Virus record (IMG/VR): IMGVR_UViG_3300035698_029580
Direction: 5' to 3' (one strand)
Length of the DNA stretch: 64,000 nucleotides
Origin: a virus
Lineage: Duplodnaviria > Caudoviricetes
Program-made: the position numbers and the translations under genes
Notes under the pieces: model-generated
Database searches by the model: none
What the model was told of the DNA's origin: nothing
What the model saw: only the letters and a program-made list of their open reading frames with translations
Shown: piece by piece, positions 1 through 64,000 of the stretch
Numbering within the stretch: the stretch's first letter is position 1
Layout: the number at the start of each line of letters is the position of its first letter

Positions 1-65
1 AGGTTGACTAATTACTAGTCATGATTAGTTTAAGAGAGAAGTGGGTTCGTATCCCACCATCGACT
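1..65 (+). tRNA. 3' part of a tRNA-like RNA, truncated by the window start, with an extra hairpin before the T-arm
   Basis: T-arm GTGGG-TTCGTAT-CCCAC (41-57), then a 7-nt acceptor 3' strand CATCGAC plus discriminator; upstream hairpin GACTAATTA/TGATTAGTT. Confidence 0.6.
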
Positions 66-165
66 GCTTTTAGAGTAGGTGTTTTATAACACCGAACAAC
101 GAGGCGTCATTAAAAATTCTGTCTACGCCTACAATCCCAAAAGGGAAGAGACTAAAAGAGGCAGT
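63..165 (+). ncRNA. candidate structured RNA between two tRNA-like genes
   Basis: nested stems ACTGC/GCAGT, CTTTTAG/CTAAAAG, GTAGGTGT/ACGCCTAC and TCCC-AAAA-GGGA; no ORF. Confidence 0.35.
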
Positions 166-191
166 TTTCCAGTAAAAAAAAGTGAATAGAT

Positions 192-336
192 GGCTTTGTA
201 GTTTATGTTACGTTAAAACGCTTGTGTTCTTTTCTGATGCTAGTTATGGAAAAGATATTTTATTTTTGGCCAAAATAAAATAAGATAGTAATAACTATTT
301 TTGCAAGAGAAGCGGGTGCGGAGCCTGTCAAAGTCT
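192..336 (+). tRNA. tRNA-like RNA with a 77-nt three-hairpin insert replacing the anticodon loop
   Basis: acceptor GGCTTTG/CAAAGTC, D-stem GTTT/AAAC, anticodon stem CTTGT/GCAAG, T-arm GCGGG-TGCGGAG-CCTGT (degenerate T-loop). Confidence 0.65.
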
Positions 337-389
337 TCTTTTTCCAGCATTAAAATTTTATTTGAATTAAAATAAAAAAGGAAAAAATT

Positions 390-956
390 ATGATTAAATC
401 ATTTCTTATTCAAAGATTGAATAAGCCATTAGGTAATACCAATTGGAATAAATTGATTAAATCAATGGTTTTTGGTGGTGGATTAGTTAATGGTGGATTG
501 TCTCAAAATGCCATGAAACTACTTCAAAAGATTTTTTCATTTGATTATATGGGAGCAAGTGAATTTGAATGGGGAGCAATTCCTAAAGCTCTGAAAAAAA
601 TAGTAGAAAATAAGGAAACTATTACTTGTGTTCATAGAGAGTTTTATTATGAATATTATTCATATTGTAATGCCTGTGAAAAAATAGATAGAGGGAAATG
701 TCCTGTATATGTTATTTGCCCAAAAAATATTCTAACAGATGTCTTGACAATTATAGAATATCATGCTATTCATCATTATGCAAAACCCCCATTTCATACT
801 AAGGAAATGGTAAAACTTAACGAGTCAATGTCTAATTCTGTTGTAAATACTCCTCAAGGATGGTTAGAAATTGATAATGGTTATTTCTTTTTCACGTCTG
901 CTAAAATGGCAAAGCTAACAGCAAAACTGTTAGGTTTTATGGATTGGCCATTATAA
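390..956 (+). CDS. hypothetical phage early protein (FDYMGASEFEWG motif)
   Basis: 188-aa ORF with AAGGA RBS, directly after repeat promoter. Confidence 0.8.
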   Translation: MIKSFLIQRLNKPLGNTNWNKLIKSMVFGGGLVNGGLSQNAMKLLQKIFSFDYMGASEFEWGAIPKALKKIVENKETITCVHREFYYEYYSYCNACEKIDRGKCPVYVICPKNILTDVLTIIEYHAIHHYAKPPFHTKEMVKLNESMSNSVVNTPQGWLEIDNGYFFFTSAKMAKLTAKLLGFMDWPL

Positions 957-1030
957 TAATTTTCCAGCATTATATTTTTCCTTCTAATAGGTTGTTGTTA
1001 CAATAGAAAACCTTAGTTTGGAGCAAAAAA

Positions 1031-1615
1031 ATGACGAAAACATTAACAAAAACCGAAAAAACCACGAAAATCCATCCTATCGTCAAAGTCACCGAAACCC
1101 AGTTGGTCGGTGAATTGCTAAAGATGGATGGGACCGGAGCATCATTCGAGGGGATGGATGTTAGGGTTCTGGTAAAGATGAGGAAAACTGGAATTCGTGA
1201 TGGAGTAAAATTTGAAAATCCTTATCTTAATAAGGTTCATAAGTTTTATTCTCTCAACGTTACTTCTAACGCTCATTATGAGGCTGCTGTTCGTCGTCAA
1301 CAGGCAAGAGAAGGGCAAGAAGTTGATTTTCTGGCAAAACCGAGAAAATGGGGTGAGAGAATTAAAAAGTCCCCCGTTGTTCGACATAATGGAAACTTTT
1401 ATTTTTCTACTCATGTCAATACTCTTACCACCGATGTTGTTTATAAGAATATAGATGGTAAGATTATTGATAAGGCTAATATTGAAGAGTTTTTGCCTGC
1501 CAAGTCTGCCAGTCGGCAAGGTTTAGAAAATGAAGTTATTGTAAGAGATTATAAAATTGAGTCAATCGTTCAGATGAGAATGAAGGGTTGTACTTATATC
1601 GTCAAGCATGATTAA
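1031..1615 (+). CDS. hypothetical early protein, paralog of 6349-6921
   Basis: ORF after repeat; obvious identity with 6349-6921. Confidence 0.85.
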   Translation: MTKTLTKTEKTTKIHPIVKVTETQLVGELLKMDGTGASFEGMDVRVLVKMRKTGIRDGVKFENPYLNKVHKFYSLNVTSNAHYEAAVRRQQAREGQEVDFLAKPRKWGERIKKSPVVRHNGNFYFSTHVNTLTTDVVYKNIDGKIIDKANIEEFLPAKSASRQGLENEVIVRDYKIESIVQMRMKGCTYIVKHD

Positions 1616-1640
1616 AATGGTTGGTGGTGTTTTTGGCTTG

Positions 1641-1679
1641 TTAGATAACCCTCTGAAATATGGGGGTTATCTAATTTTT
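1641..1679 (+). terminator. intrinsic terminator-like hairpin
   Basis: TTAGATAACCC...GGGTTATCTAA followed by a T-run. Confidence 0.65.
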
Positions 1680-1724
1680 CCAGCATTAAAAAATTTCAGA
1701 CAATAAAATAAAAAGGGAAAAATC

Positions 1725-1988
1725 ATGTTGAAGTTTACTTGTCCTGAGTGTGGTAAAAATCGTCTTGAAGAAGTTATGGTGGATGTAGTCCAGTATTCTG
1801 AGATTACCGCTATTGATGAGGAAACGTCTGCTGTTGATTATGGGGGGCATAACACCGATGGAGGAAACGTTAATTGTTATCAGTGTCTGGATTGTGGGTA
1901 TGAAATTGAATTTGAAGATGAAGAGAGAGAGGAAGTAAACAGTTCAGTATTGTTAGTTGAATGGATAAAGAAAAATTGTCCTCAATAA
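1725..1988 (+). CDS. small acidic Zn-ribbon protein
   Basis: CPEC...CLDC; RBS; follows repeat. Confidence 0.8.
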   Translation: MLKFTCPECGKNRLEEVMVDVVQYSEITAIDEETSAVDYGGHNTDGGNVNCYQCLDCGYEIEFEDEEREEVNSSVLLVEWIKKNCPQ

Positions 1989-2029
1989 TAATTTTCCAGC
2001 ATTAAAAAATTTCAGACAATAAAATAAAA

Positions 2030-2152
2030 AGAAAAGAGAGGTAGCGTCGAAAAACGTGTTGAGTGTGGTTAGATAAGAGGTTAAGTATAGCAATTACTCT
2101 GTTTACATCACACAAGACGGCTGTTGGCTATATCAATTATGCCTTCCTCTTT
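2030..2152 (+). ncRNA. candidate small structured RNA occupying its own promoter cassette
   Basis: lies between repeats at 1992 and 2159 with no ORF or RBS; end pairing GAGAGGTA/TGCCTTCCTC, inner CGTC/GACG and TGTGGT/ATCACA, 3' T-run. Confidence 0.45.
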
Positions 2153-2209
2153 TTTTTCTTTTCCAGCATTATAATTTTCTTGTCATTAAAATAAAAAAGG
2201 AAAAACACA

Positions 2210-2395
2210 ATGCTAACACTTTCTTCAATTAAAAAGTATGATAAATTTCTCAAGGAAACCACTGGAAAGGCACGTCAAGATTTTCCTGGGTATGAGAGAT
2301 ATGAATTAGCACAAAATGGCTCGTTGTATCTTTGGTCCCTGGGCGCTTATCCGTCAATTATTAAAAATTATGTAGAACCGTTTGAAATTTGTTAA
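2210..2395 (+). CDS. hypothetical early protein
   Basis: 61-aa ORF with repeat and RBS. Confidence 0.75.
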   Translation: MLTLSSIKKYDKFLKETTGKARQDFPGYERYELAQNGSLYLWSLGAYPSIIKNYVEPFEIC

Positions 2396-2413
2396 TTTTC
2401 AAAGGATTAAGAC

Positions 2414-2695
2414 ATGATAGACGAAATGGAACAAATCCAAAGAAATGTAGAAGATGAAAAATATAGTCCATCCCGTAAATCTCTAAAAGGTGCTACCTCT
2501 GAACAAATAAGAGAATATCATAAGCAAAGAATTGCAGGGCAAAAGAAATTTCAAACTGATTTAGAAATAATGTTTAATTTAACTAAACATCCTAAGAGAA
2601 AAAAGTTGTTTGTTATTGCCTGGGAAATGGGACATTCAAACGGTTTTTTAGAAGTTTCTCAATATTATCAAAAATTTTCAGAATTGTTAAGTTAA
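2414..2695 (+). CDS. hypothetical early protein
   Basis: 93-aa ORF with AAGGA RBS. Confidence 0.75.
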   Translation: MIDEMEQIQRNVEDEKYSPSRKSLKGATSEQIREYHKQRIAGQKKFQTDLEIMFNLTKHPKRKKLFVIAWEMGHSNGFLEVSQYYQKFSELLS

Positions 2696-2749
2696 TAATT
2701 TTCCAGCATTATAAAATTTTTCCTATTAAAATAAAAAAGGAAAAACAAA

Positions 2750-2953
2750 ATGCTAAATCCAAAACAACTTATCAAAACTTATCAAAATCGTTGGGCGGGT
2801 ATAGCTTGCTTTTTAGAGGGAAAGCCTGCTAAAGTCTGTGGTAGATTAAATAATTTTGCCACCATTGCACAACTAACTGATGGATTGTCAGTAGAATATT
2901 CCTGGCCAACGGTCGATAGAATAATGGGCAAGTCAAAACAATTCTCGCTGTAA
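2750..2953 (+). CDS. hypothetical early protein
   Basis: 67-aa ORF with repeat and RBS. Confidence 0.75.
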   Translation: MLNPKQLIKTYQNRWAGIACFLEGKPAKVCGRLNNFATIAQLTDGLSVEYSWPTVDRIMGKSKQFSL

Positions 2954-3001
2954 TTTTCCAGCAAAAAAGAATTTCAGACATTAAAATAAAAAAGGAAAAT
3001 T

Positions 3002-3244
3002 ATGAAATATATAATTGTAGGATATGGTGGGGTTGAATTGCCAATAATTTTTGACGAAATAATTGATCATTTTGATATGGTAAAAGGTTCTGTGGATGAT
3101 GTTATATCAGCTGGTTTTGTAAAATTCTATCCCGGAAAAACTTTTGAAGTCGATTGCTATGGTAAAAGCGTTACACTGAAAAAACAATCAAGGGGAGAAG
3201 TAGATTCACAAATCATTCTCAGACAAATGGTAAAAGATTACTAA
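3002..3244 (+). CDS. hypothetical early protein
   Basis: 80-aa ORF with repeat and RBS. Confidence 0.75.
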   Translation: MKYIIVGYGGVELPIIFDEIIDHFDMVKGSVDDVISAGFVKFYPGKTFEVDCYGKSVTLKKQSRGEVDSQIILRQMVKDY

Positions 3245-3305
3245 TTTTCCAGCAAAATAATTTTTTCCTTATTAAAATAAAAACACTAACAAAAAGGAAA
3301 AAACG

Positions 3306-3674
3306 ATGGATATTAAATTAGATGAATTTACAAAAGCATATATCAATTGTGCTCTGTGGTCAAGTATAGAGGATGATGGGATTCCATTAGATGACAATTA
3401 TTCCATTGATGACTTGGCAGAAGAAACCTTACAGTCAATGATTAAAGATTGTAAGTGTTTTCAAGATGATAATGAAAAACTGTTTGAAGGGCAAGAAATT
3501 CAGGCTGGTCATGATTTTTGGTTGACTCGTAATGGTCATGGGGCTGGTTTTTGGAGTAGGGGAAATAACTATTATTCTAAAGATGTTGATGGTGAAACCT
3601 TGACTCAAAAATCTTATAAATATGGTATGGTTGATTTATATATTGCAATTGATGGGAAAATATATTCTCAATAA
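3306..3674 (+). CDS. hypothetical acidic early protein (AGHDFWLTRNxHGAGFW), copy 1
   Basis: tandem paralog of 3726-4094, same length. Confidence 0.85.
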   Translation: MDIKLDEFTKAYINCALWSSIEDDGIPLDDNYSIDDLAEETLQSMIKDCKCFQDDNEKLFEGQEIQAGHDFWLTRNGHGAGFWSRGNNYYSKDVDGETLTQKSYKYGMVDLYIAIDGKIYSQ

Positions 3675-3725
3675 TTTTCCAGCATTATTATTTTTTTCCT
3701 ATTAAAATAAAAAAGGAAAAAACAA

Positions 3726-4094
3726 ATGGATATCAAACTAGACAAGTTTACAAAGGCTTATATCGAATGTGCTCTGTGGGCAAGTACAGATGATAACAAT
3801 GAACCATTAGATGGTAATTATTCTATCTGGAACTTGGCAGATGAGACAATTAAGTCAATAATTGATAATTGTAAGAATTTTCAAGATGATAATGAAAAAC
3901 TGTTTGAAGGGCAAGAAATTCAGGCCGGTCATGACTTTTGGTTGACTCGTAATCATCATGGGGCTGGTTTTTGGGATAGGGGACATAATTATTATCCCAA
4001 AGATCCCAATGGTGATATATTAACTCAAAATTCTCATTCTTGGGGAAGTTGTGATTTGTATATTGCAATTGATGGGAAAATATATTCTCAATAA
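3726..4094 (+). CDS. hypothetical acidic early protein (AGHDFWLTRNxHGAGFW), copy 2
   Basis: tandem paralog of 3306-3674. Confidence 0.85.
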   Translation: MDIKLDKFTKAYIECALWASTDDNNEPLDGNYSIWNLADETIKSIIDNCKNFQDDNEKLFEGQEIQAGHDFWLTRNHHGAGFWDRGHNYYPKDPNGDILTQNSHSWGSCDLYIAIDGKIYSQ

Positions 4095-4153
4095 TTTTCC
4101 AGCATTATAAATTTTCCTACATTAAAATAAAAACACTAACAAAAAGGAAAATT

Positions 4154-4420
4154 ATGAAACTGAAAAACGGTCCAAATGCTTATTCTATTGCCTATCAGCG
4201 TCAAGTTAAGTGCGGAGATACAGTAAGAGTATGGAATAGTTCAGAAAAACGGTTTATGTCAGTAAGGACAATTGCCGGTCCGTTTTTAACAAAAGATGAG
4301 AATAGTATAGAATTAGTCTGGTGTTTAAATTATTATCATCCTCTTGCTCTTCCTCTTTTTATGGCTAGTGCCAGGTGGGACAAACATTTTAAAAATGGTA
4401 AAGGACATTGGGTCGTGTAA
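4154..4420 (+). CDS. hypothetical early protein
   Basis: 88-aa ORF with repeat and RBS. Confidence 0.75.
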   Translation: MKLKNGPNAYSIAYQRQVKCGDTVRVWNSSEKRFMSVRTIAGPFLTKDENSIELVWCLNYYHPLALPLFMASARWDKHFKNGKGHWVV

Positions 4421-4426
4421 GGACGT

Positions 4427-4462
4427 GGATTGCCGATTGACTTAGCCGGTCGGTAATCTTTT
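4427..4462 (+). terminator. intrinsic terminator
   Basis: GGATTGCCGATTG...CGGTCGGTAATCT followed by a T-run. Confidence 0.65.
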
Positions 4463-4521
4463 ATTTTCCAGCATTATTAAATTTTTCCTATTAAAATAAA
4501 AACACTAACAAAAAGGAAAAA

Positions 4522-4692
4522 ATGATGCAACAACAAAAGGGTATGACAGCAATGGATTTAGAGGCAGAAAATCAAGGAAAAGCAATTCGAGGAGCGAACG
4601 CTTTTCGTCCCAAAAAACAAGTTTTCACTCCACGTCGTTTGCCTCAATGCCATGTTTGGACACAATTCAATTCCCGAAAATTTGAAAAGTAG
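4522..4692 (+). CDS. 56-aa basic early protein, below the ORF-track cutoff
   Basis: MMQQQKGMTAMDLEAENQGKAIRGANAFRPKK...; repeat and AAGGA RBS upstream, terminator downstream. Confidence 0.7.
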   Translation: MMQQQKGMTAMDLEAENQGKAIRGANAFRPKKQVFTPRRLPQCHVWTQFNSRKFEK

Positions 4693-4706
4693 CCGCTTTC
4701 CTGGCA

Positions 4707-4741
4707 TAAGCCCTAAAACCATCCCTTTAGGGCTTATTTTT
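4707..4741 (+). terminator. intrinsic terminator
   Basis: TAAGCCCTAAA...TTTAGGGCTTA followed by a T-run. Confidence 0.7.
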
Positions 4742-4958
4742 CTTTTCCAGCATTATAAAAAACAATACAATAGAGTGTAATGAGACATTGGATAACAAAA
4801 CAAACTAAAACGTATAGTTGAAAGGATAGAACAATGCGATAAGAAAAATCCTAGCGTGTTCATTATTAGAATATATAATATAAACTAGAATATGTATAAT
4901 GAAAGAGGGCAGTAATCATGAGTTATTAAAAATATTATTTTATTTTTTAATTAGAATT

Positions 4959-4995
4959 TAGGGCTGTCAGGTTTGAACCTGGCGGTCCTTTTTTT
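4959..4995 (+). terminator. intrinsic terminator
   Basis: AGGGCTGTCAGG-TTTGAA-CCTGGCGGTCCT followed by a T-run. Confidence 0.7.
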
Positions 4996-5047
4996 ATTTT
5001 CCAGCATTATTATTTTTTCCCCATTAAAATAAAAACAGGAGAAAATT

Positions 5048-5269
5048 ATGAAAGTAAGAGTCAACTCAACCTATACTTATAATCCTGTGCCAATTGATAA
5101 AATAAATCCTCCCTTTGGAGTAACCGATGGGATACTAAAGGCAGGGGATAAAGTAAAAGTAGTTAATAAACATGGTTGTCCCAAAGCCAACACAATGAAC
5201 CATTGCTATGTAAATACGATGGATGGTAAGTTTGTCGGTATGGTGTGCTGCAATAGTCTGGTAAAGTAA
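5048..5269 (+). CDS. hypothetical early protein (small, Cys-containing)
   Basis: 73-aa ORF with AGGAG RBS. Confidence 0.75.
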   Translation: MKVRVNSTYTYNPVPIDKINPPFGVTDGILKAGDKVKVVNKHGCPKANTMNHCYVNTMDGKFVGMVCCNSLVK

Positions 5270-5339
5270 TTTTCCAGCATTATATATTTTTATAGTATAC
5301 AGTGTAAGGAAAACAAAAAATGAACATAAGGAGTAAAAA

Positions 5340-5588
5340 ATGAAAACGTTGGATTATGACACACAGGGAGAACGAGCGGCTTTTAGAGTCACCAAAGATA
5401 TTCCTGTTGGGACATGGGTTCGTACTGCATGGGACTCCCCTGATCTAATGGACGGCATTCTCGTGGAAAATGAAAAAGACAGTGAATCTTACGTCGATGT
5501 CTTTTTTCCTTCTGGACTTCAGAGAATATCCAGAACACAAATTATTGGGACCGGGAATATGGTAGAAGCAAAAAACACAGGACTTTAA
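5340..5588 (+). CDS. hypothetical early protein
   Basis: 82-aa ORF with AAGGAG RBS. Confidence 0.75.
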   Translation: MKTLDYDTQGERAAFRVTKDIPVGTWVRTAWDSPDLMDGILVENEKDSESYVDVFFPSGLQRISRTQIIGTGNMVEAKNTGL

Positions 5589-5719
5589 TTTATAGAAAAG
5601 TAATTTTCCTATATGGGGTGGTAAGAGTTGTCAGATTTATCACTTCATTACATTTTCCAGCATTATATGTTTTTATAGTATATAGTGTAAGGAAAACAAA
5701 AAACAGAAAGGAAAAACAA

Positions 5720-5941
5720 ATGATAACAGTAAAACAATGTGTTGAGAATAAACTTAGAGCGTGTAATCCTTGTTCTTATCTGTCAATTAGAGAGGAAGTG
5801 AATTTGCAACAAACAGAATTTGATGATAATCAATTAGTAGATATTGATATATTTATTGAGCGTGCCATCAAAGAACTTATCAATGACAAGATTGCGGATT
5901 GTGTCGTTGGCGATAACGAATTTGTTTTGGATTTGCATTGA
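5720..5941 (+). CDS. hypothetical early protein (start corrected to MITVKQ)
   Basis: the RBS precedes ATG 5720; the upstream part of the ORF-track call is the promoter repeat. Confidence 0.75.
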   Translation: MITVKQCVENKLRACNPCSYLSIREEVNLQQTEFDDNQLVDIDIFIERAIKELINDKIADCVVGDNEFVLDLH

Positions 5942-6023
5942 TAATTTTCCAGCATTATATGTTTTTATAGTATATAGTGTAAGGAAAACAAAACAAAAAA
6001 ACAAAAAACAGAAAGGGAAAAAC

Positions 6024-6221
6024 ATGCTAGCAGCAACGTATAAGACAAAGAAAGATTTAAAAGCAAGTATTGGCAAGTCACTAAGGTTCGTCGAGACAAG
6101 TATGTTTGGGGTTGAATATAAAGACACTGGTAAGTTTGCGGTGGTAGGACCGGCTCCTTATGATAGGAAATGGTATGCCGAAGTGACAATGGCAGACGGA
6201 GTTATTGTCAAGGTTAAGTAA
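6024..6221 (+). CDS. hypothetical early protein (start corrected to MLAATY)
   Basis: RBS before ATG 6024. Confidence 0.75.
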   Translation: MLAATYKTKKDLKASIGKSLRFVETSMFGVEYKDTGKFAVVGPAPYDRKWYAEVTMADGVIVKVK

Positions 6222-6246
6222 TAAATGACTTTTCTGTTTTGTTTGG

Positions 6247-6285
6247 TAGGACGACGGGTTTACTCCCCCGTCGTCCTATTTTTTT
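6247..6285 (+). terminator. intrinsic terminator
   Basis: TAGGACGACGGG...CCCGTCGTCCTA followed by a T-run. Confidence 0.75.
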
Positions 6286-6348
6286 CCAGCATTATATATT
6301 TTTATAGTATATAGTGTAAAGAAAACAAAAACAGGAAGGAAAAAACAA

Positions 6349-6921
6349 ATGACAAAAACACAAACTGAAAAAACCACGAAAATCCATCCTATTGCAACAG
6401 TCACTCCTACTCAATTGGTGGGTGAGTTACTGAAAATGGATGGGACTGGGACCAGCTTCGAGGGCATGGATTGCAAAGTTTTAGTCAAAATGAATAAGAC
6501 GGCAAAACGTGATGGAGTAAAATTTGAAAATCCTTATTTTGGTAAGGTTTATAAGTGCTATTCTGTTAGCACAATATCCAATGCCAATTATGAGAGAGCC
6601 GTCAACCGTCAACGTGAGAGAGAGGGCAAAGAAACTGATTTTGAGGCTCTTCCGAGAGTCTGGGGCGAAAGGGTTGGCAAAAGTCCTGTTATTCAACATA
6701 AAGGGCAATTCTACTTTGCCATACATGTTAAGACTCTCACCACAGACGTAACATATGAGGACGTAAACGGCAATGCCGTCGAGAAAGAAAGTATTGTTCA
6801 GTTTCTTCCCAAGAAGTCATCAAGTCGTCAAGGTGTCGAGAATGAGATTATTGTTAGGACGTATAAGATTGAGTCAATTCTCCAAATGAGAATGAAGGGT
6901 GGAACGTATATAGTAAAGTAG
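6349..6921 (+). CDS. hypothetical early protein, paralog of 1031-1615
   Basis: shared sequence KTTKIHPI...QLVGELLKMDGTG...QMRMKG. Confidence 0.85.
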   Translation: MTKTQTEKTTKIHPIATVTPTQLVGELLKMDGTGTSFEGMDCKVLVKMNKTAKRDGVKFENPYFGKVYKCYSVSTISNANYERAVNRQREREGKETDFEALPRVWGERVGKSPVIQHKGQFYFAIHVKTLTTDVTYEDVNGNAVEKESIVQFLPKKSSSRQGVENEIIVRTYKIESILQMRMKGGTYIVK

Positions 6922-6946
6922 TAAATGATGCTCCTGTTTGGGTTGG

Positions 6947-6984
6947 TAGGACGGCAGGTTGAGGTAGCCTGTCGTCCTATTTTT
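6947..6984 (+). terminator. intrinsic terminator, homologous to the one at 6247
   Basis: TAGGACGGCAGG...CCTGTCGTCCTA followed by a T-run. Confidence 0.75.
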
Positions 6985-7152
6985 ACAAGGTTAAACTGGA
7001 CATAATTGATATAATATAAATAGGACATATAATATAGAAGATGTATTAGATATAGTGGATATAAAAAGTGTAATAAGCACACCCACACCCCTCTGCACCT
7101 AGTTCCAGAAGAATTTTATTTTATGGGGGTACCCTAAATATCTGTCTTTATT

Positions 7153-7304
7153 TATAGAAAATTTTTCACATCAAATCTTTTTAACAATTATTATTAATGG
7201 TTATTTTTCCCTTTATATTTCAAATAAAAAAATTTTGCATAAATAAACACTTAAAATTTGTTTATATATTATAGAAAAATTTTCACATCAGATCTTTTTA
7301 ACAA
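7153..7304. repeat. 35-bp imperfect direct repeat in an AT-rich intergenic region
   Basis: TATAGAAAAWTTTTCACATCARATCTTTTTAACAA at 7153 and 7270; degenerate third copy near 7799. Confidence 0.7.
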
Positions 7305-7376
7305 ATATTACTTAAGGAATTTAATTATTTTCGATATAGGGATATGGGCACATATTAATAACAAGGAGAAAAAGAG

Positions 7377-7754
7377 ATGGGACAAGAGTCATATGGTTAT
7401 GAGTTAATATTGGATTTACATGGATGTAATATTAGCACATTTAACAGGAAGAGTTTAACAGATTATTTTAAGAAGTTATGTGAAGCAATAGAGATGGAGA
7501 GATGTGATTTACATTTTTGGGATGATATATATTTACCGGATGGGGAGGAATACACTTTACCACATTTGAAGGGTGTTTCAGCTGTTCAATTTATAATGAC
7601 AAGTAATATTACTATTCACACTTTGGAATTACTAAAAACTGTTTTTATCAACATATTTTCTTGTAAGGGATTTGACAAGGAAGTAGCACAGAAGATTACG
7701 GAAGAGTGGTTTTGTTCATCTGACAGCAATAGTTTATTTATTGAGAGGAATTAG
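7377..7754 (+). CDS. speD: S-adenosylmethionine decarboxylase proenzyme-like protein
   Basis: G-x-ELILDL, GVSAVQFIMT|SNITIHT (pyruvoyl Ser) and INIFSCK motifs. Confidence 0.75.
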   Translation: MGQESYGYELILDLHGCNISTFNRKSLTDYFKKLCEAIEMERCDLHFWDDIYLPDGEEYTLPHLKGVSAVQFIMTSNITIHTLELLKTVFINIFSCKGFDKEVAQKITEEWFCSSDSNSLFIERN

Positions 7755-7954
7755 GTATTTCAAATGGATACCTTAGAATTCGTCAAATAATCACAAACAA
7801 TTTTTCACTTCAAATATTTTAACATTTATTATTTAAGGCACATTTTGGTTAATGAGAATATTTTACAAATTAAGAGGGAAAACGAGAAAAAATGGGTAAA
7901 AGGAAGGGGAGATAAATAAATTTTATTTTCCGCGAAAAAATAAAGGATAAAAAA

Positions 7955-9595
7955 ATGGGAATAAAGAGTAACAGTCAAGAGAAACAGACTTGGACAGCTA
8001 AAAATAAAAGTAGAAAAATAATAAACATAGGAGATTTACCAAAGGTTCCTAGTTTTGATCCAGGTGGGACTCATGATTTACTAAGATACTATGACAAAGA
8101 GACAATTAACAGATCAAACAATTTATCTAGTTTGATGAAGGCTGGATTCATAAAATTAATTAAGAAGACAAATGGTAGTAGAGAAGAAACTTTTGATCCT
8201 ACTTCAGTAAATTCAGTAGAAGGAGACGAAATTACTGTAATACAAACCTTAACATCTTCTCTATCAAACAATGTTTCTACTCTTATGTCTGCACCAACTG
8301 CTTTAGGGATTCAGTCAAAACAAATCACTAATCGTCCTATTAGTGTAACTTATACTAGTCCCTGTGATAATACTAGTGAGTGGAGGGGCACTGGTTATTC
8401 CACTGTAGCCTACGACACAGACAACTATATATGTTTTGATGATGCAACAGTCAAGAGATCCATTAAGAATACCAAAGATACAACACATGGAGTAAACATT
8501 ATGGGATTCGACTTGGATCCAGTATTCAATCCAGTAAAAGACATCACTAACAATCATATTCTTATTCGTTATTATTTACACGAAGGCACTGGCTCTTCGG
8601 ACTATCGTGGTATTGACTACATCGTGCTGCAATTAGCGGACGCCGACGGCGACCGGCTGCAATTCAAGATCTATAAAACATCGTCCGCTACGTGGGCCTA
8701 TACTGAAGGCCCCGGATGGCATACTTGGGTAGGTATACCCGAGATCGCTTATAGCGAAAGCGGCACCTTCAATCCGACAACCCTAACTGACATTACTTTA
8801 ACTGCCACGGCCAAGGCAACGTATGGAGGTATTGCTGACACTGACATGGACTTTTCTATCACATATGACGAGGTTACTTTTTTTCCTCCTCCATCAAAGG
8901 CAACTGTGATGTGGAGACTTGACGATGGAATTGTTTACAACTTGGGTTCTAAACACAGTCAATTTGATATGGCAAGTTATTTATCTACAAAGGGTATGCG
9001 AGGCACAATTGGAATAAATGGAGAAACCGTTGGAACGACAGAAGGTAGTGGAGGAACATTAAAAACTTATTTAACTCTTGATCAATTGAAGATTTTACAA
9101 GGGCAGGGGCATCTTATTTCTAATCATGGATGGTGGAGACATAATGACGGTGACCACAAGAACTTTTTAGATTTAAGCGAATCTGGAATACAAGATTCTT
9201 TTGATAGAAATGCTGATTGGATGATTGTTAATGGATTTACAGAGGGAGCAAGGATTCTTATTGTTCCACAGGATGTTTATCCATCTAAGGCTGATACTGC
9301 TTTACGGGGCAGAACAGATTTTGTATGGTTAGTAAAAGATAAAGGTGGAGAATATGGAGGAGGCAGTGAATATTATCCATATTTTATGAATGGATTTTTA
9401 GCAGATGGAGTAACAAGTGCTAATCTTGACATATCTTATGGTCTAGTAGAGGGATGCAAAGGTGTTTGGTGTCCTTATTGGCATAGTGAACCATCTACTA
9501 TTGCTAATTATTATGATCACGTTGACACTATTGCTGCAGATTATGCAGCAGGAAATATTAATGTTATTACTCCTATGGATATGATGTACAAATAA
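7955..9595 (+). CDS. probable virion protein: N-terminal domain shared with 30275-30907, beta-sandwich region, C-terminal polysaccharide deacetylase-like domain
   Basis: WxAKNKS..IGDLPxVPxFxPG N-terminus; NodB-like motifs RLDDG and ISNHGWWRH. Confidence 0.65.
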   Translation: MGIKSNSQEKQTWTAKNKSRKIINIGDLPKVPSFDPGGTHDLLRYYDKETINRSNNLSSLMKAGFIKLIKKTNGSREETFDPTSVNSVEGDEITVIQTLTSSLSNNVSTLMSAPTALGIQSKQITNRPISVTYTSPCDNTSEWRGTGYSTVAYDTDNYICFDDATVKRSIKNTKDTTHGVNIMGFDLDPVFNPVKDITNNHILIRYYLHEGTGSSDYRGIDYIVLQLADADGDRLQFKIYKTSSATWAYTEGPGWHTWVGIPEIAYSESGTFNPTTLTDITLTATAKATYGGIADTDMDFSITYDEVTFFPPPSKATVMWRLDDGIVYNLGSKHSQFDMASYLSTKGMRGTIGINGETVGTTEGSGGTLKTYLTLDQLKILQGQGHLISNHGWWRHNDGDHKNFLDLSESGIQDSFDRNADWMIVNGFTEGARILIVPQDVYPSKADTALRGRTDFVWLVKDKGGEYGGGSEYYPYFMNGFLADGVTSANLDISYGLVEGCKGVWCPYWHSEPSTIANYYDHVDTIAADYAAGNINVITPMDMMYK

Positions 9596-9629
9596 CAGAA
9601 ATGAAATAAATTTAACAAAGGACAAATAA

Positions 9630-9983
9630 ATGACATATGAGGAATTATATAATAAATTAGATACTTTTGCAACTAATCAGGGATATACTATTGATCAAAT
9701 TAGAAATGTAACTTGGAAACAAGTTTCAACAAGATTTAACAATTTTACTATTGATGGTATTTTATGGGAGAGAGTAAGAGATGATTATTGTCGAGCAAAA
9801 CTTGATAAAGAAACAGAAATTACTTTTGATCAATTTAAGACAATGATGAGTGATACTGCCAATATAATCAAAGATAATTTTCCTAATGTAGAATATGAGA
9901 AGGGTAAAAGAGAAAATTTAAGATTTTTCACTATTTGGTTAGATGGTAAGCCTATAGTAGAAGAACTGGAGGAGGTGTCATAA
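9630..9983 (+). CDS. hypothetical protein, possibly a fibre assembly accessory
   Basis: 117-aa ORF between fibre-like genes. Confidence 0.7.
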   Translation: MTYEELYNKLDTFATNQGYTIDQIRNVTWKQVSTRFNNFTIDGILWERVRDDYCRAKLDKETEITFDQFKTMMSDTANIIKDNFPNVEYEKGKRENLRFFTIWLDGKPIVEELEEVS

Positions 9984-9984
9984 A

Positions 9985-11553
9985 ATGGCTACTTGTTTTG
10001 CAACAGAACCAACAGTATTTTTTGTAGGTGGTCAAGGAACCAAAGCTGGGCATGCAACTCCAGGAGGAGCAACATTAGATTGGTTTGAAGAAAAAGGAAC
10101 TAGTTCTGCTGGATTTGATTTATCAGATATAATGGATGCTAATGGTGGTCCAATAAACAATCTGGGAGCTTGGCAATTGTGGACAGCAGCAACAAAGGTA
10201 ATGACTCGTTTTGCACCAGCTAATTTTAATGGAGCAGAAATTGGCATGATAGCTTATCTTGCTGATCCAGTGACTGGGCATATAACGACAGGTCGTTATA
10301 AAATAACAGCAATTACTACATCGGGTGATACTGTTACAAGTATAACTTTTGCAGATATGTTAATAGGAATAGATTATGATGGAACAAATATTGCAACTGC
10401 AACAGTTTGCATAGGTGGAGCATTTGCTTCGATGAATGCTGCTATTGGTTCTTCTAGTCCACTTCTTGCAACTTCTTATGATGTACATGTGCATGATAAT
10501 TTAGATGAAGCAGCAATGGCAGAAATAGTATTAGGAGTTACTGGAGCATTATCAGTAAATTCTGCTTTAAGATATTGGGGATTTAATGAGAGTCCAGGAG
10601 ACAGAATGCCAGGAGGGTTATATGAAGGGACGTGGACAAGTAAAGTAGCAGGAGCAAACACATTATTAGATCCAGATGCACGTGATAATATTATGTTTTA
10701 TTGTATATTTTTTCAAAATGATGATGTTAATGATGGTACAATTGAGCCAGGAACTTCCACGGATGAAATGAATGGTTGGCTTTTCCAACATTGTAAGATT
10801 GAGGATATCCAGGGTGACGGATCCATACATTATGGGATATGGAATCCTCTTTTATGTTATGATACTATTTTTAAAAATGTAGGTTCTGCTTCAATAGTTC
10901 CTTCATCAAGTGGAACAGGCACTATCTGTGGGTCAATAACACTTATAGATTGTTACTTTGAACTAAACAGACCTACTACAGCAGGTACCGCCGCCACAAA
11001 TGATGATCATTTTTTAATTTTTGTAAATTGTAAAACGGACAGTAACGCTTATGGTACCTATGGTTTCAACAATGGAGGTGATTTTGGAACTATAATACTA
11101 AATTGTTCTAATATGTTTGCGGATAATCCTCCAGGGCAAAATTCTACTATTACACGATTGAATGATTCAAAAGGTTGGGTAGCAATAATCCGTAGTTTAG
11201 TAAATTTAACTGACTCAAATGATGATCAGATGCTTGCATGGATACGTCAAGATAACGGAGGAACACTAGCGACAGTTGCTGATTGTAATGCTTATCCAGA
11301 TGCTACAGGGGTTGCTGCTCCATATTTATGTCAAAGACACTTAGATGCTGTTTCCCCCGCTGCTATTTATGAGATAAACAATTGGTGGTGGCAAAATGAA
11401 AATTATTGTCGTCAAATAGAAAATGATTTAGATACTGATGGACACACTCAAAATAGAATATTAAAAAGAGGAGCTGATGAAAATCTTGCAATAGGTACTC
11501 AGCTTCCTTTAAACTTTAGCAATCCGCTTTTTGGTGGAACGGTGGTGAGATAA
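9985..11553 (+). CDS. tail spike/fibre-like protein with a probable right-handed beta-helix
   Basis: G/T/N-rich, periodic xxFxxCxF pattern. Confidence 0.55.
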   Translation: MATCFATEPTVFFVGGQGTKAGHATPGGATLDWFEEKGTSSAGFDLSDIMDANGGPINNLGAWQLWTAATKVMTRFAPANFNGAEIGMIAYLADPVTGHITTGRYKITAITTSGDTVTSITFADMLIGIDYDGTNIATATVCIGGAFASMNAAIGSSSPLLATSYDVHVHDNLDEAAMAEIVLGVTGALSVNSALRYWGFNESPGDRMPGGLYEGTWTSKVAGANTLLDPDARDNIMFYCIFFQNDDVNDGTIEPGTSTDEMNGWLFQHCKIEDIQGDGSIHYGIWNPLLCYDTIFKNVGSASIVPSSSGTGTICGSITLIDCYFELNRPTTAGTAATNDDHFLIFVNCKTDSNAYGTYGFNNGGDFGTIILNCSNMFADNPPGQNSTITRLNDSKGWVAIIRSLVNLTDSNDDQMLAWIRQDNGGTLATVADCNAYPDATGVAAPYLCQRHLDAVSPAAIYEINNWWWQNENYCRQIENDLDTDGHTQNRILKRGADENLAIGTQLPLNFSNPLFGGTVVR

Positions 11554-12332
11554 TGTCATATATTGGTAGTTGGAAAATAGATGACAATTTAACTTTTTAT
11601 GTTAATACTCATAGAGTAGATACAGGAGAAGCAACTGATGCAGATGCTGTACCTACATATCGTTTTTATGAAGATGAAGCAGCATTAGGGCTTAATGGTA
11701 GTATGGCATTATTAGATGCTGCTAATACGGTTGGATTTTATTCAGAACAGGTAACATTATCAGCAGCAAATGGTTTTGAGAAAGGTAAATGTTATAGTGT
11801 ATACATAACAACTACAGTTGATGGAGTGACAGGTACAATAAACCATAATCTTCAAATAGAAGCAGAAGTGGACTCAAATAGTTTAAATCCAACATCTATA
11901 GTAGCCAGTGTATCTGGTAACGTAGACGGTAATGTAACTGGAACTGTTGCTAGTGTTGTAGGTAACGTAGATGGTAGTGTAGCTTCTGTTGTAGGAGCTG
12001 TGGGTAGTGTAACTGGAGCTGTCGGGAGTGTAACAGGTGCTGTTGGTTCAGTAGCTGGAAATGTAGATGGTAGTGTAGCTTCTGTTGTAGGTGCTGTGGG
12101 AAGTGTAACTGGAGCTGTCGGTTCAGTAGCTGGAAATGTAGACGGTAATGTAACTGGAACTGTTGCTAGTGTTGTAGGTAACGTAGATGGTAGTGTAACA
12201 GGAAGTGTTGGATCATTAGCTGCTCAATCTCAAATAGATATAAGGACTGCTATAGGAATGGCATTAGCCAATTTAGATACTCAGATATCTAATATTCCCG
12301 ATGGAAGCAAATGGTATAACAAAAATGGATAA
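11553..12332 (+). CDS. virion fibre-like protein with G(S/N/A)V low-complexity repeats
   Basis: Ig-like N-terminus followed by GNVDG and GAVGSVT repeats. Confidence 0.6.
   Translation: MSYIGSWKIDDNLTFYVNTHRVDTGEATDADAVPTYRFYEDEAALGLNGSMALLDAANTVGFYSEQVTLSAANGFEKGKCYSVYITTTVDGVTGTINHNLQIEAEVDSNSLNPTSIVASVSGNVDGNVTGTVASVVGNVDGSVASVVGAVGSVTGAVGSVTGAVGSVAGNVDGSVASVVGAVGSVTGAVGSVAGNVDGNVTGTVASVVGNVDGSVTGSVGSLAAQSQIDIRTAIGMALANLDTQISNIPDGSKWYNKNG
11908..12212 (+). repeat. coding tandem repeats (GAVGSVT, GNVDGSVASVV, GNVDGNVTGTVASVV)
   Basis: near-identical DNA blocks, e.g. about 11917-11980 and 12137-12197. Confidence 0.85.
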
Positions 12333-12390
12333 AAGATTTTTTATTATTTCCTCGAAAATTTATTTTTAAAAAAAGAAATATTAAAACAAT

Positions 12391-13491
12391 ATGGCAAATT
12401 CTAATAGAAAATTATGGTTACATTTTGACGGGACTAATGGCAGTACGTCTGTAATTGATTCTTCTCCAACAACTAAGACAATAAGTTCTGCTGGAGCATT
12501 TGAGTTAGATACTTCTCAGAAGAAATTTGGAGTATCAAGTGGATATTTTACAACAGCGGCTGATATATTAACGGTAACTGACCATAGTGATTTTGCCCTT
12601 GGTGAGACATGGACAATAGAGCTTTGGGTGCTATCTTTTGAAACCCCATCAGCGGACATAAGATTTTGGCGGCAATCAGTAGATGGTACGCATATTTTCT
12701 TATTTCAGTATTTACAGAGCACAGAGAAGTTACGCATATTGTTTCGTAATGGGGCTATAGATAGCGATTTTAGCTCAGACATATCCGTTTCTTTTATTGG
12801 TGGGTGGCATCATGTAGCAGCGACGTTTGACGGTGTGACGTGTCGCCTGTTTTTTGACGGAGCAATGATAGGTTCACTAGTTGCAGACTATACTATGGTA
12901 GACTTTGCGGTAAATCCCACTATTAATTTCAATGGAATTTTACGAGGCTGGATAGACGAAGTTACTTTATGGAATATTTGTAAATATCCTTCTAGTGAAA
13001 CAGATAAAATAGAATCTTTTGGAGGAAGAGATATAGCATTTGAACCAGATACCAATTGTATTAGTGGAGCATATAGTTTTTCTACTTTTTCTAATACTTC
13101 TGATAAATTATTTATTGGAGGAATACCTTTGACTCTTTCAGAGAATGATTTGGGATATGCAATAAATGTTATTGTAGGATCTTCTATTCAAAATTATTCA
13201 GACAGGGAGATATTAGCAGGTTGGGAGGGCAGTTTAGTTAGTATATCTCAGATGGAGGAGAGAAGATATTTAAATATTTATTTAGATTATGATATGGAAG
13301 AATTAGTGGATGCGATTATTTTTAATGGAATGCCTTTGGTTAGAAATGCAAAAGATAGATTAATATTTGTTTATAGTGGATATTTATTAAGTAATGTAGA
13401 TGAGTTTGCTGAATCTAGTATAGGAGGAGTTCCTGTTGCTGTAGGTAGAGTAGGTGATAATTGGTATTTAATAGTAAACAATCCAAACTAA
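12391..13491 (+). CDS. LamG/concanavalin A-like domain virion protein
   Basis: LHFDGTNGS, WTIELWV, WHHVAATFDG...LFFDG and GWIDEV motifs. Confidence 0.8.
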   Translation: MANSNRKLWLHFDGTNGSTSVIDSSPTTKTISSAGAFELDTSQKKFGVSSGYFTTAADILTVTDHSDFALGETWTIELWVLSFETPSADIRFWRQSVDGTHIFLFQYLQSTEKLRILFRNGAIDSDFSSDISVSFIGGWHHVAATFDGVTCRLFFDGAMIGSLVADYTMVDFAVNPTINFNGILRGWIDEVTLWNICKYPSSETDKIESFGGRDIAFEPDTNCISGAYSFSTFSNTSDKLFIGGIPLTLSENDLGYAINVIVGSSIQNYSDREILAGWEGSLVSISQMEERRYLNIYLDYDMEELVDAIIFNGMPLVRNAKDRLIFVYSGYLLSNVDEFAESSIGGVPVAVGRVGDNWYLIVNNPN

Positions 13492-13561
13492 AATAATTTT
13501 TAAATTTCCGCGAAAAAAAATTTGTTGAAATTTCAATAAAATAACATATAGTATAAGTAAC

Positions 13562-13608
13562 GTGCCCGCCACGCCTCTTAACAATGCGTATCTTTGGTGG
13601 GCATTTTT
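13562..13608 (+). ncRNA. stand-alone stem-loop RNA or terminator behind a sigma70-like promoter
   Basis: GTGCCCGCCA/TGGTGGGCAT outer stem, ACGC/GCGT inner stem, T-run; TTGAAA...TAGTAT at about 13525-13554. Confidence 0.45.
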
Positions 13609-13717
13609 ATTAATAGAAAAATTAAATTATATATTTTATGCTTGCTATTTTTAAATATATTGTTATATTTAGGTTTTTGAACAAGAAATATAAAAGTTTT
13701 ATTGAAAGGACTTGAAA

Positions 13718-14062
13718 ATGTTATTATTTGAGAAAGAAATTGAGATTCCCCGTCAAAACAGTGATATTTCTCTTCTTAAATATTTTCGAGAACAAATTTT
13801 ATCTTTTATTCCTAAATATCAAATTCCTATACGTTTTGCAATAACATCAAGTAATGATGAAAAATATCATTGTGAACATGGAATGTTTGAAGGCTGGTGT
13901 TTCTTTACCTTCAGTCAGAAGACCATTATCTTTTGCAAAAATATCTCAAAGAAATTTTTAAAAAAGATTAATTTTTTTAAACCTAAAATATTTGATTTTT
14001 TATCAATTATGGGGTTTTTGAGAATTTTCCAGCATTATATATATTATTACATATGGTTATGA
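13718..14062 (+). CDS. hypothetical protein, possibly a truncated or frameshifted gene
   Basis: RBS GAAAGGA; the C-terminal half is low-complexity and runs through the next promoter. Confidence 0.4.
   Translation: MLLFEKEIEIPRQNSDISLLKYFREQILSFIPKYQIPIRFAITSSNDEKYHCEHGMFEGWCFFTFSQKTIIFCKNISKKFLKKINFFKPKIFDFLSIMGFLRIFQHYIYYYIWL
14025..14057 (+). promoter_or_regulatory. dispersed copy of the TTTTCCAGCATTA early promoter
   Basis: exact 13-mer plus TATGGT. Confidence 0.75.
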
Positions 14063-14134
14063 TCTGTGGTATTTTTATAGAAAAGTGAAAATACTAAGGT
14101 ATAATATGAATCATATAGAAAGGATAAGGAAGTT

Positions 14135-14542
14135 ATGACTAAATATAGTGCATTAAAGAGGTTACGACAGATTAAGGGTTTTAAAAAATATGAAAAATTG
14201 GACCAAAGATGCATTGATGTAGCAAAAAAAATATTCACTAATAATTTAATAGATGAAGACCCAAGTATTATTATGCAATGTAGTTTAGAGGGAATAGATA
14301 TTGTAAAAACAATAAATAAGAGTTTACATGGTGTACATATAAAGATTGAAAGTTCTGGTGAGGTAAGTTTAATTCCTGGTTTAATTTTTTTAGTAAGAGC
14401 ATTTAGTGAGCCAATAATAGAAAGAGCATCAGATGCATCTATAATTAAGATTTGTGAAGCATTTCGTTTTGAGTGTAATTATGTTGATAATAACAAAGAA
14501 GAAATTCTTGATGAATTCAGGAAGATGTTAGACGGCATTTAG
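14135..14542 (+). CDS. hypothetical protein
   Basis: 135-aa ORF with RBS. Confidence 0.75.
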   Translation: MTKYSALKRLRQIKGFKKYEKLDQRCIDVAKKIFTNNLIDEDPSIIMQCSLEGIDIVKTINKSLHGVHIKIESSGEVSLIPGLIFLVRAFSEPIIERASDASIIKICEAFRFECNYVDNNKEEILDEFRKMLDGI

Positions 14543-14569
14543 AAAGTAATTTTTAAGAAAGGAAGTATT

Positions 14570-14959
14570 ATGTTAAGATTTTGGATTAAAATTTTATTGT
14601 TTGTTGGATGGTTGGTGTTTTGTGTTTATATTTTTAATGTTCGTTTGAACTCTAATATTAATAGACAAAGAGAGTATATTGGTCAACTTGAATATCAAGT
14701 ATCAGCATTATCATATGGGATGGAGATAATTCCAGGAGAAATTAAAAATGATGTTTTTATAGCATCTGTTAAGAAGAATTATCCATCTATTGAGAAATAT
14801 CCAGTAGTATTTAAGGTATTAACAGGTATCGTAGTAGAAGATCCAAATGAACCTATAGTTTGGGAACCTATTCCTCTTATGAATTCTTTTTTGAATGGGG
14901 CTAGTATAAAAGAAGGAGATGAAAAATATTTTACATATAATGAGGAAGGAAATAAGTAA
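14570..14959 (+). CDS. membrane-anchored hypothetical protein
   Basis: N-terminal TM helix and short coiled coil. Confidence 0.75.
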   Translation: MLRFWIKILLFVGWLVFCVYIFNVRLNSNINRQREYIGQLEYQVSALSYGMEIIPGEIKNDVFIASVKKNYPSIEKYPVVFKVLTGIVVEDPNEPIVWEPIPLMNSFLNGASIKEGDEKYFTYNEEGNK

Positions 14960-15939
14960 TGCAATTAGCGATATCACAGAATAGTTGTCATTATAAATTT
15001 TTTGTTAGATTAAAGAAATTTTGGGGAGTGGAAACTGATTTCAAAAGGGTTTCTCTATGTCATTATGCTCACGTTTTATTTTGGGTTGCTTTAGGTACTG
15101 TTTTATTATTGCCAATTTTTTTAATAGGTTGGTTATGGATTAAAGCATTAAGAATGTTTTATGCATTGGCAACATCTATTCAATTAAAAAATGGAAGTAA
15201 AGAAATATCTGAAGGGGGGCATATTCAAACATATATACAGGACTGTTCAGAAAAAATTTCTAAATCTCCTGCTGCAGGTCTTTTAGGATCATTTTGTGGA
15301 GCATTTCTTTTTCTTTGGGTAATATCTATTATTTTTGCAGCAATATTTTTTGGAATATGGGGACTTATTGTGAACATAGGTAAAGTACCTATGGTCTTGG
15401 CTGCTTTTGTTATGGTATTGTCTATTATTACAACATACTTATGTATAATTATTGGGTTGATATTAACTTTAATAGGAACGGGTATAGCAATAGGTGCAAC
15501 TTGGTTATGGACATTTTTAACTGGTGCTGGTATTTTTATTACTTATTTATTGGGAAGTGCTATTGTTGTTGGATTTGTTTTTTACTTTTTATTTTCTAGG
15601 TGTCCTAAAATAACGAACTATTTTACTTTTCGTTATAATGGATTTGAGACTGCAATTAAGAAAAGGAAAGAAAGAAGAAGTCAGATAATAGAGGACAAAA
15701 AAAAGATTGAGTCACAGGTTCCTGTTTGTCCTAACAAATATTTTAAGTTTTTACATAGAACATTTAGTAAACTTATTAATTTATTTTCTGGTACTTTTAA
15801 AAGAACAAAGGGTCAGACTTATGAAGTATTGGGAATATTTCCTACTATATGGTTATTATTAAAAAGTGCCAAGGATGGAGTTTGCCCTATAGTAGAGATT
15901 ATTGATGACAGTGAAAAAGCAGTAGAGATAAAAGAATGA
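14959..15939 (+). CDS. multi-pass membrane protein
   Basis: about 5 hydrophobic segments; SLCHY and VCP motifs. Confidence 0.8.
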   Translation: MQLAISQNSCHYKFFVRLKKFWGVETDFKRVSLCHYAHVLFWVALGTVLLLPIFLIGWLWIKALRMFYALATSIQLKNGSKEISEGGHIQTYIQDCSEKISKSPAAGLLGSFCGAFLFLWVISIIFAAIFFGIWGLIVNIGKVPMVLAAFVMVLSIITTYLCIIIGLILTLIGTGIAIGATWLWTFLTGAGIFITYLLGSAIVVGFVFYFLFSRCPKITNYFTFRYNGFETAIKKRKERRSQIIEDKKKIESQVPVCPNKYFKFLHRTFSKLINLFSGTFKRTKGQTYEVLGIFPTIWLLLKSAKDGVCPIVEIIDDSEKAVEIKE

Positions 15940-16193
15940 TTAATAATTTATTAATTTTATGGATTGTAGCAGGATTGATAGGATTTGTTCTAAGGCTTTT
16001 TAATAAAGGGACTTATCCTGCTAAAAAATATCTTTGGACATTAGTAATATTTACTCATATTCTTTTTGGGTTTATAGGATTGTTATATGGGTATATTTGT
16101 TATTCTTCAAGATGTAGACAATCCAAAGACGAGATAAGACATAAGTACGACTTTGCCAAAATGAAAGATGGTGTTCGGGGCAAATACACTTAA
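15936..16193 (+). CDS. small two-TM membrane protein
   Basis: two hydrophobic helices; ATGA overlap. Confidence 0.7.
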   Translation: MINNLLILWIVAGLIGFVLRLFNKGTYPAKKYLWTLVIFTHILFGFIGLLYGYICYSSRCRQSKDEIRHKYDFAKMKDGVRGKYT

Positions 16194-16219
16194 CATTTAA
16201 GATTTTAATAGTTTGATAT

Positions 16220-16268
16220 AAGCATCTTTTTAGGTTTGTAGCCATTGCCTAATTAGGTGCTTTTTTTT
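16220..16268 (+). terminator. intrinsic terminator
   Basis: AAGCATCT...AGGTGCTT followed by a T-run. Confidence 0.55.
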
Positions 16269-16281
16269 GGTCAGAAATATC

Positions 16282-16308
16282 AAGGTTATATTTAATTTTT
16301 GTCGAAAT
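16282..16308 (+). promoter_or_regulatory. second promoter class, AAGG-N16/17-TCGAWA (putative late promoter)
   Basis: similar sites at about 7314, 12332, 17775, 33858 and on the minus strand at 31800-31827; TCGATA boxes also at 31905 and 60924. Confidence 0.5.
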
Positions 16309-16361
16309 AAAAGTGGTTAGGAGAAATAAATTTGGGGAAAAGACCAAAAAAGGAGAAAAAG

Positions 16362-17666
16362 ATGGCAACTTATTATGTAGATCCTATCAATGGTAATGAT
16401 TCTAATTCTGGAAGTTCAAGTAGTCCATGGCAGAATCCTTTTATTGTTTTTACTCGTATAAATGCTGGTGACACATTAATCTTAAGACAAGGAGTATATA
16501 CTACTTCTAACTCATGGACATGGAAAGAATATCATGGTGGTACTCAGGATAATCCTGTAAAGATTATTGGAGATGGCAATGTTAAAATTGACAAGAATGA
16601 TATAAATCCCAATGCTTCTTGTTTAAATTTATCGGGTCAGGGACAGCCTATTTATGCTAGTTTTGATAACATTAGTTTTAGTGGAGGATATTATGCCGGT
16701 AGAATAGGTTTATCTTTTGTTGATTTTCGCAATTGTAATTTTTTAAATGCAGGTTACGATGGGTTTAAAGTAATAGGATCTATTGATTTAAACAATGATT
16801 GGAACGTTAATTATGGTAATTTAACAAACTGTCAGATTAGTGGTTTTAATGAAAGTGGAATAGACATAACTGGTGGAGACAACTGGCGTATAAAAGATGT
16901 ATTAATACATAACAACAGGACACTTTTTCCAGGAAAAATAAATGGATTTCTTTGCAAGAACAATGCTAAAAATCTTATTGTAGATAACATTACTATTAGG
17001 GATCTCACTCAAGTTGCTCAAGGAGCATTTGTTCTTGGAGGTTCATGTGATTGTAGTAATATAAATAGATATGAAATAGAGGATCCATCAGTAGATGGAT
17101 TAACTATTGAGAATGTAACGGTTACGGGTCAACATTTAATAGGGATTTGGGCAGCTAAAAATGTATATATAAAAAACACTATTTTAAGAAATTGTCAAGC
17201 AAATTATGGAATTTGGGGTATTTACGAATCTAACAAGCCAGATAATGTAAATATTACCATAGAAGAACCTGTGATAGAAACTTGTAATTTTAATACATTT
17301 TTGAAAGATGACAAAAATATAATTAATATAGTGCCTGTGCCAGTTGACCCACCAGTAGACCCAGATCCACCAGTAGACCCAGATCCTTGTTCGGAGTGCA
17401 ATGAGAAAGTAGATGCTCTTACTACTGTTGTAGAAAATCTTATTATTGAGATAAATGACATTACTATTTCTCAGGATGCTTTAGTTAGTCGTGTTAATTC
17501 AATGGACTTAAAAATCCAAGAAATGGATGCTAAAATAACAGACATGTCTAGTGAACAGGACACTATGAATAATAAGTTGAATGCTTTGAAGACAGAGGTG
17601 GATACTAAAGCAGATGAAAATCATGGTCATTCTGCCGAAACTCAGATTGGTCCGGCTACGGAATAA
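16362..17666 (+). CDS. right-handed beta-helix (pectate-lyase-like) protein with Pro-Asp linker and C-terminal coiled coil
   Basis: YYVDPINGNDSNSGS...PW, AGDTLILRQGVY, PVDP repeats, heptad tail. Confidence 0.8.
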   Translation: MATYYVDPINGNDSNSGSSSSPWQNPFIVFTRINAGDTLILRQGVYTTSNSWTWKEYHGGTQDNPVKIIGDGNVKIDKNDINPNASCLNLSGQGQPIYASFDNISFSGGYYAGRIGLSFVDFRNCNFLNAGYDGFKVIGSIDLNNDWNVNYGNLTNCQISGFNESGIDITGGDNWRIKDVLIHNNRTLFPGKINGFLCKNNAKNLIVDNITIRDLTQVAQGAFVLGGSCDCSNINRYEIEDPSVDGLTIENVTVTGQHLIGIWAAKNVYIKNTILRNCQANYGIWGIYESNKPDNVNITIEEPVIETCNFNTFLKDDKNIINIVPVPVDPPVDPDPPVDPDPCSECNEKVDALTTVVENLIIEINDITISQDALVSRVNSMDLKIQEMDAKITDMSSEQDTMNNKLNALKTEVDTKADENHGHSAETQIGPATE

Positions 17667-17668
17667 AT

Positions 17669-17714
17669 GTAACACTCCCCAAGGCAAGTCATGGGGTTTT
17701 CTCAGACATCCATT
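17669..17714 (-). mobile_element. 46-bp collapsed IS200/IS605-type element (left end fused to right end)
   Basis: minus strand TTAT|AATGGATGTCTGAGAAAACCCCATGACTTGCCTTGGGGAGTGTTAC matches both ends of the 33767-34079 element. Confidence 0.75.
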
Positions 17715-17737
17715 ATAACAAAAACAATAATTATTTT

Positions 17738-17768
17738 TAAAGAGGCACCTTTTAGGTGCCTCTTTTTT
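17738..17768. terminator. bidirectional intrinsic terminator
   Basis: AAAAGAGGCACC-TTTTA-GGTGCCTCTTTTTT. Confidence 0.85.
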
Positions 17769-17845
17769 ATAGCAAAGAAGATATTAATTTTTTGTCGAAA
17801 TAAATATGTAAAGAATAAATGTAAGGAAAGAAATTAAATATAAAT

Positions 17846-19264
17846 ATGCACAATAAAATATTTACTAAGAAAAAGGATCAGTTTGTCATAAGGACTCTTG
17901 GGGCTGATGATGTTGATTTATTGGTTGAATTTTTAAGTCTTCTTTCTTCGGAGAGTAAAAGATGGTATAGTCCTCACCAGTTTGATAGAGAAACAGTTAT
18001 TTCTGTTTGTCTCAAAAACAATAGTAATGAAAATATGAATGTTGTGGTGACTCATAAAGATAAAATAGTTGGTTATTGTACTGTTTTTTTTGGTTTAAGA
18101 GAGTGGGACAATAAAAGATATGATGGGACATTGAGTAATAATGAGATTGGAACTATAGCCCCATGTGTTTCAGATGATTTTCAACATCGTGGAATAGGTA
18201 GTGAAATGTTAAAGTACATAATAGAGATGTGTACTGATATAGGAAAAAAGAAGTTAATATTATGGAGTGGTGTGGTTGTTGAAAACAAAAAAGCAGTAGA
18301 TTTTTATGAAAAATTGGGATTTGAGACATATCGTCGTTGGCATCATGAGATACAACATGTTGATTGTTTAGATATGTATTTTAATTTAGAGCCTGACGAA
18401 TCAAGAGAGAATCATTGTAATACTAATATAATGGTTTTAGGTGCTGCTGGTTCTCTAGGGTCTAATTTATCTCAAAAATTATTGTTCAAGGGTTACAGAA
18501 TCACGGCTGTAGATTTTAATGAAAATGAATTAATGTATTTAAGAAGAACATTTGGTATTCCTTGTCATTTACTTAATATTTGTAATACAAAAGAATTGAT
18601 AAGATTAATAGATATTAACAATATTGATGCTGTTATTAATTGTGCTGCTTATAAGCATGTAGAGTGGTGTGAATCTAATGTAATAGATGCTGTTGAAACC
18701 AATATGATGGTAAATTTACGTTTAATGTCTCATTTAAAAGAAATAAAAGAAAAAACAGGCAAAAATAAAAAGTTTGTATTTATTAGTACCGACAAGGCTA
18801 TATCTCCCAAGAACATATATGCATTGACTAAACAGTTTAGTGACTATACAATTAATTTATATGGACACAAATTAGTAAGAGGGGTAAATTTTCTTAATTC
18901 TAAAGGAAGTGTATTGAACATTTGGGATTCTCAAAGAATAAAGAATAAACCTTTTACTCTGGTAAAACAGAATTGTCTTAGATATTTTATAACTATTTCA
19001 GAGATGACTAATTTAGTAACAGAAGCTTTGGAAGACAATACAAATAAAGTAGAATTTACTCCTTCAGTGATATATTTATTGTCTATTAAAAAATTATTTG
19101 AAGCATATATTCTTTACCATGAGATAGAGGATTATAAGTTAACAGAATTTGATTTACCTTCAAATGAAAAGGAAGTAGAGGATTTAGATTTTAGTCCTAT
19201 TATTACTGAGCTTTCTGAGACCCAAGAAATTGTATCTTTGTTGAATCGTACTTATGCTGGTTAA
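17846..19264 (+). CDS. fusion of a GNAT acetyltransferase and a PseB/CapD-like UDP-sugar 4,6-dehydratase
   Basis: QHRGIGS and AVDFYEKLGF (GNAT); GAAGSLGS, CAAYKHV and STDKA...YALTK (SDR). Confidence 0.85.
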   Translation: MHNKIFTKKKDQFVIRTLGADDVDLLVEFLSLLSSESKRWYSPHQFDRETVISVCLKNNSNENMNVVVTHKDKIVGYCTVFFGLREWDNKRYDGTLSNNEIGTIAPCVSDDFQHRGIGSEMLKYIIEMCTDIGKKKLILWSGVVVENKKAVDFYEKLGFETYRRWHHEIQHVDCLDMYFNLEPDESRENHCNTNIMVLGAAGSLGSNLSQKLLFKGYRITAVDFNENELMYLRRTFGIPCHLLNICNTKELIRLIDINNIDAVINCAAYKHVEWCESNVIDAVETNMMVNLRLMSHLKEIKEKTGKNKKFVFISTDKAISPKNIYALTKQFSDYTINLYGHKLVRGVNFLNSKGSVLNIWDSQRIKNKPFTLVKQNCLRYFITISEMTNLVTEALEDNTNKVEFTPSVIYLLSIKKLFEAYILYHEIEDYKLTEFDLPSNEKEVEDLDFSPIITELSETQEIVSLLNRTYAG

Positions 19265-19281
19265 TTTTATATAGGAAAAAT

Positions 19282-20325
19282 ATGACTGATTTTTTTTCAA
19301 ATTTATTGTCGAGCAAACAGTTGCCTTATATTATTGCTGAGGCTGGTGTTAATCATAATGGTGATTTAGAGATAGCTTTAGATCTTTTAAAGCAAGCTGT
19401 ATTGGCAGGGGTGGATTGTATTAAATTTCAGGCGTTTTCGGCTGATGAATTAATTACTAAAGATACTAAAAAAATAGAATATCAAAAACAAACAGGAAGA
19501 AAAAATGAGACTCAGTACGAGATGTTAAAAAGACTAGAATTAACTAAATCAGAATTTGTTCAGATTAAAAAGCAAGCAGATAAATTAGGAATAGATTTTC
19601 TTGTGACACCTTTTTCTGTTTCATGGGCTAAATTTTTACATGAAATTGGAGTGTGGGGATATAAAGTTGGTTCTGGCAATTTAAATGCTATATATTTATT
19701 AGAATATTTAGCAGAAACACATTTACCAATTATAGTCTCAACAGGAATGTCTTCTCTTTCTGAAATAGATTGGATGTTGGACATATTCAAAAGAAAAAAT
19801 AGTAATGATATATCTATTTTACAATGTACTAGTTTATATCCTGCTCATTTTCCACAGTTAAATTTACATGCTATAAATGCTTTAAGAGAGCACACAAAAT
19901 TACCTGTAGGTTTTTCAGATCATACTTCTGATGTAAGGACAGGGGGATTAGCAGTTGCAGCAGGAGCAGTTATTTTAGAAAAACATTTTACTTTAAGTCG
20001 TAATATGGAAGGACCAGATCATAAATCAAGTACAGGTCCAAGAGGAATGAAAGATTATGTTGATTTTTCTAGAGCAGCTTATTCTGCTTTAGGCAATGGG
20101 AAAAAAAATATTTTTGAAGAAGAATTAATTATTAAAAATTTAGTAAGTTTTAGTTTATCGGCTGCCGTAGATATAGAAGCACATAGTTTAATAAAATTGG
20201 ATATGCTTACAGAAAAAAGACCTGCTTCTGGTATTTCTCCTATAAACAGAGAAAAAATCTTAGGGAAAAAAACTAAAGAATTTATTCCTAAGGGACAAAT
20301 CATTGAGTGGAATATGTTTAAATAG
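19282..20325 (+). CDS. neuB: N-acetylneuraminate/nonulosonate synthase (NeuB/PseI/LegI family) with SAF domain
   Basis: IIAEAGVNHNG, IKFQ, STGMS, GFSDHT, EKHFT and GPDH motifs. Confidence 0.92.
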   Translation: MTDFFSNLLSSKQLPYIIAEAGVNHNGDLEIALDLLKQAVLAGVDCIKFQAFSADELITKDTKKIEYQKQTGRKNETQYEMLKRLELTKSEFVQIKKQADKLGIDFLVTPFSVSWAKFLHEIGVWGYKVGSGNLNAIYLLEYLAETHLPIIVSTGMSSLSEIDWMLDIFKRKNSNDISILQCTSLYPAHFPQLNLHAINALREHTKLPVGFSDHTSDVRTGGLAVAAGAVILEKHFTLSRNMEGPDHKSSTGPRGMKDYVDFSRAAYSALGNGKKNIFEEELIIKNLVSFSLSAAVDIEAHSLIKLDMLTEKRPASGISPINREKILGKKTKEFIPKGQIIEWNMFK

Positions 20326-20339
20326 TCATCTTTCTTTTA

Positions 20340-20373
20340 TTTTCCAGCATTATACTCATTTTTCCTATAAGTT
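20340..20373 (+). promoter_or_regulatory. dispersed copy of the TTTTCCAGCATTA early promoter
   Basis: exact 13-mer plus TAAGTT at the same spacing. Confidence 0.75.
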
Positions 20374-20420
20374 AGTGGAAAAGTGCTAAATAACTGGTAA
20401 TATGTTTAGAAAGGTGGTTT

Positions 20421-20837
20421 ATGTCAAAATTTCAATTAAAATTGCATGTAGAGATTAGAAGAAGAAATGAGTGGGAACACTATGATTTTATAAGTTGTTT
20501 CATGGAACAAAATACGTTTAAACATCTTTTAGCTCCTAATTTTACTTCAAAAAAAATATTTTATTTAAATAATTTTATATTTAAATTGGTTAAGGGGCTA
20601 CCTATAAGTGCAAATAGAAAGACATTGGACCATTTTTTTTCTGAAAAAGATAGTTCAATTTATTGTAGTTATATAGGTGGTAAACAAATTGAAGAATTTA
20701 ATTATCATTTAAAAAATAAAGAATTAGACAATGATGATTTATTGGAATTTTTTAATAATTTAATTGAAAAAAAGAAAAATATTGATGATTTTCAAGATAT
20801 GAGGTATGTTTTCTGGCTTATCTTAGACAGCAAATAA
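20421..20837 (+). CDS. hypothetical phage protein
   Basis: 138-aa ORF; KGLP...RYVFW. Confidence 0.7.
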   Translation: MSKFQLKLHVEIRRRNEWEHYDFISCFMEQNTFKHLLAPNFTSKKIFYLNNFIFKLVKGLPISANRKTLDHFFSEKDSSIYCSYIGGKQIEEFNYHLKNKELDNDDLLEFFNNLIEKKKNIDDFQDMRYVFWLILDSK

Positions 20838-20983
20838 TTAGTAAATTATTTTTCAAGGATTATTGTTTTTTAGGTGGTATTTTAATACTTCTAAAGAAAA
20901 AATTATATCATCGGCACGATAGACCAAAAGAGAACTACAAGATATATGTAGTGTCTCTCTGCCGTTCAAAATAAGGAAAATTA

Positions 20984-21487
20984 ATGAAACAAAATAGACT
21001 GGGTAACATAATTTTAACAGATATAATGATAAATAATATTGTTGAGAGAATATGCCGTAAAATAGAATATTGTTATTTATATCAAAAAGAAGTTATTTTT
21101 ATAATTTTGAATGGAGCCAAAAAATTTGCCGATGACATGAAAAAATATATGAACAACATAAATAAATATAATTTTATTTATGTAGATACTGAGGAAGATT
21201 TTGATAAAAATAGTTATTATTTAAACGGTAAATTTGTTTTAATTATAGAAGATATTTGTAATTCTGGGAAAAAATTAAATAATTATGTTAACAAGGCACA
21301 TTTATGTAAATGTTTAGACATAAAAACTTGTGTATTTATAAAAAGGGACAAAGATACAGTTGAAAATTTATTACTTGATTTTGTAGGAGTAATAGTTAGG
21401 GAAAAAGGTTTTTTAGCTGGTTATGGTTTAAAATCTGAGAATATTTGTGAAGAACTACCTTGTGTTGTGACTGTGGACAAGAATTAA
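20984..21487 (+). CDS. hypoxanthine phosphoribosyltransferase-like protein (type I PRTase)
   Basis: ILNGA, VLIIEDICNSGKKL PRPP loop, FLAGYGL. Confidence 0.75.
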   Translation: MKQNRLGNIILTDIMINNIVERICRKIEYCYLYQKEVIFIILNGAKKFADDMKKYMNNINKYNFIYVDTEEDFDKNSYYLNGKFVLIIEDICNSGKKLNNYVNKAHLCKCLDIKTCVFIKRDKDTVENLLLDFVGVIVREKGFLAGYGLKSENICEELPCVVTVDKN

Positions 21488-21732
21488 TTAAATTCAAAAA
21501 GAGTTTGTCCTGGAATATCTTTGATTTCTTCTTTTTTGGGTTCATCTTGTTCTGTTTTATAAACAGCGTATTCTTTACTAATTATTAATTCTAGATTGAA
21601 TTTCATTTCGCAATTATTGCAAATATAGTCTGCTGAATCATAGTTATTATCTAAATCATCATATATTGTTTGATATAGTTCTTCTGATATTTCTTCATCA
21701 CAGTAGGGGCAATAGATATAGCAATCTTCCAT
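21484..21732 (-). CDS. small acidic Zn-ribbon protein
   Basis: CPYC...CNNC; GGAG RBS. Confidence 0.75.
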   Translation of the reverse strand: MEDCYIYCPYCDEEISEELYQTIYDDLDNNYDSADYICNNCEMKFNLELIISKEYAVYKTEQDEPKKEEIKDIPGQTLFEFN

Positions 21733-21852
21733 TTTAATTTCTCCAAAAAATATATTCTTATTATATCATTATATGGTTATTTTTAAAATAGTAAAGGAAA
21801 AAACCTTTAAAAATAGAAATAACTGTAAGGATTGCCCTATAAAGGAAGAATT

Positions 21853-23679
21853 ATGGTTAAACTAGAACAAGGTACTCATACTACTAATAATATGCCTATT
21901 GTTTATCTCTCTGGGCAAACATATCCTATTCGCAAGTATTTAGGTCGGGCTGGGATAGGATTTACTTGGTATGGAGCTAGAAAAATTTGGTGGATGTACA
22001 AAGAAAAATTTAATAATGATAAATTAGAACAATTGAAAAAATTAGGGGTGGATGTATCAGGGTATAATACTTCTTCAATTGCTCCAGAAGGTGCCCCAGA
22101 TGCTCCAGAAGGCAATAAAGTTGTTCCGGAGGGCAATCAGACTATTCCAAAAATAAATCCTTCACAAGAAGAACCTGTGCCTGAAGTAACAAATAAGACA
22201 GATATTGATGAACGCATTGGAAATTCTTATGATCGTGTTCCTGGTGAAAGGTACATGGGATTTAAAGTTAAAACTAACATTTATTCTACTGAATTTAATT
22301 TAAATTTAGAAGGACAAGAAGTTCCTGTAAAAGTTGTATTTGATAGGTCGTACATAAAGGGTAGGCGTAAAATACCAAAATATAGATATAATTTGTTTTA
22401 TAATGGCAATCCTGCATGGAGAGGATCTGTCAATGCTCCTGGTCCTTGGGGAAGTTACAATGAAGATAAGTTGGCATTAGAAATTCCTGAAAAAATTCAA
22501 TCATGGTTGGATAATAATCCCAAGCAGAGTATATCTAGAAATCTTAAATATTTAATTTTAGAAGGAGAAAGAGAACCTGAGTTAACAAAATGGTTAGAAG
22601 AATTTGGTGATATTTATAACGATGAAAAAGCTAAAGAATTTTGGGAACAAAAATTTCCAAAGAAATATATTCATTTAGATGACCCGAGTTATGAAGGTGA
22701 TTATTCTATTAGATTTTCAGATATGGGAGGGGCAATTTACGCATATACTGATATTAATCATGAACTATCTCCTCATTCTCAACATATTTTACGTATACAC
22801 GTAGAACCTCAAGTTCATACTTTTGAAGATTTAAATAAGTTTATAGACGAACAAATAAAAGAGAATAACGAAGAAATACAATCTAAATATTTGAAATATT
22901 TAAAATCTTTTCCATATAAAGAAGAAGAAGAAGAACAGAGTCGAGGACAAATGGATAAAGTAGTTTCTATGATAGGGAAAAATTATGATATTCAATTTTT
23001 CAAAAATAAACTCATAGAATTGGGATATATTCGTCCAAGTAAGAAAGTAAAAAAAGAGTTAAGAACACCAGGATTTGTGCCTCAAGAAGAGATTAAGTGG
23101 GTTTTAGAAAGCAAAAAAATAGTAAATGATGCGTACGCATATACTCAAAGTCCAGATCAATTTTATAGCACAATAGCATATTGGTTACATAGGAAAGTAA
23201 AAAATATTTCTTCTTGGACGGATATGATGCTTAATGATGCTATAAGACATTGGTATAATTTAGCAAAAAGATATGGTTATAATATTAGTGAAGAAAATGT
23301 AGAAAATTATTTTAATAGAATAGCAAGTGAACTTTATAAAGATTTGTTTTACAAAGAACCTCCTAAAACTGTATGGGAAAATTATAAAGATTTTTATGAA
23401 GGAGGACAAGGAAATCAATCAAGACGCAATACTGTTTCTAAAGAAAAATCTTTGGAGGACTTTATTAATTTTGCTATTTCTCTGGGAGTAGATAGATTAT
23501 CAGTCTTATCAAATCCTAAATCTGTATATAGACAATTATCTTTAAAATTACATCCTGATTTAAATCCTAATGACCCAGAAGCAGAGCAAAAATTTATAAG
23601 GCTAAGTGAGTTATATAATAAATTGCCAACTGAGGTAATTAGAGCAAATAATTGGTATGGAAGAATAAAAAGGTCTTAA
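21853..23679 (+). CDS. large protein with a C-terminal DnaJ (J) domain and a terminal NWY motif
   Basis: YRQLSLKLHPDLNP...AEQKFIRLSELY; ends ANNWYGRIKRS. Confidence 0.8.
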   Translation: MVKLEQGTHTTNNMPIVYLSGQTYPIRKYLGRAGIGFTWYGARKIWWMYKEKFNNDKLEQLKKLGVDVSGYNTSSIAPEGAPDAPEGNKVVPEGNQTIPKINPSQEEPVPEVTNKTDIDERIGNSYDRVPGERYMGFKVKTNIYSTEFNLNLEGQEVPVKVVFDRSYIKGRRKIPKYRYNLFYNGNPAWRGSVNAPGPWGSYNEDKLALEIPEKIQSWLDNNPKQSISRNLKYLILEGEREPELTKWLEEFGDIYNDEKAKEFWEQKFPKKYIHLDDPSYEGDYSIRFSDMGGAIYAYTDINHELSPHSQHILRIHVEPQVHTFEDLNKFIDEQIKENNEEIQSKYLKYLKSFPYKEEEEEQSRGQMDKVVSMIGKNYDIQFFKNKLIELGYIRPSKKVKKELRTPGFVPQEEIKWVLESKKIVNDAYAYTQSPDQFYSTIAYWLHRKVKNISSWTDMMLNDAIRHWYNLAKRYGYNISEENVENYFNRIASELYKDLFYKEPPKTVWENYKDFYEGGQGNQSRRNTVSKEKSLEDFINFAISLGVDRLSVLSNPKSVYRQLSLKLHPDLNPNDPEAEQKFIRLSELYNKLPTEVIRANNWYGRIKRS

Positions 23680-23681
23680 AA

Positions 23682-25049
23682 ATGGGTTGGTATTCTTTAA
23701 AAAAAATATCTCAAGACACATTAGGAGCAGAACCTCTTGAAGAGAAATTTGAAATAGCAGAAGAATATATTCCTTATTTGAAAAAAAAATTAGATAAATT
23801 ACAAAAAAGAGCTTTAAAATTAGAAGTAGAACCACCCCAAATGATGTTGTCTGAACCATATAAAAAGAAATTTAAAGGAAGAACAAAGGAAGCACCTGAC
23901 TATGAGGTTGTGTTCAGAATTGTAACTATAAGTGGCAAAGCTCCGGTTTTAGGAGGATGGCAATTAGCTGGAAGAGTAGTTCATACTCCAGAAGGTAATA
24001 TGTTAAGAACCGCTCCTGGTATCACTGTTCCTGATATTTACAGAACAAATCCACCTATATGTGAACATTGCTGTCAGAACAGACAAAGAAATGATACCTT
24101 TTTAGTTGTTAATGAAAAGGGAGAATATAAACAAGTTGGTAGTTCTTGTTTGGCAGATTTCTTAGGTCATCCAGATCCAAAACAATATGCTAATTATGCT
24201 CAATATCTTTCGGAATTTAGAGAATTAGCTTTTGGATATGAAGGTAAAGATATTAATGATGAAATGGAAGGTTGGGGAAGACAAGGACAAATAACTTTTG
24301 CACCTGTGTCTATTGTTTCTTTAGCCTTAGCTCTTGTTAAAAAAGGTGGTTATCTTTCTAGAACAAAAGCAGATGAATTGTCATTGTCAGGACGACCTGT
24401 TTCTTCAACGGCTGATACTATGACTCAATTTTTATTTCCTAGTCCTAGTTTTGATCCATGGAAAGAATATAATATAACGATTACAGATCAAGATAGAGAG
24501 TTAGCAGAAAAAATAATTGAATGGGCTATAGAACAAGGTAATAAACCAAATCCTTCTCAATATATGTGGAATTTATCTGTGGCTGCTAGAGGTTCTGCTT
24601 CAACAAGAGAACTTGGAATATTAGCTAGTGCTGTTCCCTCTTATCATAGAATGATGGAGAAGAAATTAGAAATAGAAGAAAAGAAAAAAAGCGGAGAATT
24701 AAAAGAAAGTAATTTTATCGGGGAAAAAGGAGATAAAATAATTGCTAAAGTAAAATTTACAGGACAATCAACTTCTGATGGGAATTATGGAACTACTTTT
24801 ATAAGTAGATTTATAGATACTAATGGTAATCGTTTTACATGGTTTGCCAGTAATCAATTACCGGATATAGAAGAAAATGGAGAATTTAAACAAATAGATC
24901 CTGGTATGGAGTTTGTTATCTTTGGAACAGTAAAAGATCATAATACATGGAAGGATATGAGATCTACTATTTTAACTCGTTGTAAAATTCTTACTGATGA
25001 AAAACAAATAAAAAATTATAACAAAAAGGCTACTATTAGTTTATTATGA
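23682..25049 (+). CDS. MxWY-tagged protein with a Zn-binding motif and C-terminal OB-fold-like region
   Basis: start MGWYSLKKISQ; CEHC...VGSSCL; GTVKDH...TILTRC. Confidence 0.75.
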   Translation: MGWYSLKKISQDTLGAEPLEEKFEIAEEYIPYLKKKLDKLQKRALKLEVEPPQMMLSEPYKKKFKGRTKEAPDYEVVFRIVTISGKAPVLGGWQLAGRVVHTPEGNMLRTAPGITVPDIYRTNPPICEHCCQNRQRNDTFLVVNEKGEYKQVGSSCLADFLGHPDPKQYANYAQYLSEFRELAFGYEGKDINDEMEGWGRQGQITFAPVSIVSLALALVKKGGYLSRTKADELSLSGRPVSSTADTMTQFLFPSPSFDPWKEYNITITDQDRELAEKIIEWAIEQGNKPNPSQYMWNLSVAARGSASTRELGILASAVPSYHRMMEKKLEIEEKKKSGELKESNFIGEKGDKIIAKVKFTGQSTSDGNYGTTFISRFIDTNGNRFTWFASNQLPDIEENGEFKQIDPGMEFVIFGTVKDHNTWKDMRSTILTRCKILTDEKQIKNYNKKATISLL

Positions 25050-26071
25050 ACTGGTATTCATTTCTAAAATTTGCTCAGATTTGGAACATTGACTCAGATG
25101 GATCTTTTTCTGATGAATTAGAAAAATTTTATGAGTTAGAATACAAACATTCTATGATTAGTCAACGTCCGTGGAGAGGATTAGGACAAAGAAAAGAAAA
25201 TATTTTAAATGGATTAGAAAAAGAATTATGGGATACTGGAGAAAATTTAAGAATACCTTTATTGCAAACGTTTGAGACATGGCTCAATAATCATGCTTTA
25301 ATGGATCCTGGTCTTTGGGCTCAACAAAGAGCAGATGACGATTATGAACATATAGAAGAACTTGGAGAAGATTCTACTATGCATGGTATATTAGATGAAT
25401 ATATGAGATATAAAAATGAAAATGGAGCATGGTATAATCCGTATAAAGGTCCAAATTGGGATCAAGCAAAAAGTGAATTATTTCAAGAAATAATGAAAAA
25501 TAAAAACAATTTTCCTTCATTAGGTCCTTTGTGGCAGTATATTAAAGAATATCAAAAAGAATATTTATTAAATATTCTAGAAGAAGATGGCTTGCAAGAA
25601 GTTAATAGAAATTTTGGCTTTAATTTTAAATCTGAAGAAGAAGTAGAAAATAATATAGATAAGATAATTGAATCTACTATGGGTGTAGATGATTTTATAG
25701 ATACTCATTCTAATTTTTTTGAAACACTGGAAAATATTAGGGTAAATATGAGACAATTTATCCACGAAATATATCAAAATCTTATATTTCCTGGATGGTC
25801 TGAATATTGGAAAAGTCAAGGGATAGAACAAACTAGAAAAAATATTGAAATTATTTATGAAAAATTAAAATCTTCTAATAATAGTATTCCATCATTAAAA
25901 GCAGGAATTAATGCTGCTTTACATGCTAGTCATCAAACCGGAGAAATGATTGAATATTTAGAACAATATGCTAATGAATATATAGACCCAGCTTTACTGA
26001 GGGAATTATCTGAAGGTAATTTTGTTGAAGAATGGAATGAAGAATTAAGAAAAATCGGAGTTGAAATATGA
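25046..26071 (+). CDS. MNWY-tagged hypothetical protein
   Basis: starts MNWYSFLKFAQ. Confidence 0.8.
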   Translation: MNWYSFLKFAQIWNIDSDGSFSDELEKFYELEYKHSMISQRPWRGLGQRKENILNGLEKELWDTGENLRIPLLQTFETWLNNHALMDPGLWAQQRADDDYEHIEELGEDSTMHGILDEYMRYKNENGAWYNPYKGPNWDQAKSELFQEIMKNKNNFPSLGPLWQYIKEYQKEYLLNILEEDGLQEVNRNFGFNFKSEEEVENNIDKIIESTMGVDDFIDTHSNFFETLENIRVNMRQFIHEIYQNLIFPGWSEYWKSQGIEQTRKNIEIIYEKLKSSNNSIPSLKAGINAALHASHQTGEMIEYLEQYANEYIDPALLRELSEGNFVEEWNEELRKIGVEI

Positions 26072-26565
26072 ATTGGTATAAAAAATTAAAATTAGCTCAA
26101 TCAGGTGAATATTGGATAGACGAGTCTGGTAATGTTCTTGGTGCAGATGGAGATACAGGTGATTACAATCATGAAGGACATGTTATAGAGAATCTTTTAG
26201 CAGAATATGATATTGAATATTATGAAGATTTTGAGAATATGAGTTTAGATAAATTAATTGAATTAGGTATGTCTCAAGATGAAATAAATACATTAACTGG
26301 CAAGATGGATCCAAGAGAGTATGCTATGAAAAATTGGGGATGGGCAAGAGTTCAAGGTGATAATATAGAAGTCTGGAATTTAGGTGGTGACATGATTAAT
26401 ACAATAGCAAATGGTTTGTTTGAAATATATGACGAATCAGTTAAGAATGAAATATTTAATTTGTATTTACATTCTAATGGGAAATGGTATAATAATTTAC
26501 CGTGGGAATTTTTTAATAGTGGAAAAATAAATAAATTGAGAGATTATCAGTTTGTTGGTTGGTAA
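26068..26565 (+). CDS. MNWY-tagged hypothetical protein
   Basis: starts MNWYKKLKLAQ. Confidence 0.8.
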   Translation: MNWYKKLKLAQSGEYWIDESGNVLGADGDTGDYNHEGHVIENLLAEYDIEYYEDFENMSLDKLIELGMSQDEINTLTGKMDPREYAMKNWGWARVQGDNIEVWNLGGDMINTIANGLFEIYDESVKNEIFNLYLHSNGKWYNNLPWEFFNSGKINKLRDYQFVGW

Positions 26566-26605
26566 TTTTATTTGTTTGTGATTATTTTTAGTTTAATATT
26601 TAAAA

Positions 26606-27115
26606 ATGCAGAAAATAAAGAAAAAATTAGAAAAATTTCCTAAAGATTGGGAAACCCACATTCTCAAAGGATGTGAATTATATTTTATTGACAAAAAAAT
26701 AGAATATATATCTGGTTTCATATCTCATATGGTTAGTCTTTGTACTGTTAAAAATTTATTTAATTTTGATTATAAAGAAGAGGATAATGGTGTTTCTGAA
26801 TATAATTCACAATTGGAATTATTGTTTAGAGCAAAAGGAAAAGAATTTATAGTTGATGTGGCTTTTAATAATCTAACGAAGAGTATTCATGGATTAGTAG
26901 TAAATAATAAAAAATTGACTAATGAATTTGGAATGGATTTTATGGTTATGGTTGGGGGATTTAAAGCATTAACTTGTTTTGGAACATTACAATCTATTGA
27001 AATAATTATTTCAGAAGATCAATCTGATGATGACAATGATGATTTTGATGAAGATATTGAACCAACAAATCCTTTAGAAGACAATTATATTTTGCCAACA
27101 ATGCAAAATAATTAA
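26606..27115 (+). CDS. hypothetical protein with acidic tail
   Basis: 169-aa ORF. Confidence 0.7.
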   Translation: MQKIKKKLEKFPKDWETHILKGCELYFIDKKIEYISGFISHMVSLCTVKNLFNFDYKEEDNGVSEYNSQLELLFRAKGKEFIVDVAFNNLTKSIHGLVVNNKKLTNEFGMDFMVMVGGFKALTCFGTLQSIEIIISEDQSDDDNDDFDEDIEPTNPLEDNYILPTMQNN

Positions 27116-28225
27116 TTATTCTCTATATTCTATTTTACAAGCTGCTGAAATTCTTAATAAGTCTAAGCCAGATAAATCATCATTAACTATAAATTTTAAT
27201 TTATCTTGATTTTCTGCTTTTAAAATTATAGGTTCTAATATTTTATTTTTAATTGTCATCCATGTCCCTGTTGCTCCTACACTGCCATATGCTGCAAGTT
27301 CTGCTCCTGCTAATTGTAAAATATCAGATGTTTGTTTTACGTTTAAGGAAAAACCAACTTCATTATCTGTTATTCGTTGATATAATATTCCAGAAGATAA
27401 AGCAGCTACTCCTAGAAAAGTATTATATGGAATGGCGGGCATTGTAGAATCAGCAACAATAGCACTATAATCATCATCTGCTATTATATAAGTAAACTCA
27501 TGGACATGCAACCATGTTCCCAATGTTGGTTGTATTATAAATTCTCCTGCTCCTGCTTCTGTTGACATTCCTTCAAATTGTATATCGTCCATATAAAATT
27601 TAGCTAATTTGCCTTCGTTTGTAATTGTTTCTATTCTTAATGCTTCTATTGTTAATCCTGTTAATCCCATATCTGCTAGTGGAATAGTTATTTGATGCCA
27701 TATATCGAATACATTCCAGTCAAAATAATCTTCTAATTTAACACTATTTCCTACTATTGCTCCTGTTCTCCATCCATATACTTCTGTGCTATCTCCTGCT
27801 TTCCAGTCTTTATCTACATATATCCATATTATTAAATTATCATAATCTGTTAAAGCAAAATCAGAACCATTATTTATTTCTAATATATCATTTATATCTC
27901 CATTATCATATTTTATACTTTTAGTTCCTAATGCCGTATGATTTTGATCAATACTATCAATTACCCATTTACCCCCAGTAATAATAGAAGCAGTCCAATA
28001 AATATTATCTGTTCCATCATTAACATTTTCTGTTAAATCAACAGATCTTCCTATATTCATATCAATACCATAAACGCTGCTTGTGAAAAATTCAATGGTA
28101 TTTTCGTATTGTTTAAGAGGATGGGTAGCTACAACTAGAGTATTGCTATCATCTTTATCATCATGAGTAACTATATGAGCATTATCATGATTTCTAGGGT
28201 CTGTTACATAACTATCTAATCCCAT
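27116..28225 (-). CDS. probable virion protein with an inserted carbohydrate-binding-like domain
   Basis: beta-rich; WHQITIPLADMGL; lies in the structural-looking operon. Confidence 0.6.
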   Translation of the reverse strand: MGLDSYVTDPRNHDNAHIVTHDDKDDSNTLVVATHPLKQYENTIEFFTSSVYGIDMNIGRSVDLTENVNDGTDNIYWTASIITGGKWVIDSIDQNHTALGTKSIKYDNGDINDILEINNGSDFALTDYDNLIIWIYVDKDWKAGDSTEVYGWRTGAIVGNSVKLEDYFDWNVFDIWHQITIPLADMGLTGLTIEALRIETITNEGKLAKFYMDDIQFEGMSTEAGAGEFIIQPTLGTWLHVHEFTYIIADDDYSAIVADSTMPAIPYNTFLGVAALSSGILYQRITDNEVGFSLNVKQTSDILQLAGAELAAYGSVGATGTWMTIKNKILEPIILKAENQDKLKFIVNDDLSGLDLLRISAACKIEYRE

Positions 28226-28228
28226 TTA

Positions 28229-28798
28229 TTATACTTCTCCGTGATAATAAAAGAATACTGATGCTTCTGTAGGAATCCCACCGTTACCAGCATAAATTGT
28301 TAAAATATTATTTTTAGGTATAATTATAGCTGCTGGCCAGGTATAGATATGGTCAACATCATCTGCTGGAACTCTTAATCTATCAAATAAAGTTCCTCCT
28401 GACATTCCAGTTATTCTATCTGCTCCTAAAAATGTTCCATCTGCTACTTTGCCTGAATTTAAATTCATATTAACTGGAGTTGCTGTATTTCCTCCTACCG
28501 GAGTTCCAGATTGATTAAAGTATATATCTATATATTCTGCTGCCTCTGCCCACATTCTTACTTCTGTTATAATTAAATCGTTATCGCTTGTATTTTTAAT
28601 ATAAAATATGCAAGGAGAACCTTCATCTGCACTTGGATTTTGGTCATCAGGTGTAAGTGGAGAGAATAAAATATAAGCATTTCCTTCTTCTTCATTTACA
28701 TGTTGTGCTTCTATTTGTGTAATAGCTCTAGTTGATAACTGATTTTCGCCGTCAACTTTCGCGGTTTTTCCCGATCCTGTTCCATCTTCAATAAGCAT
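28229..28798 (-). CDS. probable virion protein, IEDGxGxG family
   Basis: starts MLIEDGTGSGKTAKVD; paralogous to neighbours. Confidence 0.7.
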   Translation of the reverse strand: MLIEDGTGSGKTAKVDGENQLSTRAITQIEAQHVNEEEGNAYILFSPLTPDDQNPSADEGSPCIFYIKNTSDNDLIITEVRMWAEAAEYIDIYFNQSGTPVGGNTATPVNMNLNSGKVADGTFLGADRITGMSGGTLFDRLRVPADDVDHIYTWPAAIIIPKNNILTIYAGNGGIPTEASVFFYYHGEV

Positions 28799-28817
28799 AA
28801 TAATATTCTCCTTTTAA

Positions 28818-29393
28818 TTAACTTACATCTTCTTCATACCAGATTACAGTTGCTCTGGTTTTGGTTCCTAAAGTAGCTGCTGACACTTTAATGGCAAATA
28901 TTTTATTTTTTACTAAAATTACTGTGCCTTTAAAATCAACATTATATGTATTTATACCTGATAGTCTTAAGGTATAAACTGCATTTCCACCAGATATAGA
29001 TAAGGGAGTTCCATCATTATTCTGTTTACAAGTTGTTTCTGAGGAAATTGCTGAGCTAGTATTTGTGTTAACTGCCACTTTGGTATCTCCTCCTGAATAA
29101 GTGGTAGGATCTGTCCAAAATCCGAATTTAGTAAGTCCAGTGCCAGGTTCTTCTGTACATACGGATACTCCAGATATGAATAATCTATCACTTCCTGTGT
29201 ATAACACATATACTAATCCTTCTGCTGTTCCCCCTGCGGTTTGAGTACATGTAAAATTAGTCATAAATGCTTTTCCGGTAGTTCTAGCAATATAATAAAT
29301 TCTTTCTCCCATTTTGGCAGATACATCCAAACGATTATTTTCTGTTACATGGGCTTTATTTCCGGTTCCTTTTCCATCCTCAATTGTACTCAT
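28818..29393 (-). CDS. probable virion protein, IEDGxGxG family
   Basis: starts MSTIEDGKGTGNKAHV. Confidence 0.7.
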   Translation of the reverse strand: MSTIEDGKGTGNKAHVTENNRLDVSAKMGERIYYIARTTGKAFMTNFTCTQTAGGTAEGLVYVLYTGSDRLFISGVSVCTEEPGTGLTKFGFWTDPTTYSGGDTKVAVNTNTSSAISSETTCKQNNDGTPLSISGGNAVYTLRLSGINTYNVDFKGTVILVKNKIFAIKVSAATLGTKTRATVIWYEEDVS

Positions 29394-29421
29394 ATCTTTT
29401 CCTTATAATTTATTTTAAATT

Positions 29422-30009
29422 CTATAATGTTCTAACCCATAGTTCTGTAATAAACATTAAATTCATTGAAGTATTGCCAGTTGGTGGTATTATCTCAAAG
29501 CAAATATTTTTACCTTGAGGGATAATAATATCTCCTACCTCAATAAGTACTTTAATACCAGTTCCTACAATAGTAGAAAGAATTTGGGTTCCACCTGTTC
29601 TTGTATTTCCGGTAGCTCCTTTATAGAGGTTTCCAGAAGGTAAGTTGTTTAAACCTACATTACGGCTTTGCATCATATCCACATCTGTTGCTCCGCTTAC
29701 AATTGTTCCACCTGTTATATTTTTATAAACATTAACAGTACAATCTCCTGCACCACCTGTAGTTCCTCGAAGTAAATAAATAATTTGAGGAATAACCATG
29801 TCTTCTGAACCCGTATTATCTATATATAGAATTGGTGTTGTTGTATCATTGGTAAGATTGATTGTGCCTGTATTAACATTAAATGCATCACCACTAATTA
29901 CAGCAAATTCTTTATATCCTTCTGTATACGCATGAGTAACAAGTTGATTATTAACATCTATAGATGCTTTTTTTCCTGTCCCTTTGCCATCTTCTATAAT
30001 AATTCCCAT
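29422..30009 (-). CDS. probable virion protein, IEDGxGxG family
   Basis: starts MGIIIEDGKGTGKKASI. Confidence 0.7.
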   Translation of the reverse strand: MGIIIEDGKGTGKKASIDVNNQLVTHAYTEGYKEFAVISGDAFNVNTGTINLTNDTTTPILYIDNTGSEDMVIPQIIYLLRGTTGGAGDCTVNVYKNITGGTIVSGATDVDMMQSRNVGLNNLPSGNLYKGATGNTRTGGTQILSTIVGTGIKVLIEVGDIIIPQGKNICFEIIPPTGNTSMNLMFITELWVRTL

Positions 30010-30023
30010 ATTTTATTTCCTAT

Positions 30024-30251
30024 TTAATCTTTATCTCTATAGCCTCTGGCATCTTGTTCGCATAATTTTGTATTAGTCAACATTTCTAATTGTATATTAA
30101 ATTTTGTTAATTCTTTTAGGATTTTTTGAAATAGCATCATTTCTTCTATAGAAATAGTTAGAATTTCATTATTTCCTTCACCTGCTATTCCTATTGGTCT
30201 AGCAGTTGAATCTTTATCTGTTCCAAATCCTAATACATTCTTATTTGTCAT
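30024..30251 (-). CDS. small protein homologous to the C-terminus of 30275-30907
   Basis: PIGIAGEGNNEILT...ELTKFNIQ versus PVGISGEENNEVLT...ELIKANIQ. Confidence 0.75.
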   Translation of the reverse strand: MTNKNVLGFGTDKDSTARPIGIAGEGNNEILTISIEEMMLFQKILKELTKFNIQLEMLTNTKLCEQDARGYRDKD

Positions 30252-30274
30252 TTTATTTTTTTATCAAAAAACCT

Positions 30275-30907
30275 TTAATTGTCTTGAGTAGTAATATGAA
30301 CTTCTCTATCTCGTATCTCATTGCCTGTAATTATAGCCATTTGAATATTTGCTTTTATTAGTTCTACATAAATTTCTTCTAAAACTGTTTTGACATCTAA
30401 GTCCATGGTTAGGACTTCATTATTTTCTTCTCCTGATATTCCTACAGGAGCGGCTTCATCATCTATATCTTTTCCGTATAAAATAGCACCTTTTGTATCA
30501 TCTGTTATTTCTTGACCTGGAGTAACGGGAGTAACGGTTGCCTCATCAATTTCTTCATCGGTTTCATCTTTTGTATAATAGTTGGTTAAATCTGTTTCAA
30601 AATCTTTTCTTAGGTCTTCTAATTCATTCATTTCTACGCTTGTTACGGCATCTGCTGCTTCTGTTTTTTCTATTTGGTGATCTACTTTATCTACTTGTTT
30701 ATTAAGTTTAATCCATTTTACTTTTACTAATCTTATTAGGTCTTTGGATTCATTTATTTTTTCTTTTTTAGCAAACTGTAATAGGTCGTGTTGTTGTCCT
30801 GGAGCAAAGGTAGGAACTCTTGGTAAATCTCCTATGGAGAGTATTCTTCCGCTTTTATTTTTAGCCAGCCATTTTTCTCTTTGTGTATTAACTATAATTT
30901 TTGTCAT
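30275..30907 (-). CDS. probable virion adaptor protein sharing its N-terminal domain with 7955-9595
   Basis: WLAKNKSGRILSIGDLPRVPTFAPG...HDLL. Confidence 0.75.
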   Translation of the reverse strand: MTKIIVNTQREKWLAKNKSGRILSIGDLPRVPTFAPGQQHDLLQFAKKEKINESKDLIRLVKVKWIKLNKQVDKVDHQIEKTEAADAVTSVEMNELEDLRKDFETDLTNYYTKDETDEEIDEATVTPVTPGQEITDDTKGAILYGKDIDDEAAPVGISGEENNEVLTMDLDVKTVLEEIYVELIKANIQMAIITGNEIRDREVHITTQDN

Positions 30908-30918
30908 ATTTTTATAAC

Positions 30919-31158
30919 TTAGGGTATAGGATAATTATTAACTTGAGGTTCTGAATCATCTGATCCTTCTGCGGGTACATCGGATTCACAGAACATACCT
31001 CTAACATCATTAGTATATTTTCTTAATTGTAGCCAATATTTGTGAATATTATTAAAATCTGACCAAGTTCCCGAAGGATTATCGACTAGGGTCATAACTG
31101 TATTTATCCAACTTACTGGTAATCTTCTATCATTATATTCGCATTGTCTTTTTGACAT
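30919..31158 (-). CDS. hypothetical protein
   Basis: 79-aa ORF in operon. Confidence 0.7.
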   Translation of the reverse strand: MSKRQCEYNDRRLPVSWINTVMTLVDNPSGTWSDFNNIHKYWLQLRKYTNDVRGMFCESDVPAEGSDDSEPQVNNYPIP

Positions 31159-31163
31159 AATTT

Positions 31164-31772
31164 TTAAATCTCAATTGCTGATTTTAGCATATTTTTTAAA
31201 GAAACATTTGATTTATACCAACCAAGGGGCATATCTGAAAAATATGTATTTAAATAATTTTTGTAAACGTTATACCAATTTTCTCTTTTTACTTCTGATA
31301 TTTTTTTCATTTTAGAAAGGTTAAATCCAGTTGTTTTGCGTGCATATTCTTCTGCATCTTTATGTACCATATTTAATTCTTCTATATTTTCTGGAATTGG
31401 TCCCCAATGCAATAATTTTTTATCTTTAGATATTGCCCAAAAATTTAAATTATCTTGTTTTACGTCAAGTAAGTTTTGGCTAAATTTGATTGCTTTTGGA
31501 CAATACCCTTGTTCTTCTAAATATTCTTTTTTTCCATGAAGTTTAATAATATCATTATTTATAGCTAGAAGATCTTCTGAGAGGAAATTAGCTTTTACTA
31601 CGATATCGATGTTTTTGATACGGTAATGAGGATTATTTTTATGAGTAACGTAATCTCCCGAGACATAAGCTTTTTTCAAATGAGGTATTATTTTTAATTC
31701 TTCAGTTAATTTACTCAGGGATTTAGTAACTTCTTTTATACTGGGCATACACTTGTCATACCATTGAAACAT
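31164..31772 (-). CDS. degenerate nucleotidyltransferase-fold protein
   Basis: AYVSGDY...NIDIVV resembles the GS/DxD signature; starts MFQWYDK. Confidence 0.5.
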   Translation of the reverse strand: MFQWYDKCMPSIKEVTKSLSKLTEELKIIPHLKKAYVSGDYVTHKNNPHYRIKNIDIVVKANFLSEDLLAINNDIIKLHGKKEYLEEQGYCPKAIKFSQNLLDVKQDNLNFWAISKDKKLLHWGPIPENIEELNMVHKDAEEYARKTTGFNLSKMKKISEVKRENWYNVYKNYLNTYFSDMPLGWYKSNVSLKNMLKSAIEI

Positions 31773-31850
31773 TTATTAATCCTTATATTTCTATTATTAT
31801 ATTCGATATTTTTGTTTATATTCCTTGATTTGTGTTTTTTTATTGTTTAA

Positions 31851-31891
31851 CCTAAAGAGAAATCCCCTTCTTTTAGGGGGAGGTAGTTCAC
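31851..31891 (+). mobile_element. solo IS200/IS605-type end hairpin, second family
   Basis: GAAATCCCCTTCTTTTAGGGGGAGGTAGTTCAC: hairpin plus TCAC terminus. Confidence 0.55.
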
Positions 31892-31932
31892 TAGTGCATC
31901 TTGTCGATATATGAACAGGTAAGGAGTTGACC

Positions 31933-32433
31933 ATGGAAATGACAGAGCAAAAATATGATACTTATGTTTTAACGTCATCTATAGAAAAACAAATAGTTGA
32001 ACGTGGGTACAATATGTTTTTGACTATTTTTAAAGAAAAAATTAAAGCACCTGAAGAAGGGACTGTAAACAAATCAGACCATATTGTTAAAAAAGAAGTA
32101 GAAGGAATGTATGTTAGTAATGAGGGTTATTTAGCTGTTATTTCTAAGAAAAATAATAAATGGGATAGTTTTGAAGCATATCCTATTTTAGATGAAAAAT
32201 TTATAGGTGAACCTTGTATTATATCTGTTTTTTTAGAAAGAAATTATTCTAAATGTCGTAGGGGAAAATGGTTTAAATGGAATGATCGTCAGTTTAAAAA
32301 GTTAAAAATTGATGAAATACAAAAATTTTTACATAATAAAGTATTTTTAAGTTGGCCAGACAAAAATGACAAATACAGTGATTTGAAATGCAAAATAAAA
32401 AAATTTAGAAGATTTACGAATGCCACCCGATAA
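31933..32433 (+). CDS. hypothetical protein
   Basis: ORF with AAGGAG RBS. Confidence 0.75.
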   Translation: MEMTEQKYDTYVLTSSIEKQIVERGYNMFLTIFKEKIKAPEEGTVNKSDHIVKKEVEGMYVSNEGYLAVISKKNNKWDSFEAYPILDEKFIGEPCIISVFLERNYSKCRRGKWFKWNDRQFKKLKIDEIQKFLHNKVFLSWPDKNDKYSDLKCKIKKFRRFTNATR

Positions 32434-32773
32434 TAATTCAAAAATACCAGAGTCTTTTAACGAAAGAGTATCCTATCCATTTTTGTGGTACAAATCTGAT
32501 GATGATAGTTTAATTTACTTAGAAAAGGAGGAGGCTCATTATTTTGAAAAGATGAATAATTATTTATCTTTAATAATGGCTTGTGATGACAGTAAAGTGA
32601 TAGGTTTTCAGTTAAAACAAGCTAAAACCATTTTAGAAGCCATAAATAAAGGGACCATTGTTGATAAAATGGGACTTAATAATCAATCAAAATATTCTCC
32701 TCGTAGTCCTTCTGATGAAGAACCAAGTGTATTTGATAAAATGAAAGAAACAGATAATGCAGATGAACGTTGA
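32420..32773 (+). CDS. hypothetical protein (DUF2283-like pattern)
   Basis: YxxDDDSLIY...VIGFQL. Confidence 0.6.
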   Translation: MPPDNNSKIPESFNERVSYPFLWYKSDDDSLIYLEKEEAHYFEKMNNYLSLIMACDDSKVIGFQLKQAKTILEAINKGTIVDKMGLNNQSKYSPRSPSDEEPSVFDKMKETDNADER

Positions 32774-32984
32774 TAAATCGGACGATACTTATATTTACAA
32801 GATGTCTATTAGTAATGAAGAATTAAAACCAAAAACTTTGGTTAATTTAATAAAATTTGCGATAGATAGAATAACTGGTGAGGACTGTTCTGTAAAGGTA
32901 CAGACTCTCAATAATGAATTTAGACTAGAAATACAGAAACCTTTAGGAGATAAATATGATAGACATAAAGAAACTTTTAGATGA
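32757..32984 (+). CDS. hypothetical protein
   Basis: 75-aa coupled ORF. Confidence 0.65.
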   Translation: MQMNVDKSDDTYIYKMSISNEELKPKTLVNLIKFAIDRITGEDCSVKVQTLNNEFRLEIQKPLGDKYDRHKETFR

Positions 32985-33705
32985 TATTAATTTGCCTTTT
33001 ATGTTAGCAGAGCAAATTATGGGAATTATTAGTAAACGTAGTAACCCTGAGAATATGTATTGTGATTTTCATTACAATGCTAATAGTAATTCTATGACAG
33101 ATAATAAGCAAAATACTTTTTTTAAATGTGATCTGACACCAGAGGATGGATTTTTAAATGAATTTAAAACAGAATTATTTTCTGACGAATTTGCAAATCT
33201 TTCTGAAGAAGACCCAAGTATTAACGACAAGATAAAAAAAGTATTTGTTGCTGTTTCCGATATAATCAGCACTAGATATAGTGATGTTTGTCGAGATATT
33301 ATAAGAAAAAATTGTATGCCCACCTCTAAACCAGAAAATATGCCACTTTCTAATATAGAAGTTAAAGAAATGGAAATTGTAGATACATCTGCTATATACT
33401 CTCCTCCTGGACCATATATACTTAGTAATCCACCTCATTCTGAAATTTACTTGTCTCATCGGCACAATACGAGTATAAAAGAAAGAATGAAAGATCTTAT
33501 GGCTTATATTGCAGATAAAAATGAGAAAACTGGAAAATCATTTTTAGAAATATTTAACGAAGATAAAAAGGGAACCGACCGGCCTGAGTGTTTCTGGTGG
33601 GTATCTCCGGAAGCTTCATTCCGTAAAATTGATTGGGATTTAATCGTTTATTTCTTTGTTGATTATAGATTAGACAAACCTTTGGAGAAACCTGTTGATG
33701 CCTAA
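32956..33705 (+). CDS. hypothetical protein
   Basis: 249-aa ORF with AGGAG RBS. Confidence 0.75.
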   Translation: MIDIKKLLDDINLPFMLAEQIMGIISKRSNPENMYCDFHYNANSNSMTDNKQNTFFKCDLTPEDGFLNEFKTELFSDEFANLSEEDPSINDKIKKVFVAVSDIISTRYSDVCRDIIRKNCMPTSKPENMPLSNIEVKEMEIVDTSAIYSPPGPYILSNPPHSEIYLSHRHNTSIKERMKDLMAYIADKNEKTGKSFLEIFNEDKKGTDRPECFWWVSPEASFRKIDWDLIVYFFVDYRLDKPLEKPVDA

Positions 33706-33766
33706 TGATGAAAAAAATAATTTATGGGAAATAAAAAATAAATCTGATATTAAAAAAAATGGTTAT

Positions 33767-34079
33767 AAATAAGGTCTAAGAAAACCCCAAAGCTTGCCTT
33801 AGGGGACGAATTGCTAACTAAAAAATCTCAAGTTCTTTGAAAAGTGAGTATTTCATTAAGGCTTTTTAAATTTTTTAGTCGATACTTATATATGATATGA
33901 TAACCAAGTATCAAAAAAGAAAATATAGAAACTACCGTAGGGCATACGGGAAGTAACGCCTGTGGAGATGATAAGGTTACAGAACCACTTTGTGGTTCAG
34001 TGGTCGTCTGTGAAACAGGAAAAAGAATTCTTAATTTAGTTTAAGAAGAAGCCCCAAGGCTTGCCTTGGGGAGTGTCAC
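33767..34079 (+). mobile_element. 313-bp non-autonomous IS200/IS605-family element (no tnpA or tnpB)
   Basis: inserted 3' of TTAT with no target duplication; left hairpin AAACCCCAAAGCTTGCCTTAGGGG; right hairpin GCCCCAAGGCTTGCCTTGGGGAGTGTCAC. Confidence 0.85.
33934..34079 (+). ncRNA. TnpB omegaRNA (reRNA)-like scaffold
   Basis: ACCGTAGGGCATACGGGAA...AACGCCTGTGGAGA...GAAACAGGAA...GAAGCCCC...TCAC, typical of the 3' end of tnpB-carrying IS elements. Confidence 0.7.
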
Positions 34080-34224
34080 TTGCTTAAAATTGCTCAGGAA
34101 ATAAGCTCTGAAAAGCTTACTGATGAAGAAAAAGTACAATTTAAAGAAATGATAGATATATTAAAAAAATCATAAGTTCTTTATTTGCAGTAAGATATAT
34201 AATATTCTTCTTCTTATATTATTA

Positions 34225-34260
34225 TTTTCCAGCATTATAATTTTTGCTGTATAATACTAT
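34225..34260 (+). promoter_or_regulatory. dispersed copy of the TTTTCCAGCATTA early promoter, upstream of ligA
   Basis: exact 13-mer plus TATAAT. Confidence 0.75.
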
Positions 34261-34303
34261 GTGAGATGGTGTTTTTTTAAAAATTTATTTTTAGGAAGTA
34301 AAA

Positions 34304-36379
34304 ATGAAAAATGTAGATTTGTTTGCTGAAGATGTTCCGGAAGAGGCTATAGAGTTAGAAGTAATAATTGCCAAATTAGACGAAATGTATGAAAGTGGGG
34401 ACGATTGTATACATCCTATCACTGGGGAATCCGTAACTGACAATGAATATGATTTTTTCAAGAAAAAATTATTTTTAATTTATCCTGAGTCTCATGTATT
34501 TCATAAAGTTGTTTCTGGGATAAAGAACAGGGGAAGAAATAAAATAAAACATGATCCTCCTATGACATCTATTGACAAATGCAATGGAACAGAAGATGAA
34601 AAAGGAAAAATTTTAAAGAAATGGCTTGGGGAACGTATACCATTTAATAAAGTTTTAGAAAAAAATATTTTTTGTATGTCTTTGAAGTATGATGGTATAG
34701 CATTATCTCTCACATATAAAGATGGTAAATTAAAAACAGCAGCTTTACGATCTGATGGTATAATGGGAGAAGATGTCACTGCATCAGTCAAACATATAGA
34801 TGGTATTTCATTGAAATTACCTATTTCTATCAGTTGTACTATAAGGGGAGAAGTTATTTGTCTCAAATCTGAATTTTTAAAAGTTAACAAAAAATTAGAG
34901 CAAGAGGGAATGCCAATTAAGGCAAATCCTAGAAATCATGCTGTCGGTGTTCTTCATAGAGAGAATTCTGATGAAGTAAAAGATATGGGGTTGAAGTTTG
35001 TAGCATATAATATTATTGATTTTAAAGATGCTCCCTATGAAACTGAGATTGAGAGGGCTAATTGGGCTGTTGAAAATTTAAATCTTAATTATATTCGTAT
35101 TGTACCATTTGATTATTTTCTTTTGGAGAAATGGGAAGAAACCCATCGGCAGTTGGATTTTCTTGTAGATGGAATTGTTATAGCAGCAAACAATATAAAA
35201 CATCAAGAAGGGTTGGGTACTACTGGAAGTTCGGCTACAGGCAATCCCAAGGGGAAAATAGCATATAAATTTGCTGATGAAGTAAAAAAGGTTGTTGTCA
35301 AAGATATTATATGGGATACTGGTAGGACCGGTCATATAACACCTGTTTTACATTTTGATGGTGTTAATCTTGAGGGAACAGTTGTTTCTAAATGTACTGC
35401 TCATAATTCTGGTGTAGTTATAAATGAGAAGATTGGGATTGGTTCAGTAATTGAAGTTATTAAGTCTGGTAAAATTATTCCAAAGTTGAAACGAGTTGTT
35501 AGAAGTAAGGGCTTTTCTGGTTTGCCGGATAAATGTCCTGTTTGCGATAGTACTCTTCATAGGGTGAGTGGTAAAGATGAAGCACAAAGTCTCTTTTGTA
35601 GGAATTCAAATTGTCCTTCTCAAGTAATAAAAAATGTTATTCATTATTTAAACATAATAGGGATCAAAGGGGTTGGTGAATACGTTCTTAATAAAATAAG
35701 TGAACATGCTAAAAGTTTGAATATTAATCTTTTATATTCTTTAAGTTATCAACAATTAATTGATGAATTTGGAATAAGTCCAAGAACAGCATTGTTAACG
35801 GTAGCAAGAATTAATATGATTTCTTCTGCGGAAAAAATGGAAGATGATGAATTAAAATCTGAGATTAAAAAAATATTTAATAAAAAGAAAAAAATTCCTA
35901 TTGCCACATTTTTTGCTGCTTTAGGGATAAATGAGGCTGGAAAAGAGGCTGGTAAATTATTATCTAATCATTTTGGTAATTGGGCACAGATTAGGAATGC
36001 CTCTGCAATAAGTTTAGAAAATATTGCAGGAATTGGACCTATCTCAGCAAAAAATATTTGTGAATTTTTTCAAAATTGGGGAGAAGGTATTGATGATTTA
36101 TTGGAAAATTACGTTGAATTGGAATTACCATCAAAAGGAATTTTAACTGGAAAAAGTTTTGTCTTTACAGGTGGCTTTCCTGGTGGTAAAAAGAAATGGC
36201 AATTAGAAGTAGAAAAAGCCGGAGGACAGATTAAAGGCAGTGTTTCCAAACAAGTGGATTTTGTTGTGGCTGGAACGGACTCTGGTAATAAATCCAAAAA
36301 AGCTAAAGAACTTAAGATAGAAATAATTGATATTAATGAATTACAGGATTTATTAAAAGTTAGGAGTTTCAATGTTTGA
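34304..36379 (+). CDS. ligA: NAD+-dependent DNA ligase
   Basis: KYDG adenylation motif, RGEV, NPRN, DGIV, AYKF, GRTG, C4 zinc finger, HhH and BRCT. Confidence 0.96.
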   Translation: MKNVDLFAEDVPEEAIELEVIIAKLDEMYESGDDCIHPITGESVTDNEYDFFKKKLFLIYPESHVFHKVVSGIKNRGRNKIKHDPPMTSIDKCNGTEDEKGKILKKWLGERIPFNKVLEKNIFCMSLKYDGIALSLTYKDGKLKTAALRSDGIMGEDVTASVKHIDGISLKLPISISCTIRGEVICLKSEFLKVNKKLEQEGMPIKANPRNHAVGVLHRENSDEVKDMGLKFVAYNIIDFKDAPYETEIERANWAVENLNLNYIRIVPFDYFLLEKWEETHRQLDFLVDGIVIAANNIKHQEGLGTTGSSATGNPKGKIAYKFADEVKKVVVKDIIWDTGRTGHITPVLHFDGVNLEGTVVSKCTAHNSGVVINEKIGIGSVIEVIKSGKIIPKLKRVVRSKGFSGLPDKCPVCDSTLHRVSGKDEAQSLFCRNSNCPSQVIKNVIHYLNIIGIKGVGEYVLNKISEHAKSLNINLLYSLSYQQLIDEFGISPRTALLTVARINMISSAEKMEDDELKSEIKKIFNKKKKIPIATFFAALGINEAGKEAGKLLSNHFGNWAQIRNASAISLENIAGIGPISAKNICEFFQNWGEGIDDLLENYVELELPSKGILTGKSFVFTGGFPGGKKKWQLEVEKAGGQIKGSVSKQVDFVVAGTDSGNKSKKAKELKIEIIDINELQDLLKVRSFNV

Positions 36380-37130
36380 AGATATGGTTATAAAATACTT
36401 TGATTGTGAATGTTTAGACAGAGATCATGCTATTCGTTTCATGTACTTTCCAGAAATAGACTCTGCTAAATCAGAATTATATCTAGGTCTTAAATTTGGC
36501 CGAAATTATTATACTAATTGGGTGCCAAATTTAATTGAGTTTTGGAGAATGGCTAAGGACATGTCTGTTGTGGAAGAAGATTATGTTAGTGAGATAAAAT
36601 GGTTTTGGAGTTATTTTTGGAGATTTTTATTTATAAAGCGTATTGCTTTGGGTTTTTATCATTTAATTAATAAAGATCACGAATTGGATGGATATGGTGA
36701 TACCATTATTTCTCATGGTGGTCCCCATAAATTGGCTGAATTTTTAGAAAAATATTGTAATGATTGTAAATATGAAGAAGAACATACAGAAAAATTACGT
36801 TTTTATGAAGTAGAAAATAATGAATTTATTTTACGTATTGGGTATGATAGAAAAGATATGTTTGATTTTAATTGGCATCCTGAGTTAGTTACCAGTAGAT
36901 TTTTTATTAAGAAAAAGTGGTATATTAGATTAAAACAGTTTTTCAAGTGTGTTTTTGGTACATATAGTCATACGGAAGACACATATGAAATAAGTCCTTC
37001 TCAAGCACATAAAATAGTTAATGTAATAAAAACACATCAAACAGAATTAATTGAAAGAAATAAAAAGTGGGAAAAAGAAAAAGAAACATTTAAGGGGGGA
37101 ATTTATGCAGCGAAAAATAAAAAAGTATGA
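36372..37130 (+). CDS. hypothetical protein with internal duplication
   Basis: 252-aa ORF; CECLDRDH. Confidence 0.7.
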   Translation: MFEDMVIKYFDCECLDRDHAIRFMYFPEIDSAKSELYLGLKFGRNYYTNWVPNLIEFWRMAKDMSVVEEDYVSEIKWFWSYFWRFLFIKRIALGFYHLINKDHELDGYGDTIISHGGPHKLAEFLEKYCNDCKYEEEHTEKLRFYEVENNEFILRIGYDRKDMFDFNWHPELVTSRFFIKKKWYIRLKQFFKCVFGTYSHTEDTYEISPSQAHKIVNVIKTHQTELIERNKKWEKEKETFKGGIYAAKNKKV

Positions 37131-37214
37131 TTTTCATTTAAAAGTGATTTTTTTAAGATATAATGAATGTCGTGTCAGATTTGAAAATTTTTTAGAAGAA
37201 AGGACAGAAGTATT

Positions 37215-37889
37215 ATGTTCAGTATCACAAAAGAAACGATTAATTGGTTAAGATTTAAGAAGAACATGTTTATTAAGAAAAATTTTAGGGCTGGTGTTCG
37301 TAGTGGCAGAATGGCAATAGAAAATGCTAAAGTAGAATTGGAGAAAATTGGATCTCGTATTTGTGAGTTTGCTGGGCACATAAAGGCACAGGAAAAGACT
37401 CTTGATGCATTAAAGGAAGAGTTAGGGAGATGGGAACAATTATCTGCCAAAGCAGTTGAGTCAAAGAATGAGAGTGATGTAAGAATAGCAGTAAAAAATA
37501 AATTTAGAATAGAAACTCACATTGCAGAGCTTGCTGACCAAATAAACAAAGATAATGAGATACTTCAGTCCATCCAGGCTCAACATAGAGAGCGACAAAA
37601 TAAGTTGTGTCAAGCTGAAAAGCATTTCTTACAGCTTTTAATTCGTAAGGAAAATGCTGCTATTCGTAAAGAAATGAAAGCAACAGAATGTGGAATTTCT
37701 TCTAGTTCTTCTTTTGCTCAATTGGATGATTTTGAAAAAGAGGTTAATAAAGAAGAGTGTGAGGTTGAGGCCATTGAGGAAATGGCAACTGTCACATCCG
37801 GAGAGTCTATTGCAGCACTGGAAGAAAAATATAATAGCAACGACGATATTACAATAGAAGATGAAGTAAAAAGATTATTAAATAAATAA
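37215..37889 (+). CDS. PspA/IM30 family coiled-coil protein
   Basis: WEQLSAKAVE...E.D.R.A, SSFAQLDDFEKEV...EA, LEEKY pattern; 224 aa. Confidence 0.8.
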   Translation: MFSITKETINWLRFKKNMFIKKNFRAGVRSGRMAIENAKVELEKIGSRICEFAGHIKAQEKTLDALKEELGRWEQLSAKAVESKNESDVRIAVKNKFRIETHIAELADQINKDNEILQSIQAQHRERQNKLCQAEKHFLQLLIRKENAAIRKEMKATECGISSSSSFAQLDDFEKEVNKEECEVEAIEEMATVTSGESIAALEEKYNSNDDITIEDEVKRLLNK

Positions 37890-37909
37890 TTTTTATAAAA
37901 TTGTTAAGT

Positions 37910-38116
37910 ATGAAAAACTCCCCTAAATTTAAGTTTAAGGTGGGGGATACTGTAAAGTACCATCCTCTCATAGGAGGGGAAGATGATGGAAAGGTATACA
38001 GGGTTGTTTTAGCTAGAGTTTTATGGCCGAACAACCCTGTATATCATCTTGAACATAGGGCAGGATGTGTAGTTGAAGCATCTTTGACAAAGATTAAAAC
38101 AAGAGAGAAAAAATGA
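37910..38116 (+). CDS. small SH3-like barrel protein
   Basis: KFKVGDTV...Y.L...E..L. Confidence 0.65.
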   Translation: MKNSPKFKFKVGDTVKYHPLIGGEDDGKVYRVVLARVLWPNNPVYHLEHRAGCVVEASLTKIKTREKK

Positions 38117-38352
38117 TTGAAACATGTATTGTTCTTGATATGTGGTATAAACTTTATTGTCCTAAATGTAATAATATAAATTGGTTAGAAGCAGATTGTG
38201 TTGAAGAAGAACATGAAGAAAATGGTAATTTATATGACGCTTGTATATGTTGTCATTGTCAAGAAACTTTTTGGATAACAGATTTAATTAAAGAATTTGC
38301 AGAAGATATTAATGAAGCCTGTATAGGTGAAGGAAAAGAAAGTCCTTATTAA
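38113..38352 (+). CDS. Zn-ribbon protein, paralog of 51147-51380
   Basis: WYKLYCPKCNNINW...CCHC. Confidence 0.75.
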   Translation: MIETCIVLDMWYKLYCPKCNNINWLEADCVEEEHEENGNLYDACICCHCQETFWITDLIKEFAEDINEACIGEGKESPY

Positions 38353-38359
38353 TTAAATT

Positions 38360-38947
38360 ATGTTATATTACAATGATTGTCTTGTTTATTATGTAACAAA
38401 AGAGTATTTTGTTCTTCCTCCTAAATCATTAAAAAACGACATTTATTTACAAAGTTTATTTTGTCTTTTATGCGAAAGCGAATTTTATTGTTTTGATTCT
38501 TTTCTTAGTTTTACATGGTCTAATGCCCAAATATTTGATGATTATATTTTTAAGTTGTTCTCTCGTTTAAAAAAACATAATACCAAAGAATTAGATAAGA
38601 AAGTAAAAGATTGGAGTTTATCTCAACGTTCTATTAAAATTATTTCTGATTTTAAAAATTATTATGAGAAAGAATTAAAAAACATTCGTTCTATGGAAAT
38701 AATTGGTACAGTATCTTATTTGAATTCTGTTAATTGGTATAATTATTCCGACAAAGAATTTGTAAAATTCTTTTTAGATCATAAGAAACAATGTTTTTAT
38801 GACGATTCTGATATAGGCGTTTTTGAGATTAAATTGGCAAGAAAAAAAATATTAGACAGAAAAAAGAAACCAGAAAAAAAGACAGTAAATAAGCCTAAAA
38901 TAGAAAATATTAAAGGAAAAAACAGATGGGAACTGATGGATCTGTGA
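38360..38947 (+). CDS. hypothetical protein
   Basis: 195-aa ORF ending RWELMDL. Confidence 0.7.
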   Translation: MLYYNDCLVYYVTKEYFVLPPKSLKNDIYLQSLFCLLCESEFYCFDSFLSFTWSNAQIFDDYIFKLFSRLKKHNTKELDKKVKDWSLSQRSIKIISDFKNYYEKELKNIRSMEIIGTVSYLNSVNWYNYSDKEFVKFFLDHKKQCFYDDSDIGVFEIKLARKKILDRKKKPEKKTVNKPKIENIKGKNRWELMDL

Positions 38948-39165
38948 AAAAAGAACATTTTTGTCCTTCTTGTGGAAAAGGAAAAATGAGGATTATTTAT
39001 GGTACATTTAAATTTGATCCTCCACAAAATATTCCTGGAGGAACGATGACAATACCAGATGTTATGTGGGAAGAATGTGAAATATGTCATGAGATTCTTC
39101 AACCTGATACATTAAAAATAGAATTAGAAAAAGAATATAAAAAAAGAATAAACACTAAAACTTAA
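38944..39165 (+). CDS. YgiT/MqsA-type zinc finger protein
   Basis: CPSCGKG...IPDV..ECEICHE. Confidence 0.7.
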   Translation: MKKEHFCPSCGKGKMRIIYGTFKFDPPQNIPGGTMTIPDVMWEECEICHEILQPDTLKIELEKEYKKRINTKT

Positions 39166-39176
39166 AGGAGCAATTT

Positions 39177-39560
39177 GTGAAAGTAGAATTTCCAGTAAGA
39201 ACTGTAACGGTATATCAATGTGGAGATGGTAGCATAATTGAAGAACATAAGAAATCTTTTACTATAGAAAGAGATATGAAAGAGCAAAAAGAACCCGTAA
39301 ATATAGATATGGATGATGTTTTATATATAGGAGTATTTCAACTACCGTTGCCTAATGGTGGGTCTCATGATATAAAATTTAAAATACCAGCCGAAAGTAT
39401 ATCCGAAGCATTTGAGAGATTTCCGGAGGCAGTAGAGAGTGTCATGCAACAAATACAAAATCAACAGTCTGATATTGTTACAGCATCGGAACAAGATATT
39501 AATATGTTAAATTCTATGTCTGATCAAAACAGTTCTCCTGGTGGCATTATACTAAATTGA
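39177..39560 (+). CDS. hypothetical protein
   Basis: GTG start with AAGGAG RBS. Confidence 0.75.
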   Translation: MKVEFPVRTVTVYQCGDGSIIEEHKKSFTIERDMKEQKEPVNIDMDDVLYIGVFQLPLPNGGSHDIKFKIPAESISEAFERFPEAVESVMQQIQNQQSDIVTASEQDINMLNSMSDQNSSPGGIILN

Positions 39561-39919
39561 ACAAACGTAAAAGATATCTATTCGAAATTTTCCTAAAGAC
39601 TAGTGGACAATATGATTATTATAAAGAGATTCTATCATCTTGTTTATTATCTTTGTCTGCTAAACACGCTGGGATTTCAGAAGATAAGCTATTATATATA
39701 ATTCAAAGATTTGATGTTGAATTTTTATGTGAAGAAATTTTTGATGTATATAACAGTATTTTTTCAACTGAAGAAATTGAAAAATTAATTGATTTTTACA
39801 ATGGGAAAATAGGTAAAAAATTGGTATCTAAATCTTTTGTAAAACAATCTTCTGGAGTATTAAAAAATATTATAGATAAGATAGAGAAAGAAATGACAAT
39901 CTATGAAAGAGAATTATAA
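39557..39919 (+). CDS. DUF2059-like helical protein
   Basis: Y..FSTEEIEKLIDFY...GKKL. Confidence 0.7.
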   Translation: MNKRKRYLFEIFLKTSGQYDYYKEILSSCLLSLSAKHAGISEDKLLYIIQRFDVEFLCEEIFDVYNSIFSTEEIEKLIDFYNGKIGKKLVSKSFVKQSSGVLKNIIDKIEKEMTIYEREL

Positions 39920-40460
39920 GTTTAAATACGATAAAAAATATTATTACAATTTTTTTTATACTCATTCTCACACAGCAAAATTAATATCTGATATTAGGTG
40001 GAATTTTATTTCTTATTTAAAACCTAAAATAGTTTTGGACTATGGAGCGGGATGTGGTTTTTTAAGTAAATATGCACCAAGTGATATAGTTATGGATTCT
40101 TATGATATAGGTATGTTAAATGGAGAATCCTATCCTCAGACAGGTATACTTCATGATAAGTATGATTTAATATTTTGTAATGATGTATTAGAGCACGTTG
40201 ATTGGGAGAGTGAACCAGATAAAAAAATGGAAGAGATGTTTTTAAAGACAAAATATATTTGTGCTAGTGTACCAATTATAGCAGAAGATAAGAAATTAGA
40301 AGAATGGAAACATTATAAACCTGGAGAACATCTTACCAATTTTGATTATAAAACAATAATTAGTTTTTTTGTATCACGTGGATTTTCCGTAATTAAATGG
40401 GGTTTTCCAGAATGTCCTCCGAGAGAAGATGTTGCCACAATAATTGTTGAGAATAAATGA
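39903..40460 (+). CDS. class I SAM-dependent methyltransferase
   Basis: VLDYGAGCG, DVLEHV, EHL. Confidence 0.85.
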   Translation: MKENYKFKYDKKYYYNFFYTHSHTAKLISDIRWNFISYLKPKIVLDYGAGCGFLSKYAPSDIVMDSYDIGMLNGESYPQTGILHDKYDLIFCNDVLEHVDWESEPDKKMEEMFLKTKYICASVPIIAEDKKLEEWKHYKPGEHLTNFDYKTIISFFVSRGFSVIKWGFPECPPREDVATIIVENK

Positions 40461-41410
40461 AATTAATACCTCATCATACTCCTTTTCAGGAAAAATTATT
40501 ATATCCTCAAGAAATAAGGAGAATAATCTTAAAACAGAAAAATTCTCCTGGGGATATTTTAACTTTTACAAGGGCTTTAGCAGATTTAAAATTAACTTTT
40601 CCAGAATGGGAAATTGATGTTAGAAGTCCCTGTCCAGAGATATTTGAAAATAATCCTCATCTTACTCCTTTAGATGAAAAGGATCCAAACGTAGAAATAC
40701 ATGAAATTGGATATTCAGATATAAATCAAAGTGGGTGGAGTGGTTTACATTATACAGATGCTTTTAGAAATGATATGGAGAAGAAATTAGGGGTAAAAAT
40801 AAATAAAACAGGAATTAAACCTGAGCTTTATATATCTGATTTAGAAAAGGGTTGGATAAATCATGTAGAGTGTGAATTTGGATGGAAGGGAAAATTTTGG
40901 CTTTTAAATGCTGGAAGAAAAGCAGATAATGAGTTAAAATTTTATGATGGATGGCAACAAGTAGTTAATCTTTTAAATAATTATTTTGAAGATCAGGTAA
41001 AAATTGTACAGATAGGACATAAAAATCATATACATCCTAAATTAGATGGAGTATTAAATTTAGTAGGTAAGACTGATTTAAGACAATTAATAAGATTATG
41101 TTATTGGTCTGAGGGAACAATGGGTCCTTTGTCTTTTCAATTTGTTATGGCTGCTGCATTCGAAAAGCCTGGGGTGGTAGTAGCTGGAGGCAAAGAAGGA
41201 GTTCGATGGCACATATATCCTCACATACGTCATTTATGTGTTAATGGTGCTATTGATTGTTGTAAGTGGGATGGATGTTGGTTAGGTGGAGAGAAGGGAC
41301 AATGTAAGCATTTAATTGATGGTGTTCCTCTTTGTTTTAGTATGATTGAACCATATATGATAGCAGATGCAGTAAAAATGTATTATGAAGGTGGAGTGTT
41401 AGAGAAATGA
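40457..41410 (+). CDS. glycosyltransferase family 9-like protein
   Basis: PGDIL, IFENNP, NLVGKTDLRQL, AAAFEKP. Confidence 0.85.
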   Translation: MKLIPHHTPFQEKLLYPQEIRRIILKQKNSPGDILTFTRALADLKLTFPEWEIDVRSPCPEIFENNPHLTPLDEKDPNVEIHEIGYSDINQSGWSGLHYTDAFRNDMEKKLGVKINKTGIKPELYISDLEKGWINHVECEFGWKGKFWLLNAGRKADNELKFYDGWQQVVNLLNNYFEDQVKIVQIGHKNHIHPKLDGVLNLVGKTDLRQLIRLCYWSEGTMGPLSFQFVMAAAFEKPGVVVAGGKEGVRWHIYPHIRHLCVNGAIDCCKWDGCWLGGEKGQCKHLIDGVPLCFSMIEPYMIADAVKMYYEGGVLEK

Positions 41411-41952
41411 TTTATACTTTTATACCATATGCCCCTGATAAAACACATGATTTAGGCTCTACTTATAATCATTATATGACATTAATAAAAGAAGATGATT
41501 GGGCATGTTTTGTTGATCATGATGCAATGTTTACTACTTCTTCTTGGTATGAACAACTTGAAGATATTGTAAGCTCAACTAAATATGGTTTATTAACAAC
41601 TATAACAAATAGAATTTTACATTCTTATCAACAAGTACCAGGTATTTCTAGATATAAACGTAATCATGATATTCAGTTACATAGACAAATAGGTAAAATG
41701 AGGCAGGAAAAATATGGAAATCAAATACAAGAATCTCCAGGAGCCATTGGAGGAGTTGTACTTTTAATTAGGAAAAAAGTATGGCAAGAAGTAGGCGGGT
41801 TTAGAATTCATAAATTATATACTGTAGATAAGGATTTTTGTGGTAGAATTTTAAAAAACGGTTATAAAATAGGTATAATGCTGGGAGTATATATTTACCA
41901 TTGGAGGAGAGCGGCTTTAAATGATTCCTATAGCCTTGAGAAACTACAATAG
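41407..41952 (+). CDS. GT-A (GT2-like) glycosyltransferase
   Basis: FVDHD, VWQEVGGF, D.DF, YIYH. Confidence 0.8.
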   Translation: MIYTFIPYAPDKTHDLGSTYNHYMTLIKEDDWACFVDHDAMFTTSSWYEQLEDIVSSTKYGLLTTITNRILHSYQQVPGISRYKRNHDIQLHRQIGKMRQEKYGNQIQESPGAIGGVVLLIRKKVWQEVGGFRIHKLYTVDKDFCGRILKNGYKIGIMLGVYIYHWRRAALNDSYSLEKLQ

Positions 41953-42739
41953 ACCTGTTTATTTAGATTTAAACTTGAGAAGTATTTTGGCATCTAATTT
42001 GCCAAATAATACAGATATAATTATAACAGATGACTGTTCCACAGATGAAATTTCACAAAGATATTTAAATACAAATGATATTATTCAATTAAATGAACCA
42101 TATAAATTCCCTAATGATGACTTATGGAACCGTGTTGTTGGAGAAATAGAACCAATTAAAAATTTAAAAGGTATTAAAAATAAATTTTCTGTATTGTTTC
42201 CAAAATCACATTTAGGATCAAGAGGCGGTCTTTTTTGGCTTTTAAAAAATCTTTTTGAAACATATGACTCGGAATATGTTCATATTTTTGAAGGGGATTC
42301 TCTTGTTAACAAGGAATGGTTTGCAAAAGCACATTACGTTTATGAATCAATAAAAGATTTAGAAGGTCCTAATGGAGATAAACTTGGACTTATTTCTATG
42401 TATGATAGGAAAGGAGGATTTGCAGAAAAGACTTATTGCTGGAGAAGTGTTTCTCTTAGAAAAAGTGGTAATTGGAATTGTGGTAATGCTATTGGATCGG
42501 TTCATCTTTTGGTTACTAGAAAATTATATAATGCCATGACTAAAGAAGTTAATATGGTAATACATCCAAGTAAAAGGTCTGCTGATGGAGCTATTTTAGG
42601 AGATTGTGGTAAATACAACTTTAATATAGCAACAACTTGCCCGTCTTGTTGTCAACATATAGGTTATGAAAGTATAGCTTGGAAAGGACAAAAGGGTTGG
42701 AGGTTTTGTAAAAATTTTCTTAAACCTTATAGTTTATGA
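41921..42739 (+). CDS. GT2-like glycosyltransferase
   Basis: YNRP.YL, ITDDCSTD, FEGD, QHIG. Confidence 0.8.
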   Translation: MIPIALRNYNRPVYLDLNLRSILASNLPNNTDIIITDDCSTDEISQRYLNTNDIIQLNEPYKFPNDDLWNRVVGEIEPIKNLKGIKNKFSVLFPKSHLGSRGGLFWLLKNLFETYDSEYVHIFEGDSLVNKEWFAKAHYVYESIKDLEGPNGDKLGLISMYDRKGGFAEKTYCWRSVSLRKSGNWNCGNAIGSVHLLVTRKLYNAMTKEVNMVIHPSKRSADGAILGDCGKYNFNIATTCPSCCQHIGYESIAWKGQKGWRFCKNFLKPYSL

Positions 42740-43485
42740 ATAATGAAACAGATTATTTATCAGACAGTCGTAAAATAAGAAAAAAATATTCACATTTTCT
42801 TAAAGGTAAAAAGGTAGTTATTATATGTAATTCTCCTCATGTAGTTGGTACAAATGAAGGAAAGAAAATAGAACAATATGATGTGGTAGTAAGATTAAAT
42901 GGTGGTTATATTATAGTTACAGATAAATATAGAAAAGATGTCGGGAGAAGAACGGATATTTTATACTCTGGGTTACATTCTTCAACTGATCTTTATAGCC
43001 AAGATAGTTTAGAATATTTAATAAAAAAAGGCAAATGTAAATGGATGTCAGTTACTGCTCCTTTAGTAACGAGAATAAAAAAATGGCAAAGAAATAACAA
43101 AGAAAGATTACCTTTACATATTATAAACTTAGACACCAGATTATTATTAAATAAAAAAATGAAATTGGGGAAAAAGAGTCCTACTTCAGGAATTACATCT
43201 TTATATGATTTACTTACTTTTGATATTAAAAAACTCTATGTTAAGGGCTTTACATTCTACCGAGATATTCCTAAACATATATATTCTGGGTATATAAAAG
43301 GAAAGCATTATGTAGATTGTTTAGTTGACAGTAATGCTTATTCCTTTCCTAGAAGTCATTCTCCCGTAAGAGAGTTTCATTTTTTTAGAAAGATTTGCGA
43401 AAAAGATAAAAGAGTTGTTTGCGATGATGTTTTAGGGCAATTATTACTATATTACAAAGACGAAAAGTGTGATGTTGAAATTTGA
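42736..43485 (+). CDS. GT29 sialyltransferase-like protein
   Basis: sialylmotif L-like (VVIICNS...GKKIEQYDVVVRLN...DVGRRT), S-like (PTSG...GF) and VS-like (HSPVRE). Confidence 0.75.
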   Translation: MNNETDYLSDSRKIRKKYSHFLKGKKVVIICNSPHVVGTNEGKKIEQYDVVVRLNGGYIIVTDKYRKDVGRRTDILYSGLHSSTDLYSQDSLEYLIKKGKCKWMSVTAPLVTRIKKWQRNNKERLPLHIINLDTRLLLNKKMKLGKKSPTSGITSLYDLLTFDIKKLYVKGFTFYRDIPKHIYSGYIKGKHYVDCLVDSNAYSFPRSHSPVREFHFFRKICEKDKRVVCDDVLGQLLLYYKDEKCDVEI

Positions 43486-44083
43486 TATAGATGTAAGAAA
43501 AATAAGACATAGAACACATATTATCAACTATTTTATAAATAAATACTTATATCAATCATATTTAGAAATTGGAGTATCTAATCCTAAAGCAAACTTTAAT
43601 CAAATAAATTGCAAACTTAAAGAAGGGATAGATCCAAAAGGTAAATGTATATTTCCAATGACATCTGATGATTTTTTTGCCTTGTTACCTAAAGAAAAAA
43701 AATATGATATAATTTTCATAGATGGATTGCATTTAGAAGAACAAGTGTTGAAAGATGTTTATAATTCTTTGTGCCATTTAAATGAGATGGGAACAATTTT
43801 ACTTCATGACTGCAATCCTAATTCTAAAGAACTTCAAGAAGAAATACCTGTTATAAAATCATGGTGTGGCACAGTATGGAAAGCTTTTGCTAAATTAAGA
43901 ATGACAAGAAAAGATTTGCATATGTTTGTGATTGATACTGATTATGGAATAGGTATTATAAGAAGAGGAAAACAAAAGTTGATTAAAAAAATGTCTGATG
44001 ATGATTTAAATTATAGATTTTTAAATATAAATAGAAGACATGTTTTGAATTTAATATCTGTACAAGAATTTTTAAAAGGATGA
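43469..44083 (+). CDS. class I SAM methyltransferase (Methyltransf_24-like)
   Basis: YLEIGV, DIIFIDGLH, LLHDCNP, GTVWK. Confidence 0.85.
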   Translation: MMLKFDIDVRKIRHRTHIINYFINKYLYQSYLEIGVSNPKANFNQINCKLKEGIDPKGKCIFPMTSDDFFALLPKEKKYDIIFIDGLHLEEQVLKDVYNSLCHLNEMGTILLHDCNPNSKELQEEIPVIKSWCGTVWKAFAKLRMTRKDLHMFVIDTDYGIGIIRRGKQKLIKKMSDDDLNYRFLNINRRHVLNLISVQEFLKG

Positions 44084-44094
44084 TATAAAACAAA

Positions 44095-45081
44095 ATGAAA
44101 AATAATTATGCCATTTTTGTTTCTTCTAATAACCAATATCTATCATTTCTAAATACTTTATTAAATAGCTTAGATATTAATAATATTGATGTAGATGTTT
44201 TTCTGATCCATAATGATATTAATCAAGATTATCTTTCTTCTCTTGCAAAATTTAATTTTCCAATTAATATAATTCCTATAGAAAGATCTGATTTTAATAT
44301 TGATCCATCTAATGAACATAATAATAACCTTTATCTGAAACAAACTAGGTTCAAATATATACGAGAGTATGGAACATTATATAAAGCCATTTGCATGTTG
44401 GACGCAGATATGTTTGTTACAACTCCTAATTTTATGAATTTGTTTCATTTGGTTGAAAATACAAATCTAATGATCGGATGTAATGAAAGATTTAAATGGA
44501 CCTTTGATGAGAGATTTACTTTTGAAGAAAAATCTTTATTTACCAATTCTATAAAAGCTTATAAATTTCATTGTTCTGTGCCTATTATATTTGATTTAAA
44601 TAAGTGGTTAGATGTTTTTGATTTTTATAATAAAATTGCATTTAACACATTTGAGAAAAAAAGAGATGGAGAAATAAAATCAGCAGGAGATATCTATTGT
44701 TGGAATATGTCTGTATATAAAAATAATAGACAAGATGATATAATTTTATTTCCTATGGAAACTATGACACAAGTTCATTATACTAATCTTTTTCCTTGGA
44801 GTAATATTAAGAAGATTAATGATAAATGGTGGACTGCTAATGGAGATGAAGTATTTACTATTCATGGACGAGTGGGAAGAAAAGCATGGTATGATGGACA
44901 TTTAAATAATTTAGAAAAAAATAAAGAAAAATATTCTGAAAAATATTTTAATCAAATAAAAAATATTGCAATTAATACTATGAGATCAATTCAAAGAGAA
45001 TGGTATTATTTAAATTTTTCTCATAAATTAAATCTTTATAATTTCTTGCCCGTTGATGATTATTGGGAAACACTTAAATAA
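44095..45081 (+). CDS. GT8-like glycosyltransferase
   Basis: L..LLNSL, R, MLDADM (DxD), IH. Confidence 0.7.
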   Translation: MKNNYAIFVSSNNQYLSFLNTLLNSLDINNIDVDVFLIHNDINQDYLSSLAKFNFPINIIPIERSDFNIDPSNEHNNNLYLKQTRFKYIREYGTLYKAICMLDADMFVTTPNFMNLFHLVENTNLMIGCNERFKWTFDERFTFEEKSLFTNSIKAYKFHCSVPIIFDLNKWLDVFDFYNKIAFNTFEKKRDGEIKSAGDIYCWNMSVYKNNRQDDIILFPMETMTQVHYTNLFPWSNIKKINDKWWTANGDEVFTIHGRVGRKAWYDGHLNNLEKNKEKYSEKYFNQIKNIAINTMRSIQREWYYLNFSHKLNLYNFLPVDDYWETLK

Positions 45082-45090
45082 GTTCTGAAA

Positions 45091-45123
45091 TTTTCCAGCA
45101 TTATATATTTCCCCATATATAGT
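45091..45123 (+). promoter_or_regulatory. dispersed copy of the TTTTCCAGCATTA early promoter heading the 45-55.8 kb operon
   Basis: exact 13-mer plus TATAGT. Confidence 0.75.
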
Positions 45124-45252
45124 TAGTTGGAAAGGCTTAAATATGGTTTTTTATTGTAAAAAACGGGTTTTTCTGATTTTTAGAAGGAATATTTCCTTGT
45201 TGTTTGGGAAAAATTCGGTATAATGTGATTATTTCACAGAAGGAGTAAAACA

Positions 45253-46059
45253 ATGAGTCAGAGAGTAGAACTACTGGTAATCGACCCTCAGACGGATTTT
45301 TGTGATCCAGACAAGGGGTCTTTGTATGTCAAGGGAGCAGAAGAAGACATGCAGAGATTAGCAAAATTGGTTGATTTAAGAGGTAATAAATTTAAGGAAA
45401 TACATGTTACCTTGGATTGTCATAATTCTGTAGATGTAGCTCATCCTTGTTTTTGGGTTGATAGTAAGGGTTCTAATCCCGCTCCATTTACAATTATTTC
45501 AGCTAATGATGTAAAAGATGGAAAATGGATACCTGTCTTTCCCCAGTATAGGGAGAGAATGGTACAGTATGTAGAAGGACTGGAAAATAGTGGTAGGTAT
45601 CCTCTATGTGTTTGGCCGCCGCACTGTCTGATTGGTAGTGTTGGTAATGCAGTATATCCTCCTTTGTATGAATCTCTTTTGAAGTGGGAGAGTCTTAGAC
45701 CGTGGAATGTAAGATATGTCAGTAAGGGTTCTAATCCTTTTACTGAACATTATTCTGCTGTTAAAGCTGAGGTACCTGATACTGCTGATGCTTCTACTCA
45801 ACTTAATGTTGATTTTATTAATACTTTGATGAAAGCTGATGTAGTAGCAATTGCTGGAGAAGCCGGGAGTCATTGTTTGGCGAATACGGTTCGTGATATC
45901 GCCTCGGGATTCGGAGATGATAGTGCTATTAGCAAATTAGTTCTTCTTGAAGATGCCACATCTCCTGTTTCTGGTTTTGAGCAATTTCAGATTGATTTTA
46001 TTAAAGAAATGAAGGCCAAAGGTATGAAAACTTCAACTACTGTAGATTTTTTGGCATAA
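45253..46059 (+). CDS. pncA: nicotinamidase (isochorismatase/cysteine hydrolase family)
   Basis: IDPQTDF, TLDCH, WPPHC, KG..EHYS and GEAGSHC catalytic motifs. Confidence 0.8.
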   Translation: MSQRVELLVIDPQTDFCDPDKGSLYVKGAEEDMQRLAKLVDLRGNKFKEIHVTLDCHNSVDVAHPCFWVDSKGSNPAPFTIISANDVKDGKWIPVFPQYRERMVQYVEGLENSGRYPLCVWPPHCLIGSVGNAVYPPLYESLLKWESLRPWNVRYVSKGSNPFTEHYSAVKAEVPDTADASTQLNVDFINTLMKADVVAIAGEAGSHCLANTVRDIASGFGDDSAISKLVLLEDATSPVSGFEQFQIDFIKEMKAKGMKTSTTVDFLA

Positions 46060-46078
46060 GCTGAAGAAAGGATAAAAA

Positions 46079-46831
46079 ATGAACTCTAAAAATTTGCAAA
46101 GTAATAATTTGGAATCTCATTCTCTTTCTACTGGTAGTTTTGGCTATTCAGCAGCAGGATTAGAAGATTTGGGAGCCACAGAATATACCTTGGTTACTAT
46201 TGTGGTAGACACAAGTGGTTCTGTTGCATTTTTCAAAAAAGATATGGAAAAGGCTATTATGGAAGTAGTTAGTTCATGTAAATACTCCAAACGTTCAGAT
46301 AACTTAATGATTCGTTTTGTTACGTTTCATAATGATATGACGGAGGAACATGGATTTAAATTACTTTCAGATTGTGATGCTTCTAATTATGATGATTGTC
46401 TTATGGTAGGAGGATCAACAGCATTGTTTGATGCTTCTCAAAATAGCATTGAAGCCACAAGAGATTATGGTAAAAAACTTGTTGATAATGATTTTGATGT
46501 GAATGGTATTATTTTCATCATCACAGATGGAGATGATAATTCTTCTACTATGACTGCTGATGGAGTAAAGAAAAGTTTAGCAGAAGTTTTAAGAACTGAA
46601 GCTCTTGAATCTTTGATGACAATTTTAATTGGTGTCGGAGTTGGAGGATACCCTGGAATTCAAAAGTATTTGAATGATTTTCAAAAAGATGCTGGTTTAA
46701 CTCAATATGTCAACATCAAAGATGCTGATGAAAAATCATTAGCTAAATTAGCTCAATTTATTTCTAAATCAATTTCGTCTCAATCTAATGCTTTGGGTAG
46801 TGGCGGAGAGAGTCAACCTTTGACATTTTAA
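46079..46831 (+). CDS. von Willebrand factor A (TerY-like) protein
   Basis: MIDAS DTSGS, GSTALFDA, IITDGDDN. Confidence 0.9.
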   Translation: MNSKNLQSNNLESHSLSTGSFGYSAAGLEDLGATEYTLVTIVVDTSGSVAFFKKDMEKAIMEVVSSCKYSKRSDNLMIRFVTFHNDMTEEHGFKLLSDCDASNYDDCLMVGGSTALFDASQNSIEATRDYGKKLVDNDFDVNGIIFIITDGDDNSSTMTADGVKKSLAEVLRTEALESLMTILIGVGVGGYPGIQKYLNDFQKDAGLTQYVNIKDADEKSLAKLAQFISKSISSQSNALGSGGESQPLTF

Positions 46832-46837
46832 AAGAGA

Positions 46838-46996
46838 AGTCTTGTGGCGGAAGGGTAGACGCAGGGTGATTAGCCAGTCACCTGTTACAGTGAAGCGTTG
46901 TAGCATCGACATGCATGGCAGATATAGTTTGGCTGATTTTTATCTGTTCTGGTGCTATTCGGTAGTAGCGTGCAGGTTCGAGTCCTGCCAAGGCTT
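46838..46996 (+). tRNA. tRNA-Leu-like RNA with the anticodon arm replaced by a multi-hairpin insert of about 90 nt
   Basis: acceptor AGTCTTG/CAAGGCT, D-arm GCG-GAAGGGTAGA-CGC, long variable arm GCTATT/AGTAGC, T-arm GCAGG-TTCGAGT-CCTGC. Confidence 0.75.
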
Positions 46997-47045
46997 ATTA
47001 AATAATGTAAACTATTAATATTATATTTTGTAGAAAGGTAATAAC

Positions 47046-47957
47046 ATGTTATTTTCTACTGACTGTGCATTTAGAATTGGTTCTACTCATAAAATTTGTC
47101 AAGATTATGGTATATCTGGTACGGTTTGTGATACAGCATATGCCATAATTGCTGATGGTTGTTCTGGTTCAGATCTTTCTGAATTTGGTTCTAAATTATT
47201 GTGCAAAGCAATAGAAAATGAAATTGTAGAAGATGAGTTTCAAAATTTTACTTCTAATAACAGTGGTTATAGAATAAATTCTGAGATTAGTCTTAGCAAG
47301 GTTTTTACTACTCTTTTTGATATAGGTAATAAATTAAAAATGCCTGACTATTGGCTAGATGCAACTTTAGCCTATGCAGTTGCAAAAAAAGGTGTGGCAC
47401 AAATATATCTTTATGGAGATGGGGTTATAGTTAGGGAATGGCCTGATGGAACATTTACTGTAACTAGTGTTGAGTTTCCTTCAGGCTACCCATTTTTTCT
47501 TAATTATATAACAACATCTAATAGAAAGAGATTTGAAAAGTGGAAATCTATTCCTAATCACAAAAAAGTGGTACTTACTTATCATTTAGATAAAAAGGGA
47601 AATTTAGAAGATACAGAAGAAAAATATTATGATTTATCTTCATGTGATAACGAAAAAGATTTACCATTTGAAATGTCAATATTAGATTTTGAGAACTCAA
47701 AATTGGCATTATTTACAGATGGGATAAAAAGTTTTTTTAGAATAGCACAAACAGATACATCAAAAGTAAATGTACCAGTTTCAATGCTTGATATTATTCC
47801 TTCTTTAATGAAAATTAAAAGTTTTCAAGGACAATTCGTTAATAGGCGTTTAAACAAATTTTTACAAAAAGAAGATGTTTTACATTTTGATGATGTTACA
47901 ATGGCTGTAATTAAGATGGAAGAAAATCTATTACATTTTAATGATGTTGTAGATTAA
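47046..47957 (+). CDS. PP2C-family protein phosphatase
   Basis: G.TH..CQD, IADGCSGS, ATL, GDG, FTDG, DDVT. Confidence 0.9.
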   Translation: MLFSTDCAFRIGSTHKICQDYGISGTVCDTAYAIIADGCSGSDLSEFGSKLLCKAIENEIVEDEFQNFTSNNSGYRINSEISLSKVFTTLFDIGNKLKMPDYWLDATLAYAVAKKGVAQIYLYGDGVIVREWPDGTFTVTSVEFPSGYPFFLNYITTSNRKRFEKWKSIPNHKKVVLTYHLDKKGNLEDTEEKYYDLSSCDNEKDLPFEMSILDFENSKLALFTDGIKSFFRIAQTDTSKVNVPVSMLDIIPSLMKIKSFQGQFVNRRLNKFLQKEDVLHFDDVTMAVIKMEENLLHFNDVVD

Positions 47958-47989
47958 TGATGTTATGATGATTTTAATAAAGATGGAAG

Positions 47990-49696
47990 ATGCAGATGAA
48001 ATTAATTGTTCAGGGAAAAGGAATAGTTGATCTAGATAAAAGATATTTTCTAGATTCAGGGGGAGAAGGAAATATTTACGCTCGTAAAGGAGTCGTTTAT
48101 AAGATTTATCATGAGCCTTCTAGATGTATACAATTTGCTAAGATGCAAGAACTTTCATTGATTACTGATCCTAATGTAATCATTCCAAATAATATGCTTC
48201 TTAATAGTCGTAATAAACCCATAGGTTATACAATGAAGCATGTTAAAAATACTTTTGCTCTTTGTCAACTTTTTACAAAATCGTTTCGTGATCGTAATCA
48301 GGTTACAAACGAACAAATTGCAAAAATTGTTTTACAAATGAGACAAATGGTACATCATATTCATTCAAATAAAATACTAATTGTTGATTTGAATGAAATG
48401 AATTGTTTGGTAAGCGATGATTTTAGAACTGCTTATTTCATTGATACAGATAGCTATCAAACTCCTTCTTTTCCTGCTACTGCTATTATGGAAACAATAA
48501 GAGATAGACATTCTGATAATTTTAGTGAAGAAACAGATTGGTTTGCCTTTGGTATTGTTAGTTTTCAATTGTGGATAGGTATCCACCCATATAAAGGAAA
48601 ACATGCTACCATCAAAACTTTAGATGATAGAATGAAAGCTAATATACCTGTTTTTCATAAAGATGTTAGTTTCCCCAAGGTTTGTCAACCATTTGATATC
48701 ATACCTCAGACATTTAAAGATTGGTATAAAGCAATTTTCTATGATGGCAAAAGATTGCCTCCCCCCAAGAATATGCAGGATATTATTGTTATTACTCCTG
48801 TTAGACAGGAAATTTCTGGAACAGATAATTTTGATATAATTGAAATATTGAAATTTGATAATGATGAATATGTAGTTGATTTTTTATCAGCAAATGGAGT
48901 AAGGTCTGTTCTCACTAATAAAGCAATCTATAAGGATTATAAATGGGTTAAAAATCAGAGAGACAAGCAATCTAAAATTTGTGTTACACCACAATATAAT
49001 AGATTAATAAAAGCATCTGTGGTAAATTATCAATTACATTTATATGATGAGACATTGCAAAAACCAATTGATTTTTTAGCACAAGTTGAAAAAATAATGA
49101 CATACCAAGGAAGATTATTTGCTAAATATGAAGACAAAATTTTGGAAATAGAGTTTATAGAATTACCTAATAAAACTCTTGCTGGAGCAAAAATTATTAC
49201 TTCAGTTATGGCTCAAGCCACAAAGTTCTATGAAGGTGTGGCTATTCAGAATATACTGGGTAGTTATGTTGCTGGTATTTTTGATAAGCCATTTAATTGT
49301 TATCAGATAAATTTGGACCAATTAAATGGATATAAAATTATTAATGCCAAATACAGTGATAATATTTTAATGGTAGTTGGACAGGTTCTTTTGGGAAAAA
49401 GGTCTGGAAAATATGATAAATTTATTTATTGTTTTTCTTCTAATTTTCAAGGTTGCACTACAAGGATTATAGAAGACGTTTCGTATTTGGGAGTTAATTT
49501 TGTAGTTTTAGAAAATGGAGTTGTTGTTCATATAAGTGATGATGAGCAAATAGAAATTTTTAGCAATAAAAAAGGGCATTCTTCTTTGAAAGTGATTAAC
49601 GATCCGGTAATAGGGGAAGATATGAAACTCTATAGAGATGAAGTAAAAGTTATTTTTGTTAAAGATAATAAGTTGTTTAGAATAAAAGTGAAGTAA
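47990..49696 (+). CDS. Ser/Thr protein kinase (TerY-P triad type) with a beta-rich C-terminal domain
   Basis: GGEGNIY, YKIY, VDLNEMN, IDTDSYQ, DWFA...HPYKG. Confidence 0.9.
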   Translation: MQMKLIVQGKGIVDLDKRYFLDSGGEGNIYARKGVVYKIYHEPSRCIQFAKMQELSLITDPNVIIPNNMLLNSRNKPIGYTMKHVKNTFALCQLFTKSFRDRNQVTNEQIAKIVLQMRQMVHHIHSNKILIVDLNEMNCLVSDDFRTAYFIDTDSYQTPSFPATAIMETIRDRHSDNFSEETDWFAFGIVSFQLWIGIHPYKGKHATIKTLDDRMKANIPVFHKDVSFPKVCQPFDIIPQTFKDWYKAIFYDGKRLPPPKNMQDIIVITPVRQEISGTDNFDIIEILKFDNDEYVVDFLSANGVRSVLTNKAIYKDYKWVKNQRDKQSKICVTPQYNRLIKASVVNYQLHLYDETLQKPIDFLAQVEKIMTYQGRLFAKYEDKILEIEFIELPNKTLAGAKIITSVMAQATKFYEGVAIQNILGSYVAGIFDKPFNCYQINLDQLNGYKIINAKYSDNILMVVGQVLLGKRSGKYDKFIYCFSSNFQGCTTRIIEDVSYLGVNFVVLENGVVVHISDDEQIEIFSNKKGHSSLKVINDPVIGEDMKLYRDEVKVIFVKDNKLFRIKVK

Positions 49697-49706
49697 GGAG
49701 AATATT

Positions 49707-49970
49707 ATGGAAAATCATGTACAATTAAACAAGGATAGATATAAAATGACACCCGAACAGCGTGATTATTTGGAGCGGGCGGCGAAGATGGGGACGTTTA
49801 TGCTAGACCAACCAGGGAGTATATGGATTGGAGCAGCACTACGCGACGAGCTTGGTTACATCAAGGATCAAACGATAGTTGAATGGTCTCCGGGGGGGCA
49901 CCAGTACCGCCTTACCCCTGCAGGTCGTATAGCATTGGAAAACGAGACAGAAAGTGAAAAGGACAATTAA
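49707..49970 (+). CDS. small winged-helix-like hypothetical protein with higher GC
   Basis: L...GYI...YRLTPAGR; AAGGAG RBS. Confidence 0.65.
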   Translation: MENHVQLNKDRYKMTPEQRDYLERAAKMGTFMLDQPGSIWIGAALRDELGYIKDQTIVEWSPGGHQYRLTPAGRIALENETESEKDN

Positions 49971-49971
49971 A

Positions 49972-51021
49972 ATGAAAATATTAGAAAATTCAACTATTAA
50001 AAGAGTAAAAAGTGAAAAGTATAATTATATTTTTTCTAAAAAAACTGGTTCTTTTTTAAGATGGGGAAAAACTTTAGAAGATGATCCTGAGATGTCTCCT
50101 GCAGGTCCAGAACTCGCGGATATTGAAATAACTACAATATGTCATGGAGTAAAAGGTAAACTTTGTGATTGTTGTTATAAAGCAAATAATCCAAATGGCA
50201 AGAATATGAGTTTTGAAACATTTAAAAAATTATTTCATTCTTTGCCCAAAAATCTTACTCAAATTGCGTTCGGATCTGGATCCTCAGCTATGGAAAATCC
50301 TGATTTATTTAAAATGATGGCTTATTGTCGGGAAAATGATTATAATTATGTTGTTCCTAATATAACTGTTTCTGATATTACTGAAGAAACTGCCAAAAAA
50401 CTAGCAAAGATTTGTGGTGCAGTTGCCGTCAGTAAATATGATGATAAAAATGTTTGTTATGATATAGTTAAGATGTTGACTGACAATGGGTTATCACAAA
50501 CAAATATTCATATTTGTATTTGTGAAGAAAATTATGAACAGACTTTAGAGGCATGTAAGGATTATTTAACTGATCCTCGATTAAAAAAACTTAAATCCTT
50601 TGTATTTCTCTCTCTCAAGCAAAAAGGAAGAGGAATAAAACTTACACCTTTAAGTATGGAAAAATTTAAGGAATTGGTGAATTTTTGTATTGACAATAAT
50701 GTTCCAATAGGTTTTGATTCATGTTCAGCTATGAAGTTTCTTTCTTCAGTGAAAAATCATGAAAAATTTGATCAATTTGAAATGTGTAGCGAGCCGTGTG
50801 AATCTTCGATTTTTTCGGCGTATTTTAACGTCGATGCCGAATTTTTTCCTTGTAGTTTTACTGAAGGCACTTCTGGGTGGGAAGAAGGTTTGCCTGTTAA
50901 TGGTGATTTTATAAATGATATTTGGCAGCATCCCAAAACAATAGAATTTAGAAATAAATTATTAAAAACAATTGATAATAATTCGTTTGGATGTAGAGAG
51001 TGTCCTATTTTTAAAATTTGA
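49972..51021 (+). CDS. radical SAM enzyme with SPASM/twitch domain
   Basis: DIEITTIC-x7-C-DC-CY (CX7CX2C variant); C-terminal CES...FFPCSF...W....FR...CRECP. Confidence 0.88.
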   Translation: MKILENSTIKRVKSEKYNYIFSKKTGSFLRWGKTLEDDPEMSPAGPELADIEITTICHGVKGKLCDCCYKANNPNGKNMSFETFKKLFHSLPKNLTQIAFGSGSSAMENPDLFKMMAYCRENDYNYVVPNITVSDITEETAKKLAKICGAVAVSKYDDKNVCYDIVKMLTDNGLSQTNIHICICEENYEQTLEACKDYLTDPRLKKLKSFVFLSLKQKGRGIKLTPLSMEKFKELVNFCIDNNVPIGFDSCSAMKFLSSVKNHEKFDQFEMCSEPCESSIFSAYFNVDAEFFPCSFTEGTSGWEEGLPVNGDFINDIWQHPKTIEFRNKLLKTIDNNSFGCRECPIFKI

Positions 51022-51031
51022 GGTAATAATT

Positions 51032-51136
51032 ATGAAAATTAGAAATGGTTTTGTATCTAATAGTAGTTCTACTGCATTTGTTATAGAGAATCGAACAAAT
51101 GACACAAAATATCTACTAAATTTTGTGAGGCATTGA
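51032..51136 (+). CDS. 34-aa GFVSNSS-leader peptide #1, below the ORF-track cutoff
   Basis: MKIRNGFVSNSSSTAFVIENRTNDTKYLLNFVRH*; GAGG RBS. Confidence 0.7.
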   Translation: MKIRNGFVSNSSSTAFVIENRTNDTKYLLNFVRH

Positions 51137-51146
51137 GGTAAATTAA

Positions 51147-51380
51147 ATGTGTGAAACATGGTATAAAAGTTATTGCTCTAAATGTAATACTATTAATTGG
51201 ATTTGCAATGGAGACACATCAGATTTATCAGGTGTAGACATTGATGGATATAAATGCTGGAAATGTGGAAATATAAAATATTTTGGAGATGAAGAACAAT
51301 ATGAAATTGAGAGAAATATTAATGAGTGGACAAATAAAGAAGATATTTATTGGGAGTTAGGATTAGAATTTCCAAAGTAA
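51147..51380 (+). CDS. Zn-ribbon protein, paralog of 38113-38352
   Basis: WYKSYCSKCNTINW...CWKC. Confidence 0.75.
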   Translation: MCETWYKSYCSKCNTINWICNGDTSDLSGVDIDGYKCWKCGNIKYFGDEEQYEIERNINEWTNKEDIYWELGLEFPK

Positions 51381-51392
51381 AAAGGAATAATC

Positions 51393-51740
51393 ATGAAAAT
51401 TAGAAATGGTTTCGTATCAAATAGTAGTTCTACCGCATTTATTATTACTAATGATTCTCGAGAAGTAAAAACTCTTGTAGATTTTGTTACAGAAAACCCT
51501 CAATTAATAGAAAAGTTTAAAGAACAATATGGGTGGGATAAAGATGATGATCGTTTTTCTCAAGGAAATTTAATAGTTTCTGCAGAGGAAAATAATATAG
51601 AATTTCCTCCTGGGGAAAATAAATATTGTGTTTTTGGAGATGAACAAGACACTCTTATTGGTCAGGTATTTGATTATATTTTACGAGATGGTGGAAATTC
51701 TGAAAGTTTTGGTTGGAGATTTTGTGAATATTTGAGGTGA
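51393..51740 (+). CDS. GFVSNSS-leader protein #2
   Basis: starts MKIRNGFVSNSSSTAFII. Confidence 0.85.
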   Translation: MKIRNGFVSNSSSTAFIITNDSREVKTLVDFVTENPQLIEKFKEQYGWDKDDDRFSQGNLIVSAEENNIEFPPGENKYCVFGDEQDTLIGQVFDYILRDGGNSESFGWRFCEYLR

Positions 51741-51744
51741 TATT

Positions 51745-52113
51745 ATGAAAATCAGAAATGGATTTGTTTCAAATAGTAGTTCTTCTAGTTTTATGATTAG
51801 TAAATCTGTTCTTTCTCAAGAACAGATAAGTGCTATTCATAACCATATGAATTATGCAAAAAATAATTTTCCAAATATGGTTGATAAATATTCTGGGAAA
51901 AATCAATATATTTGGTCATGGAATATTTTAGAAAATGATGAGCATATGTTTGGATTTGTTGATATGAATAACTTTGATATGAGGTATTTTTTAGAAAAAA
52001 TTGACATACTCGATAAGGATATTATTCTTAAGAGAGTATATGGCAATACATACGGAATGTCTTATCACGAAAAGATAAGTTTTATTACCAAAGAACTAAA
52101 AAAAGTTGATTAA
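51745..52113 (+). CDS. GFVSNSS-leader protein #3
   Basis: starts MKIRNGFVSNSSSSSFMI; body paralogous to #6. Confidence 0.85.
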   Translation: MKIRNGFVSNSSSSSFMISKSVLSQEQISAIHNHMNYAKNNFPNMVDKYSGKNQYIWSWNILENDEHMFGFVDMNNFDMRYFLEKIDILDKDIILKRVYGNTYGMSYHEKISFITKELKKVD

Positions 52114-52143
52114 CAATTATTTTAAATATTAGAAAGTGAAAAA

Positions 52144-52794
52144 ATGTTTAAAAAGATAAAATTATTACTAGTAATTTTTTTATTTTCTCTTCCTTCTATG
52201 GCTCTTACTGTTTCTGATGGACAATATTTTGAGACATTAGAATTCTACAACAATGATGTTGTTGACGTTTTAGGGGGAACAATAGACAACTTGACCCTCT
52301 ATGAACAAAGTCTTGCTAATGTAATAAATACAGAAGGAGATTTTCTTTCTGATGGAGCTATATGGGAAATAAATGCTTTTGATAATTCTCACATAAGTTT
52401 ATCAGGTGGCAATATTTATGAGATGAATTTATATGGGGATAGCATTACTGATGTTATAGGTGGCAGAGTAACCCTTCTAAATGTAAGTGGAAATGCAGAA
52501 TTATATTTATCTGCAGGATTATACAGAGGAACAGTGTTGGATTTAAAAGACGACACAGCACAAATTCACATGTATTGTACAGATTATAGTTTTAATCAAT
52601 TATTCCAACAGTTTAGTTTATCAGGAACATGGTCTAATGGAGATAGATTTTATATAGGTGTTGATAATGATACTTATAATAATATAAATTTTCACGTTAT
52701 AGAAAGCAATGATATTCCAGAGCCCATTATATTGTGTTTTCTTATTTTAGGAATTATAACAATTTTACAAATGGATAAATATCATGAAATTTAG
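52144..52794 (+). CDS. PEP-CTERM sorting-domain protein
   Basis: signal peptide, repeated xxSGG beta motifs, C-terminal IPEP plus TM helix. Confidence 0.8.
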   Translation: MFKKIKLLLVIFLFSLPSMALTVSDGQYFETLEFYNNDVVDVLGGTIDNLTLYEQSLANVINTEGDFLSDGAIWEINAFDNSHISLSGGNIYEMNLYGDSITDVIGGRVTLLNVSGNAELYLSAGLYRGTVLDLKDDTAQIHMYCTDYSFNQLFQQFSLSGTWSNGDRFYIGVDNDTYNNINFHVIESNDIPEPIILCFLILGIITILQMDKYHEI

Positions 52795-53161
52795 AAATGG
52801 ATTTGTATCAAATAGTAGTTCTAGTAGTTTTCTTATAGTTGGAGTTGAAGACGAAAATTTAGTGGAAAAATTAAAAGCTGCTTCTTGTGGAGATATGTCA
52901 GAACGATATGTGGAATCAGATGGTAGTATACGTTATGAGACTATGGAACATGGAGTAATACATGCGGGATTGATCAATTTTTATGGAAGTTATATTCTTG
53001 AAGATTGTTATTTATCTGGAATGCCCATAGAAGATTTATTGGAAACAATGAATTTAGCAGAAATTAGGTTGCGTTTTCAAAAATGTGTTAAAGAAAAATA
53101 CAATATAAATATAGATATGTCTGAAATATGTCTACATTATGGCGAAGTGTCTGATGAATAA
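52784..53161 (+). CDS. GFVSNSS-leader protein #4
   Basis: starts MKFRNGFVSNSSSSSFLIVG. Confidence 0.85.
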   Translation: MKFRNGFVSNSSSSSFLIVGVEDENLVEKLKAASCGDMSERYVESDGSIRYETMEHGVIHAGLINFYGSYILEDCYLSGMPIEDLLETMNLAEIRLRFQKCVKEKYNINIDMSEICLHYGEVSDE

Positions 53162-53181
53162 TTATTTAATAGGAGAAAAAA

Positions 53182-53640
53182 ATGAAAATTAGAAATGGTT
53201 TTGTAAGTAATAGTAGTTCTTCTTCCTTTGTTATTATTGGTCATCAAATAAAAATGGGAGGTAATTATGAAAAAATTTGTCGTATTTTTTTACCAGAAGA
53301 TTTTATTGAAAAAGAAATGGATAGTTGGGATTATAATAAAATGGAGGATAAGCATCAGAAAGAAAATTTTTGGGCAGAGATTTTTTATGAGAATTTAAGT
53401 GATATAAAAAATGAATTTGTGTGCTATTCATCATATAGTATACTCGGACATAGTGAAGATTGGGAGTTTTTTGGAAAACTATTATATTATAAATATGACG
53501 ATCCAGGAATTTATGATGATATTGAAGTGAAGGCTCCTCTTTCTGAAATTATTGAGGGCATAAGAAAAGAAGTTGAGAGATTGGGAATGCAAGACCAAGT
53601 AAGTGAAATAATGATTTATAGTGGAGTTAAATCAGATTAA
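53182..53640 (+). CDS. GFVSNSS-leader protein #5
   Basis: starts MKIRNGFVSNSSSSSFVIIG. Confidence 0.85.
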   Translation: MKIRNGFVSNSSSSSFVIIGHQIKMGGNYEKICRIFLPEDFIEKEMDSWDYNKMEDKHQKENFWAEIFYENLSDIKNEFVCYSSYSILGHSEDWEFFGKLLYYKYDDPGIYDDIEVKAPLSEIIEGIRKEVERLGMQDQVSEIMIYSGVKSD

Positions 53641-53641
53641 A

Positions 53642-53935
53642 ATGAAAATTAGAAATGGTTTTGTTTCAAATAGCAGTTCTTCTAGTTTTGTTATTAAAAA
53701 ATATGTTTTAAGTAAAAAACAAATAGATGCTATTTATGATCATATAAATTATGCAAAAAATAATTTTTCAGAAATGGAAGAAACAAGTGATTTAAATGAT
53801 GGATCTGCATGGGTAATAGTAGAAGGTGAAAAAAAAATATATTGCAGCACATTTATGAATAATTTTGATTTACATGAGTTTTTAATAAAAATAGGTGTTG
53901 ATGATAAAGATATTCGTGACTTGGAAGTGTTTTAA
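53642..53935 (+). CDS. GFVSNSS-leader protein #6 (start corrected)
   Basis: starts MKIRNGFVSNSSSSSFVIK. Confidence 0.85.
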   Translation: MKIRNGFVSNSSSSSFVIKKYVLSKKQIDAIYDHINYAKNNFSEMEETSDLNDGSAWVIVEGEKKIYCSTFMNNFDLHEFLIKIGVDDKDIRDLEVF

Positions 53936-53951
53936 TCTAAAGGAGAAATCA

Positions 53952-54299
53952 ATGAAATTTAGACAAGGTTTTGTATTAAATAGTGGTACAACTAGGGTTG
54001 ATGTTTATGGGACTATTATAAAGGCTGAAGATATGGAAGAAATTCTTGTAAAAAAAAATATTGTACAAAAAAATTCTGAAGGTGATCGTGATATATATGA
54101 TTTTCTTAATGACTTAACAGAAAAAGAAAAAATAGTTTGGGATCATCAAGAAGAACCTGAGGGAGAATATTATATTGGATTAAAAATAACAGAAATGGAA
54201 GACAATGAAACTCTTGACCAATTTAAAAAACGAATAGGAAACAAAATAGAAGAAATATTCGGTGAAAAATTATATGTTGAATTAATTCTTTCCACTTAA
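53952..54299 (+). CDS. GFVSNSS-leader protein #7 with a degenerate leader (start corrected)
   Basis: starts MKFRQGFVLNSGTTRV; AAGGAG RBS; body paralogous to #8 and #9. Confidence 0.85.
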   Translation: MKFRQGFVLNSGTTRVDVYGTIIKAEDMEEILVKKNIVQKNSEGDRDIYDFLNDLTEKEKIVWDHQEEPEGEYYIGLKITEMEDNETLDQFKKRIGNKIEEIFGEKLYVELILST

Positions 54300-54321
54300 T
54301 CATTGTTAAAGGAGATTTAAA

Positions 54322-54690
54322 ATGAAATTTAGACAAGGATTTGTATCAAACAGTAGTACCACGAGCTTTTGTATTTGTGGAATTAGTACAAATGAAGAAC
54401 AGTTAGAAGATTGGTTAAAAGATAAAGTTTCCGAAGAGGAGAAAGAAGAAGATGATTATGAGGTATATGATATAGTCGAAGAACTTTGTGACAAAGAAGG
54501 TCTTTCAGTGCATGCGGAACCCGATAGTTATTATTCTTATTGGATAGGACTTGATATACAAAAATTGGATGATAATGAAACGTTGAAAGATTTTAAAAAC
54601 AAAACAAAAGAAAAACTTAAAAAAATATTTGGAGATAATATTGATAAAAAAATCATTAATATTATTGAAAAAGCTTGGCATGATGGTTAA
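54322..54690 (+). CDS. GFVSNSS-leader protein #8
   Basis: starts MKFRQGFVSNSSTTSFCICGI. Confidence 0.85.
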   Translation: MKFRQGFVSNSSTTSFCICGISTNEEQLEDWLKDKVSEEEKEEDDYEVYDIVEELCDKEGLSVHAEPDSYYSYWIGLDIQKLDDNETLKDFKNKTKEKLKKIFGDNIDKKIINIIEKAWHDG

Positions 54691-54720
54691 AACATATGAT
54701 ATTCTTTAAAGGAGAAATTA

Positions 54721-55071
54721 ATGAAATTTAGACAAGGTTTTGTATCAAACAGTAGTACCACGAGCTTTTGTATTTGTGGAATTTGTCTAGATAGAAAAAA
54801 TATGGAAGAATTAATAGAAGAAAAAAATGTTGATGGAAAAGATATAAATGAGAGATTGTTGGAAAAACTTTGTAAGGCAGAGGGACTTGCCAGTATTGCT
54901 GATCCAGAAGATGAGTATTATTATATTGGAATTAATGTAGAAGATATGGATGAGGATAAGACAATAAGAGATGTTAAAAAAGAAGCAAAGGAAAAAATAA
55001 AAAAATTGTTCGGAGATAATGCTGATAAACATAATGTTAGAGTCATTACTGATGGTTGGTATAATGGTTGA
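54721..55071 (+). CDS. GFVSNSS-leader protein #9
   Basis: starts MKFRQGFVSNSSTTSFCICGI. Confidence 0.85.
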   Translation: MKFRQGFVSNSSTTSFCICGICLDRKNMEELIEEKNVDGKDINERLLEKLCKAEGLASIADPEDEYYYIGINVEDMDEDKTIRDVKKEAKEKIKKLFGDNADKHNVRVITDGWYNG

Positions 55072-55121
55072 TTGTAAGAGTTTTAACTAAGTATTTTATT
55101 TATTTTTGAAAAGGAAAAGTT

Positions 55122-55817
55122 ATGAGTGGAAAAGTGCAAGTTCATCATTTAATTATTTTGGACAAAAGTAGTTCAATGCTAGAAGTTTGTAGTGAAACTA
55201 TTGATGGATGTAATAAACAATTTGATGTAATTCGTAAAATGTCAGAAGAAAATCCAGAACAAGAACATTTTGTTTCTATGGTCATATTTAGCTATTCTCA
55301 TAAAATAGATATGGAAACAATATGGATGAAAAAATCAGATGAAGTGGAAAATATTAATGAAGAAAGTTATGTTCCTCAGGGATACACGGCTTTATTTGAT
55401 GCCATAGGTAAAGGCGTGACAAAACTACAAACAGAAATACAGGAACAATTAAATAATAGAGGTGCTAGAGTTGTTGTTACAATATTGACAGATGGTTATG
55501 AAAATAATTCTCAAGAATTTACTGGTAAGAAGATTAAATCTTTAATAGATGAACATCAAAAAGGTGGTTTATGGACAATTACGATGGCTGGATGTACTGA
55601 TGATGTATTCAATGTAGCAGATAATCTTAATATTTGCAGAGGAAATGTTCTTAAATATGATATGGGAGCAGTAGGAACTACTAATGCTTTTGCTAAAATG
55701 GCAAAGAGTCGTTGCATGTATTGTTCTTCCATAGGGACAGATGTAGAATTAAAAGCGACATCAAGTTATTATTCTCAAGATGAAGAAAAGAAAGATGAAG
55801 AAAAGAAAGATGATTAA
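55122..55817 (+). CDS. von Willebrand factor A domain protein
   Basis: DKSSS MIDAS, GYTALFDAIG, ILTDGYENNSQE. Confidence 0.9.
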   Translation: MSGKVQVHHLIILDKSSSMLEVCSETIDGCNKQFDVIRKMSEENPEQEHFVSMVIFSYSHKIDMETIWMKKSDEVENINEESYVPQGYTALFDAIGKGVTKLQTEIQEQLNNRGARVVVTILTDGYENNSQEFTGKKIKSLIDEHQKGGLWTITMAGCTDDVFNVADNLNICRGNVLKYDMGAVGTTNAFAKMAKSRCMYCSSIGTDVELKATSSYYSQDEEKKDEEKKDD

Positions 55818-56074
55818 AATTTTCTAATTGGACATCTAAAGTGGGGGTCCTGGAATATAATTTCTAGGACCTTTCCACTTTTTTTACATCTTTTTTTAAC
55901 TGTTTTTTGTGGAGGTCTAGTTGTTTTTGTCATAAAGTAGATTTTATCAACATGAGGACAACTTTTACATATTTTTGGTCTAATATCTAGAAGTTTAATT
56001 CTTTTGTCTTTTAGTATTGGTTTAGCACTTTTATTTTTTATTGCAGAAGCTCTTTTTCCACAGCCACATCCCAT
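55814..56074 (-). CDS. small basic Cys-rich protein
   Basis: MGCGCGK...CKSCP...C...CP. Confidence 0.7.
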   Translation of the reverse strand: MGCGCGKRASAIKNKSAKPILKDKRIKLLDIRPKICKSCPHVDKIYFMTKTTRPPQKTVKKRCKKSGKVLEIIFQDPHFRCPIRKF

Positions 56075-56850
56075 TATCTAACTCCTCTCATTTTTTGGAT
56101 TAGGTTATTTCTTCTAATTCTTCCTACTTGATGATACCATTTTGAATCTACCATTTCATCGGCAGCTTTTTGGAAATCTCTTCTTATTAAAGCTTGTCTA
56201 AATCTTTTAAACTGTCTTAATCTATTTGGTCCCATAGCAAATGCCATATCAATAATAACTTGTTGAACAGCATCATCATATGTTTCAAAATTGGGTAAAA
56301 AAGAATGTGCTATATCGGAGGCTTCGAAAAAGGTATATTCAAATAATTTATTTATTTGTTCGTCTGTAAGACCAACTTTTCCATTAATAATGTCATTATA
56401 ATTTAGTCCAAAACTTTCTATTTTTTGTTTAGCATCTGGTCTATTTAACATATATCCTATTCCTATTGTTTTGTTTCCTAATGGACCGGGATATACAAAA
56501 TTTCTTCTTCCCTCATGCTGAGATATCATATCTCTAGTTTTTTGAATAAAATTATTTTGATCTGTATTTTTTCTTTCTACGGAAGTTCCTTGGGGATTTT
56601 CTTGTGTTGCAGGAATATTTTGTTGTGTTATTTCTTGTGTTTGTTGAGGGGTTGTATTTTCTTGTTTTTTTATTTCTTGGACACCTTGTATTACTGTTTG
56701 GGGAGATTGTTTAAAAAGATCTTTAACTTCTAGAATTCCTATTCCCCATAGACCTGCCAAACCTAATAAAGCTGTTAGTCCAGTCATTTGAACAAATCTA
56801 TTCCATCTAAACTCTTCTTCTGCTATTTTTGTTTGATTGTACCAATTCAT
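56074..56850 (-). CDS. T4-type lysozyme (GH24) with MNWY tag and N-terminal hydrophobic segment
   Basis: HEG...Y...G..TIGIG, DMAF.MG, AADEMVDSKWYHQVG. Confidence 0.85.
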   Translation of the reverse strand: MNWYNQTKIAEEEFRWNRFVQMTGLTALLGLAGLWGIGILEVKDLFKQSPQTVIQGVQEIKKQENTTPQQTQEITQQNIPATQENPQGTSVERKNTDQNNFIQKTRDMISQHEGRRNFVYPGPLGNKTIGIGYMLNRPDAKQKIESFGLNYNDIINGKVGLTDEQINKLFEYTFFEASDIAHSFLPNFETYDDAVQQVIIDMAFAMGPNRLRQFKRFRQALIRRDFQKAADEMVDSKWYHQVGRIRRNNLIQKMRGVR

Positions 56851-56851
56851 A

Positions 56852-57214
56852 TTAAATTGTTGTTTCTCCTATATATCCACCTTCGGCAGAAAAAGTTATT
56901 ATTTTAATATTATTCCCAAATTCTTTTTTTAATTTATTAATAATAACATTGGGAATATCCCAATACCATTCATAAGGAGTCATAATGGATACCTCCATAG
57001 TGTTCGGATCATATCTACCTCGGAATTTTTTTTCGAATGCTTTTTCTAAGCCTCCTTCCATCATATTTCCATGTCCTTCAATATACCATCCTTCTTCGAC
57101 TTTAAAATTACTACCATCGGGATTACTCATCCATAACATATTTTCATTACCAGAGCCAACTCCAGAATGCCCTATATCTCCGTAATTTTTTTGTGCTAAT
57201 TTATACCAATTCAT
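56852..57214 (-). CDS. MNWY-tagged protein (Y..IGH...GRYD family; start corrected)
   Basis: starts MNWYKLAQ; paralog of 60122 and 60498. Confidence 0.8.
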   Translation of the reverse strand: MNWYKLAQKNYGDIGHSGVGSGNENMLWMSNPDGSNFKVEEGWYIEGHGNMMEGGLEKAFEKKFRGRYDPNTMEVSIMTPYEWYWDIPNVIINKLKKEFGNNIKIITFSAEGGYIGETTI

Positions 57215-57855
57215 TTTCTTATCCATAATGTTAAATCGTCTTTAACCTCTTCCCAGTGAGGTATATAAATTTTTTCTATTTCTTTCCATTCTGAATCAAG
57301 AAGATTATAAAATTGGTCATTAGCTGTACATCCTTTCCATTCTCCCACCAAAATTAGTTTATTTCCTTCAAAAAATGCTAATGCTTCATATGCCATGGGA
57401 CTACCGCAGGGAGGCCAAACCATCATTAATGTATCAAAATGACCATATTTTTCAATAGCATCTAAATGATCCATTTTCTCTATGTCTGTAAATCTTTTAC
57501 TCTCAGGCTTATAATATTTTTCATTTTGTCTTTCTATAACACCTAAATCTGTAGCTGTTACAGATATTCCTTCGTCTCTCATTAATTTAGCCCAGAGCCC
57601 ATACCCTGACCCTATTTCTAATACATTGCCTTGTTCTACGAAAATTTTTATTTTTTCGATTGCTTCTTTATCTGGGACTCCCCATCCATATTCTTTTATA
57701 TATCTGTTTCTTCTCAACCATGGACGAGTAAGATCAGAGTTCCAAAAGTTAAGTTCTTCTTCTGAAGGTTCAGATGCATATTCTTTACCTTCAGGCCCAA
57801 ATTTATTTAAATCTTCATAAATATCAGCTATTTTTTTATTTTTATACCAATTCAT
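57211..57855 (-). CDS. MNWY-tagged class I SAM methyltransferase
   Basis: VLEIGSGYGLWA, ATD, WPP, VGE..GCTA. Confidence 0.85.
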   Translation of the reverse strand: MNWYKNKKIADIYEDLNKFGPEGKEYASEPSEEELNFWNSDLTRPWLRRNRYIKEYGWGVPDKEAIEKIKIFVEQGNVLEIGSGYGLWAKLMRDEGISVTATDLGVIERQNEKYYKPESKRFTDIEKMDHLDAIEKYGHFDTLMMVWPPCGSPMAYEALAFFEGNKLILVGEWKGCTANDQFYNLLDSEWKEIEKIYIPHWEEVKDDLTLWIRK

Positions 57856-58876
57856 ATTCTACCTCTCCTATTAAATCTACCGTCTTTCCACTCCATGTTC
57901 TCCATTCCCCTAATGCCGATACTTTATATCCTAGTGATCCAGGTATAGATCTGAATTCTAATATAGCAATTTGGTCTTCTGGAACACTATATAAACCTTG
58001 TTCATCACTAAATGCAAATAATCCATATTCTGGACCACCTGCCTGTTCTCTCATCCACGCCCATGTATGATATGCTTTAAATTTTCTATAAACTTTTTCT
58101 TTGTTAGTTAATATTTTTTTAAATTTTCTGTATGTTGGAGGAATTCTATTCCCTGTTTCTGATTCTTCTATAGGTCCCCAATTTTCTTTTTTATTTTTAT
58201 TAAATTCTTTTACTGTTGATGGGAATAATGTTGCACTCGTGATTTCATAGTCAGAATTAACATAATTTATTATCTCTTCTACGGTTCCTGTCCCTACTGC
58301 GTGTTTTTGAGCTTGTATCCATTCATTTACCCAAGGTTTTTTTGCTCCGATTCCATTTTGAGCTTGCATTATCATATCTTCTATAGATAATTCTCCAAAC
58401 ATGACCTTTCTGCCCTCAATCAAAGTTCTATATATATCTTGAGATACTTTTAAATTTTCTGTGAAACTAATTGTATCACTACTTCCTCCTCCTAGCCCTC
58501 TTCCTCCTTTTTGAGATAGATCATCTCTAGTTCTTAATTGATCTTTTATCACTTCATTTTTAGATGTTGTTACATGATATAAAGTTTCAGGGAGAGGAAG
58601 GAGTTGTCCATGACCAGGAATTTTATATGAATTCTCTTGATATCTATCTTGAGTTAAATCATAACCTAAATTAAATGCTTCTGATGGACTTATTTTTCCA
58701 GTTGCTAAAGATTTAGATATCTCACTATCCCACTCTTTTTGTTTTGTTCTAATATTATCAAATATTATAGTTTTCTGTTCATCGGATAAATTATCATAAT
58801 CATGAGGATAGTTTCTACCAGAATAATCATTTCTAGAAATTTGTAATATATTTTGTGCTAATTTATACCAATTCAT
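57842..58876 (-). CDS. MNWY-tagged protein with ADP-ribosyltransferase-like motifs
   Basis: LYHVT...ISFTE...GEWR. Confidence 0.55.
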   Translation of the reverse strand: MNWYKLAQNILQISRNDYSGRNYPHDYDNLSDEQKTIIFDNIRTKQKEWDSEISKSLATGKISPSEAFNLGYDLTQDRYQENSYKIPGHGQLLPLPETLYHVTTSKNEVIKDQLRTRDDLSQKGGRGLGGGSSDTISFTENLKVSQDIYRTLIEGRKVMFGELSIEDMIMQAQNGIGAKKPWVNEWIQAQKHAVGTGTVEEIINYVNSDYEITSATLFPSTVKEFNKNKKENWGPIEESETGNRIPPTYRKFKKILTNKEKVYRKFKAYHTWAWMREQAGGPEYGLFAFSDEQGLYSVPEDQIAILEFRSIPGSLGYKVSALGEWRTWSGKTVDLIGEVEYELV

Positions 58877-58879
58877 TAT

Positions 58880-59608
58880 TTATCCATAATTAATTTTTTT
58901 AACAGGAAGATTGTTTGTCTCAATATAATTAATCATCTTTTTTAACCTGTCTATATAACTGCTTAATTGACTATAACTTCTTCCATAGTCATACATTGCA
59001 GATTGTCCAGGAGTTTTTTCTTCAGTTGGTTCTTGGGTATAGGTATTTATTGTGAAATCATTGTCTTCTATATTTTTTATAGCAGATTTTAATTCATCTA
59101 TATTTAATGTCCCTCCATAGGGATCTAAATTACTCATTCCTTCATTTTGCAACAATTGTATCAATGCTACACTATTTGCATTTGCTATATTTATTTCTGG
59201 CAATTTTTCTAGATCTGTTGTGTTGTTTTCTTCAACTAATACTCTAGCAACATTTATGTCTCTTGCACCGGACTTATTTATTTCTAAAAATTTTAACTTA
59301 ATTAAACCCATTCTATTATTATTATATTGGTCTACTATATTTTTTATAATTCCACTTTTTATATTAGGATTTTCTAGATAAATATTAATTTGCCCAGTAG
59401 GAGCAAAAGTATCTCCAGAACTCATATCAGGATCAACATCTTGCCACCCAATACCTAATTTTTGTCCAATATTCATCTCATAAATTATAAACTTGGATAA
59501 ATCACTACAAACTTCTAATTTATTCATAGGTTGAGTTATTTTATCAGAGCCTTCAATCCAGAAGGTGACACTAGACTGTTTATAAAATGCTAATTTATAC
59601 CAATTCAT
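58880..59608 (-). CDS. MNWY-tagged hypothetical protein (start corrected)
   Basis: starts MNWYKLAF. Confidence 0.8.
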   Translation of the reverse strand: MNWYKLAFYKQSSVTFWIEGSDKITQPMNKLEVCSDLSKFIIYEMNIGQKLGIGWQDVDPDMSSGDTFAPTGQINIYLENPNIKSGIIKNIVDQYNNNRMGLIKLKFLEINKSGARDINVARVLVEENNTTDLEKLPEINIANANSVALIQLLQNEGMSNLDPYGGTLNIDELKSAIKNIEDNDFTINTYTQEPTEEKTPGQSAMYDYGRSYSQLSSYIDRLKKMINYIETNNLPVKKINYG

Positions 59609-60111
59609 TCGGGCCATACTCCAAATCTTCTTAAGAATTTTTCCATTTTATTACCTATTAAAATTTGTACAGGGCCAATATTTCCTTCAGAATAATAATC
59701 TCCTGGTTCTACACTTGGGTATCTATTGTCTGTTTCTCCCTGCCAATCACCCAAAGGACCCTCTTCTTCTTCTGGTCTATGTTCAAATTGATCTTCCCCT
59801 TCTTTTATAATAACTAACATACCATAACTTTTTAATTCATTAGGAGTTACGTCTCCCCATTTTTTATTTAACATTTTCATTACTGCGTATTGCATAGCAT
59901 TAACTGCTCTTTGTAATCCTTGTTTGTCTGTAGCATAAGTCACATCAACAGGATCAAACTCTATTCCTGCAGATTCATATTCTCCGGCATAAGAATCTGA
60001 AACAAAATCACCTGTATCAGGGATGAGTCCTATATCTTTTATGGAATCGTAGTTATTAATAGAGGTTCCGTGATAAAGAGTTCTGGATTTTGCTTTTTTA
60101 TACCAATTCAT
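59605..60111 (-). CDS. MNWY-tagged protein with ADP-ribosyltransferase/Tpt1-like motifs
   Basis: LYHGT....SI...GL.P...YAT. Confidence 0.6.
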   Translation of the reverse strand: MNWYKKAKSRTLYHGTSINNYDSIKDIGLIPDTGDFVSDSYAGEYESAGIEFDPVDVTYATDKQGLQRAVNAMQYAVMKMLNKKWGDVTPNELKSYGMLVIIKEGEDQFEHRPEEEEGPLGDWQGETDNRYPSVEPGDYYSEGNIGPVQILIGNKMEKFLRRFGVWPE

Positions 60112-60121
60112 TTATTCTTTT

Positions 60122-60496
60122 TCAATAAGTATATATTTGAGTTATGTTAGGGAATTTACTGTAGAGTTTATTTACTAAACGAGAAGGAACACCGCGGAAT
60201 GCATTTAATCCTTTTAAGGGTACAATTATACTTAATTTTCCAGTACTAGTTTCATATCTACCTTGGTATGTTCTACTAAAAGAAAAATTTTCATCATTAA
60301 AAACATAACCAAAAGCATCATCATGAGTGGGTTCTTCTTCTGTTTCTGGACGAACTGCTAGAATTCCATTGTAATATATCCAAAGATAATTATTTAGTGT
60401 GTCTTCGTCCTCAGTCAGTTTAGCATGACCAATATTAAGATAAGATGGTTTATCTAGTGTTTGTTGAGATAATATTGTTCTTTTATACCAATTCAT
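60122..60496 (-). CDS. MNWY-tagged protein (Y..IGH...GRY family)
   Basis: starts MNWYKRTILSQ; paralog of 60498. Confidence 0.8.
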   Translation of the reverse strand: MNWYKRTILSQQTLDKPSYLNIGHAKLTEDEDTLNNYLWIYYNGILAVRPETEEEPTHDDAFGYVFNDENFSFSRTYQGRYETSTGKLSIIVPLKGLNAFRGVPSRLVNKLYSKFPNITQIYTY

Positions 60497-60497
60497 T

Positions 60498-60881
60498 TTA
60501 ATTATAATAAAATATTTGTTTTATGTCGGGAAATTTTTTATAAAGTTTACTAATTAAAGCATTAGGTGGTTCTCTATGTGCATTTACTCCGGTAACTGGT
60601 TTGACGACACTCAAATAACCTGTTACTGGATCAAATCTACCATTATATATATAATCACTATCTATGTTTGGGAATGCTTCTCTATGATGTTCTTTTCCTT
60701 TTTGTTCTTTAATAACATCTATTCTTCCATTTAAATATACCCACATATATCCCACATCTTTTCTGTCATAAGGATTTTGAATATTATGTACATTTCTTTT
60801 GTAACTTCTATGTCCTATCTCGAAATACATAGGTTGTTCTTCTAATTCTTGAGAATATATTATTCTTTTATACCAGTTCAT
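60498..60881 (-). CDS. MNWY-tagged protein (Y..IGH...GRF family)
   Basis: starts MNWYKRIIYSQ. Confidence 0.8.
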   Translation of the reverse strand: MNWYKRIIYSQELEEQPMYFEIGHRSYKRNVHNIQNPYDRKDVGYMWVYLNGRIDVIKEQKGKEHHREAFPNIDSDYIYNGRFDPVTGYLSVVKPVTGVNAHREPPNALISKLYKKFPDIKQIFYYN

Positions 60882-60951
60882 AATGTTTATTAGTAATTTT
60901 TTGTTAAATATCCTTCAAAATAGTCGATAAAACAATAGATAAGGAGATATT

Positions 60952-61314
60952 ATGATTGATTTTTTTATATGTTTAATAATAAGCGTTCTTGTTTCTTATG
61001 GTTCGGCAATAGCTTTAGTGGAAAAAGGCAATGAATATCCTATTCGTAAATATAAACTTTTGTTAAAATTATTTATACATGATCATATTAGTTGGAAATT
61101 CTGTCAAGTTTTAGATTGCAGTACCTGTAGTAGTTTTTGGAATTCTTTTTTTATTGACTGTATTTTATGTGTTTTTGTATTTTTGATATTTGGAAATTTT
61201 TATTTTTTCTGGCCCTTTAGTGGTTTTATTACTTTAGGTTTTACATGGTTTATTATCGAATTTTTAAATGCTATAGATAAAAAACAAGATATCAATATTT
61301 TTACAGAAAAATAA
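60952..61314 (+). CDS. DUF1360-like membrane protein
   Basis: TM segments with CSTCSSFW. Confidence 0.7.
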   Translation: MIDFFICLIISVLVSYGSAIALVEKGNEYPIRKYKLLLKLFIHDHISWKFCQVLDCSTCSSFWNSFFIDCILCVFVFLIFGNFYFFWPFSGFITLGFTWFIIEFLNAIDKKQDINIFTEK

Positions 61315-61379
61315 ATATTTTTAAAAAATAAATGATTTCTTGTTCAATATTTGAAATAAAGAATAGGAGATTGTTTATT

Positions 61380-62288
61380 ATGGCTATTAAATATCTGTTT
61401 TTTGTTTTTTTCTTATTGTTTATTGCTGGCTGCAAACCTGCCATTATACCTCATTTTTCACAAAGTGATTTTAACTTAGCAGAAGATATAACTACTGTCT
61501 CCACAAGTATTTCTGATACAACAGGTGGAATAAGAGACACTAATAATCAAATTAGAGAAAATGCTGTTTCAATTAGAAATTCTGCAGAAACAGTTTCAAC
61601 TGGACTTTTATCAGGAAGTAATCTTAACTCAGAAGTAGAAATAATAAAAAGTAAATCTGTAGATATTCTCTCTCATACGGATAATATTGCCAAATTAACA
61701 GGACAATTAGAATTAGCTCAGGGAAACCTACAGATATCTGTTGCTAAAGTTGATCAAATTAAAGAAAATAATAAAATATTACAAAAAGAAAAAGATGAAG
61801 TTATAAATGAAAATGAAAAATTAAAACAAGAAATACAAGCCACTCAGCAAAGAATGTTTAAGGTTACTACTTTTCTATTCCCTATTTGTGCTATAGGTAT
61901 AGGTTTGAGTGCTGCTCTTATATTTTTTAAACAAATTAAATTTGGTATAGCAGGAATTGTAGCATGTGGGACTACTATTGTGGTAGCCATTACCATTAGT
62001 AAAATGGCAGCTTATTTGGCTATAGCAGGTGCCATTATTTTATTATTAATTATGGGATTTATTGTATGGCATTTATTTGTCAACCGTAAGACAATCTTTG
62101 AATTAGTAGAGACTGTAGAGGTAGCAAAAGATAATATGTCTGAAGATGCTAAAACAAAAGTTTTTGGAGACAATAAGAACCCAGGGTTAGCAGATAAATT
62201 ACAGAGTCCAAATACAAAAACAGTAGTTAAAACAGAGAAAAAGAACATAGGAAATCTCTGGTCATATGCAAAAGGTAAAACACCTTAA
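61380..62288 (+). CDS. predicted lipoprotein with coiled coil and three C-terminal TM helices
   Basis: lipobox FIAGC, long heptad region, TM helices. Confidence 0.75.
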   Translation: MAIKYLFFVFFLLFIAGCKPAIIPHFSQSDFNLAEDITTVSTSISDTTGGIRDTNNQIRENAVSIRNSAETVSTGLLSGSNLNSEVEIIKSKSVDILSHTDNIAKLTGQLELAQGNLQISVAKVDQIKENNKILQKEKDEVINENEKLKQEIQATQQRMFKVTTFLFPICAIGIGLSAALIFFKQIKFGIAGIVACGTTIVVAITISKMAAYLAIAGAIILLLIMGFIVWHLFVNRKTIFELVETVEVAKDNMSEDAKTKVFGDNKNPGLADKLQSPNTKTVVKTEKKNIGNLWSYAKGKTP

Positions 62289-63059
62289 TTAGTCTCTTTT
62301 GTATGATGGAGGTAATGCATTTTTATGAGCAGATTTAGCTATTAATTCTTTTACCTTTTCTGTTGCTTCTTTAGAAACTTCATCTCGTAAACCCTTGAGA
62401 TAACGTAAGGTATTGTCTAAATCTTCATATGACAAACCTAATTCTTTTTCATCTGTTTGTCCTTTCCAAAGACCTGCACTGGGAACTTTTTCTATTATTT
62501 TAGAAGGTATATCAAGATATTTTGCCAATTGATAAATTTCTGTTTTGTAGTATTTTCCGATTGGTTCGATGTCAACTCCTCCATCACCAAATTTACTAAA
62601 ATAGCCGCATAAAATTTCTGATAGATTTCCTGTTCCTGCTACAAGAAATTTATATATTTCAGATTGGGCATACAAACATGTCATTCTTAATCTTGCTTTA
62701 ATATTTCCTATCTCTAATTTGGTCATTTTTATAGCTTTATTATATCCTTTTTCTTTGGTTGTTTTTATAAAATGACATTTTTTAAATTCATCTAATACAT
62801 TATTGAGTTGAATAATTGTATAATGTATATCTAACTTAGAAGCCACTAGTATAGCATCTTCTTTATCATTTAGATTAGAAAAACAAGGCATAATTAATGC
62901 CAATACTTTATCTTTTCCTACGGCTTCTTTAGCTAATGCTGCTACTACTGAACTATCAATACCTCCGCTTAAGCCAAGAACATAGCCTAAAGTTCCGGCA
63001 TTTTTACAATAATCTCTCATCCAAGAACTTATATTTTTTATTTCTTTTTGGTAGTCCAT
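62289..63059 (-). CDS. nadE: NH3-dependent NAD+ synthetase
   Basis: GLSGGIDS, NIKARLRM, GYFSKFGDG, PSAGLWKGQTDE. Confidence 0.95.
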   Translation of the reverse strand: MDYQKEIKNISSWMRDYCKNAGTLGYVLGLSGGIDSSVVAALAKEAVGKDKVLALIMPCFSNLNDKEDAILVASKLDIHYTIIQLNNVLDEFKKCHFIKTTKEKGYNKAIKMTKLEIGNIKARLRMTCLYAQSEIYKFLVAGTGNLSEILCGYFSKFGDGGVDIEPIGKYYKTEIYQLAKYLDIPSKIIEKVPSAGLWKGQTDEKELGLSYEDLDNTLRYLKGLRDEVSKEATEKVKELIAKSAHKNALPPSYKRD

Positions 63060-63062
63060 TCT

Positions 63063-63731
63063 TTACTTCCTTATACACTTATAAATATCAGTTTTTTCTT
63101 TTCTAATTATTTCAATATCAAAATAATCAGACAGTAAATCTTTGTATTCTTGTTCATCTATCCACCTGAATTCTGTAGCATGAGGTTTATATCCTTCTCT
63201 TATTTGAACATGATGAACCATATCATTAATAAGATAACTAATTTCGACAAATTTATTATTATCTATATCATATTTTTTTATTTTTGGCTTTTCAGACGGT
63301 TTTGAGTTAAAGGTATTAAAAACAAAAATGCCTTCACTTTTAATTTTGTCAGATAACATAGAAACTATTTCGTTATTAAGCCAATAATTAATTGCTTGTC
63401 TACAGAAAGCAATATCAAATAGTTCCCGTAGTTGTTTTTTTTTCATCATACAAAAACTACCATAAACAGAATCAATAGACACTCGTATATCTCGTATTTT
63501 TTTTTGATTATAAAATTTAGATGGTATCATTCTTATTTCTTGGTTAATCATAAAACAATAAGAAGCACCCCGATTTAAAGCTTCTTGTGTGGCTGCTCCG
63601 TTGCCACAACAAATATCTAAAAATGATTTTCCTTTATAATCTCCTGCTAAATCCATCATTTTAAATAAATTGTCTGGATTAATATATTTTTGATATATTT
63701 TTTCATATTCTTCATAAGATGGATATCTCAT
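63063..63731 (-). CDS. class I SAM-dependent methyltransferase
   Basis: FLDICCGNG, FDIAFCRQAINYW. Confidence 0.85.
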   Translation of the reverse strand: MRYPSYEEYEKIYQKYINPDNLFKMMDLAGDYKGKSFLDICCGNGAATQEALNRGASYCFMINQEIRMIPSKFYNQKKIRDIRVSIDSVYGSFCMMKKKQLRELFDIAFCRQAINYWLNNEIVSMLSDKIKSEGIFVFNTFNSKPSEKPKIKKYDIDNNKFVEISYLINDMVHHVQIREGYKPHATEFRWIDEQEYKDLLSDYFDIEIIRKEKTDIYKCIRK

Positions 63732-64000
63732 ATTAATAATTCTCCCTTTTCGTTATAGCTTAAAACACACCCATGTCCTTCTATATTAAAAGATGGGTTT
63801 TTCATATCATATCTATCACTGTCTTTGTCTGTTCCGGGAGTAGCGTATTTTAGTGTCGTTAAATCATTTCTTTGATGATGAAAATGTAGTATTTTTTTAA
63901 CGTTGTTAAATTGTCTAAAAATATAATGAAATAAAGGAGCGTTTAAAGAGGCTTTTTTAGTTGTCATACAAAAAACTTCTTTTTTATCATGTTTTACAGT
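63728..64000 (-). CDS. C-terminal part of a class II aldolase-like protein, truncated by the window end
   Basis: frame open to the window edge; S..APL, ILHFH, PGT, GHG. Confidence 0.5.
   Translation of the reverse strand, partial: TVKHDKKEVFCMTTKKASLNAPLFHYIFRQFNNVKKILHFHHQRNDLTTLKYATPGTDKDSDRYDMKNPSFNIEGHGCVLSYNEKGELLI

Follow-up and report, generated by a model that had tools for sequence, protein, structure and literature searches.

The genes between positions 45091 and 55817 of the 64,000-nt stretch of phage DNA analysed here (hereafter, the window) probably form one transcription unit, and we think it likely that this unit joins two modules with separate histories and a second, sporadically occurring vWA gene. 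Module A (45253-49696), judged from its sequence, probably works as a phospho-switch of the TerY-P kind with a tie to NAD+ recycling. Module B (49954-55071) is predicted, again as the probable reading, to be a protein-tag modification system. Neither module was found described in the literature searched, and in that literature both are still undescribed.

The first-pass annotation had proposed that one copy of a promoter motif heads 10.7 kb of packed, co-oriented genes with a vWA gene near each end, and motif, gap and domain scans confirm this. The motif, TTTTCCAGCATTA, has 19 exact copies in the window, on the + strand every time, and 39 matches when up to two mismatches are allowed, compared with 5.5 +/- 2.4 in shuffled sequences; the copies are intergenic and are followed by an A/T-rich -10-like box 10-15 nt downstream. 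The copy that heads the string lies 10 nt 3' of the preceding gene's stop, no further + strand copy occurs between 45103 and 55817, and a sigma-70-like TTGTTG-16-TATAAT can be read from the sequence at 45197-45224. From 45253 to 55817 every gene is on the + strand, and inter-gene gaps range from -17 to 50 nt except for a single gap of 214 nt, the site of a tRNA-like element. Only 10 nt lie between the kinase gene and an 87-aa ORF, whose end overlaps the radical-SAM gene, and these three genes are therefore almost surely co-transcribed here. Beyond the last gene the neighbours switch to the - strand, and the hairpin found there, which shares sequence with the 3' portion of a convergent - strand ORF, is for that reason termed only terminator-like. 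Neighbouring - strand genes bear another N-terminal tag, of the MNWYK family.

Table 1. Coordinates of the gene string and of related features in the window
Feature	Position	Strand	Remarks
NAD-dependent ligase gene	34304-36379		in same window
Promoter-like 13-mer	45091-45103	+	sole copy ahead of the string
PncA-like nicotinamidase (isochorismatase fold)	45253-46059	+	first gene of module A
vWA protein 1 (vWA1)	46079-46831	+	complete MIDAS; Pfam VWA 2.9e-5
tRNA-like element	46837-46997	+	71-nt insert in anticodon region; ARAGORN, introns allowed
PP2C-type Ser/Thr phosphatase	47046-47957	+	Pfam PP2C_2 1.5e-9
Ser/Thr kinase (~1-265) with C-terminal beta-propeller-like domain (~270-568)	47990-49696	+	Pfam Pkinase 1.1e-8
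87-aa ORF between modules	49707-49970	+	variable among relatives
Radical-SAM/SPASM-like enzyme	49954-51021	+	phrog_7293 3.4e-102; ATG at 49972 a possible start
34-codon tag-gene remnant	51032-51136	+	tag, then stop
Small zinc-ribbon protein	51147-51380	+	Zn_ribbon_TiaS 6.7e-4, below cut-off
Tag protein 1, 115 aa	51393-51740	+	N-terminal tag; phrog_7397 covers residues 1-28 only
Tag protein 2, 122 aa, body family 0	51745-52113	+	AF2 pLDDT 79; residues 1-11 <50
Untagged 216-aa protein within array	52144-52794	+	signal peptide; IPEP-plus-hydrophobic C-terminal tail, PEP-CTERM-like by eye
Tag protein 3, 125 aa	52784-53161	+	tag; singleton body
Tag protein 4, 152 aa	53182-53640	+	tag; full-length scores from close orthologues only
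Tag protein 5, 97 aa, body family 0	53642-53935	+	tag
Tag protein 6, 115 aa, body family 1	53952-54299	+	degenerate tag MKFRQGFVLNSGTTRV
Tag protein 7, 122 aa, body family 1	54322-54690	+	AF2 pLDDT 81; residues 1-11 <50
Tag protein 8, 116 aa, body family 1	54721-55071	+	paralogue of the 54322 gene
vWA protein 2 (vWA2), last gene of string	55122-55817	+	complete DxSxS MIDAS start; Pfam VWA 2.1e-6; phrog_7371 2.5e-30
Terminator-like hairpin and T-run	55843-55874	+	13-bp stem with T-tail, 3' of last gene
nadE	62289-63059		in same window

The same annotation listed an odd tRNA in the string. The element is called by ARAGORN when introns are allowed, a setting that gives one further call in the window (192-336) and none in five shuffled windows; neither default ARAGORN nor Rfam calls it. 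Its fold z-score is -0.11, and no counterpart was found among 240 related loci.

Module A and NAD+ salvage

Although HMM matches of the first gene product are weak (NCBIfam nicotinamidase, 3.3e-6, 27 bits, below the cut-off), its earlier assignment as a nicotinamidase is borne out by its PncA motifs, which agree with those of M. tuberculosis PncA (PDB 3pl1), and by catalytic D11, K158 and C208 and metal-binding D55, H57, H64 and H124, all at least 90% conserved among 63 orthologues. Orthologue comparisons likewise show conservation of D44, S46, S48, T114 and D150 in vWA1, whose gene adjoins the nicotinamidase gene in nearly all loci, and of the metal-binding D37/G38, D225 and D282/D283 in the phosphatase. 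In the kinase, K38, E54, D133, N138 and D152 are invariant across 23 homologues, and the C-terminal part resembles Reg_prop, WD40 and LVIVD propellers in structure matches (TM 0.62-0.69). The kinase has 1451 homologues at E <= 0.001, and nearly all of the best 120 are full-length.

According to PMC11090510 (citing Anantharaman et al., 2012; Gao et al., 2020), the TerY-P triad combines a Ser/Thr kinase and a PP2C phosphatase with a TerY-like vWA protein. The likeness of module A to this triad, also pointed out in the first reading, holds: three adjacent genes encode the same three domains with MIDAS and catalytic residues intact, and a phosphorylation switch is predicted. Module A differs, however, in that its kinase is fused to a beta-propeller, where described TerY-P forms have a zinc ribbon or OB-fold, a PncA-like nicotinamidase belongs to it as a constant fourth member, its neighbours are NAD-salvage genes instead of restriction or Ter genes, and it is a conserved gene set of huge phages. 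Among 74 IMG/VR huge-phage loci (kinase identity 27-49%), all four genes are found in 67, and the order nicotinamidase-vWA1-PP2C-kinase is kept in 63.

A link between module A and NAD+ salvage is evident from gene neighbourhoods. PncB lies within 10 kb in 23/74 phage loci and 16/80 bacterial loci, often inside the cassette, and NadE lies within 10 kb in 19/74 phage loci, in a slot that varies; in several loci pncB or nadE interrupts the cassette. A compact cassette is present in 44 of the 80 loci from bacterial or archaeal MAGs and complete chromosomes, among them a complete 6.2-Mb Capsulimonadaceae chromosome in which NAPRTase (PncB) is encoded directly 3' of the cassette and the flanks are ordinary cellular genes. 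With a nicotinamidase as constant partner and pncB and nadE as usual neighbours, bacteria included, the context of module A speaks for a role in NAD+ salvage and not for one with the tag array.

The route in question would be Preiss-Handler salvage (PncA nicotinamidase, PncB NAPRTase, NadE NAD synthetase). Module A resembles it in that the first gene encodes the PncA catalytic triad and metal site, and many relatives have pncB or nadE within or next to the cassette, with nadE present in this window. It differs in that the nicotinamidase, at 268 aa, is longer than the matched solved PncA chains (186-216 aa), falls below curated HMM cut-offs and has vWA, PP2C and kinase genes as invariable companions; no pncB was found in the 64,000-nt window. 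From this neighbourhood, we infer that the propeller-kinase and PP2C may constitute a reversible phospho-switch, which would gate the nicotinamidase, or the salvage route that it feeds, via the vWA adaptor. The phage could in this way keep NAD+ available, for example for its own NAD-dependent ligase or against NAD-depleting host defences.

The radical-SAM enzyme and tag array of module B

The enzyme of module B is 45% identical to the 'radical SAM' genes of RB16, KP15 and Miro, and its atlas clusters are viral, with SPASM or Radical_SAM Pfam matches in 25-65% of members. C71-x2-C74 and five C-terminal cysteines are conserved, and the spacing in the window's protein is CX8CX2C, not CX3CX2C. No curated Pfam or NCBIfam threshold was reached, and no sequence match to solved radical-SAM enzymes was obtained at E <= 1. 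Homologues of the downstream zinc-ribbon protein adjoin radical-SAM genes in relatives L009, L010 and L241, and in L004 a look-alike (by eye, unscored) lies behind a different radical-SAM gene.

The array consists of nine full tag genes and one 34-codon remnant, which share the N-terminal tag MK[IV]RxGFVSNSSSSSF. The close relative L241 has a full-length tag gene of 160 aa in this slot, and the remnant's first 33 residues share 76% identity with the beginning of its product. Behind the tag, the bodies belong to at least six unrelated families in this phage, and BLAST groups those of 197 distinct tag proteins into 73 clusters; near-invariance is confined to positions 1-18. Because the Ser codons vary, both synonymously and between the two codon families, selection acts on the tag peptide and not on the DNA. 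The AF2 model of tag protein 7 has no fold match. The untagged 216-aa protein within the array has no HMM match (Pfam, NCBIfam, PADLOC), and its L241 orthologue (83% identical) has a C-terminus made up of PEP, a hydrophobic stretch and NRKK.

Enzyme and tags are clearly linked. Of 80 radical-SAM loci (enzyme identity 43-54%), 59 have one or more tag genes no farther than 10 kb away, always on the enzyme's strand and mostly directly downstream, and the pairing spans phages as unlike as T4-like and huge phages. A predicted complex of the enzyme with a tag protein scored 0.47, the best of three controls reaching 0.02. In a benchmark, this mark was reached by 58/80 solved complexes and 2/110 mismatched pairs, and passing values of 0.60 or lower comprised 7/80 solved complexes plus both mismatches. 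Across runs, contact agreement was at least 48% and partner pLDDT at least 64. The model thus lends weak support to a placement of the tag protein on the enzyme.

In the RiPP families streptide, sactipeptide and ranthipeptide, a radical-SAM/SPASM or twitch maturase acts on several precursors with a common leader, and anaerobic sulfatase-maturating enzymes (anSME) act on Ser/Cys of whole proteins. Like the former, module B places one radical-SAM enzyme with C-terminal auxiliary cysteines beside genes that share only a short recognition peptide; as with anSME, it would act on folded proteins, at a serine-rich target region. Unlike RiPP systems, the shared peptide is only about 18 residues long and sits at the extreme N-terminus, the variable parts are folded domains of 80-370 residues rather than short cores, peptidase and exporter are lacking, and the module occurs mainly in phages. 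The radical-SAM enzyme would be RiPP-maturase-like in binding the flexible tag and modifying it, but on whole small proteins.

Modules A and B are separable

The first-pass annotation had treated the triad and the tag array as one system. Within 10 kb of the kinase, however, a radical-SAM gene is found in 6/74 loci and tags in two more (together 8/74), and the kinase is present in 2/80 radical-SAM loci, both on the contigs of L007 and L010. Triad and array are unlinked in most relatives, which that annotation had itself named as one of two outcomes that would count against it. At the scale of whole records, of 15 large contigs with the module A quartet, two have a radical-SAM match (E <= 1e-20), each more than 100 kb from the kinase by record coordinates, and on one 350-kb contig (L014, L092) the two genes are about 270 kb apart. 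The kinase is absent from five radical-SAM-bearing phage genomes that are at least 91% complete, including RB16 and KP15; tags are absent from the 80 bacterial and archaeal loci. In L004 (kinase 50% identical) the cassette is present, and downstream of it are neither tags nor a radical-SAM gene of this phage's family.

The junction between the modules is kept in the closest relatives, namely L006, L241, L007 and L010, and with more distance between the modules in L008 and L009. Gene content of the array varies by gain and loss, and the junction gene differs even among close relatives. The 87-aa ORF has no family match in Pfam, NCBIfam and PHROG profile searches, and its slot holds a 73-aa ORF only 33% identical to it in L006 and L241, a DUF2059 protein in L003, and about 5-8 kb of other genes in L008 and L009. 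In L241, where the kinase is 83% and the radical-SAM enzyme 87% identical, a sigma-factor-like gene and another radical-SAM gene lie within the array. Other placements beside the cassette are upstream (L049/L050) or of tags only (L029/L030). Tags or radical-SAM genes thus stand beside the cassette more often than at a random position in a 300-500-kb genome, which makes some functional affinity possible. As the modules are mostly apart in relatives, the operon is a lineage-specific junction of the two, which may give both the same expression timing with no common mechanism.

vWA2 is a sporadic third component and a regular companion of neither module: it occurs in 6/74 kinase loci, 2/80 radical-SAM loci and 0/80 bacterial loci, and its identity to vWA1 is only 29% over 59 residues (E 0.007).

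Alternative explanations

We regard as highly improbable a single integrated system in which the tag serines are phosphorylated by the kinase and dephosphorylated by PP2C, as priming for the radical-SAM enzyme or as decoys, with the vWA proteins bracketing the whole. Co-orientation, the near-zero gaps across the junction, its retention in near relatives and the two other arrangements with tags beside the cassette are in its favour, as are the five to seven serines of the tag, for which two AF2 models show disorder over residues 1-11. Class III/IV lanthipeptide synthetases, which use phospho-Ser chemistry, offer a comparison for the priming idea, and the kinase domain does match LanL/LanKC models at about 25 bits; these matches, however, are confined to the generic kinase core, far below the cut-offs of 575-650, and the lyase domain is absent. 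Moreover, 66/74 kinase loci are without nearby tags or radical-SAM genes and 78/80 radical-SAM loci without the kinase, near-complete genomes carry either module alone, bacterial cassettes are without tags, the poly-Ser run varies no more in phages that lack the kinase, and vWA2 is neither a close paralogue of vWA1 nor regular in either module. That module A is instead a TerY-P-type conflict module, serving superinfection exclusion, inter-phage conflict or host manipulation, with the NAD genes sharing only an accessory region, is unlikely. The three domains are those of TerY-P, the kinase weakly matches defence kinases (PD-T4-6, 1e-6), conflict systems are often carried by huge phages (PMC7824862), and TerY-P-like modules are stand-alone anti-phage systems according to PMC11090510, which cites Gao et al. 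(2020). Yet eight proteins including the triad gave no PADLOC TerY-P match at E <= 0.1 in a library that may lack TerY-P models, and the propeller, the fixed nicotinamidase, pncB/nadE inside the cassette and pncB 3' of it among housekeeping genes in a bacterial chromosome all argue for the salvage-linked switch.

For module B, the tag might be a sorting signal for capsid packaging, injection or secretion, with the radical-SAM enzyme merely a regional neighbour, which we consider quite unlikely. T4 internal proteins carry a capsid-targeting sequence, and the tag would be analogous to it as a short, conserved N-terminal peptide on many unrelated phage proteins encoded in tandem; the disordered tag residues 1-11 and the MNWYK family on the adjoining - strand genes also fit. 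Unlike the T4 sequence, to which it has no sequence likeness, the tag shows no link to a prohead protease and is strongly linked to the radical-SAM enzyme, on the same strand from T4-like to huge phages, and the complex prediction, with its weak support, places a tag protein on that enzyme. Sorting and modification by the radical-SAM enzyme are compatible, and the tag could serve both.

A co-oriented gene string behind a promoter-like motif

The 13-mer TTTTCCAGCATTA occurs in 19 exact copies in the window, all on the + strand, and 15 of these lie within the first 6.3 kb, ahead of short genes. When up to two mismatches were allowed, 39 matches were found, compared to 5.5 +/- 2.4 in shuffled sequences; the copies sit between genes, each with an A/T-rich -10-like box 10-15 nt downstream. 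One copy is positioned at 45091, 10 nt past the stop codon of the preceding glycosyltransferase-cluster gene, and no other + strand copy occurs until 55817. All genes from 45253 to 55817 lie on the + strand, separated by gaps of -17 to 50 nt except for one of 214 nt, and past 55817 the genes are on the - strand, with a terminator-like hairpin close to the boundary. Motif count, strand and gap lengths thus bear out the first-pass annotation, which described a single copy of the motif heading a 10.7-kb string of tightly packed, co-oriented genes, and this copy may serve as an early promoter. A sigma-70-like TTGTTG-16-TATAAT can be read in the sequence directly ahead of the string's first start codon; a sigma-70 consensus scan was uninformative (62 sites versus 70.8 in shuffles). 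The gene string is real and probably co-transcribed. Megablast of the entire 10.7 kb against 50,697 phage records returned no match. The same-strand genes upstream, which stop 10 nt short of the 13-mer, are methyltransferase- or glycosyltransferase-like and form a different unit.

Features in and around the gene string, in window coordinates
Feature	Position	Strand	Remark
tRNA-like gene	192-336		
NAD-dependent ligase gene	34304-36379		
Upstream unit	39903-45081	+	
Gene matching Methyltransf_24	43469-44083	+	within the upstream unit
Promoter-like 13-mer	45091	+	
Four-gene cassette	45253-49696	+	nicotinamidase, vWA1, PP2C, kinase
vWA1	46079-46831	+	
Long intergenic gap	46832-47045		
tRNA-like element	46837-46997		within the long gap
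Junction gene	49707-49970	+	87-aa ORF
Radical-SAM/SPASM-like enzyme and tag array	49954-55071	+	
Radical-SAM/SPASM-like enzyme	49954-51021	+	
Untagged array gene	52144-52794	+	
Tag-protein gene used for full-length search	53182-53640	+	
vWA2	55122-55817	+	last gene of the string
Terminator-like hairpin	55843-55874		
Convergent genes starting MNWYK/MNWYN	56074-59617	-	
nadE	62289-63059		

Within the 214-nt gap, ARAGORN, solely when introns were allowed, called a tRNA-like element whose acceptor, D and T arms are good and which bears a 71-nt insert. This setting yielded one further tRNA-like gene near the start of the window and none in five shuffled windows, and in both genes the insert (68-71 nt) lies in the anticodon region. 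Default ARAGORN calls neither gene. Rfam returned no family within 44500-56500 at E <= 1 and thus did not call the element in the gap, the predicted fold of the gap is not more stable than those of shuffles (z -0.11), and the element was found in none of 240 related loci. The anticodon assignments of the two genes (Asn att and Ile tat) are doubtful.

A nicotinamidase-anchored cassette with a TerY-P-like triad

The product of the first gene has no Pfam match at 0.01 and scores weakly in NCBIfam (PRK11609, 27 bits, below the cut-off of 174), and a bacterial orthologue in locus L172 barely passes Pfam Isochorismatase (27.2 versus a cut-off of 27). Among 63 orthologues, the catalytic triad D11, K158 and C208 and the metal ligands D55, H57, H64 and H124 are at least 90% conserved. 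The orthologues also conserve W121-P122-x-H124-C125, and the WPPHC stretch aligns with M. tuberculosis PncA; the N-terminal motif aligns with PncA 3pl1, the PDB PncA motif matches being weak. As the catalytic and metal-binding residues are conserved despite the weak HMM matches, we take the gene to encode a PncA-like nicotinamidase.

The three proteins that follow form the triad. vWA1 (Pfam VWA, 2.9e-5) has a full MIDAS, with D44-x-S46-x-S48, T114 and D150 at least 90% conserved; the PP2C phosphatase encoded beside it (Pfam PP2C_2, 1.5e-9) conserves the metal-binding Asp residues; and the kinase (Pfam Pkinase, 1.1e-8) retains K38, E54, D133, N138 and D152. Residues 270-568 of the kinase are beta-propeller-like (TM 0.62-0.69 to Reg_prop/WD40/LVIVD models). 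The kinase's NCBIfam LanL/LanKC matches were not taken as evidence of lanthipeptide-like chemistry, as they are generic to the kinase core and score far below cut-off.

In TerY-P systems, the kinase carries a C-terminal zinc ribbon in the classical form or an OB-fold in the anti-phage TerY-P-like form (PMC11090510). The three defining domains (PMC11090510) are all present in the window triad, and vWA1, a VWA protein by Pfam that may be TerY-like, has the MIDAS expected of TerY-P. In contrast, the window kinase is fused to the beta-propeller-like domain instead of either partner. None of eight proteins, including the triad, matched a TerY-P model at E <= 0.1 in a PADLOC copy that may hold none; vWA1 and PP2C had no PADLOC match of any kind at this threshold, and the kinase matched just the PD-T4-6, MkoA and mad6 kinases, weakly. 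Given the propeller and the missing TerY-P match, we file the triad, on its sequence features, as a TerY-P-like variant and not as a TerY-P member. The original assignment to TerY-P holds for the vWA, PP2C and kinase domains and not for the kinase fusion.

Kinase homologues number 1451 at E <= 0.001; of the best 120, nearly all span the full length, and their contigs reach 548 kb. When viral contigs were scanned with a single protein, either the kinase or the radical-SAM enzyme, nothing was returned, and alignment-based scans were required; for the kinase, such a scan of IMG/VR gave 74 loci, most of whose contigs are 50-620 kb long. All four cassette genes are present in 67 of the 74, the order nicotinamidase-vWA1-PP2C-kinase is kept in 63, and in three the pairs are swapped as units, with PP2C-kinase preceding nicotinamidase-vWA. 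The same compact cassette recurs in 44 of 80 loci drawn from bacterial MAGs and a few archaeal ones, among them complete Capsulimonadaceae chromosomes as well as large contigs of Myxococcota and Spirochaetota. On the complete 6.2-Mb Capsulimonadaceae chromosome OZ244065.1 (L172:5390-11015), NAPRTase (PncB) comes immediately after the nicotinamidase-vWA-PP2C-kinase cassette, and the flanks hold genes for a flavin reductase and a sigma factor and a ligase-like gene, a context that is cellular and not that of a prophage.

PncB lies within 10 kb in 23/74 phage loci and 16/80 bacterial loci, often between cassette genes, and NadE within 10 kb in 19/74 phage loci, in a varying slot; the window itself encodes nadE and an NAD-dependent ligase. 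The cassette order and these neighbor counts identify nicotinamidase as the constant partner of the triad and NAD+ salvage as its usual company, in huge phages and bacterial chromosomes alike. The phage vWA/PP2C/kinase trio is part of a nicotinamidase-anchored four-gene cassette and probably not a free-standing TerY-P defense module, which gives a TerY-P-like phospho-switch a concrete, testable metabolic context and bears on how large phages sustain NAD+ against NAD-depleting host defenses. In the mechanism that we favor, the propeller kinase and PP2C would make up a phospho-switch, with the vWA adaptor relaying its action to nicotinamidase or to the salvage route.

Full-length kinase homologues were also observed in L195, L208 and L216, on contigs binned into Micrarchaeota, Thermoplasmatales and Promethearchaeota MAGs, and L208 and L216 have all four cassette genes. 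These may be mis-binned phage contigs or genuine archaeal or archaeal-virus copies.

A radical-SAM/SPASM-like enzyme and an array of tagged small proteins

The sole strong match of the radical-SAM gene is phrog_7293 (annotated as of unknown function; 3.4e-102), and its product is 45% identical to those of genes annotated 'radical SAM' in RB16, KP15, Miro and 170 other phage records. No Pfam match was found at 0.01, NCBIfam NirJ2 and TIGR04053 reach just 18-20 bits against cut-offs of 395-500, and phmmer matched no PDB sequence at E <= 1. The window enzyme has C-x8-C-x2-C, with C71 and C74 invariant and at least 90% conservation of the first Cys; in the same position, L010 and L049 encode orthologues with the canonical C-x3-C-x2-C. 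Toward the C-terminus, C257, C282, C300 and C350 do not vary, and a six-sequence alignment also shows conservation of C347, fewer Cys than in the full seven-Cys SPASM motif; in Atlas sister clusters, 25-65% of members match Pfam SPASM. On one huge-phage contig (L009:17093-19723), the orthologue is split by ~1.1 kb, and the second piece starts with sequence ending HNILVHN-C, just ahead of the CYK cluster motif; the interruption looks like an intein at the Fe-S cluster site.

The tag MK[IV]RxGFVSNSSSSSF starts nine genes and one 34-codon remnant in the window, interspersed with a zinc-ribbon gene and an untagged gene. Tag proteins from all loci comprise 197 distinct sequences of 24-390 aa (median 123; 97-152 aa in the window), in which positions 1-18 are nearly invariant and conservation does not extend further. 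A full-length search with one window protein gave just seven matches, since only the 18-residue tag is common to these proteins. Their bodies form 73 BLAST clusters, and the window, whose nine fall into at least six, is a rich example of a radical-SAM-plus-serine-tag module that is widespread in large phages without a described function. Tag codon usage varies, with both serine codon families used, indicating that it is the peptide that is under selection. For two body families, the AF2 models (pLDDT 81 and 79) have residues 1-11 disordered and a first strand from about residue 13, and Foldseek of a tag-protein model against the PDB found nothing at E <= 0.001, the matches being generic alpha/beta folds.

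A scan in the other direction, with the radical-SAM enzyme as query, recovered 80 loci, of which 59 have one or more tag genes; these lie without exception on the strand of the enzyme gene and in most cases immediately after it. In having several adjoining genes with a common recognition peptide beside a maturase (nine here, and in these 59 loci), the array resembles RiPP clusters; unlike short leader-plus-core precursors, the tag proteins have folded bodies. No peptidase or exporter is encoded in the operon. A predicted complex of the enzyme with a tag protein scored 0.47 against 0.02 for the best control, which weakly supports the pairing: 58/80 solved complexes and 2/110 mismatched pairs passed the mark, and scores of 0.60 or lower comprised just 7/80 and both mismatches. 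The runs agreed in at least 48% of contacts, with a partner pLDDT of at least 64. Most likely, the enzyme recognizes and modifies the tag, and the module would then place a radical-SAM modification on the N-terminal tag that many small proteins share. An interpretation of the tag's R-x-G-F as glycyl-radical-type was dropped, as its Arg-Gly spacing differs from that of the motif R-V-x-G-[FWY].

The untagged array protein (212-216 aa in the window and at L241:5869-6507) has a signal peptide and a C-terminus consisting of IPEP and a hydrophobic stretch, plus an NRKK tail in L241; by eye it looks PEP-CTERM-like, without an HMM match. Beyond the string, each gene in a convergent series that includes lysozyme-like and methyltransferase-like members starts MNWYK or MNWYN, a second family of N-terminal peptides common to unrelated bodies.

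Neither module is described in the literature that was searched, on the tag sequence, on nicotinamidase combined with vWA and PP2C, on huge phages with kinase and von Willebrand domains or on jumbo phages with radical SAM and SPASM, and the jumbo-phage survey PMC7824862 mentions neither.

Independent distribution of the two modules

A radical-SAM gene lies within 10 kb in just 6/74 kinase loci, with tags only in two more, and none of the bacterial or archaeal cassette loci has tags. Reciprocally, just 2/80 radical-SAM loci include the kinase, both on contigs already counted in the kinase scan. Among large contigs bearing the cassette, 2/15 have a radical-SAM match at E <= 1e-20, more than 100 kb from the kinase in record coordinates; on one 350-kb contig (L014 and L092), the two genes are ~270 kb apart. 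The kinase is missing from five genomes, RB16 and KP15 among them, that carry the radical-SAM gene and are at least 91% complete. The junction of cassette and array is retained in the nearest relatives, L006 and L241 (kinase 83-84% identical) and L007 and L010 (49%); L008 and L009 have ~5-8 kb of other genes between the modules, and L004 (kinase 50% identical) is without the junction. By locus, whole-record and genome counts, the triad and the tag array are therefore unlinked in most relatives, and the gene string is a junction, specific to this lineage, between two modules that are distributed independently.

The first-pass annotation had proposed joining the triad and the poly-Ser leaders into one system, an idea that would be striking if it held, but which the comparative data do not support; the poly-Ser run is equally invariant in phages without the kinase. 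Cross-talk of the modules within the window's lineage is given a very low probability. In the form we considered, itself a long shot, the kinase and PP2C would have been recruited in this lineage to the serine run of the tag, phospho-priming or gating its modification under NAD+ control; NAD+ status would then control maturation of the whole small-protein set, in a composite system not seen elsewhere. Being separable, the two modules are best studied apart, and this lineage is the place for tests of cross-talk.

The description of a vWA gene at each end of the string holds for the window's lineage and for that lineage only. vWA2 (Pfam VWA, 2.1e-6; phrog_7371), which is only remotely like vWA1, closes the array in the window, L007 and L241, and profile searches found it in 6/74 kinase loci, 2/80 radical-SAM loci and 0/80 bacterial loci; we regard it as a third component that occurs sporadically.

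The tag array gains and loses genes between relatives. Even between the window and L241, whose first radical-SAM enzyme is 87% identical to the window's, the junction gene differs. In the L241 array, the gene that comes next after the radical-SAM gene encodes a sigma-70 region-2 protein (L241:2778-3371), and there is a second, different radical-SAM gene (L241:4866-5855); both are absent from the window, and the window's remnant ORF matches a full 160-aa gene in L241.

Follow-up and report, generated by a model that had tools for sequence, protein, structure and literature searches.

The window analysed here, a 64,000-nt stretch of DNA from a virus of the Caudoviricetes, carries a radical-SAM (rSAM) gene followed by a series of genes whose products open with almost the same serine-rich peptide of 16 residues, hereafter the tag. 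This raises the question of whether the enzyme acts on the tagged proteins, and what role the shared peptide plays.

A radical-SAM gene and its tagged neighbors

The rSAM gene (49972–51021, + strand; 349 aa; phrog_7293, E 6e-102; in-frame GTG at 49954 as an alternative start) is directly followed by nine tag ORFs on the same strand, all beginning where the initial annotation had placed them, and eight of the nine start with MK[IF]R[NQ]GFVSNSS[ST][ST][SA]F. Intergenic gaps in the array are 1–30 nt. BLAST clustering groups the copies into the subfamilies recognized earlier, namely #1/#2, #3/#6, and #7–9, and seven of the nine tag proteins are acidic (pI 4.4–5.1), as had been described for most of them, the exceptions being #3 (pI 7.9) and #1 (pI 10.3).

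Tag gene #1 (51032–51136), already noted for its length of 34 aa, matches residues 1–32 only of #2, at 69% identity, and then ends in a TGA beyond which no homology was found in any frame; it is thus a 5' remnant of a class-0 tag gene. The remaining copies are the class-0 gene #2 (51393–51740, 115 aa), the class-1 genes #3 (51745–52113, 122 aa) and #6 (53642–53935, 97 aa), which share a BLAST cluster, the acidic #4 (52784–53161, 125 aa) and #5 (53182–53640, 152 aa), and the class-3 genes #7 (53952–54299, 115 aa), #8 (54322–54690, 122 aa), and #9 (54721–55071, 116 aa). Copy #7 reads MKFRQGFVLNSGTTRV at its N-terminus, with the changes S9L, S12G, S15R, and F16V, so its tag is degenerate, in agreement with the initial annotation. 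Leu9 occurs in this copy alone among 277 tags, and judging from these substitutions the protein is probably no longer read by the rSAM enzyme.

Two untagged genes on the + strand lie within the array. A Cys-rich ORF (51147–51380, 77 aa) has no homologue in other loci and falls outside the conserved module. The other (52144–52794, 216 aa), whose start resembles a signal peptide and whose tail is hydrophobic, has no Pfam or PHROG match and is missing from other loci; it is an insertion into the array rather than a module member. Downstream, 3' of the gene at 55122–55817, a terminator-like hairpin on the + strand (55843–55884; 13-bp stem and T run), identified by consensus scan only, likely marks where the + strand transcription unit containing the array ends.

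Across loci, the overall tag consensus is M-K-[IV]-R-x-G-F-V-S-N-S-S-S-[ST]-S-F-[IV]-[IV], with near-invariant R4, G6, and aromatic residue 7, and the tag always starts exactly at Met1. Its Ser codons differ among copies within the window, and in a set of 225 copies drawn from 54 loci every Ser position uses all six Ser codons, R4 uses both Arg codon boxes, and G6 uses all four Gly codons. Selection therefore acts at the peptide level, as had been proposed from the codon variation in the window.

Enzyme and tag across genomes

Among 54 IMG/VR contigs fetched via the tag alone, 41 carry the rSAM gene (36 within 10 kb, 5 elsewhere on the contig), so tagged proteins are not often found apart from the enzyme. 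The contigs lacking it are mostly fragments. Among those checked contig-wide, both contigs of at least 90% completeness carry the gene, and a profile search found no rSAM in two large contigs that bear tags (CheckV completeness 79% and 88%). Conversely, a search by the enzyme alone gave 80 loci, 73 of them with one or more tag genes no farther than 10 kb away, and the total rises to 78/80 when a locus with a natural G6S tag (L114) and four of five further contigs are included. All 273 tag genes near the enzyme lie on its strand, and the same motif search on reversed sequences gave 0 matches against these 273. The rSAM gene recurs in 40 loci and the next neighbor family in 7, making rSAM the sole gene family that travels with tag genes among the examined loci. 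The link between enzyme and tag is strongly supported, and these counts lend weight to the earlier proposal of a single rSAM enzyme linked to many proteins by their shared N-terminal segment.

The pair recurs in hundreds of phages, its main carriers, where an array can reach 14 tag genes. Among cultured phages, coliphage RB16 encodes the enzyme (RB16p156) ∼20 kb from its tagged genes (RB16p106 and RB16p111), and five such genes are present in Vibrio phage D479. The system, which the initial annotation had treated as a phage one, is not confined to phages: a deep sister clade of the enzyme, mainly bacterial and often adjoining a STAND NTPase, shares ∼26% identity with the phage clade (SH-aLRT 100), and bacterial chromosomes too carry the pair, as a two-gene cassette. 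All 21 Thr9 tags occur in deep-clade loci or in one rSAM-less fragment, and no Ser9 tag was found in deep-clade loci. Because this Ser9/Thr9 split falls on a single branch, it represents one evolutionary event rather than repeated co-variation.

These distributions bear on whether the N-terminus could instead be a targeting, packaging, or degradation signal for other machinery, with only an indirect link to the rSAM enzyme. The arrays do resemble the T4 internal-protein locus, in which diverse small proteins share an N-terminal decapeptide: in both, fast-evolving small proteins are encoded in tandem and have a short N-terminal peptide alone in common. In T4 the prohead and its protease read the capsid-targeting sequence and no enzyme gene is dedicated to it, whereas the present tag co-occurs with an rSAM gene that is its only conserved partner, and does so in bacterial chromosomal cassettes to which capsid packaging is irrelevant. 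T4-type prohead-protease sites end in Glu, a residue that the tag lacks. We regard a sorting or stability signal as distinctly unlikely.

Structures of the enzyme and the tagged proteins

The enzyme has an N-terminal β-strand domain of ∼45 aa, an rSAM cluster motif CX7CX2C (C57, C65, and C68), and four invariant C-terminal Cys (C251, C276, C294, and C344) in a 32-sequence alignment. Pfam Radical_SAM scores below threshold on the window protein (16.5 versus a 29.5-bit cut-off) and Pfam SPASM does not match it, so the class assignment rests on homologues and structure: SPASM is present in some homologues, and the bacterial clade exceeds the cut-offs of Radical_SAM, SPASM, and TIGR04085. The AF2 model (pLDDT 94) has SuiB as its best VIA match (Z 23.6; 310 residues aligned, N-terminal domain included), followed by SkfB (21.3), anSME (19.0), CteB (18.9), and ChlB (18.3). 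In sequence, a phmmer search of the PDB with the window protein alone returned no match with E ≤1, and a profile of the family gave weak matches only (BtrN, E 0.005; SkfB, E 0.04). Four invariant Cys leave room for one auxiliary cluster, and on this basis the phage-clade enzyme would be twitch-like; the SPASM assignment made initially is right only in part, the seven-Cys SPASM pattern being absent.

The near-invariant R4, G6, and aromatic residue 7 loosely recall RVxG[FY], the glycyl-radical signature, and the rSAM protein might accordingly be read as an activase abstracting hydrogen from Gly6 (R-x-G-F) to yield radical-bearing proteins. The spacing is R-x-G rather than R-x-x-G, a G6S tag occurs naturally, and pyruvate formate-lyase activase matches the enzyme model far less well than SuiB (Z 12.8 versus 23.6). 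Glycyl-radical enzymes shelter the radical in large barrels, which the small, diverse bodies could hardly do, and we give this reading almost no credence.

Tagged partners span ∼80–320 aa, with bodies of 60–300 residues, and 220 tagged sequences fall into 72 BLAST clusters. Class 0 is single-copy in 22 loci and has the conserved body motifs FGDEDGT and DYILRDGG; the class-1 cluster joins #3 and #6 to members of 19 other loci. The AF2 model of #2, the sole member modelled, reaches pLDDT 86 overall and 88–97 in its folded body, with no fold match in the PDB or BFVD (best Z 3.9). Despite their invariance, residues 1–3 and 5–10 have pLDDT <50, leaving residues 1–10 as a free tail, and residues 13–20 form strand 1.

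As residues 13–18 are a core strand in this model, conservation of the tag could be partly structural, and the proteins might form one fast-diverging family in which the N-terminal strand is most constrained and the enzyme link reflects shared cassette ancestry. The placement of strand 1 agrees with this, as do the structure matches of #8 to viral Atlas clusters, which begin at residues 6–10; the nearest Atlas clusters of #5 are viral hypothetical proteins. A single family is nevertheless very unlikely. Residues 1–10 are invariant yet modelled as free, the tag never shifts from Met1, the bodies of the three main classes have no profile–profile similarity (hhalign probability <1%), and the body classes as a whole include Cys-rich CxxC-type as well as purely α/β types. 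The pairing is also kept in otherwise unrelated genomes and on both sides of the enzyme's 26%-identity split. The free tail (in one model) and the unrelated bodies thus speak against the motif being merely a buried strand of one shared fold, a possibility raised at the outset.

A proposed role for the tag

Our preferred reading, to which we assign a probability of about 0.6, is that the rSAM enzyme docks onto the tag and modifies the N-terminal tail of the tagged proteins. The 349-aa protein would be a peptide- or protein-modifying rSAM enzyme of the SPASM/twitch structural class, and the invariant peptide would provide its docking site on each tagged protein and, most likely, the modification site as well. 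The free tail could enter the enzyme while the Ser run continues into strand 1 of the body, an arrangement that would allow one enzyme to serve many unrelated substrates. On this view a single enzyme per phage would act on as many as 14 small proteins that are unrelated and mostly acidic, the window having eight intact ones, and would give all of them a common chemical feature. As a guess, side chains around F7-V8-S9/N10-S12 may undergo radical cross-linking or oxidation, one candidate being an aromatic-to-Cβ three-residue cyclophane on F-x-S/T.

The tail might instead dock unchanged, the bodies being swappable subunits for specificity or regulation that recruit different targets (host proteins, nucleic acids, or small molecules) to the enzyme. 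Such adaptors would yield the same co-occurrence data, and folded, unrelated bodies in recurring classes, often single-copy per genome, are what functional modules would look like. We nonetheless consider adaptors unlikely: for each of the closest structures (SuiB, SkfB, CteB, ChlB, and anSME), the peptide that is bound is also the one modified, a Ser-rich tail that is short and unstructured resembles a substrate more than an interface, and SPASM/twitch enzymes with exchangeable targeting subunits are, to our knowledge, without precedent.

Modification of the tail also has to be weighed against the logic of ribosomally synthesized peptides (RiPPs) of the prochlorosin type, in which the N-terminus would be only a recognition leader and the variable bodies would be modified. 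RiPP families with many precursors combine a conserved leader, a hypervariable remainder, and one enzyme, and the closest folds (SuiB/StrB of streptide, SkfB, CteB, and ChlB/triceptide synthases) are RiPP maturases, whose genes likewise lie beside genes sharing an N-terminal recognition segment and which can each serve several precursors. Here, however, the partners are proteins rather than short peptides, the modelled one is folded, and the body classes share no motif for modification. Neither a leader peptidase, an exporter, nor a full RRE domain is conserved near the loci. The invariant part forms the very N-terminus and probably serves as the site of reaction. The system is mainly phage-borne, with multigene arrays, and its phage-clade enzyme keeps only four auxiliary Cys and has negligible sequence similarity to these maturases. 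Restriction of the tag to a leader role is quite improbable.

Tail modification finds partial parallels in known systems. The aromatic-x-Ser/Thr triplet is the motif cross-linked by triceptide synthases (PMC11499958), and the tag holds such a triplet in F7-V8-S9. Like anSME, the enzyme is of the SPASM/twitch structural class and would act on whole proteins through a short conserved Ser/Cys motif, with many substrates per enzyme. Unlike anSME substrates, the tagged proteins are not sulfatases and the tag lacks the sulfatase motif (C/S)xPxR; anSME has two auxiliary clusters against four invariant Cys here, and rare Ala9 tags (4/277) argue against obligatory Ser9 oxidation or any mechanism requiring the Ser9 hydroxyl. 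FxSxx-COOH peptides are found with an rSAM-SPASM gene in vWA-MoxR (VMAP) conflict loci (Kaur et al. 2020, PMC7159879). The tag similarly reads F-V-S-N-S and is paired with an rSAM gene, and in RB16 a vWA gene lies between the two tagged genes. The VMAP loci include a metallopeptidase, and their motif is C-terminal on a peptide that undergoes processing (PMC7159879), whereas the tag motif is N-terminal on proteins that are kept whole; the tag loci share no conserved vWA gene, and no FxsB-family model is among the NCBIfam matches listed.

We found no publication on an rSAM/serine-tag system, in keeping with the earlier view that it is uncharacterized. The tightly packed gene run in the phage and the STAND-NTPase neighbors in bacteria suggest a setting of phage–host conflict, and the analysis as a whole points to an undescribed system in which one enzyme would act on many tagged proteins.

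Array and enzyme in the window

The gene for the 349-aa radical-SAM (rSAM) enzyme (49972–51021, + strand; alternative GTG start at 49954) is followed on the same strand by nine ORFs, copies #1 to #9, starting at 51032, 51393, 51745, 52784, 53182, 53642, 53952, 54322, and 54721. This arrangement agrees with the initial annotation, all of whose starts were recovered in the ORF listing. Eight of the nine open with MK[IF]R[NQ]GFVSNSS[ST][ST][SA]F, hereafter the tag, and the intergenic gaps in the array are 1–30 nt. The tag of copy #7 has decayed (S9L, S12G, S15R, and F16V), and copy #1 is a TGA-ended remnant of 34 aa whose similarity to copy #2 is confined to residues 1–32 (69% identity). The remainders of these proteins, here called bodies, had been described as mostly acidic, which holds for seven of the nine tagged proteins (pI 4.4–5.1).

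Two untagged ORFs lie inside the array. One (51147–51380; 77 aa, acidic, zinc-ribbon-like, with six Cys in CxxC pairs) occupies the place where truncated tag gene #1 would have its body, which it may have displaced. The other (52144–52794; 216 aa), which starts like a signal peptide and ends in a hydrophobic tail, shares 11 nt with tag gene #4, matches no Pfam or PHROG entry, and was not found in related loci. Neither ORF, nor any neighboring gene of the window, recurs with the module in the related loci, and the region has no nucleotide match among GenBank phages. A terminator-like hairpin (55843–55884) follows the gene next to the array, and further downstream a minus-strand ORF (56074–56850) starts with MNWYN. 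A promoter scan, with 58 sites against 66 expected, gave no useful signal.

The enzyme belongs to phrog_7293 (E 6e-102), a PHROG of unknown function. It scores 16.5 bits against PF04055, below the Pfam gathering score of 29.5 bits, a shortfall that we attribute to divergence because the rSAM fold and the cluster motif are both present; a homologue from the bacterial clade, in Acetatifactor muris (locus L070), scores 57.3 bits. The cluster cysteines C57, C65, and C68 are nearly or fully invariant in an alignment of 32 homologues, where the motif ranges from the canonical CX3CX2C to CX12CX2C at the same alignment columns (CX7CX2C in the window). The AF2 model (pLDDT 94, pTM 0.91) contains a partial TIM-barrel rSAM core fold, and radical-SAM enzymes account for the structure matches listed above about Z 12: SuiB is the best (Z 23.6, the alignment covering 310 residues from residue 4), followed by SkfB (21.3), anSME (19.0), CteB (18.9), ChlB (18.3), and PqqE (17.2).

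The earlier assignment as a SPASM enzyme stands in part. A C-terminal Cys-rich auxiliary-cluster domain is present: the C-terminus of the model aligns with SuiB, SkfB, and anSME, and four C-terminal cysteines (C251, C276, C294, and C344) are invariant, sufficient for one auxiliary cluster. The SPASM name itself holds less well, as the window protein has no PF13186 match at E <0.1 and the phage clade, with its four invariant cysteines, lacks the seven-Cys pattern. PF13186 or TIGR04085 matches occur in some homologues of 56–58% identity and in the bacterial clade, and the enzyme family profile weakly matches the BtrN twitch region (E 0.005). A four-strand N-terminal domain (residues 2–31) falls inside the range aligned with the N-terminal parts of SuiB and SkfB and lacks the helices expected of a full winged-helix RRE. 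The family comprises 2,151 clusters (90% identity; E up to 1e-5), some with a Pfam SPASM match; NCBIfam models of FxsB, XyeB, and ChlB-type maturases were not among the matches listed for the window and A. muris enzymes.

A shared N-terminal tag on bodies without detectable relatedness

Among 225 tagged ORFs, collected in the window and at 53 related loci, positions M1, K2, R4, G6, F7, V8, S9, N10, S11, S12, and F16 are nearly or fully invariant, partly as a product of the search pattern used, and the initiator Met is the start of the motif in every collected tag. A looser pattern, which gave 273 real matches and none in reversed sequence, added the rare variants W7, Y7, L7, A9, and T9 and one G6S. 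Of 277 tags, 274 have F at position 7, with also one Y and one W; at position 9, 251 have S, 21 have T, and four have A. The Ser codons had been noted to vary; each Ser position indeed uses all six, R4 draws on both Arg codon boxes, and G6 on all four Gly codons. This diversity rules out conservation of an RNA element or recent gene conversion as the cause and, judged by codon usage, the tag is selected at the peptide level, as had been proposed.

Two side observations concern individual tag genes. The G6S variant (MKIRASFVSN...) belongs to a class-0 protein, the class of copies #1 and #2, at L015:9440-9799, on the contig of locus L114, which also encodes the rSAM enzyme. On four IMG/VR loci (L028, L029, L139, and L140), tag genes are broken by TAG codons only, and reading through these restores class-0 homology over the full length up to a TAA; a reassignment of TAG to an amino acid is therefore probable in these phages.

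Tagged proteins have a median length of 124 aa (maximum 321 aa). After removal of the first 18 residues, BLAST sorted 220 bodies into 72 clusters, among which about eight classes recur. The subfamilies proposed for the window (#1/#2, #3/#6, and #7–9) emerged as three separate BLAST classes, and profile–profile probability between them is <1%; by this sequence comparison the bodies are without detectable relatedness. Some other body classes are Cys-rich, of CxxC type. No tagged protein matched Pfam, NCBIfam, or PADLOC, and PHROGs returned only weak N-terminal matches to phrog_7397. Neither PDB nor BFVD offered a convincing fold match for the class-0 body (Foldseek E >0.05; wide VIA, best Z 3.9), and Rossmann-like, DUF7167, and receiver-like folds were dropped at Atlas TM values of about 0.5 or lower.

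An AF2 model of copy #2 (pLDDT 86, from a 39-sequence alignment) has pLDDT <50 at residues 1–3 and 5–10, which marks this region as a predicted free tail, while residues 13–20 form strand 1 of a confidently folded alpha/beta domain. In the one body class modelled, the tag would therefore have two parts, an invariant unstructured decapeptide and a Ser run leading into strand 1. The distal part of the motif does enter a strand, but the predicted free tail and the absence of profile–profile similarity between bodies speak against a motif that is simply a buried strand of one shared fold.

Partnership of tag and enzyme in phages and bacteria

In IMG/VR, patterns derived from the tag picked out 56 loci on 54 contigs; 36 of these contigs carry an rSAM gene within 10 kb and five more carry it elsewhere. 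It is present in both contigs of ≥90% completeness among those checked contig-wide. The 13 contigs without it are mostly fragments (3–49% complete). For two large tagged contigs, L035 (261 kb, 79% complete) and L059 (250 kb, 88%; CheckV), a profile search found no rSAM; its gene may belong to the portion absent from the contig, or else tags are able to exist without it. In the reverse direction, the best 80 of 378 stretches matching the enzyme profile in IMG/VR included 73 with one or more tag genes within 10 kb; these 273 tag genes all lie on the enzyme strand. One locus with the G6S tag and four of five further contigs with distant tag genes raise this to 78 of 80. The anticipated co-occurrence of leader and rSAM was thus found both ways, in 41/54 tag-first contigs and in nearly all of these best-scoring enzyme stretches. 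Beside the arrays, rSAM recurs at 40 loci and the next family at seven; no leader peptidase or exporter family recurs, leaving rSAM as the sole recurring family.

The enzyme occurs in 173 GenBank records, mostly of T4-like phages of Klebsiella, Enterobacter, Cronobacter, and Escherichia. In RB16, about 20 kb separates the enzyme gene RB16p156 from the tagged genes RB16p106 and RB16p111. Five tagged genes occur in Vibrio phage D479, and cultured phages KP15/KP27 also carry the module. RB16p106 and RB16p111 flank RB16p109 (739 aa, annotated vWA-like; L068:2611-7001, equal to HM134276.1 66610–71000). Despite this link, we rejected vWA as part of the module because the neighbors are not conserved, tblastn finding no conserved vWA gene across the other loci.

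A scan of prokaryotic genomes identified nine loci, each encoding one to four proteins that open with MKIR[NQ]GFVTNSSST[SN]F, with Thr at position 9. They come from Acetatifactor muris DSM 23669 and from MAGs labelled Lachnospiraceae, Clostridia, Melainabacteria, Pseudomonadota, and Myxococcota. An rSAM gene lies downstream of the Thr9 genes in eight of the nine loci and about 1 kb upstream in the ninth (L081). These enzymes share about 26% identity with the window enzyme, and that of A. muris exceeds the cut-offs of Pfam Radical_SAM (57 bits), Pfam SPASM (34 bits), and TIGR04085. Viral contig L048 has a Thr9-clade enzyme and exclusively Thr9 tags, and the short fragment L057 likewise has only Thr9 tags. 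In a quick maximum-likelihood IQ-TREE run, Thr9-linked enzymes form one side of a single branch (SH-aLRT 100). In these sequences tag variant and enzyme clade partition perfectly, yet this counts as one evolutionary event; the adjacency of tag and enzyme kept across the deepest split of the family is more telling.

Seven of these loci (L070–L074, L076, and L078) share the gene order STAND/NACHT NTPase, ~140-aa gene, Thr9 protein, and rSAM; the four-gene unit of A. muris lies at L070:5444-16018 (NZ_JANJZD010000002.1). The STAND NTPase matches PADLOC Avs2 (E 9e-16), and its N-terminus is trypsin-like in Lachnospiraceae. In A. muris the unit is flanked by an LmuA/Avs1a-like metallo-beta-lactamase gene on one side and by a type IV restriction enzyme on the other, a defense-island setting; by this gene context the four genes together are a candidate immune module.

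Candidate modification of the tail

The simplest account is that the enzyme would bind the invariant N-terminal tail of the tagged proteins and most probably modify it, with a single enzyme serving many of them. We favor this account because an invariant and apparently unstructured tail begins at Met1 of proteins with unrelated bodies and a single conserved partner enzyme, and because the enzyme fold is nearest to leader-guided peptide maturases and anSME and the tag variant tracks the enzyme clade. Adaptor subunits, leader-only recognition, a sorting tag, the shared fold, and a glycyl radical each explain the exclusive enzyme partnership and the free invariant tail less well, and none is as good.

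Leader-only recognition would liken the system to RiPP pathways, in which a short precursor combines a leader with a modified core and the cluster holds a leader peptidase or exporter; here the partners are far longer, the modelled one has a folded body, and rSAM alone recurs beside the arrays. As regards a sorting tag like the T4-type capsid-targeting sequence, T4-type prohead-protease sites end in Glu, and the tag contains no Glu. The anSME–sulfatase pairing likewise differs, since the substrate motif (C/S)-x-(P/A)-x-R is missing: no Pro/Ala-x-Arg follows any Ser of the tag consensus. Glycyl-radical sites carry the signature RVxG[FY], of which the tag is loosely reminiscent, but we consider an activase-made glycyl radical very unlikely on the R-x-G-F spacing, the natural G6S variant, and a pyruvate formate-lyase activase (PflA-AE) match of Z 12.8 against 23.6 for SuiB.

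Returning to modification of the tail by the enzyme, two resemblances may indicate its chemistry. The F7-V8-S9 triplet is an aromatic-x-Ser/Thr triplet, matching the aromatic-x-x type three-residue motif that defines triceptide synthase substrates (PMC11499958) and that could take an aromatic-to-C-beta cross-link; the likeness is one of sequence pattern, not of a reaction. ChlB is structurally no better a match than anSME. Read as F-x-S-x-x, the tag also resembles the C-terminal peptides that accompany rSAM-SPASM enzymes in vWA-MoxR conflict systems (PMC7159879). We treat both as leads, not results. A C-beta cross-link would be consistent with the rare Ala9 tags, and obligatory oxidation of Ser9 would not. 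A bolder proposal, which we consider tentative and somewhat improbable, is a protein-level counterpart of RiPPs in phage–host conflict: the rSAM enzyme would turn the tail into a covalent feature (a Phe7–Ser/Thr9 cyclophane or a Ser-derived carbonyl), a warhead or handle shared by dozens of unrelated effectors, and the STAND-linked Thr9 form would be an immune module using the same chemistry.

Literature searches for the motif and for system keywords found no publication on the tag–enzyme system, and the enzyme goes unmentioned in the KP15/KP27 paper; the system is apparently unpublished. RB16, KP15/KP27, and Vibrio phage D479, all tractable phages in culture, and the cultured gut bacterium A. 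muris carry the system, which is directly testable in RB16. The short, portable tag could serve enzyme-directed protein modification, and new radical chemistry may come to light on a 16-residue peptide of defined sequence. If the tail is modified, this would be a widespread post-translational system, with at least 2,151 protein clusters and relatives in 378 IMG/VR stretches, that targets whole proteins instead of short peptides. It would give a first functional handle on hundreds of 'hypothetical' small acidic phage proteins, and its STAND-NTPase-linked bacterial form would be a candidate new immune module.

Follow-up and report, generated by a model that had tools for sequence, protein, structure and literature searches.

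The window analysed here is a 64,000-nucleotide stretch of a Caudoviricetes genome (IMG/VR record IMGVR_UViG_3300035698_029580). Eight back-to-back open reading frames (ORFs) on its minus strand begin with the residues MNWY (starts at 60881, 60496, 60111, 59608, 58876, 57855, 57214 and 56850; Table 1), confirming the first-pass annotation, which had described eight consecutive unrelated proteins with this start. Gene starts in the block are tightly packed and the Shine-Dalgarno sequence is weak or absent in some; in-frame ATG codons also lie upstream of two of the starts, at 59617 (three codons before the start of gene 4, giving MARM-NWYK) and at 57226 (gene 7, giving MDKKM-NWYK). The presumed promoter region contains GAAGGATATTT, which comes close to the candidate late motif in a related genome, G002. 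Three classes of upstream motif occur in G002, and the motifs preceding the tag clusters are at best near-matches to the late one. Scans for sigma-70 promoters and terminators gave no excess, and no RNA sequencing runs containing the locus are listed. Parts of the stretch occur in six salt-lake DNA sequencing runs. The relatives used for comparison were G001 (122 kb), G002 (548 kb, complete; obtained from a 15-mer scan of IMG/VR that gave mostly single chance matches) and the cultured Bacillus/Lysinibacillus phage G, to which this uncultured salt-lake giant phage is related.

Table 1. Tagged genes and associated features in the window (genes numbered in the direction of transcription)
Feature	Coordinates	Strand	Basis
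J-domain protein, tag-like C-terminus NNWYGRIKRS; immediately precedes the run of three tagged genes	21832..23679	+	
Three consecutive tagged genes	23682..26565	+	
MGWYSLKKISQ gene, phrog_2319	23682-25049	+	
MNWYSFLKFAQ gene	25046-26071	+	
MNWYKKLKLAQ gene	26068-26565	+	
Untagged Cys-rich ORF, 86 aa, closes the tightly packed block; G001 homologue	55814..56074	-	
Gene 8, MNWYNQTKIAE, 258 aa: tag, transmembrane (TM) helix ~22-40, Q/T/P-rich linker, GH24 lysozyme	56074..56850	-	
Gene 7, MNWYKLAQ, 120 aa, divergent third small-domain paralogue	56852..57214	-	paralogue comparison
Gene 6, MNWYKNKKIAD, 214 aa, SAM-dependent methyltransferase; family match from residue 47	57211..57855	-	Pfam, PHROG
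Gene 5, MNWYKLAQ, 344 aa, helical N-terminal region and ART-fold domain 89-344	57842..58876	-	AF2
Gene 4, MNWYKLAF, 242 aa, no family assigned	58880..59608	-	ORF
Gene 3, MNWYKKAKS, 168 aa, ART-superfamily fold starting TLYHGT	59605..60111	-	AF2 and fold search
Gene 2, MNWYKRTILSQ, 124 aa, small-domain paralogue B	60122..60496	-	paralogue comparison
Gene 1, MNWYKRIIYSQ, 127 aa, small-domain paralogue A	60498..60881	-	paralogue comparison
Divergent intergenic region, 70 bp, upstream of the tag cluster; presumed promoter region	60882..60951	.	

Several of the functions first proposed for the block hold. The lysozyme matches PF00959 and the PHROG 'internal virion lysozyme motif', the methyltransferase matches PF13489 and phrog_19090, and the three copies of one small domain are paralogous (60498 versus 60122, E 2e-20; 56852 versus 60122, E 7e-5). 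The small domain at 60498-60881 gave no Pfam, PHROG or Atlas lead, and a word search found only two close homologues of it. No family was assigned to gene 4, the protein first left as unknown; its G001 homologue is tagged too (MNWFKKISS). Likewise, the G001 orthologue of the methyltransferase (44% identical) begins MNWFKFAN, and orthologues of gene 5, whose C-terminal motif is YELV, retain M[ND]WYK.[AS]Q down to ~36% identity.

The two proteins that had been called ART-like, genes 3 and 5, have no Pfam match, and this claim survives at the level of the fold only. The 168-aa model (AF2 pLDDT 85) matches Tpt1/KptA (Z 7.7) and has nothing but ARTs (ADP-ribosyltransferases) as its top matches, while residues 89-344 of the 344-aa model (pLDDT 88) match KptA (Z 8.7), with ARTs making up nearly all of the best 50 of 48,161 chains. 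An ART fold is predicted for both, and each has a conserved His and a putative catalytic Glu, the invariant residues being H14 and E135 in the former and H101 and E324 in the latter. Their sequence profiles have nothing in common beyond the tag, and the link between them is likewise one of fold. The family of the 168-aa protein (538 representatives) includes orthologues in which MNWYK is followed by a linker of variable length and distant members that start directly at TLYHGT. The window's ART domain family is also found embedded in giant polyvalent proteins of 1.4-5.2 kaa, together with PBECR5 or ART-PolyVal domains; the tagged proteins of the window carry one domain each and are not themselves polyvalent proteins.

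A six-frame translation of the window contains MNWY ten times, and every occurrence is an ORF start, the two outside the block being at 25046 and 26068; a variant, MGWYSLKKISQ, begins at 23682, which brings the tagged genes to 11 in the window, with 15-22 in each relative. From amino-acid frequencies, 0.01 window genes would be expected to begin M-N-W-[YF], and 0.01-0.06 genes per genome across the window and the relatives. The commonest N-terminal tripeptide is NWY in the window (10) and in G002 (13), and NWY together with NWF in G001 (18). The tryptophan is invariant in 44 of 44 tagged proteins. The codons of the tag are identical at two starts (57214 and 58876). Synonymous codons in the tag match the usage of each genome (for example, AAT 8 and AAC 10 in G001) across three genomes with 31-44% GC, which indicates that selection acts on the peptide. 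Even where extra domains have been added, the tag keeps its extreme N-terminal position, as in a 630-aa protein of G001, a 713-aa protein of G002 and P0059. Tag words are also found inside proteins, at the precise joints between modules (TNWYKKSQ, residue 596 of G002_59285; MNWHKESQ, residue 307 of G001_41503), at residue 742 of G002_289118, and near the C-termini of G002_117563, G002_114878, G001_22982 and the window's J-domain protein. AF2 leaves the start of the tag unstructured in both models, with pLDDT below 50: residues 1-6 in the 168-aa protein and residues 1-5 in the 344-aa one. Two properties of the class typified by the T4 capsid-targeting sequence (CTS) are present here: a short N-terminal peptide is common to otherwise unrelated proteins of one phage, and it is an add-on lying outside the cargo fold, since orthologues exist with and without it and the linkers vary. 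MNWY(K) is a portable, disordered, peptide-level tag appended to unrelated folds. A literature search for 'MNWYK' returned nothing relevant and no paper describing the tag; the comparative papers on jumbo phages that were consulted do not mention such leaders. Exact-pattern scans of IMG/VR with window sequence and the MNWYKLAQ codons, and tblastn of window proteins against cultured phages, gave no match.

Cargo in the relatives broadens the picture. Tagged proteins there include Tad6 anti-Thoeris (E 4.5e-35), two GNATs, a CCA-adding/HD enzyme, SLT and Hydrolase_2, and G001 encodes a J-domain protein with its own N-terminal MNWF tag. Taken over the window and two relatives, this looks like typical injected-effector content; some members, namely an HTH protein, a P-loop kinase and the CCA-adding enzyme, are unusual for head proteins. 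Of the original proposal of a portable packaging tag, the portability and the effector-like repertoire are supported. The membrane-anchored hydrolases are harder to accommodate. In the tagged cell-wall hydrolases of all three genomes, the tag is followed by a true TM helix and a muralytic domain: GH24 in the window (56074-56850; helix hydropathy 1.74, Gly/Ala-rich), and SLT or Hydrolase_2 with the same layout in G002 and G001. Proteins built in this way would be expected to sit in the membrane in type II orientation, the tag facing the cytoplasm, and not to be soluble capsid cargo; the capsid-loading reading does not explain this anchor. The window's gene may encode a signal-anchor (SAR-type) endolysin, acting either in lysis or at entry. 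A hydrophobic segment (mean Kyte-Doolittle >=1.6) is absent from 40 of the 44 tagged proteins, which argues against a Sec, Tat or lipoprotein signal.

The second part of the leader may point towards the head. Most tags close with K-x-A/S: K-x-[AS] falls within the first 14 residues of 30 of 44 tagged proteins and of 102 of 994 untagged ones (Fisher 1.6e-18). The first-pass annotation had proposed cleavage after A/S(Q); this holds as no more than a consensus, [KR]-x-[AS] being missing from 12 of the 44 tags. When the proteins of each genome were ranked by K-x-A excess, the first place went to the head protease or protease-scaffold in G002 (28 observed, 11.8 expected, p 4e-5), in G001 (38 observed, 13.7 expected, p 6e-8) and in phage G (gp19; 8 observed, 2.4 expected), i.e., in 3 of 3 genomes. 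Portals are likewise enriched. These enrichments were computed in the relatives, the head module of the window's own genome lying outside the window. About 12 K-x-A sites are positionally conserved between the G001 and G002 polyproteins amid differing sequence, and both polyproteins have tag-like N-termini, MA(M/F)YK(R/T)AT. The head protease domain matches phrog_18299 only, with no Pfam match and no meaningful PDB sequence match. In addition, the major capsid gene of G002 is followed immediately, and on its own strand, by four tagged genes. The K-x-A/S element of the protease-scaffold and these capsid-gene neighbours would tie the tag to head assembly, although indirectly.

Phage G contains no ATGAAYTGGTAY anywhere, and has a different leader, MKRLIKK(A/S), at the same position on the same ART-fold cargo family. 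The window ART-family profile matches phage G proteins beginning MKRLIRKASRILYHGTS (E 8e-8) and gp53, which begins MKRLVKAEQ (E 1e-4). KRL is the commonest N-terminal tripeptide of phage G (15), and the leader is found on at least 13-20 unrelated ORFs, partly concentrated in the head region (gp13, gp17, gp38 and gp53). The two leaders agree in position, length, K-x-A/S ending and presence on unrelated ORFs that include ART-fold homologues; they differ in the address word (KRLI versus NWY), and the phage that bears the former is cultivable. No description of this leader was found in the papers searched. The 2025 particle proteome of phage G includes many replication proteins.

[quoted passage not shown] Like the tag, it is an N-terminal peptide of ~10 residues on unrelated, non-essential, effector-type proteins including an ADP-ribosyltransferase. 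Its two-part logic of an address followed by a cut site, a cut-site motif that is frequent in scaffold and core proteins, and a protease whose own N-terminus resembles the motif would have their counterparts here in the address word and the candidate cut site K-x-A/S. It differs in sequence (MKTYQEFIAE, cut after (L/I)-x-E, as against MNWYK-x-A/S), has far less cargo, and does not recur, as the tag words do here, at internal junctions and C-termini. It also belongs to another lineage: the phages considered here are phage-G-like (major capsid protein 55% identical to gp27 of phage G), and their protease is a PHROG 18299 domain fused to a scaffold of 1.9-2.3 kaa, without a match to the Pfam T4-type models. 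Given these differences in tag sequence, protease and capsid type, homology to the T4 CTS or to gp21 (Peptidase_S77) is not indicated. In the phiKZ-like phage SPN3US, gp245 cuts the propeptides of head and ejection proteins after A-X-E (PMC10052503). These propeptides, N-terminal like the tag, are carried by numerous internal or ejected head proteins and taken off by the prohead protease, and some are short (20-24 residues); however, most have 111-254 residues, only the cut motif is common to them, with no address word, and both protease family and motif are different. Phages and conjugative elements also encode polyvalent proteins (PMC5512222), which have been described as entering by injection along with the DNA (PMC7824862). 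These contain ART, GNAT, methyltransferase, peptidoglycan hydrolase and RNA-repair domains as the tagged cargo does, but on one giant polypeptide, whereas here the proteins are separate and small, each with its own leader. Two further kinds of terminal peptide deserve mention, and neither resembles MNWYK in sequence. Encapsulin cargo-loading peptides are short and terminal and bring unrelated cargo into an HK97-fold shell, but are usually C-terminal and uncleaved. The leaders of the capsid, scaffold and gp44 proteins of phage 80alpha are common to several head proteins, are cut by the host protease Prp and copy ribosomal protein L27.

Three other explanations were weighed. We think it unlikely that the tag is a docking peptide for some other machine, such as an AAA+ unfoldase or protease (as an N-degron for timed removal), an Hsp70/J-protein system or a factor that sorts proteins to a membrane or compartment. 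Leaders of basic-hydrophobic character, MKRLIKK and NWYK among them, do resemble chaperone and degron motifs, the tag is associated with J-domain proteins in both the window and G001, a second terminal motif (C-terminal [YN]ELV) is found on some tagged proteins, and the TM-anchored hydrolases would present their tags to the cytoplasm; against this, the great majority of tagged proteins have no hydrophobic segment, and a K-x-A enrichment specific to head-assembly proteins is left unexplained. Two candidate partners also fail as general ones: the complete G002 genome encodes no phage ClpP despite its tags, and no J-domain gene was found in G002 or phage G, so that both were rejected as the universal partner or receptor.

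Slightly less probable still is that the tag is a processing site and nothing more, with a phage protease (that of the head or a different one) cutting NW(Y/F)K-x-A/S to release modules from fused proteins or remove a short inhibitory propeptide, and the products staying in the cytoplasm or membrane. The tag words at module junctions and near C-termini, and the K-x-A common to tag and protease-scaffold, would suit such a role, and the TM-anchored hydrolases would still work after losing a cytoplasmic leader. A disordered peptide of 8-11 residues is, however, an unlikely inhibitor of so many folds, several tagged genes are located in the head module, and MNW(Y/F), the strictly conserved part, exceeds the scaffold's generic K-x-A sites in length, a sign that it may do more than mark a cut. 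Finally, the conserved start could act as an element at the nucleic-acid level or in translation initiation, or could be left over, without function, from duplicated gene starts or recombination cassettes, as the tight gene starts, the weak or absent Shine-Dalgarno sequences and the two identical codon runs might suggest. This is very improbable in view of the freely varying synonymous sites, the invariant tryptophan, the tags kept in orthologues down to 36-44% identity while linker lengths change, the tag words found internally and at C-termini, and the different peptide at the same position in phage G.

The best explanation, to which we give roughly an even chance, is that the tag directs proteins into the phage head and is afterwards cleaved away. 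Under this head-loading explanation, the leader MNW(Y/F)K-x-(A/S)-(Q) would consist of a lineage-specific address word, M-N-W-Y/F, and a generic K-x-A/S element that also occurs in the head protease-scaffold and portal. As the prohead assembles, the leader would dock tagged enzymes onto the protease-scaffold core, and the head maturation protease would then cut at or near K-x-A/S, freeing them inside the capsid. We infer docking, cleavage, packaging and ejection alike. The freed enzymes would enter the host with the DNA and act ahead of any phage gene expression, their expected roles being ADP-ribosylation, methylation, acetylation, anti-Thoeris activity and cell-wall cutting. More tentatively, phage-G-like megaphages may have a general 'address-and-cut' code, in which a lineage word (MNWY/F, or MKRLI in phage G) joined to a universal K-x-A/S, also marking the joints of fused modules, loads dozens of interchangeable enzymes (ARTs, GNATs, methyltransferases, Tad6 and cell-wall hydrolases) for co-injection.

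Should the capsid reading prove wrong, dozens of unrelated proteins would still bear a virus-specific tag for sorting or processing, which is previously undescribed. The capsid-address idea is directly testable, since an equivalent leader exists in cultivable phage G. Should the address-and-cut code be true, it would amount to a natural programmable protein-delivery system far larger than the CTS system of T4. If the leader is a capsid address, it would offer a minimal peptide by which very large capsids could be filled with foreign proteins, and the first eight residues of a protein would reveal the pre-packaged, first-acting arsenal of an uncultured megaphage clade, including anti-defence proteins and enzymes of unknown function.

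MNWY(K/N) begins all eight of the tightly packed minus-strand ORFs that run from 60881 to 56074, where neighbours overlap or stand apart by no more than 14 nt, in agreement with the first-pass annotation, which had described eight consecutive tagged proteins here. Its list of the cargo that these leaders head was likewise borne out, the two ART-like members at the level of fold (see table). The motif count that it had proposed, run on the 64-kb window in all six frames, returned ten MNWY words, each of them an ORF start, against 0.01 genes with an M-N-W-[YF] start expected by chance from amino-acid frequencies. In an unbiased census, in which the tripeptide after the start methionine was counted per genome, NWY ranked first in the window (10) and in the relative G002 (13), and NWY and NWF jointly ranked first in the relative G001 (18). 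A different N-terminal tag, MKFRQGFVSNSS..., is found at 49954-55071 of the window, where it is shared by all the genes that follow a radical-SAM-like gene.

Tagged genes and related features in the window and its two IMG/VR relatives
Feature	Genome	Position	Strand	Remark
GH24 lysozyme	window	56074	minus	cargo
SAM methyltransferase	window	57211	minus	cargo
Two ART-fold proteins	window	59605 and 57842	minus	cargo, fold level
Three paralogues of a small domain of unknown function	window		minus	cargo
One protein of unknown function	window		minus	cargo
Untagged Cys-rich ORF, 86 aa	window		minus	ninth of the block, which it closes
MNWY-headed ORF	window	25046-26071		outside cluster
MNWY-headed ORF	window	26068-26565		outside cluster
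Variant leader MGWYSLKKISQ	window	23682 (gene start)		precedes ORF 25046-26071
Tag-TM-linker hydrolase	window	56074-56850
Tag-TM-linker hydrolase	G002	116946-117563
Tag-TM-linker hydrolase	G001	96106-96810
C-terminal ...NNWYGRIKRS	window	21832-23679		J-domain protein
C-terminal ...NWYRKRISA	G002			ORF G002_117563
C-terminal ...NWYKNKKQIGKYELV	G002			ORF G002_114878

The window (31% GC) is phage-like sequence, parts of which were found in salt-lake metagenome sequencing runs, all of DNA. Between 31 and 64 kb it is syntenic with G002 (548 kb, complete, 34% GC), and its methyltransferase is 44% identical to a tagged one in G001 (122 kb, 44% GC). Because the major capsid protein of G002 is 55% identical to gp27 of the cultured Bacillus phage G (NC_023719), the clade is, as judged from sequence, one of phage-G-like megaphages. 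Tagged cargo in the relatives includes two GNATs, a CCA-adding/HD enzyme, a 5'-nucleotidase-like protein, a P-loop kinase, an HTH protein, a J-domain protein, and SLT and Hydrolase_2 cell-wall hydrolases. An MNWYKQAQ-tagged protein of G001 (40555-40980; L153:555-980) belongs to the Tad6 anti-Thoeris family (Pfam PF25188, E 4.5e-35), which inhibits type I Thoeris. The ART family also occurs within proteins of 1.4-5.2 kaa together with PBECR5, PcfJ-like or ART-PolyVal domains; these are polyvalent proteins, a class described as co-injected with DNA (PMC7824862, PMC5512222). For the model of the 344-aa ART-fold protein (57842-58876), the best 50 structural matches include an ART domain of a cyanophage pre-ejectosome.

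Several observations show that the tag is an add-on to its cargo. Close and medium relatives of the 168-aa ART-fold cargo (59605-60111), whose family has 538 representatives at E 1e-3 or better, carry MNWYK followed by a linker of 3-12 residues, and distant members start directly at the first strand, TLYHGT, without a tag. Likewise, M[ND]WYK.[AS]Q is retained in the 344-aa family to about 36% identity and is absent from its most distant members. AF2 models of the two proteins (pLDDT 85 and 88, respectively) fall below 50 at residues 1-6 of the shorter and 1-5 of the longer. The portability claimed for MNWY at first pass thus holds, since the tag heads unrelated folds, orthologues occur with and without it, and linker length varies. 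Proteins with extra domains (G001_41503, 630 aa; G002_59285, 713 aa; the homologue P0059) keep it at the extreme N-terminus. Phage-encoded J-domain proteins are also linked to the tag: that of G001 (19626-20354) begins MNWFKSAVRR, and that of the window ends NNWYGRIKRS. A 202-aa protein, 45% identical between the window (31164-31772) and G002 (62566-63180), begins M(F/S)(Q/S)WY(D/E)KCMP; further along its chain come the words NW(Y/F)N and GWYK. A second terminal motif is [YN]-E-L-V at the C-terminus: in the three genomes, ELV ends five proteins (about 0.4 estimated by chance), of which three are MNWY-tagged. The motif was noted on the 344-aa protein (57842-57856), G002 8639-9040 and 114878-116413, and G001 43843-44391 and 40967-41713. 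Many of the ART-family homologues P0005-P0045 end ...NELV.

A conserved start could also be a nucleic-acid or translation element, or the remnant of a duplication. Against this, the residues N, Y/F and K are encoded by varying synonymous codons, whose frequencies match those of the genome at large in each of three genomes that differ in GC (in G001, AAT 8 / AAC 10 and TAT 7 / TAC 2 / TTT 4 / TTC 5), and the tag persists in divergent orthologues; the tag is selected as a peptide. Of 44 tags, all have W3, 41 have N2 and 31 have K5. A leader swap in phage G argues the same way. ATGAAYTGGTAY is absent from that phage, where the census finds KRL to be the commonest N-terminal word and MKRL(I/V/M)K(K)(A/S) starts at least 13-20 unrelated ORFs, including the head-region gp13, gp17, gp38 and gp53. 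Further ORFs with this leader begin at 73333, 147657, 178671 (minus strand), 207452, 244463, 245997, 258978, 388150 and 446712 of NC_023719. The window ART-family profile matches phage G proteins starting MKRLIRKASRILYHGTS (E 8e-8) and gp53 (E 1e-4), with 92% hhalign probability over the first 30 columns. Hence one cargo family bears two leaders, MNWYKKAKSR-TLYHGTS in the window and MKRLIRKASR-ILYHGTS in phage G, which are equivalent in position. Elsewhere in the family, short leaders of still other kinds place K-x-A immediately before TLYHGT (YKLAK, YKIAK, EKIAK, IKKAR).

Of 44 tagged proteins, 30 have K-x-[AS] among their first 14 residues, versus 102 of 994 untagged ones (Fisher 1.6e-18). 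The link of the tag to head assembly is indirect, the K-x-A excess having been measured in G001, G002 and phage G, where every protein of each genome was scored by its excess over its own composition. The head protease-scaffold polyprotein ranked first in G002 (1/651; 28 versus 11.8 expected, p 4e-5) and G001 (1/143; 38 versus 13.7, p 6e-8), as did head protease gp19 in phage G (1/599; 8 versus 2.4). K-x-A is enriched as well in portals and in some further proteins of the head module, but not in the major capsid protein, the decoration protein or the terminase. About 12 K-x-A sites are position-conserved between the G001 and G002 polyproteins within different flanks, and both polyproteins start with the tag-resembling MA(M/F)YK(R/T)AT. 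The protease, whose domain spans residues 1-270 in a G002-type polyprotein, had no Pfam match and no PDB sequence match. Four tagged G002 genes share the strand of the capsid gene and lie just 3' of it. The G001 polyprotein (58732-65652; L153/L154) appears to contain an intein-like insert, which starts with the Cys of ...GSSMGC, a conserved motif of the protease domain (CFTPDMRVLMNDGTYRPI...). In the G002 head module beside the terminase (32094-32828), one ORF starts MSNWFKNS and another has the tandem tag words ANWFKKAQNWFNKQRQS. Upstream regions across G002 hold three motif classes. The first is TTTTCCAGACAAATG...TATAGAATA, whose core 8-mer TTCCAGAC has 52 matches, about 45 of them in an upstream-like setting, chiefly ahead of small genes at 155-230 kb. 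The second, CTTGAAAGTGAAAG-N-GGTATAAT, is sigma-70-like (core 8-mer AAGTGAAA, 72 matches, about 40 promoter-like). The third, [AG]AGG[AT]TTT, precedes genes for head and tail (26 versus 4.7 expected). The tag clusters themselves carry only near-matches to the candidate late motif.

It should be noted that some evidence counts against a capsid address. [KR]-x-[AS] is missing from 12 of the 44 tags. Tag copies that are internal or C-terminal favor a rival reading, in which the tag serves purely for processing or as a linker and loads nothing into capsids. Second tag words stand at the exact junction before a downstream module in G001_41503 (MNWHKESQ, residue 307) and G002_59285 (TNWYKKSQLST, residue 596), and a few large proteins directly upstream of tagged genes end in tag-like words. 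In all three genomes, tagged cell-wall hydrolases consist of tag, true TM helix, Q/P-rich linker and a catalytic domain from one of three unrelated families (GH24, SLT, Hydrolase_2), a case of non-orthologous enzyme displacement in a fixed frame. This order predicts type II membrane proteins with a cytoplasmic tag, for which a membrane-anchored lysis or entry enzyme would fit better than a soluble head protein. Alternatively, the tag might dock its bearers to another machine, as a degron or through a chaperone. However, phage ClpP was not found in the complete G002 genome, nor were J-domain genes in G002 or phage G, and neither can therefore be a universal partner.

A literature search found no paper naming the MNWYK tag and met with no mention of such leaders in comparative studies of jumbo phages. 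The concept of a capsid address has a precedent in T4, in which the N-terminal residues of the CTS direct a protein to the prohead core and its last residues form the gp21 cut site (PMC9026906). The two systems belong to different phage lineages and differ in their proteases and in the sequence of the tag; the MNWYK cargo sets are much larger, and this tag, unlike that of T4, is also used at module joints. Since the anatomy of the tag, as known from sequence, parallels the CTS, MNW(Y/F) may be the address, followed by K-x-A/S, which would be cut by the head protease. Because we infer docking, cutting, packaging and timing alike, our confidence in this explanation is evenly balanced; under it, the capsid would carry the tagged enzymes as cargo and deliver them together with the DNA.
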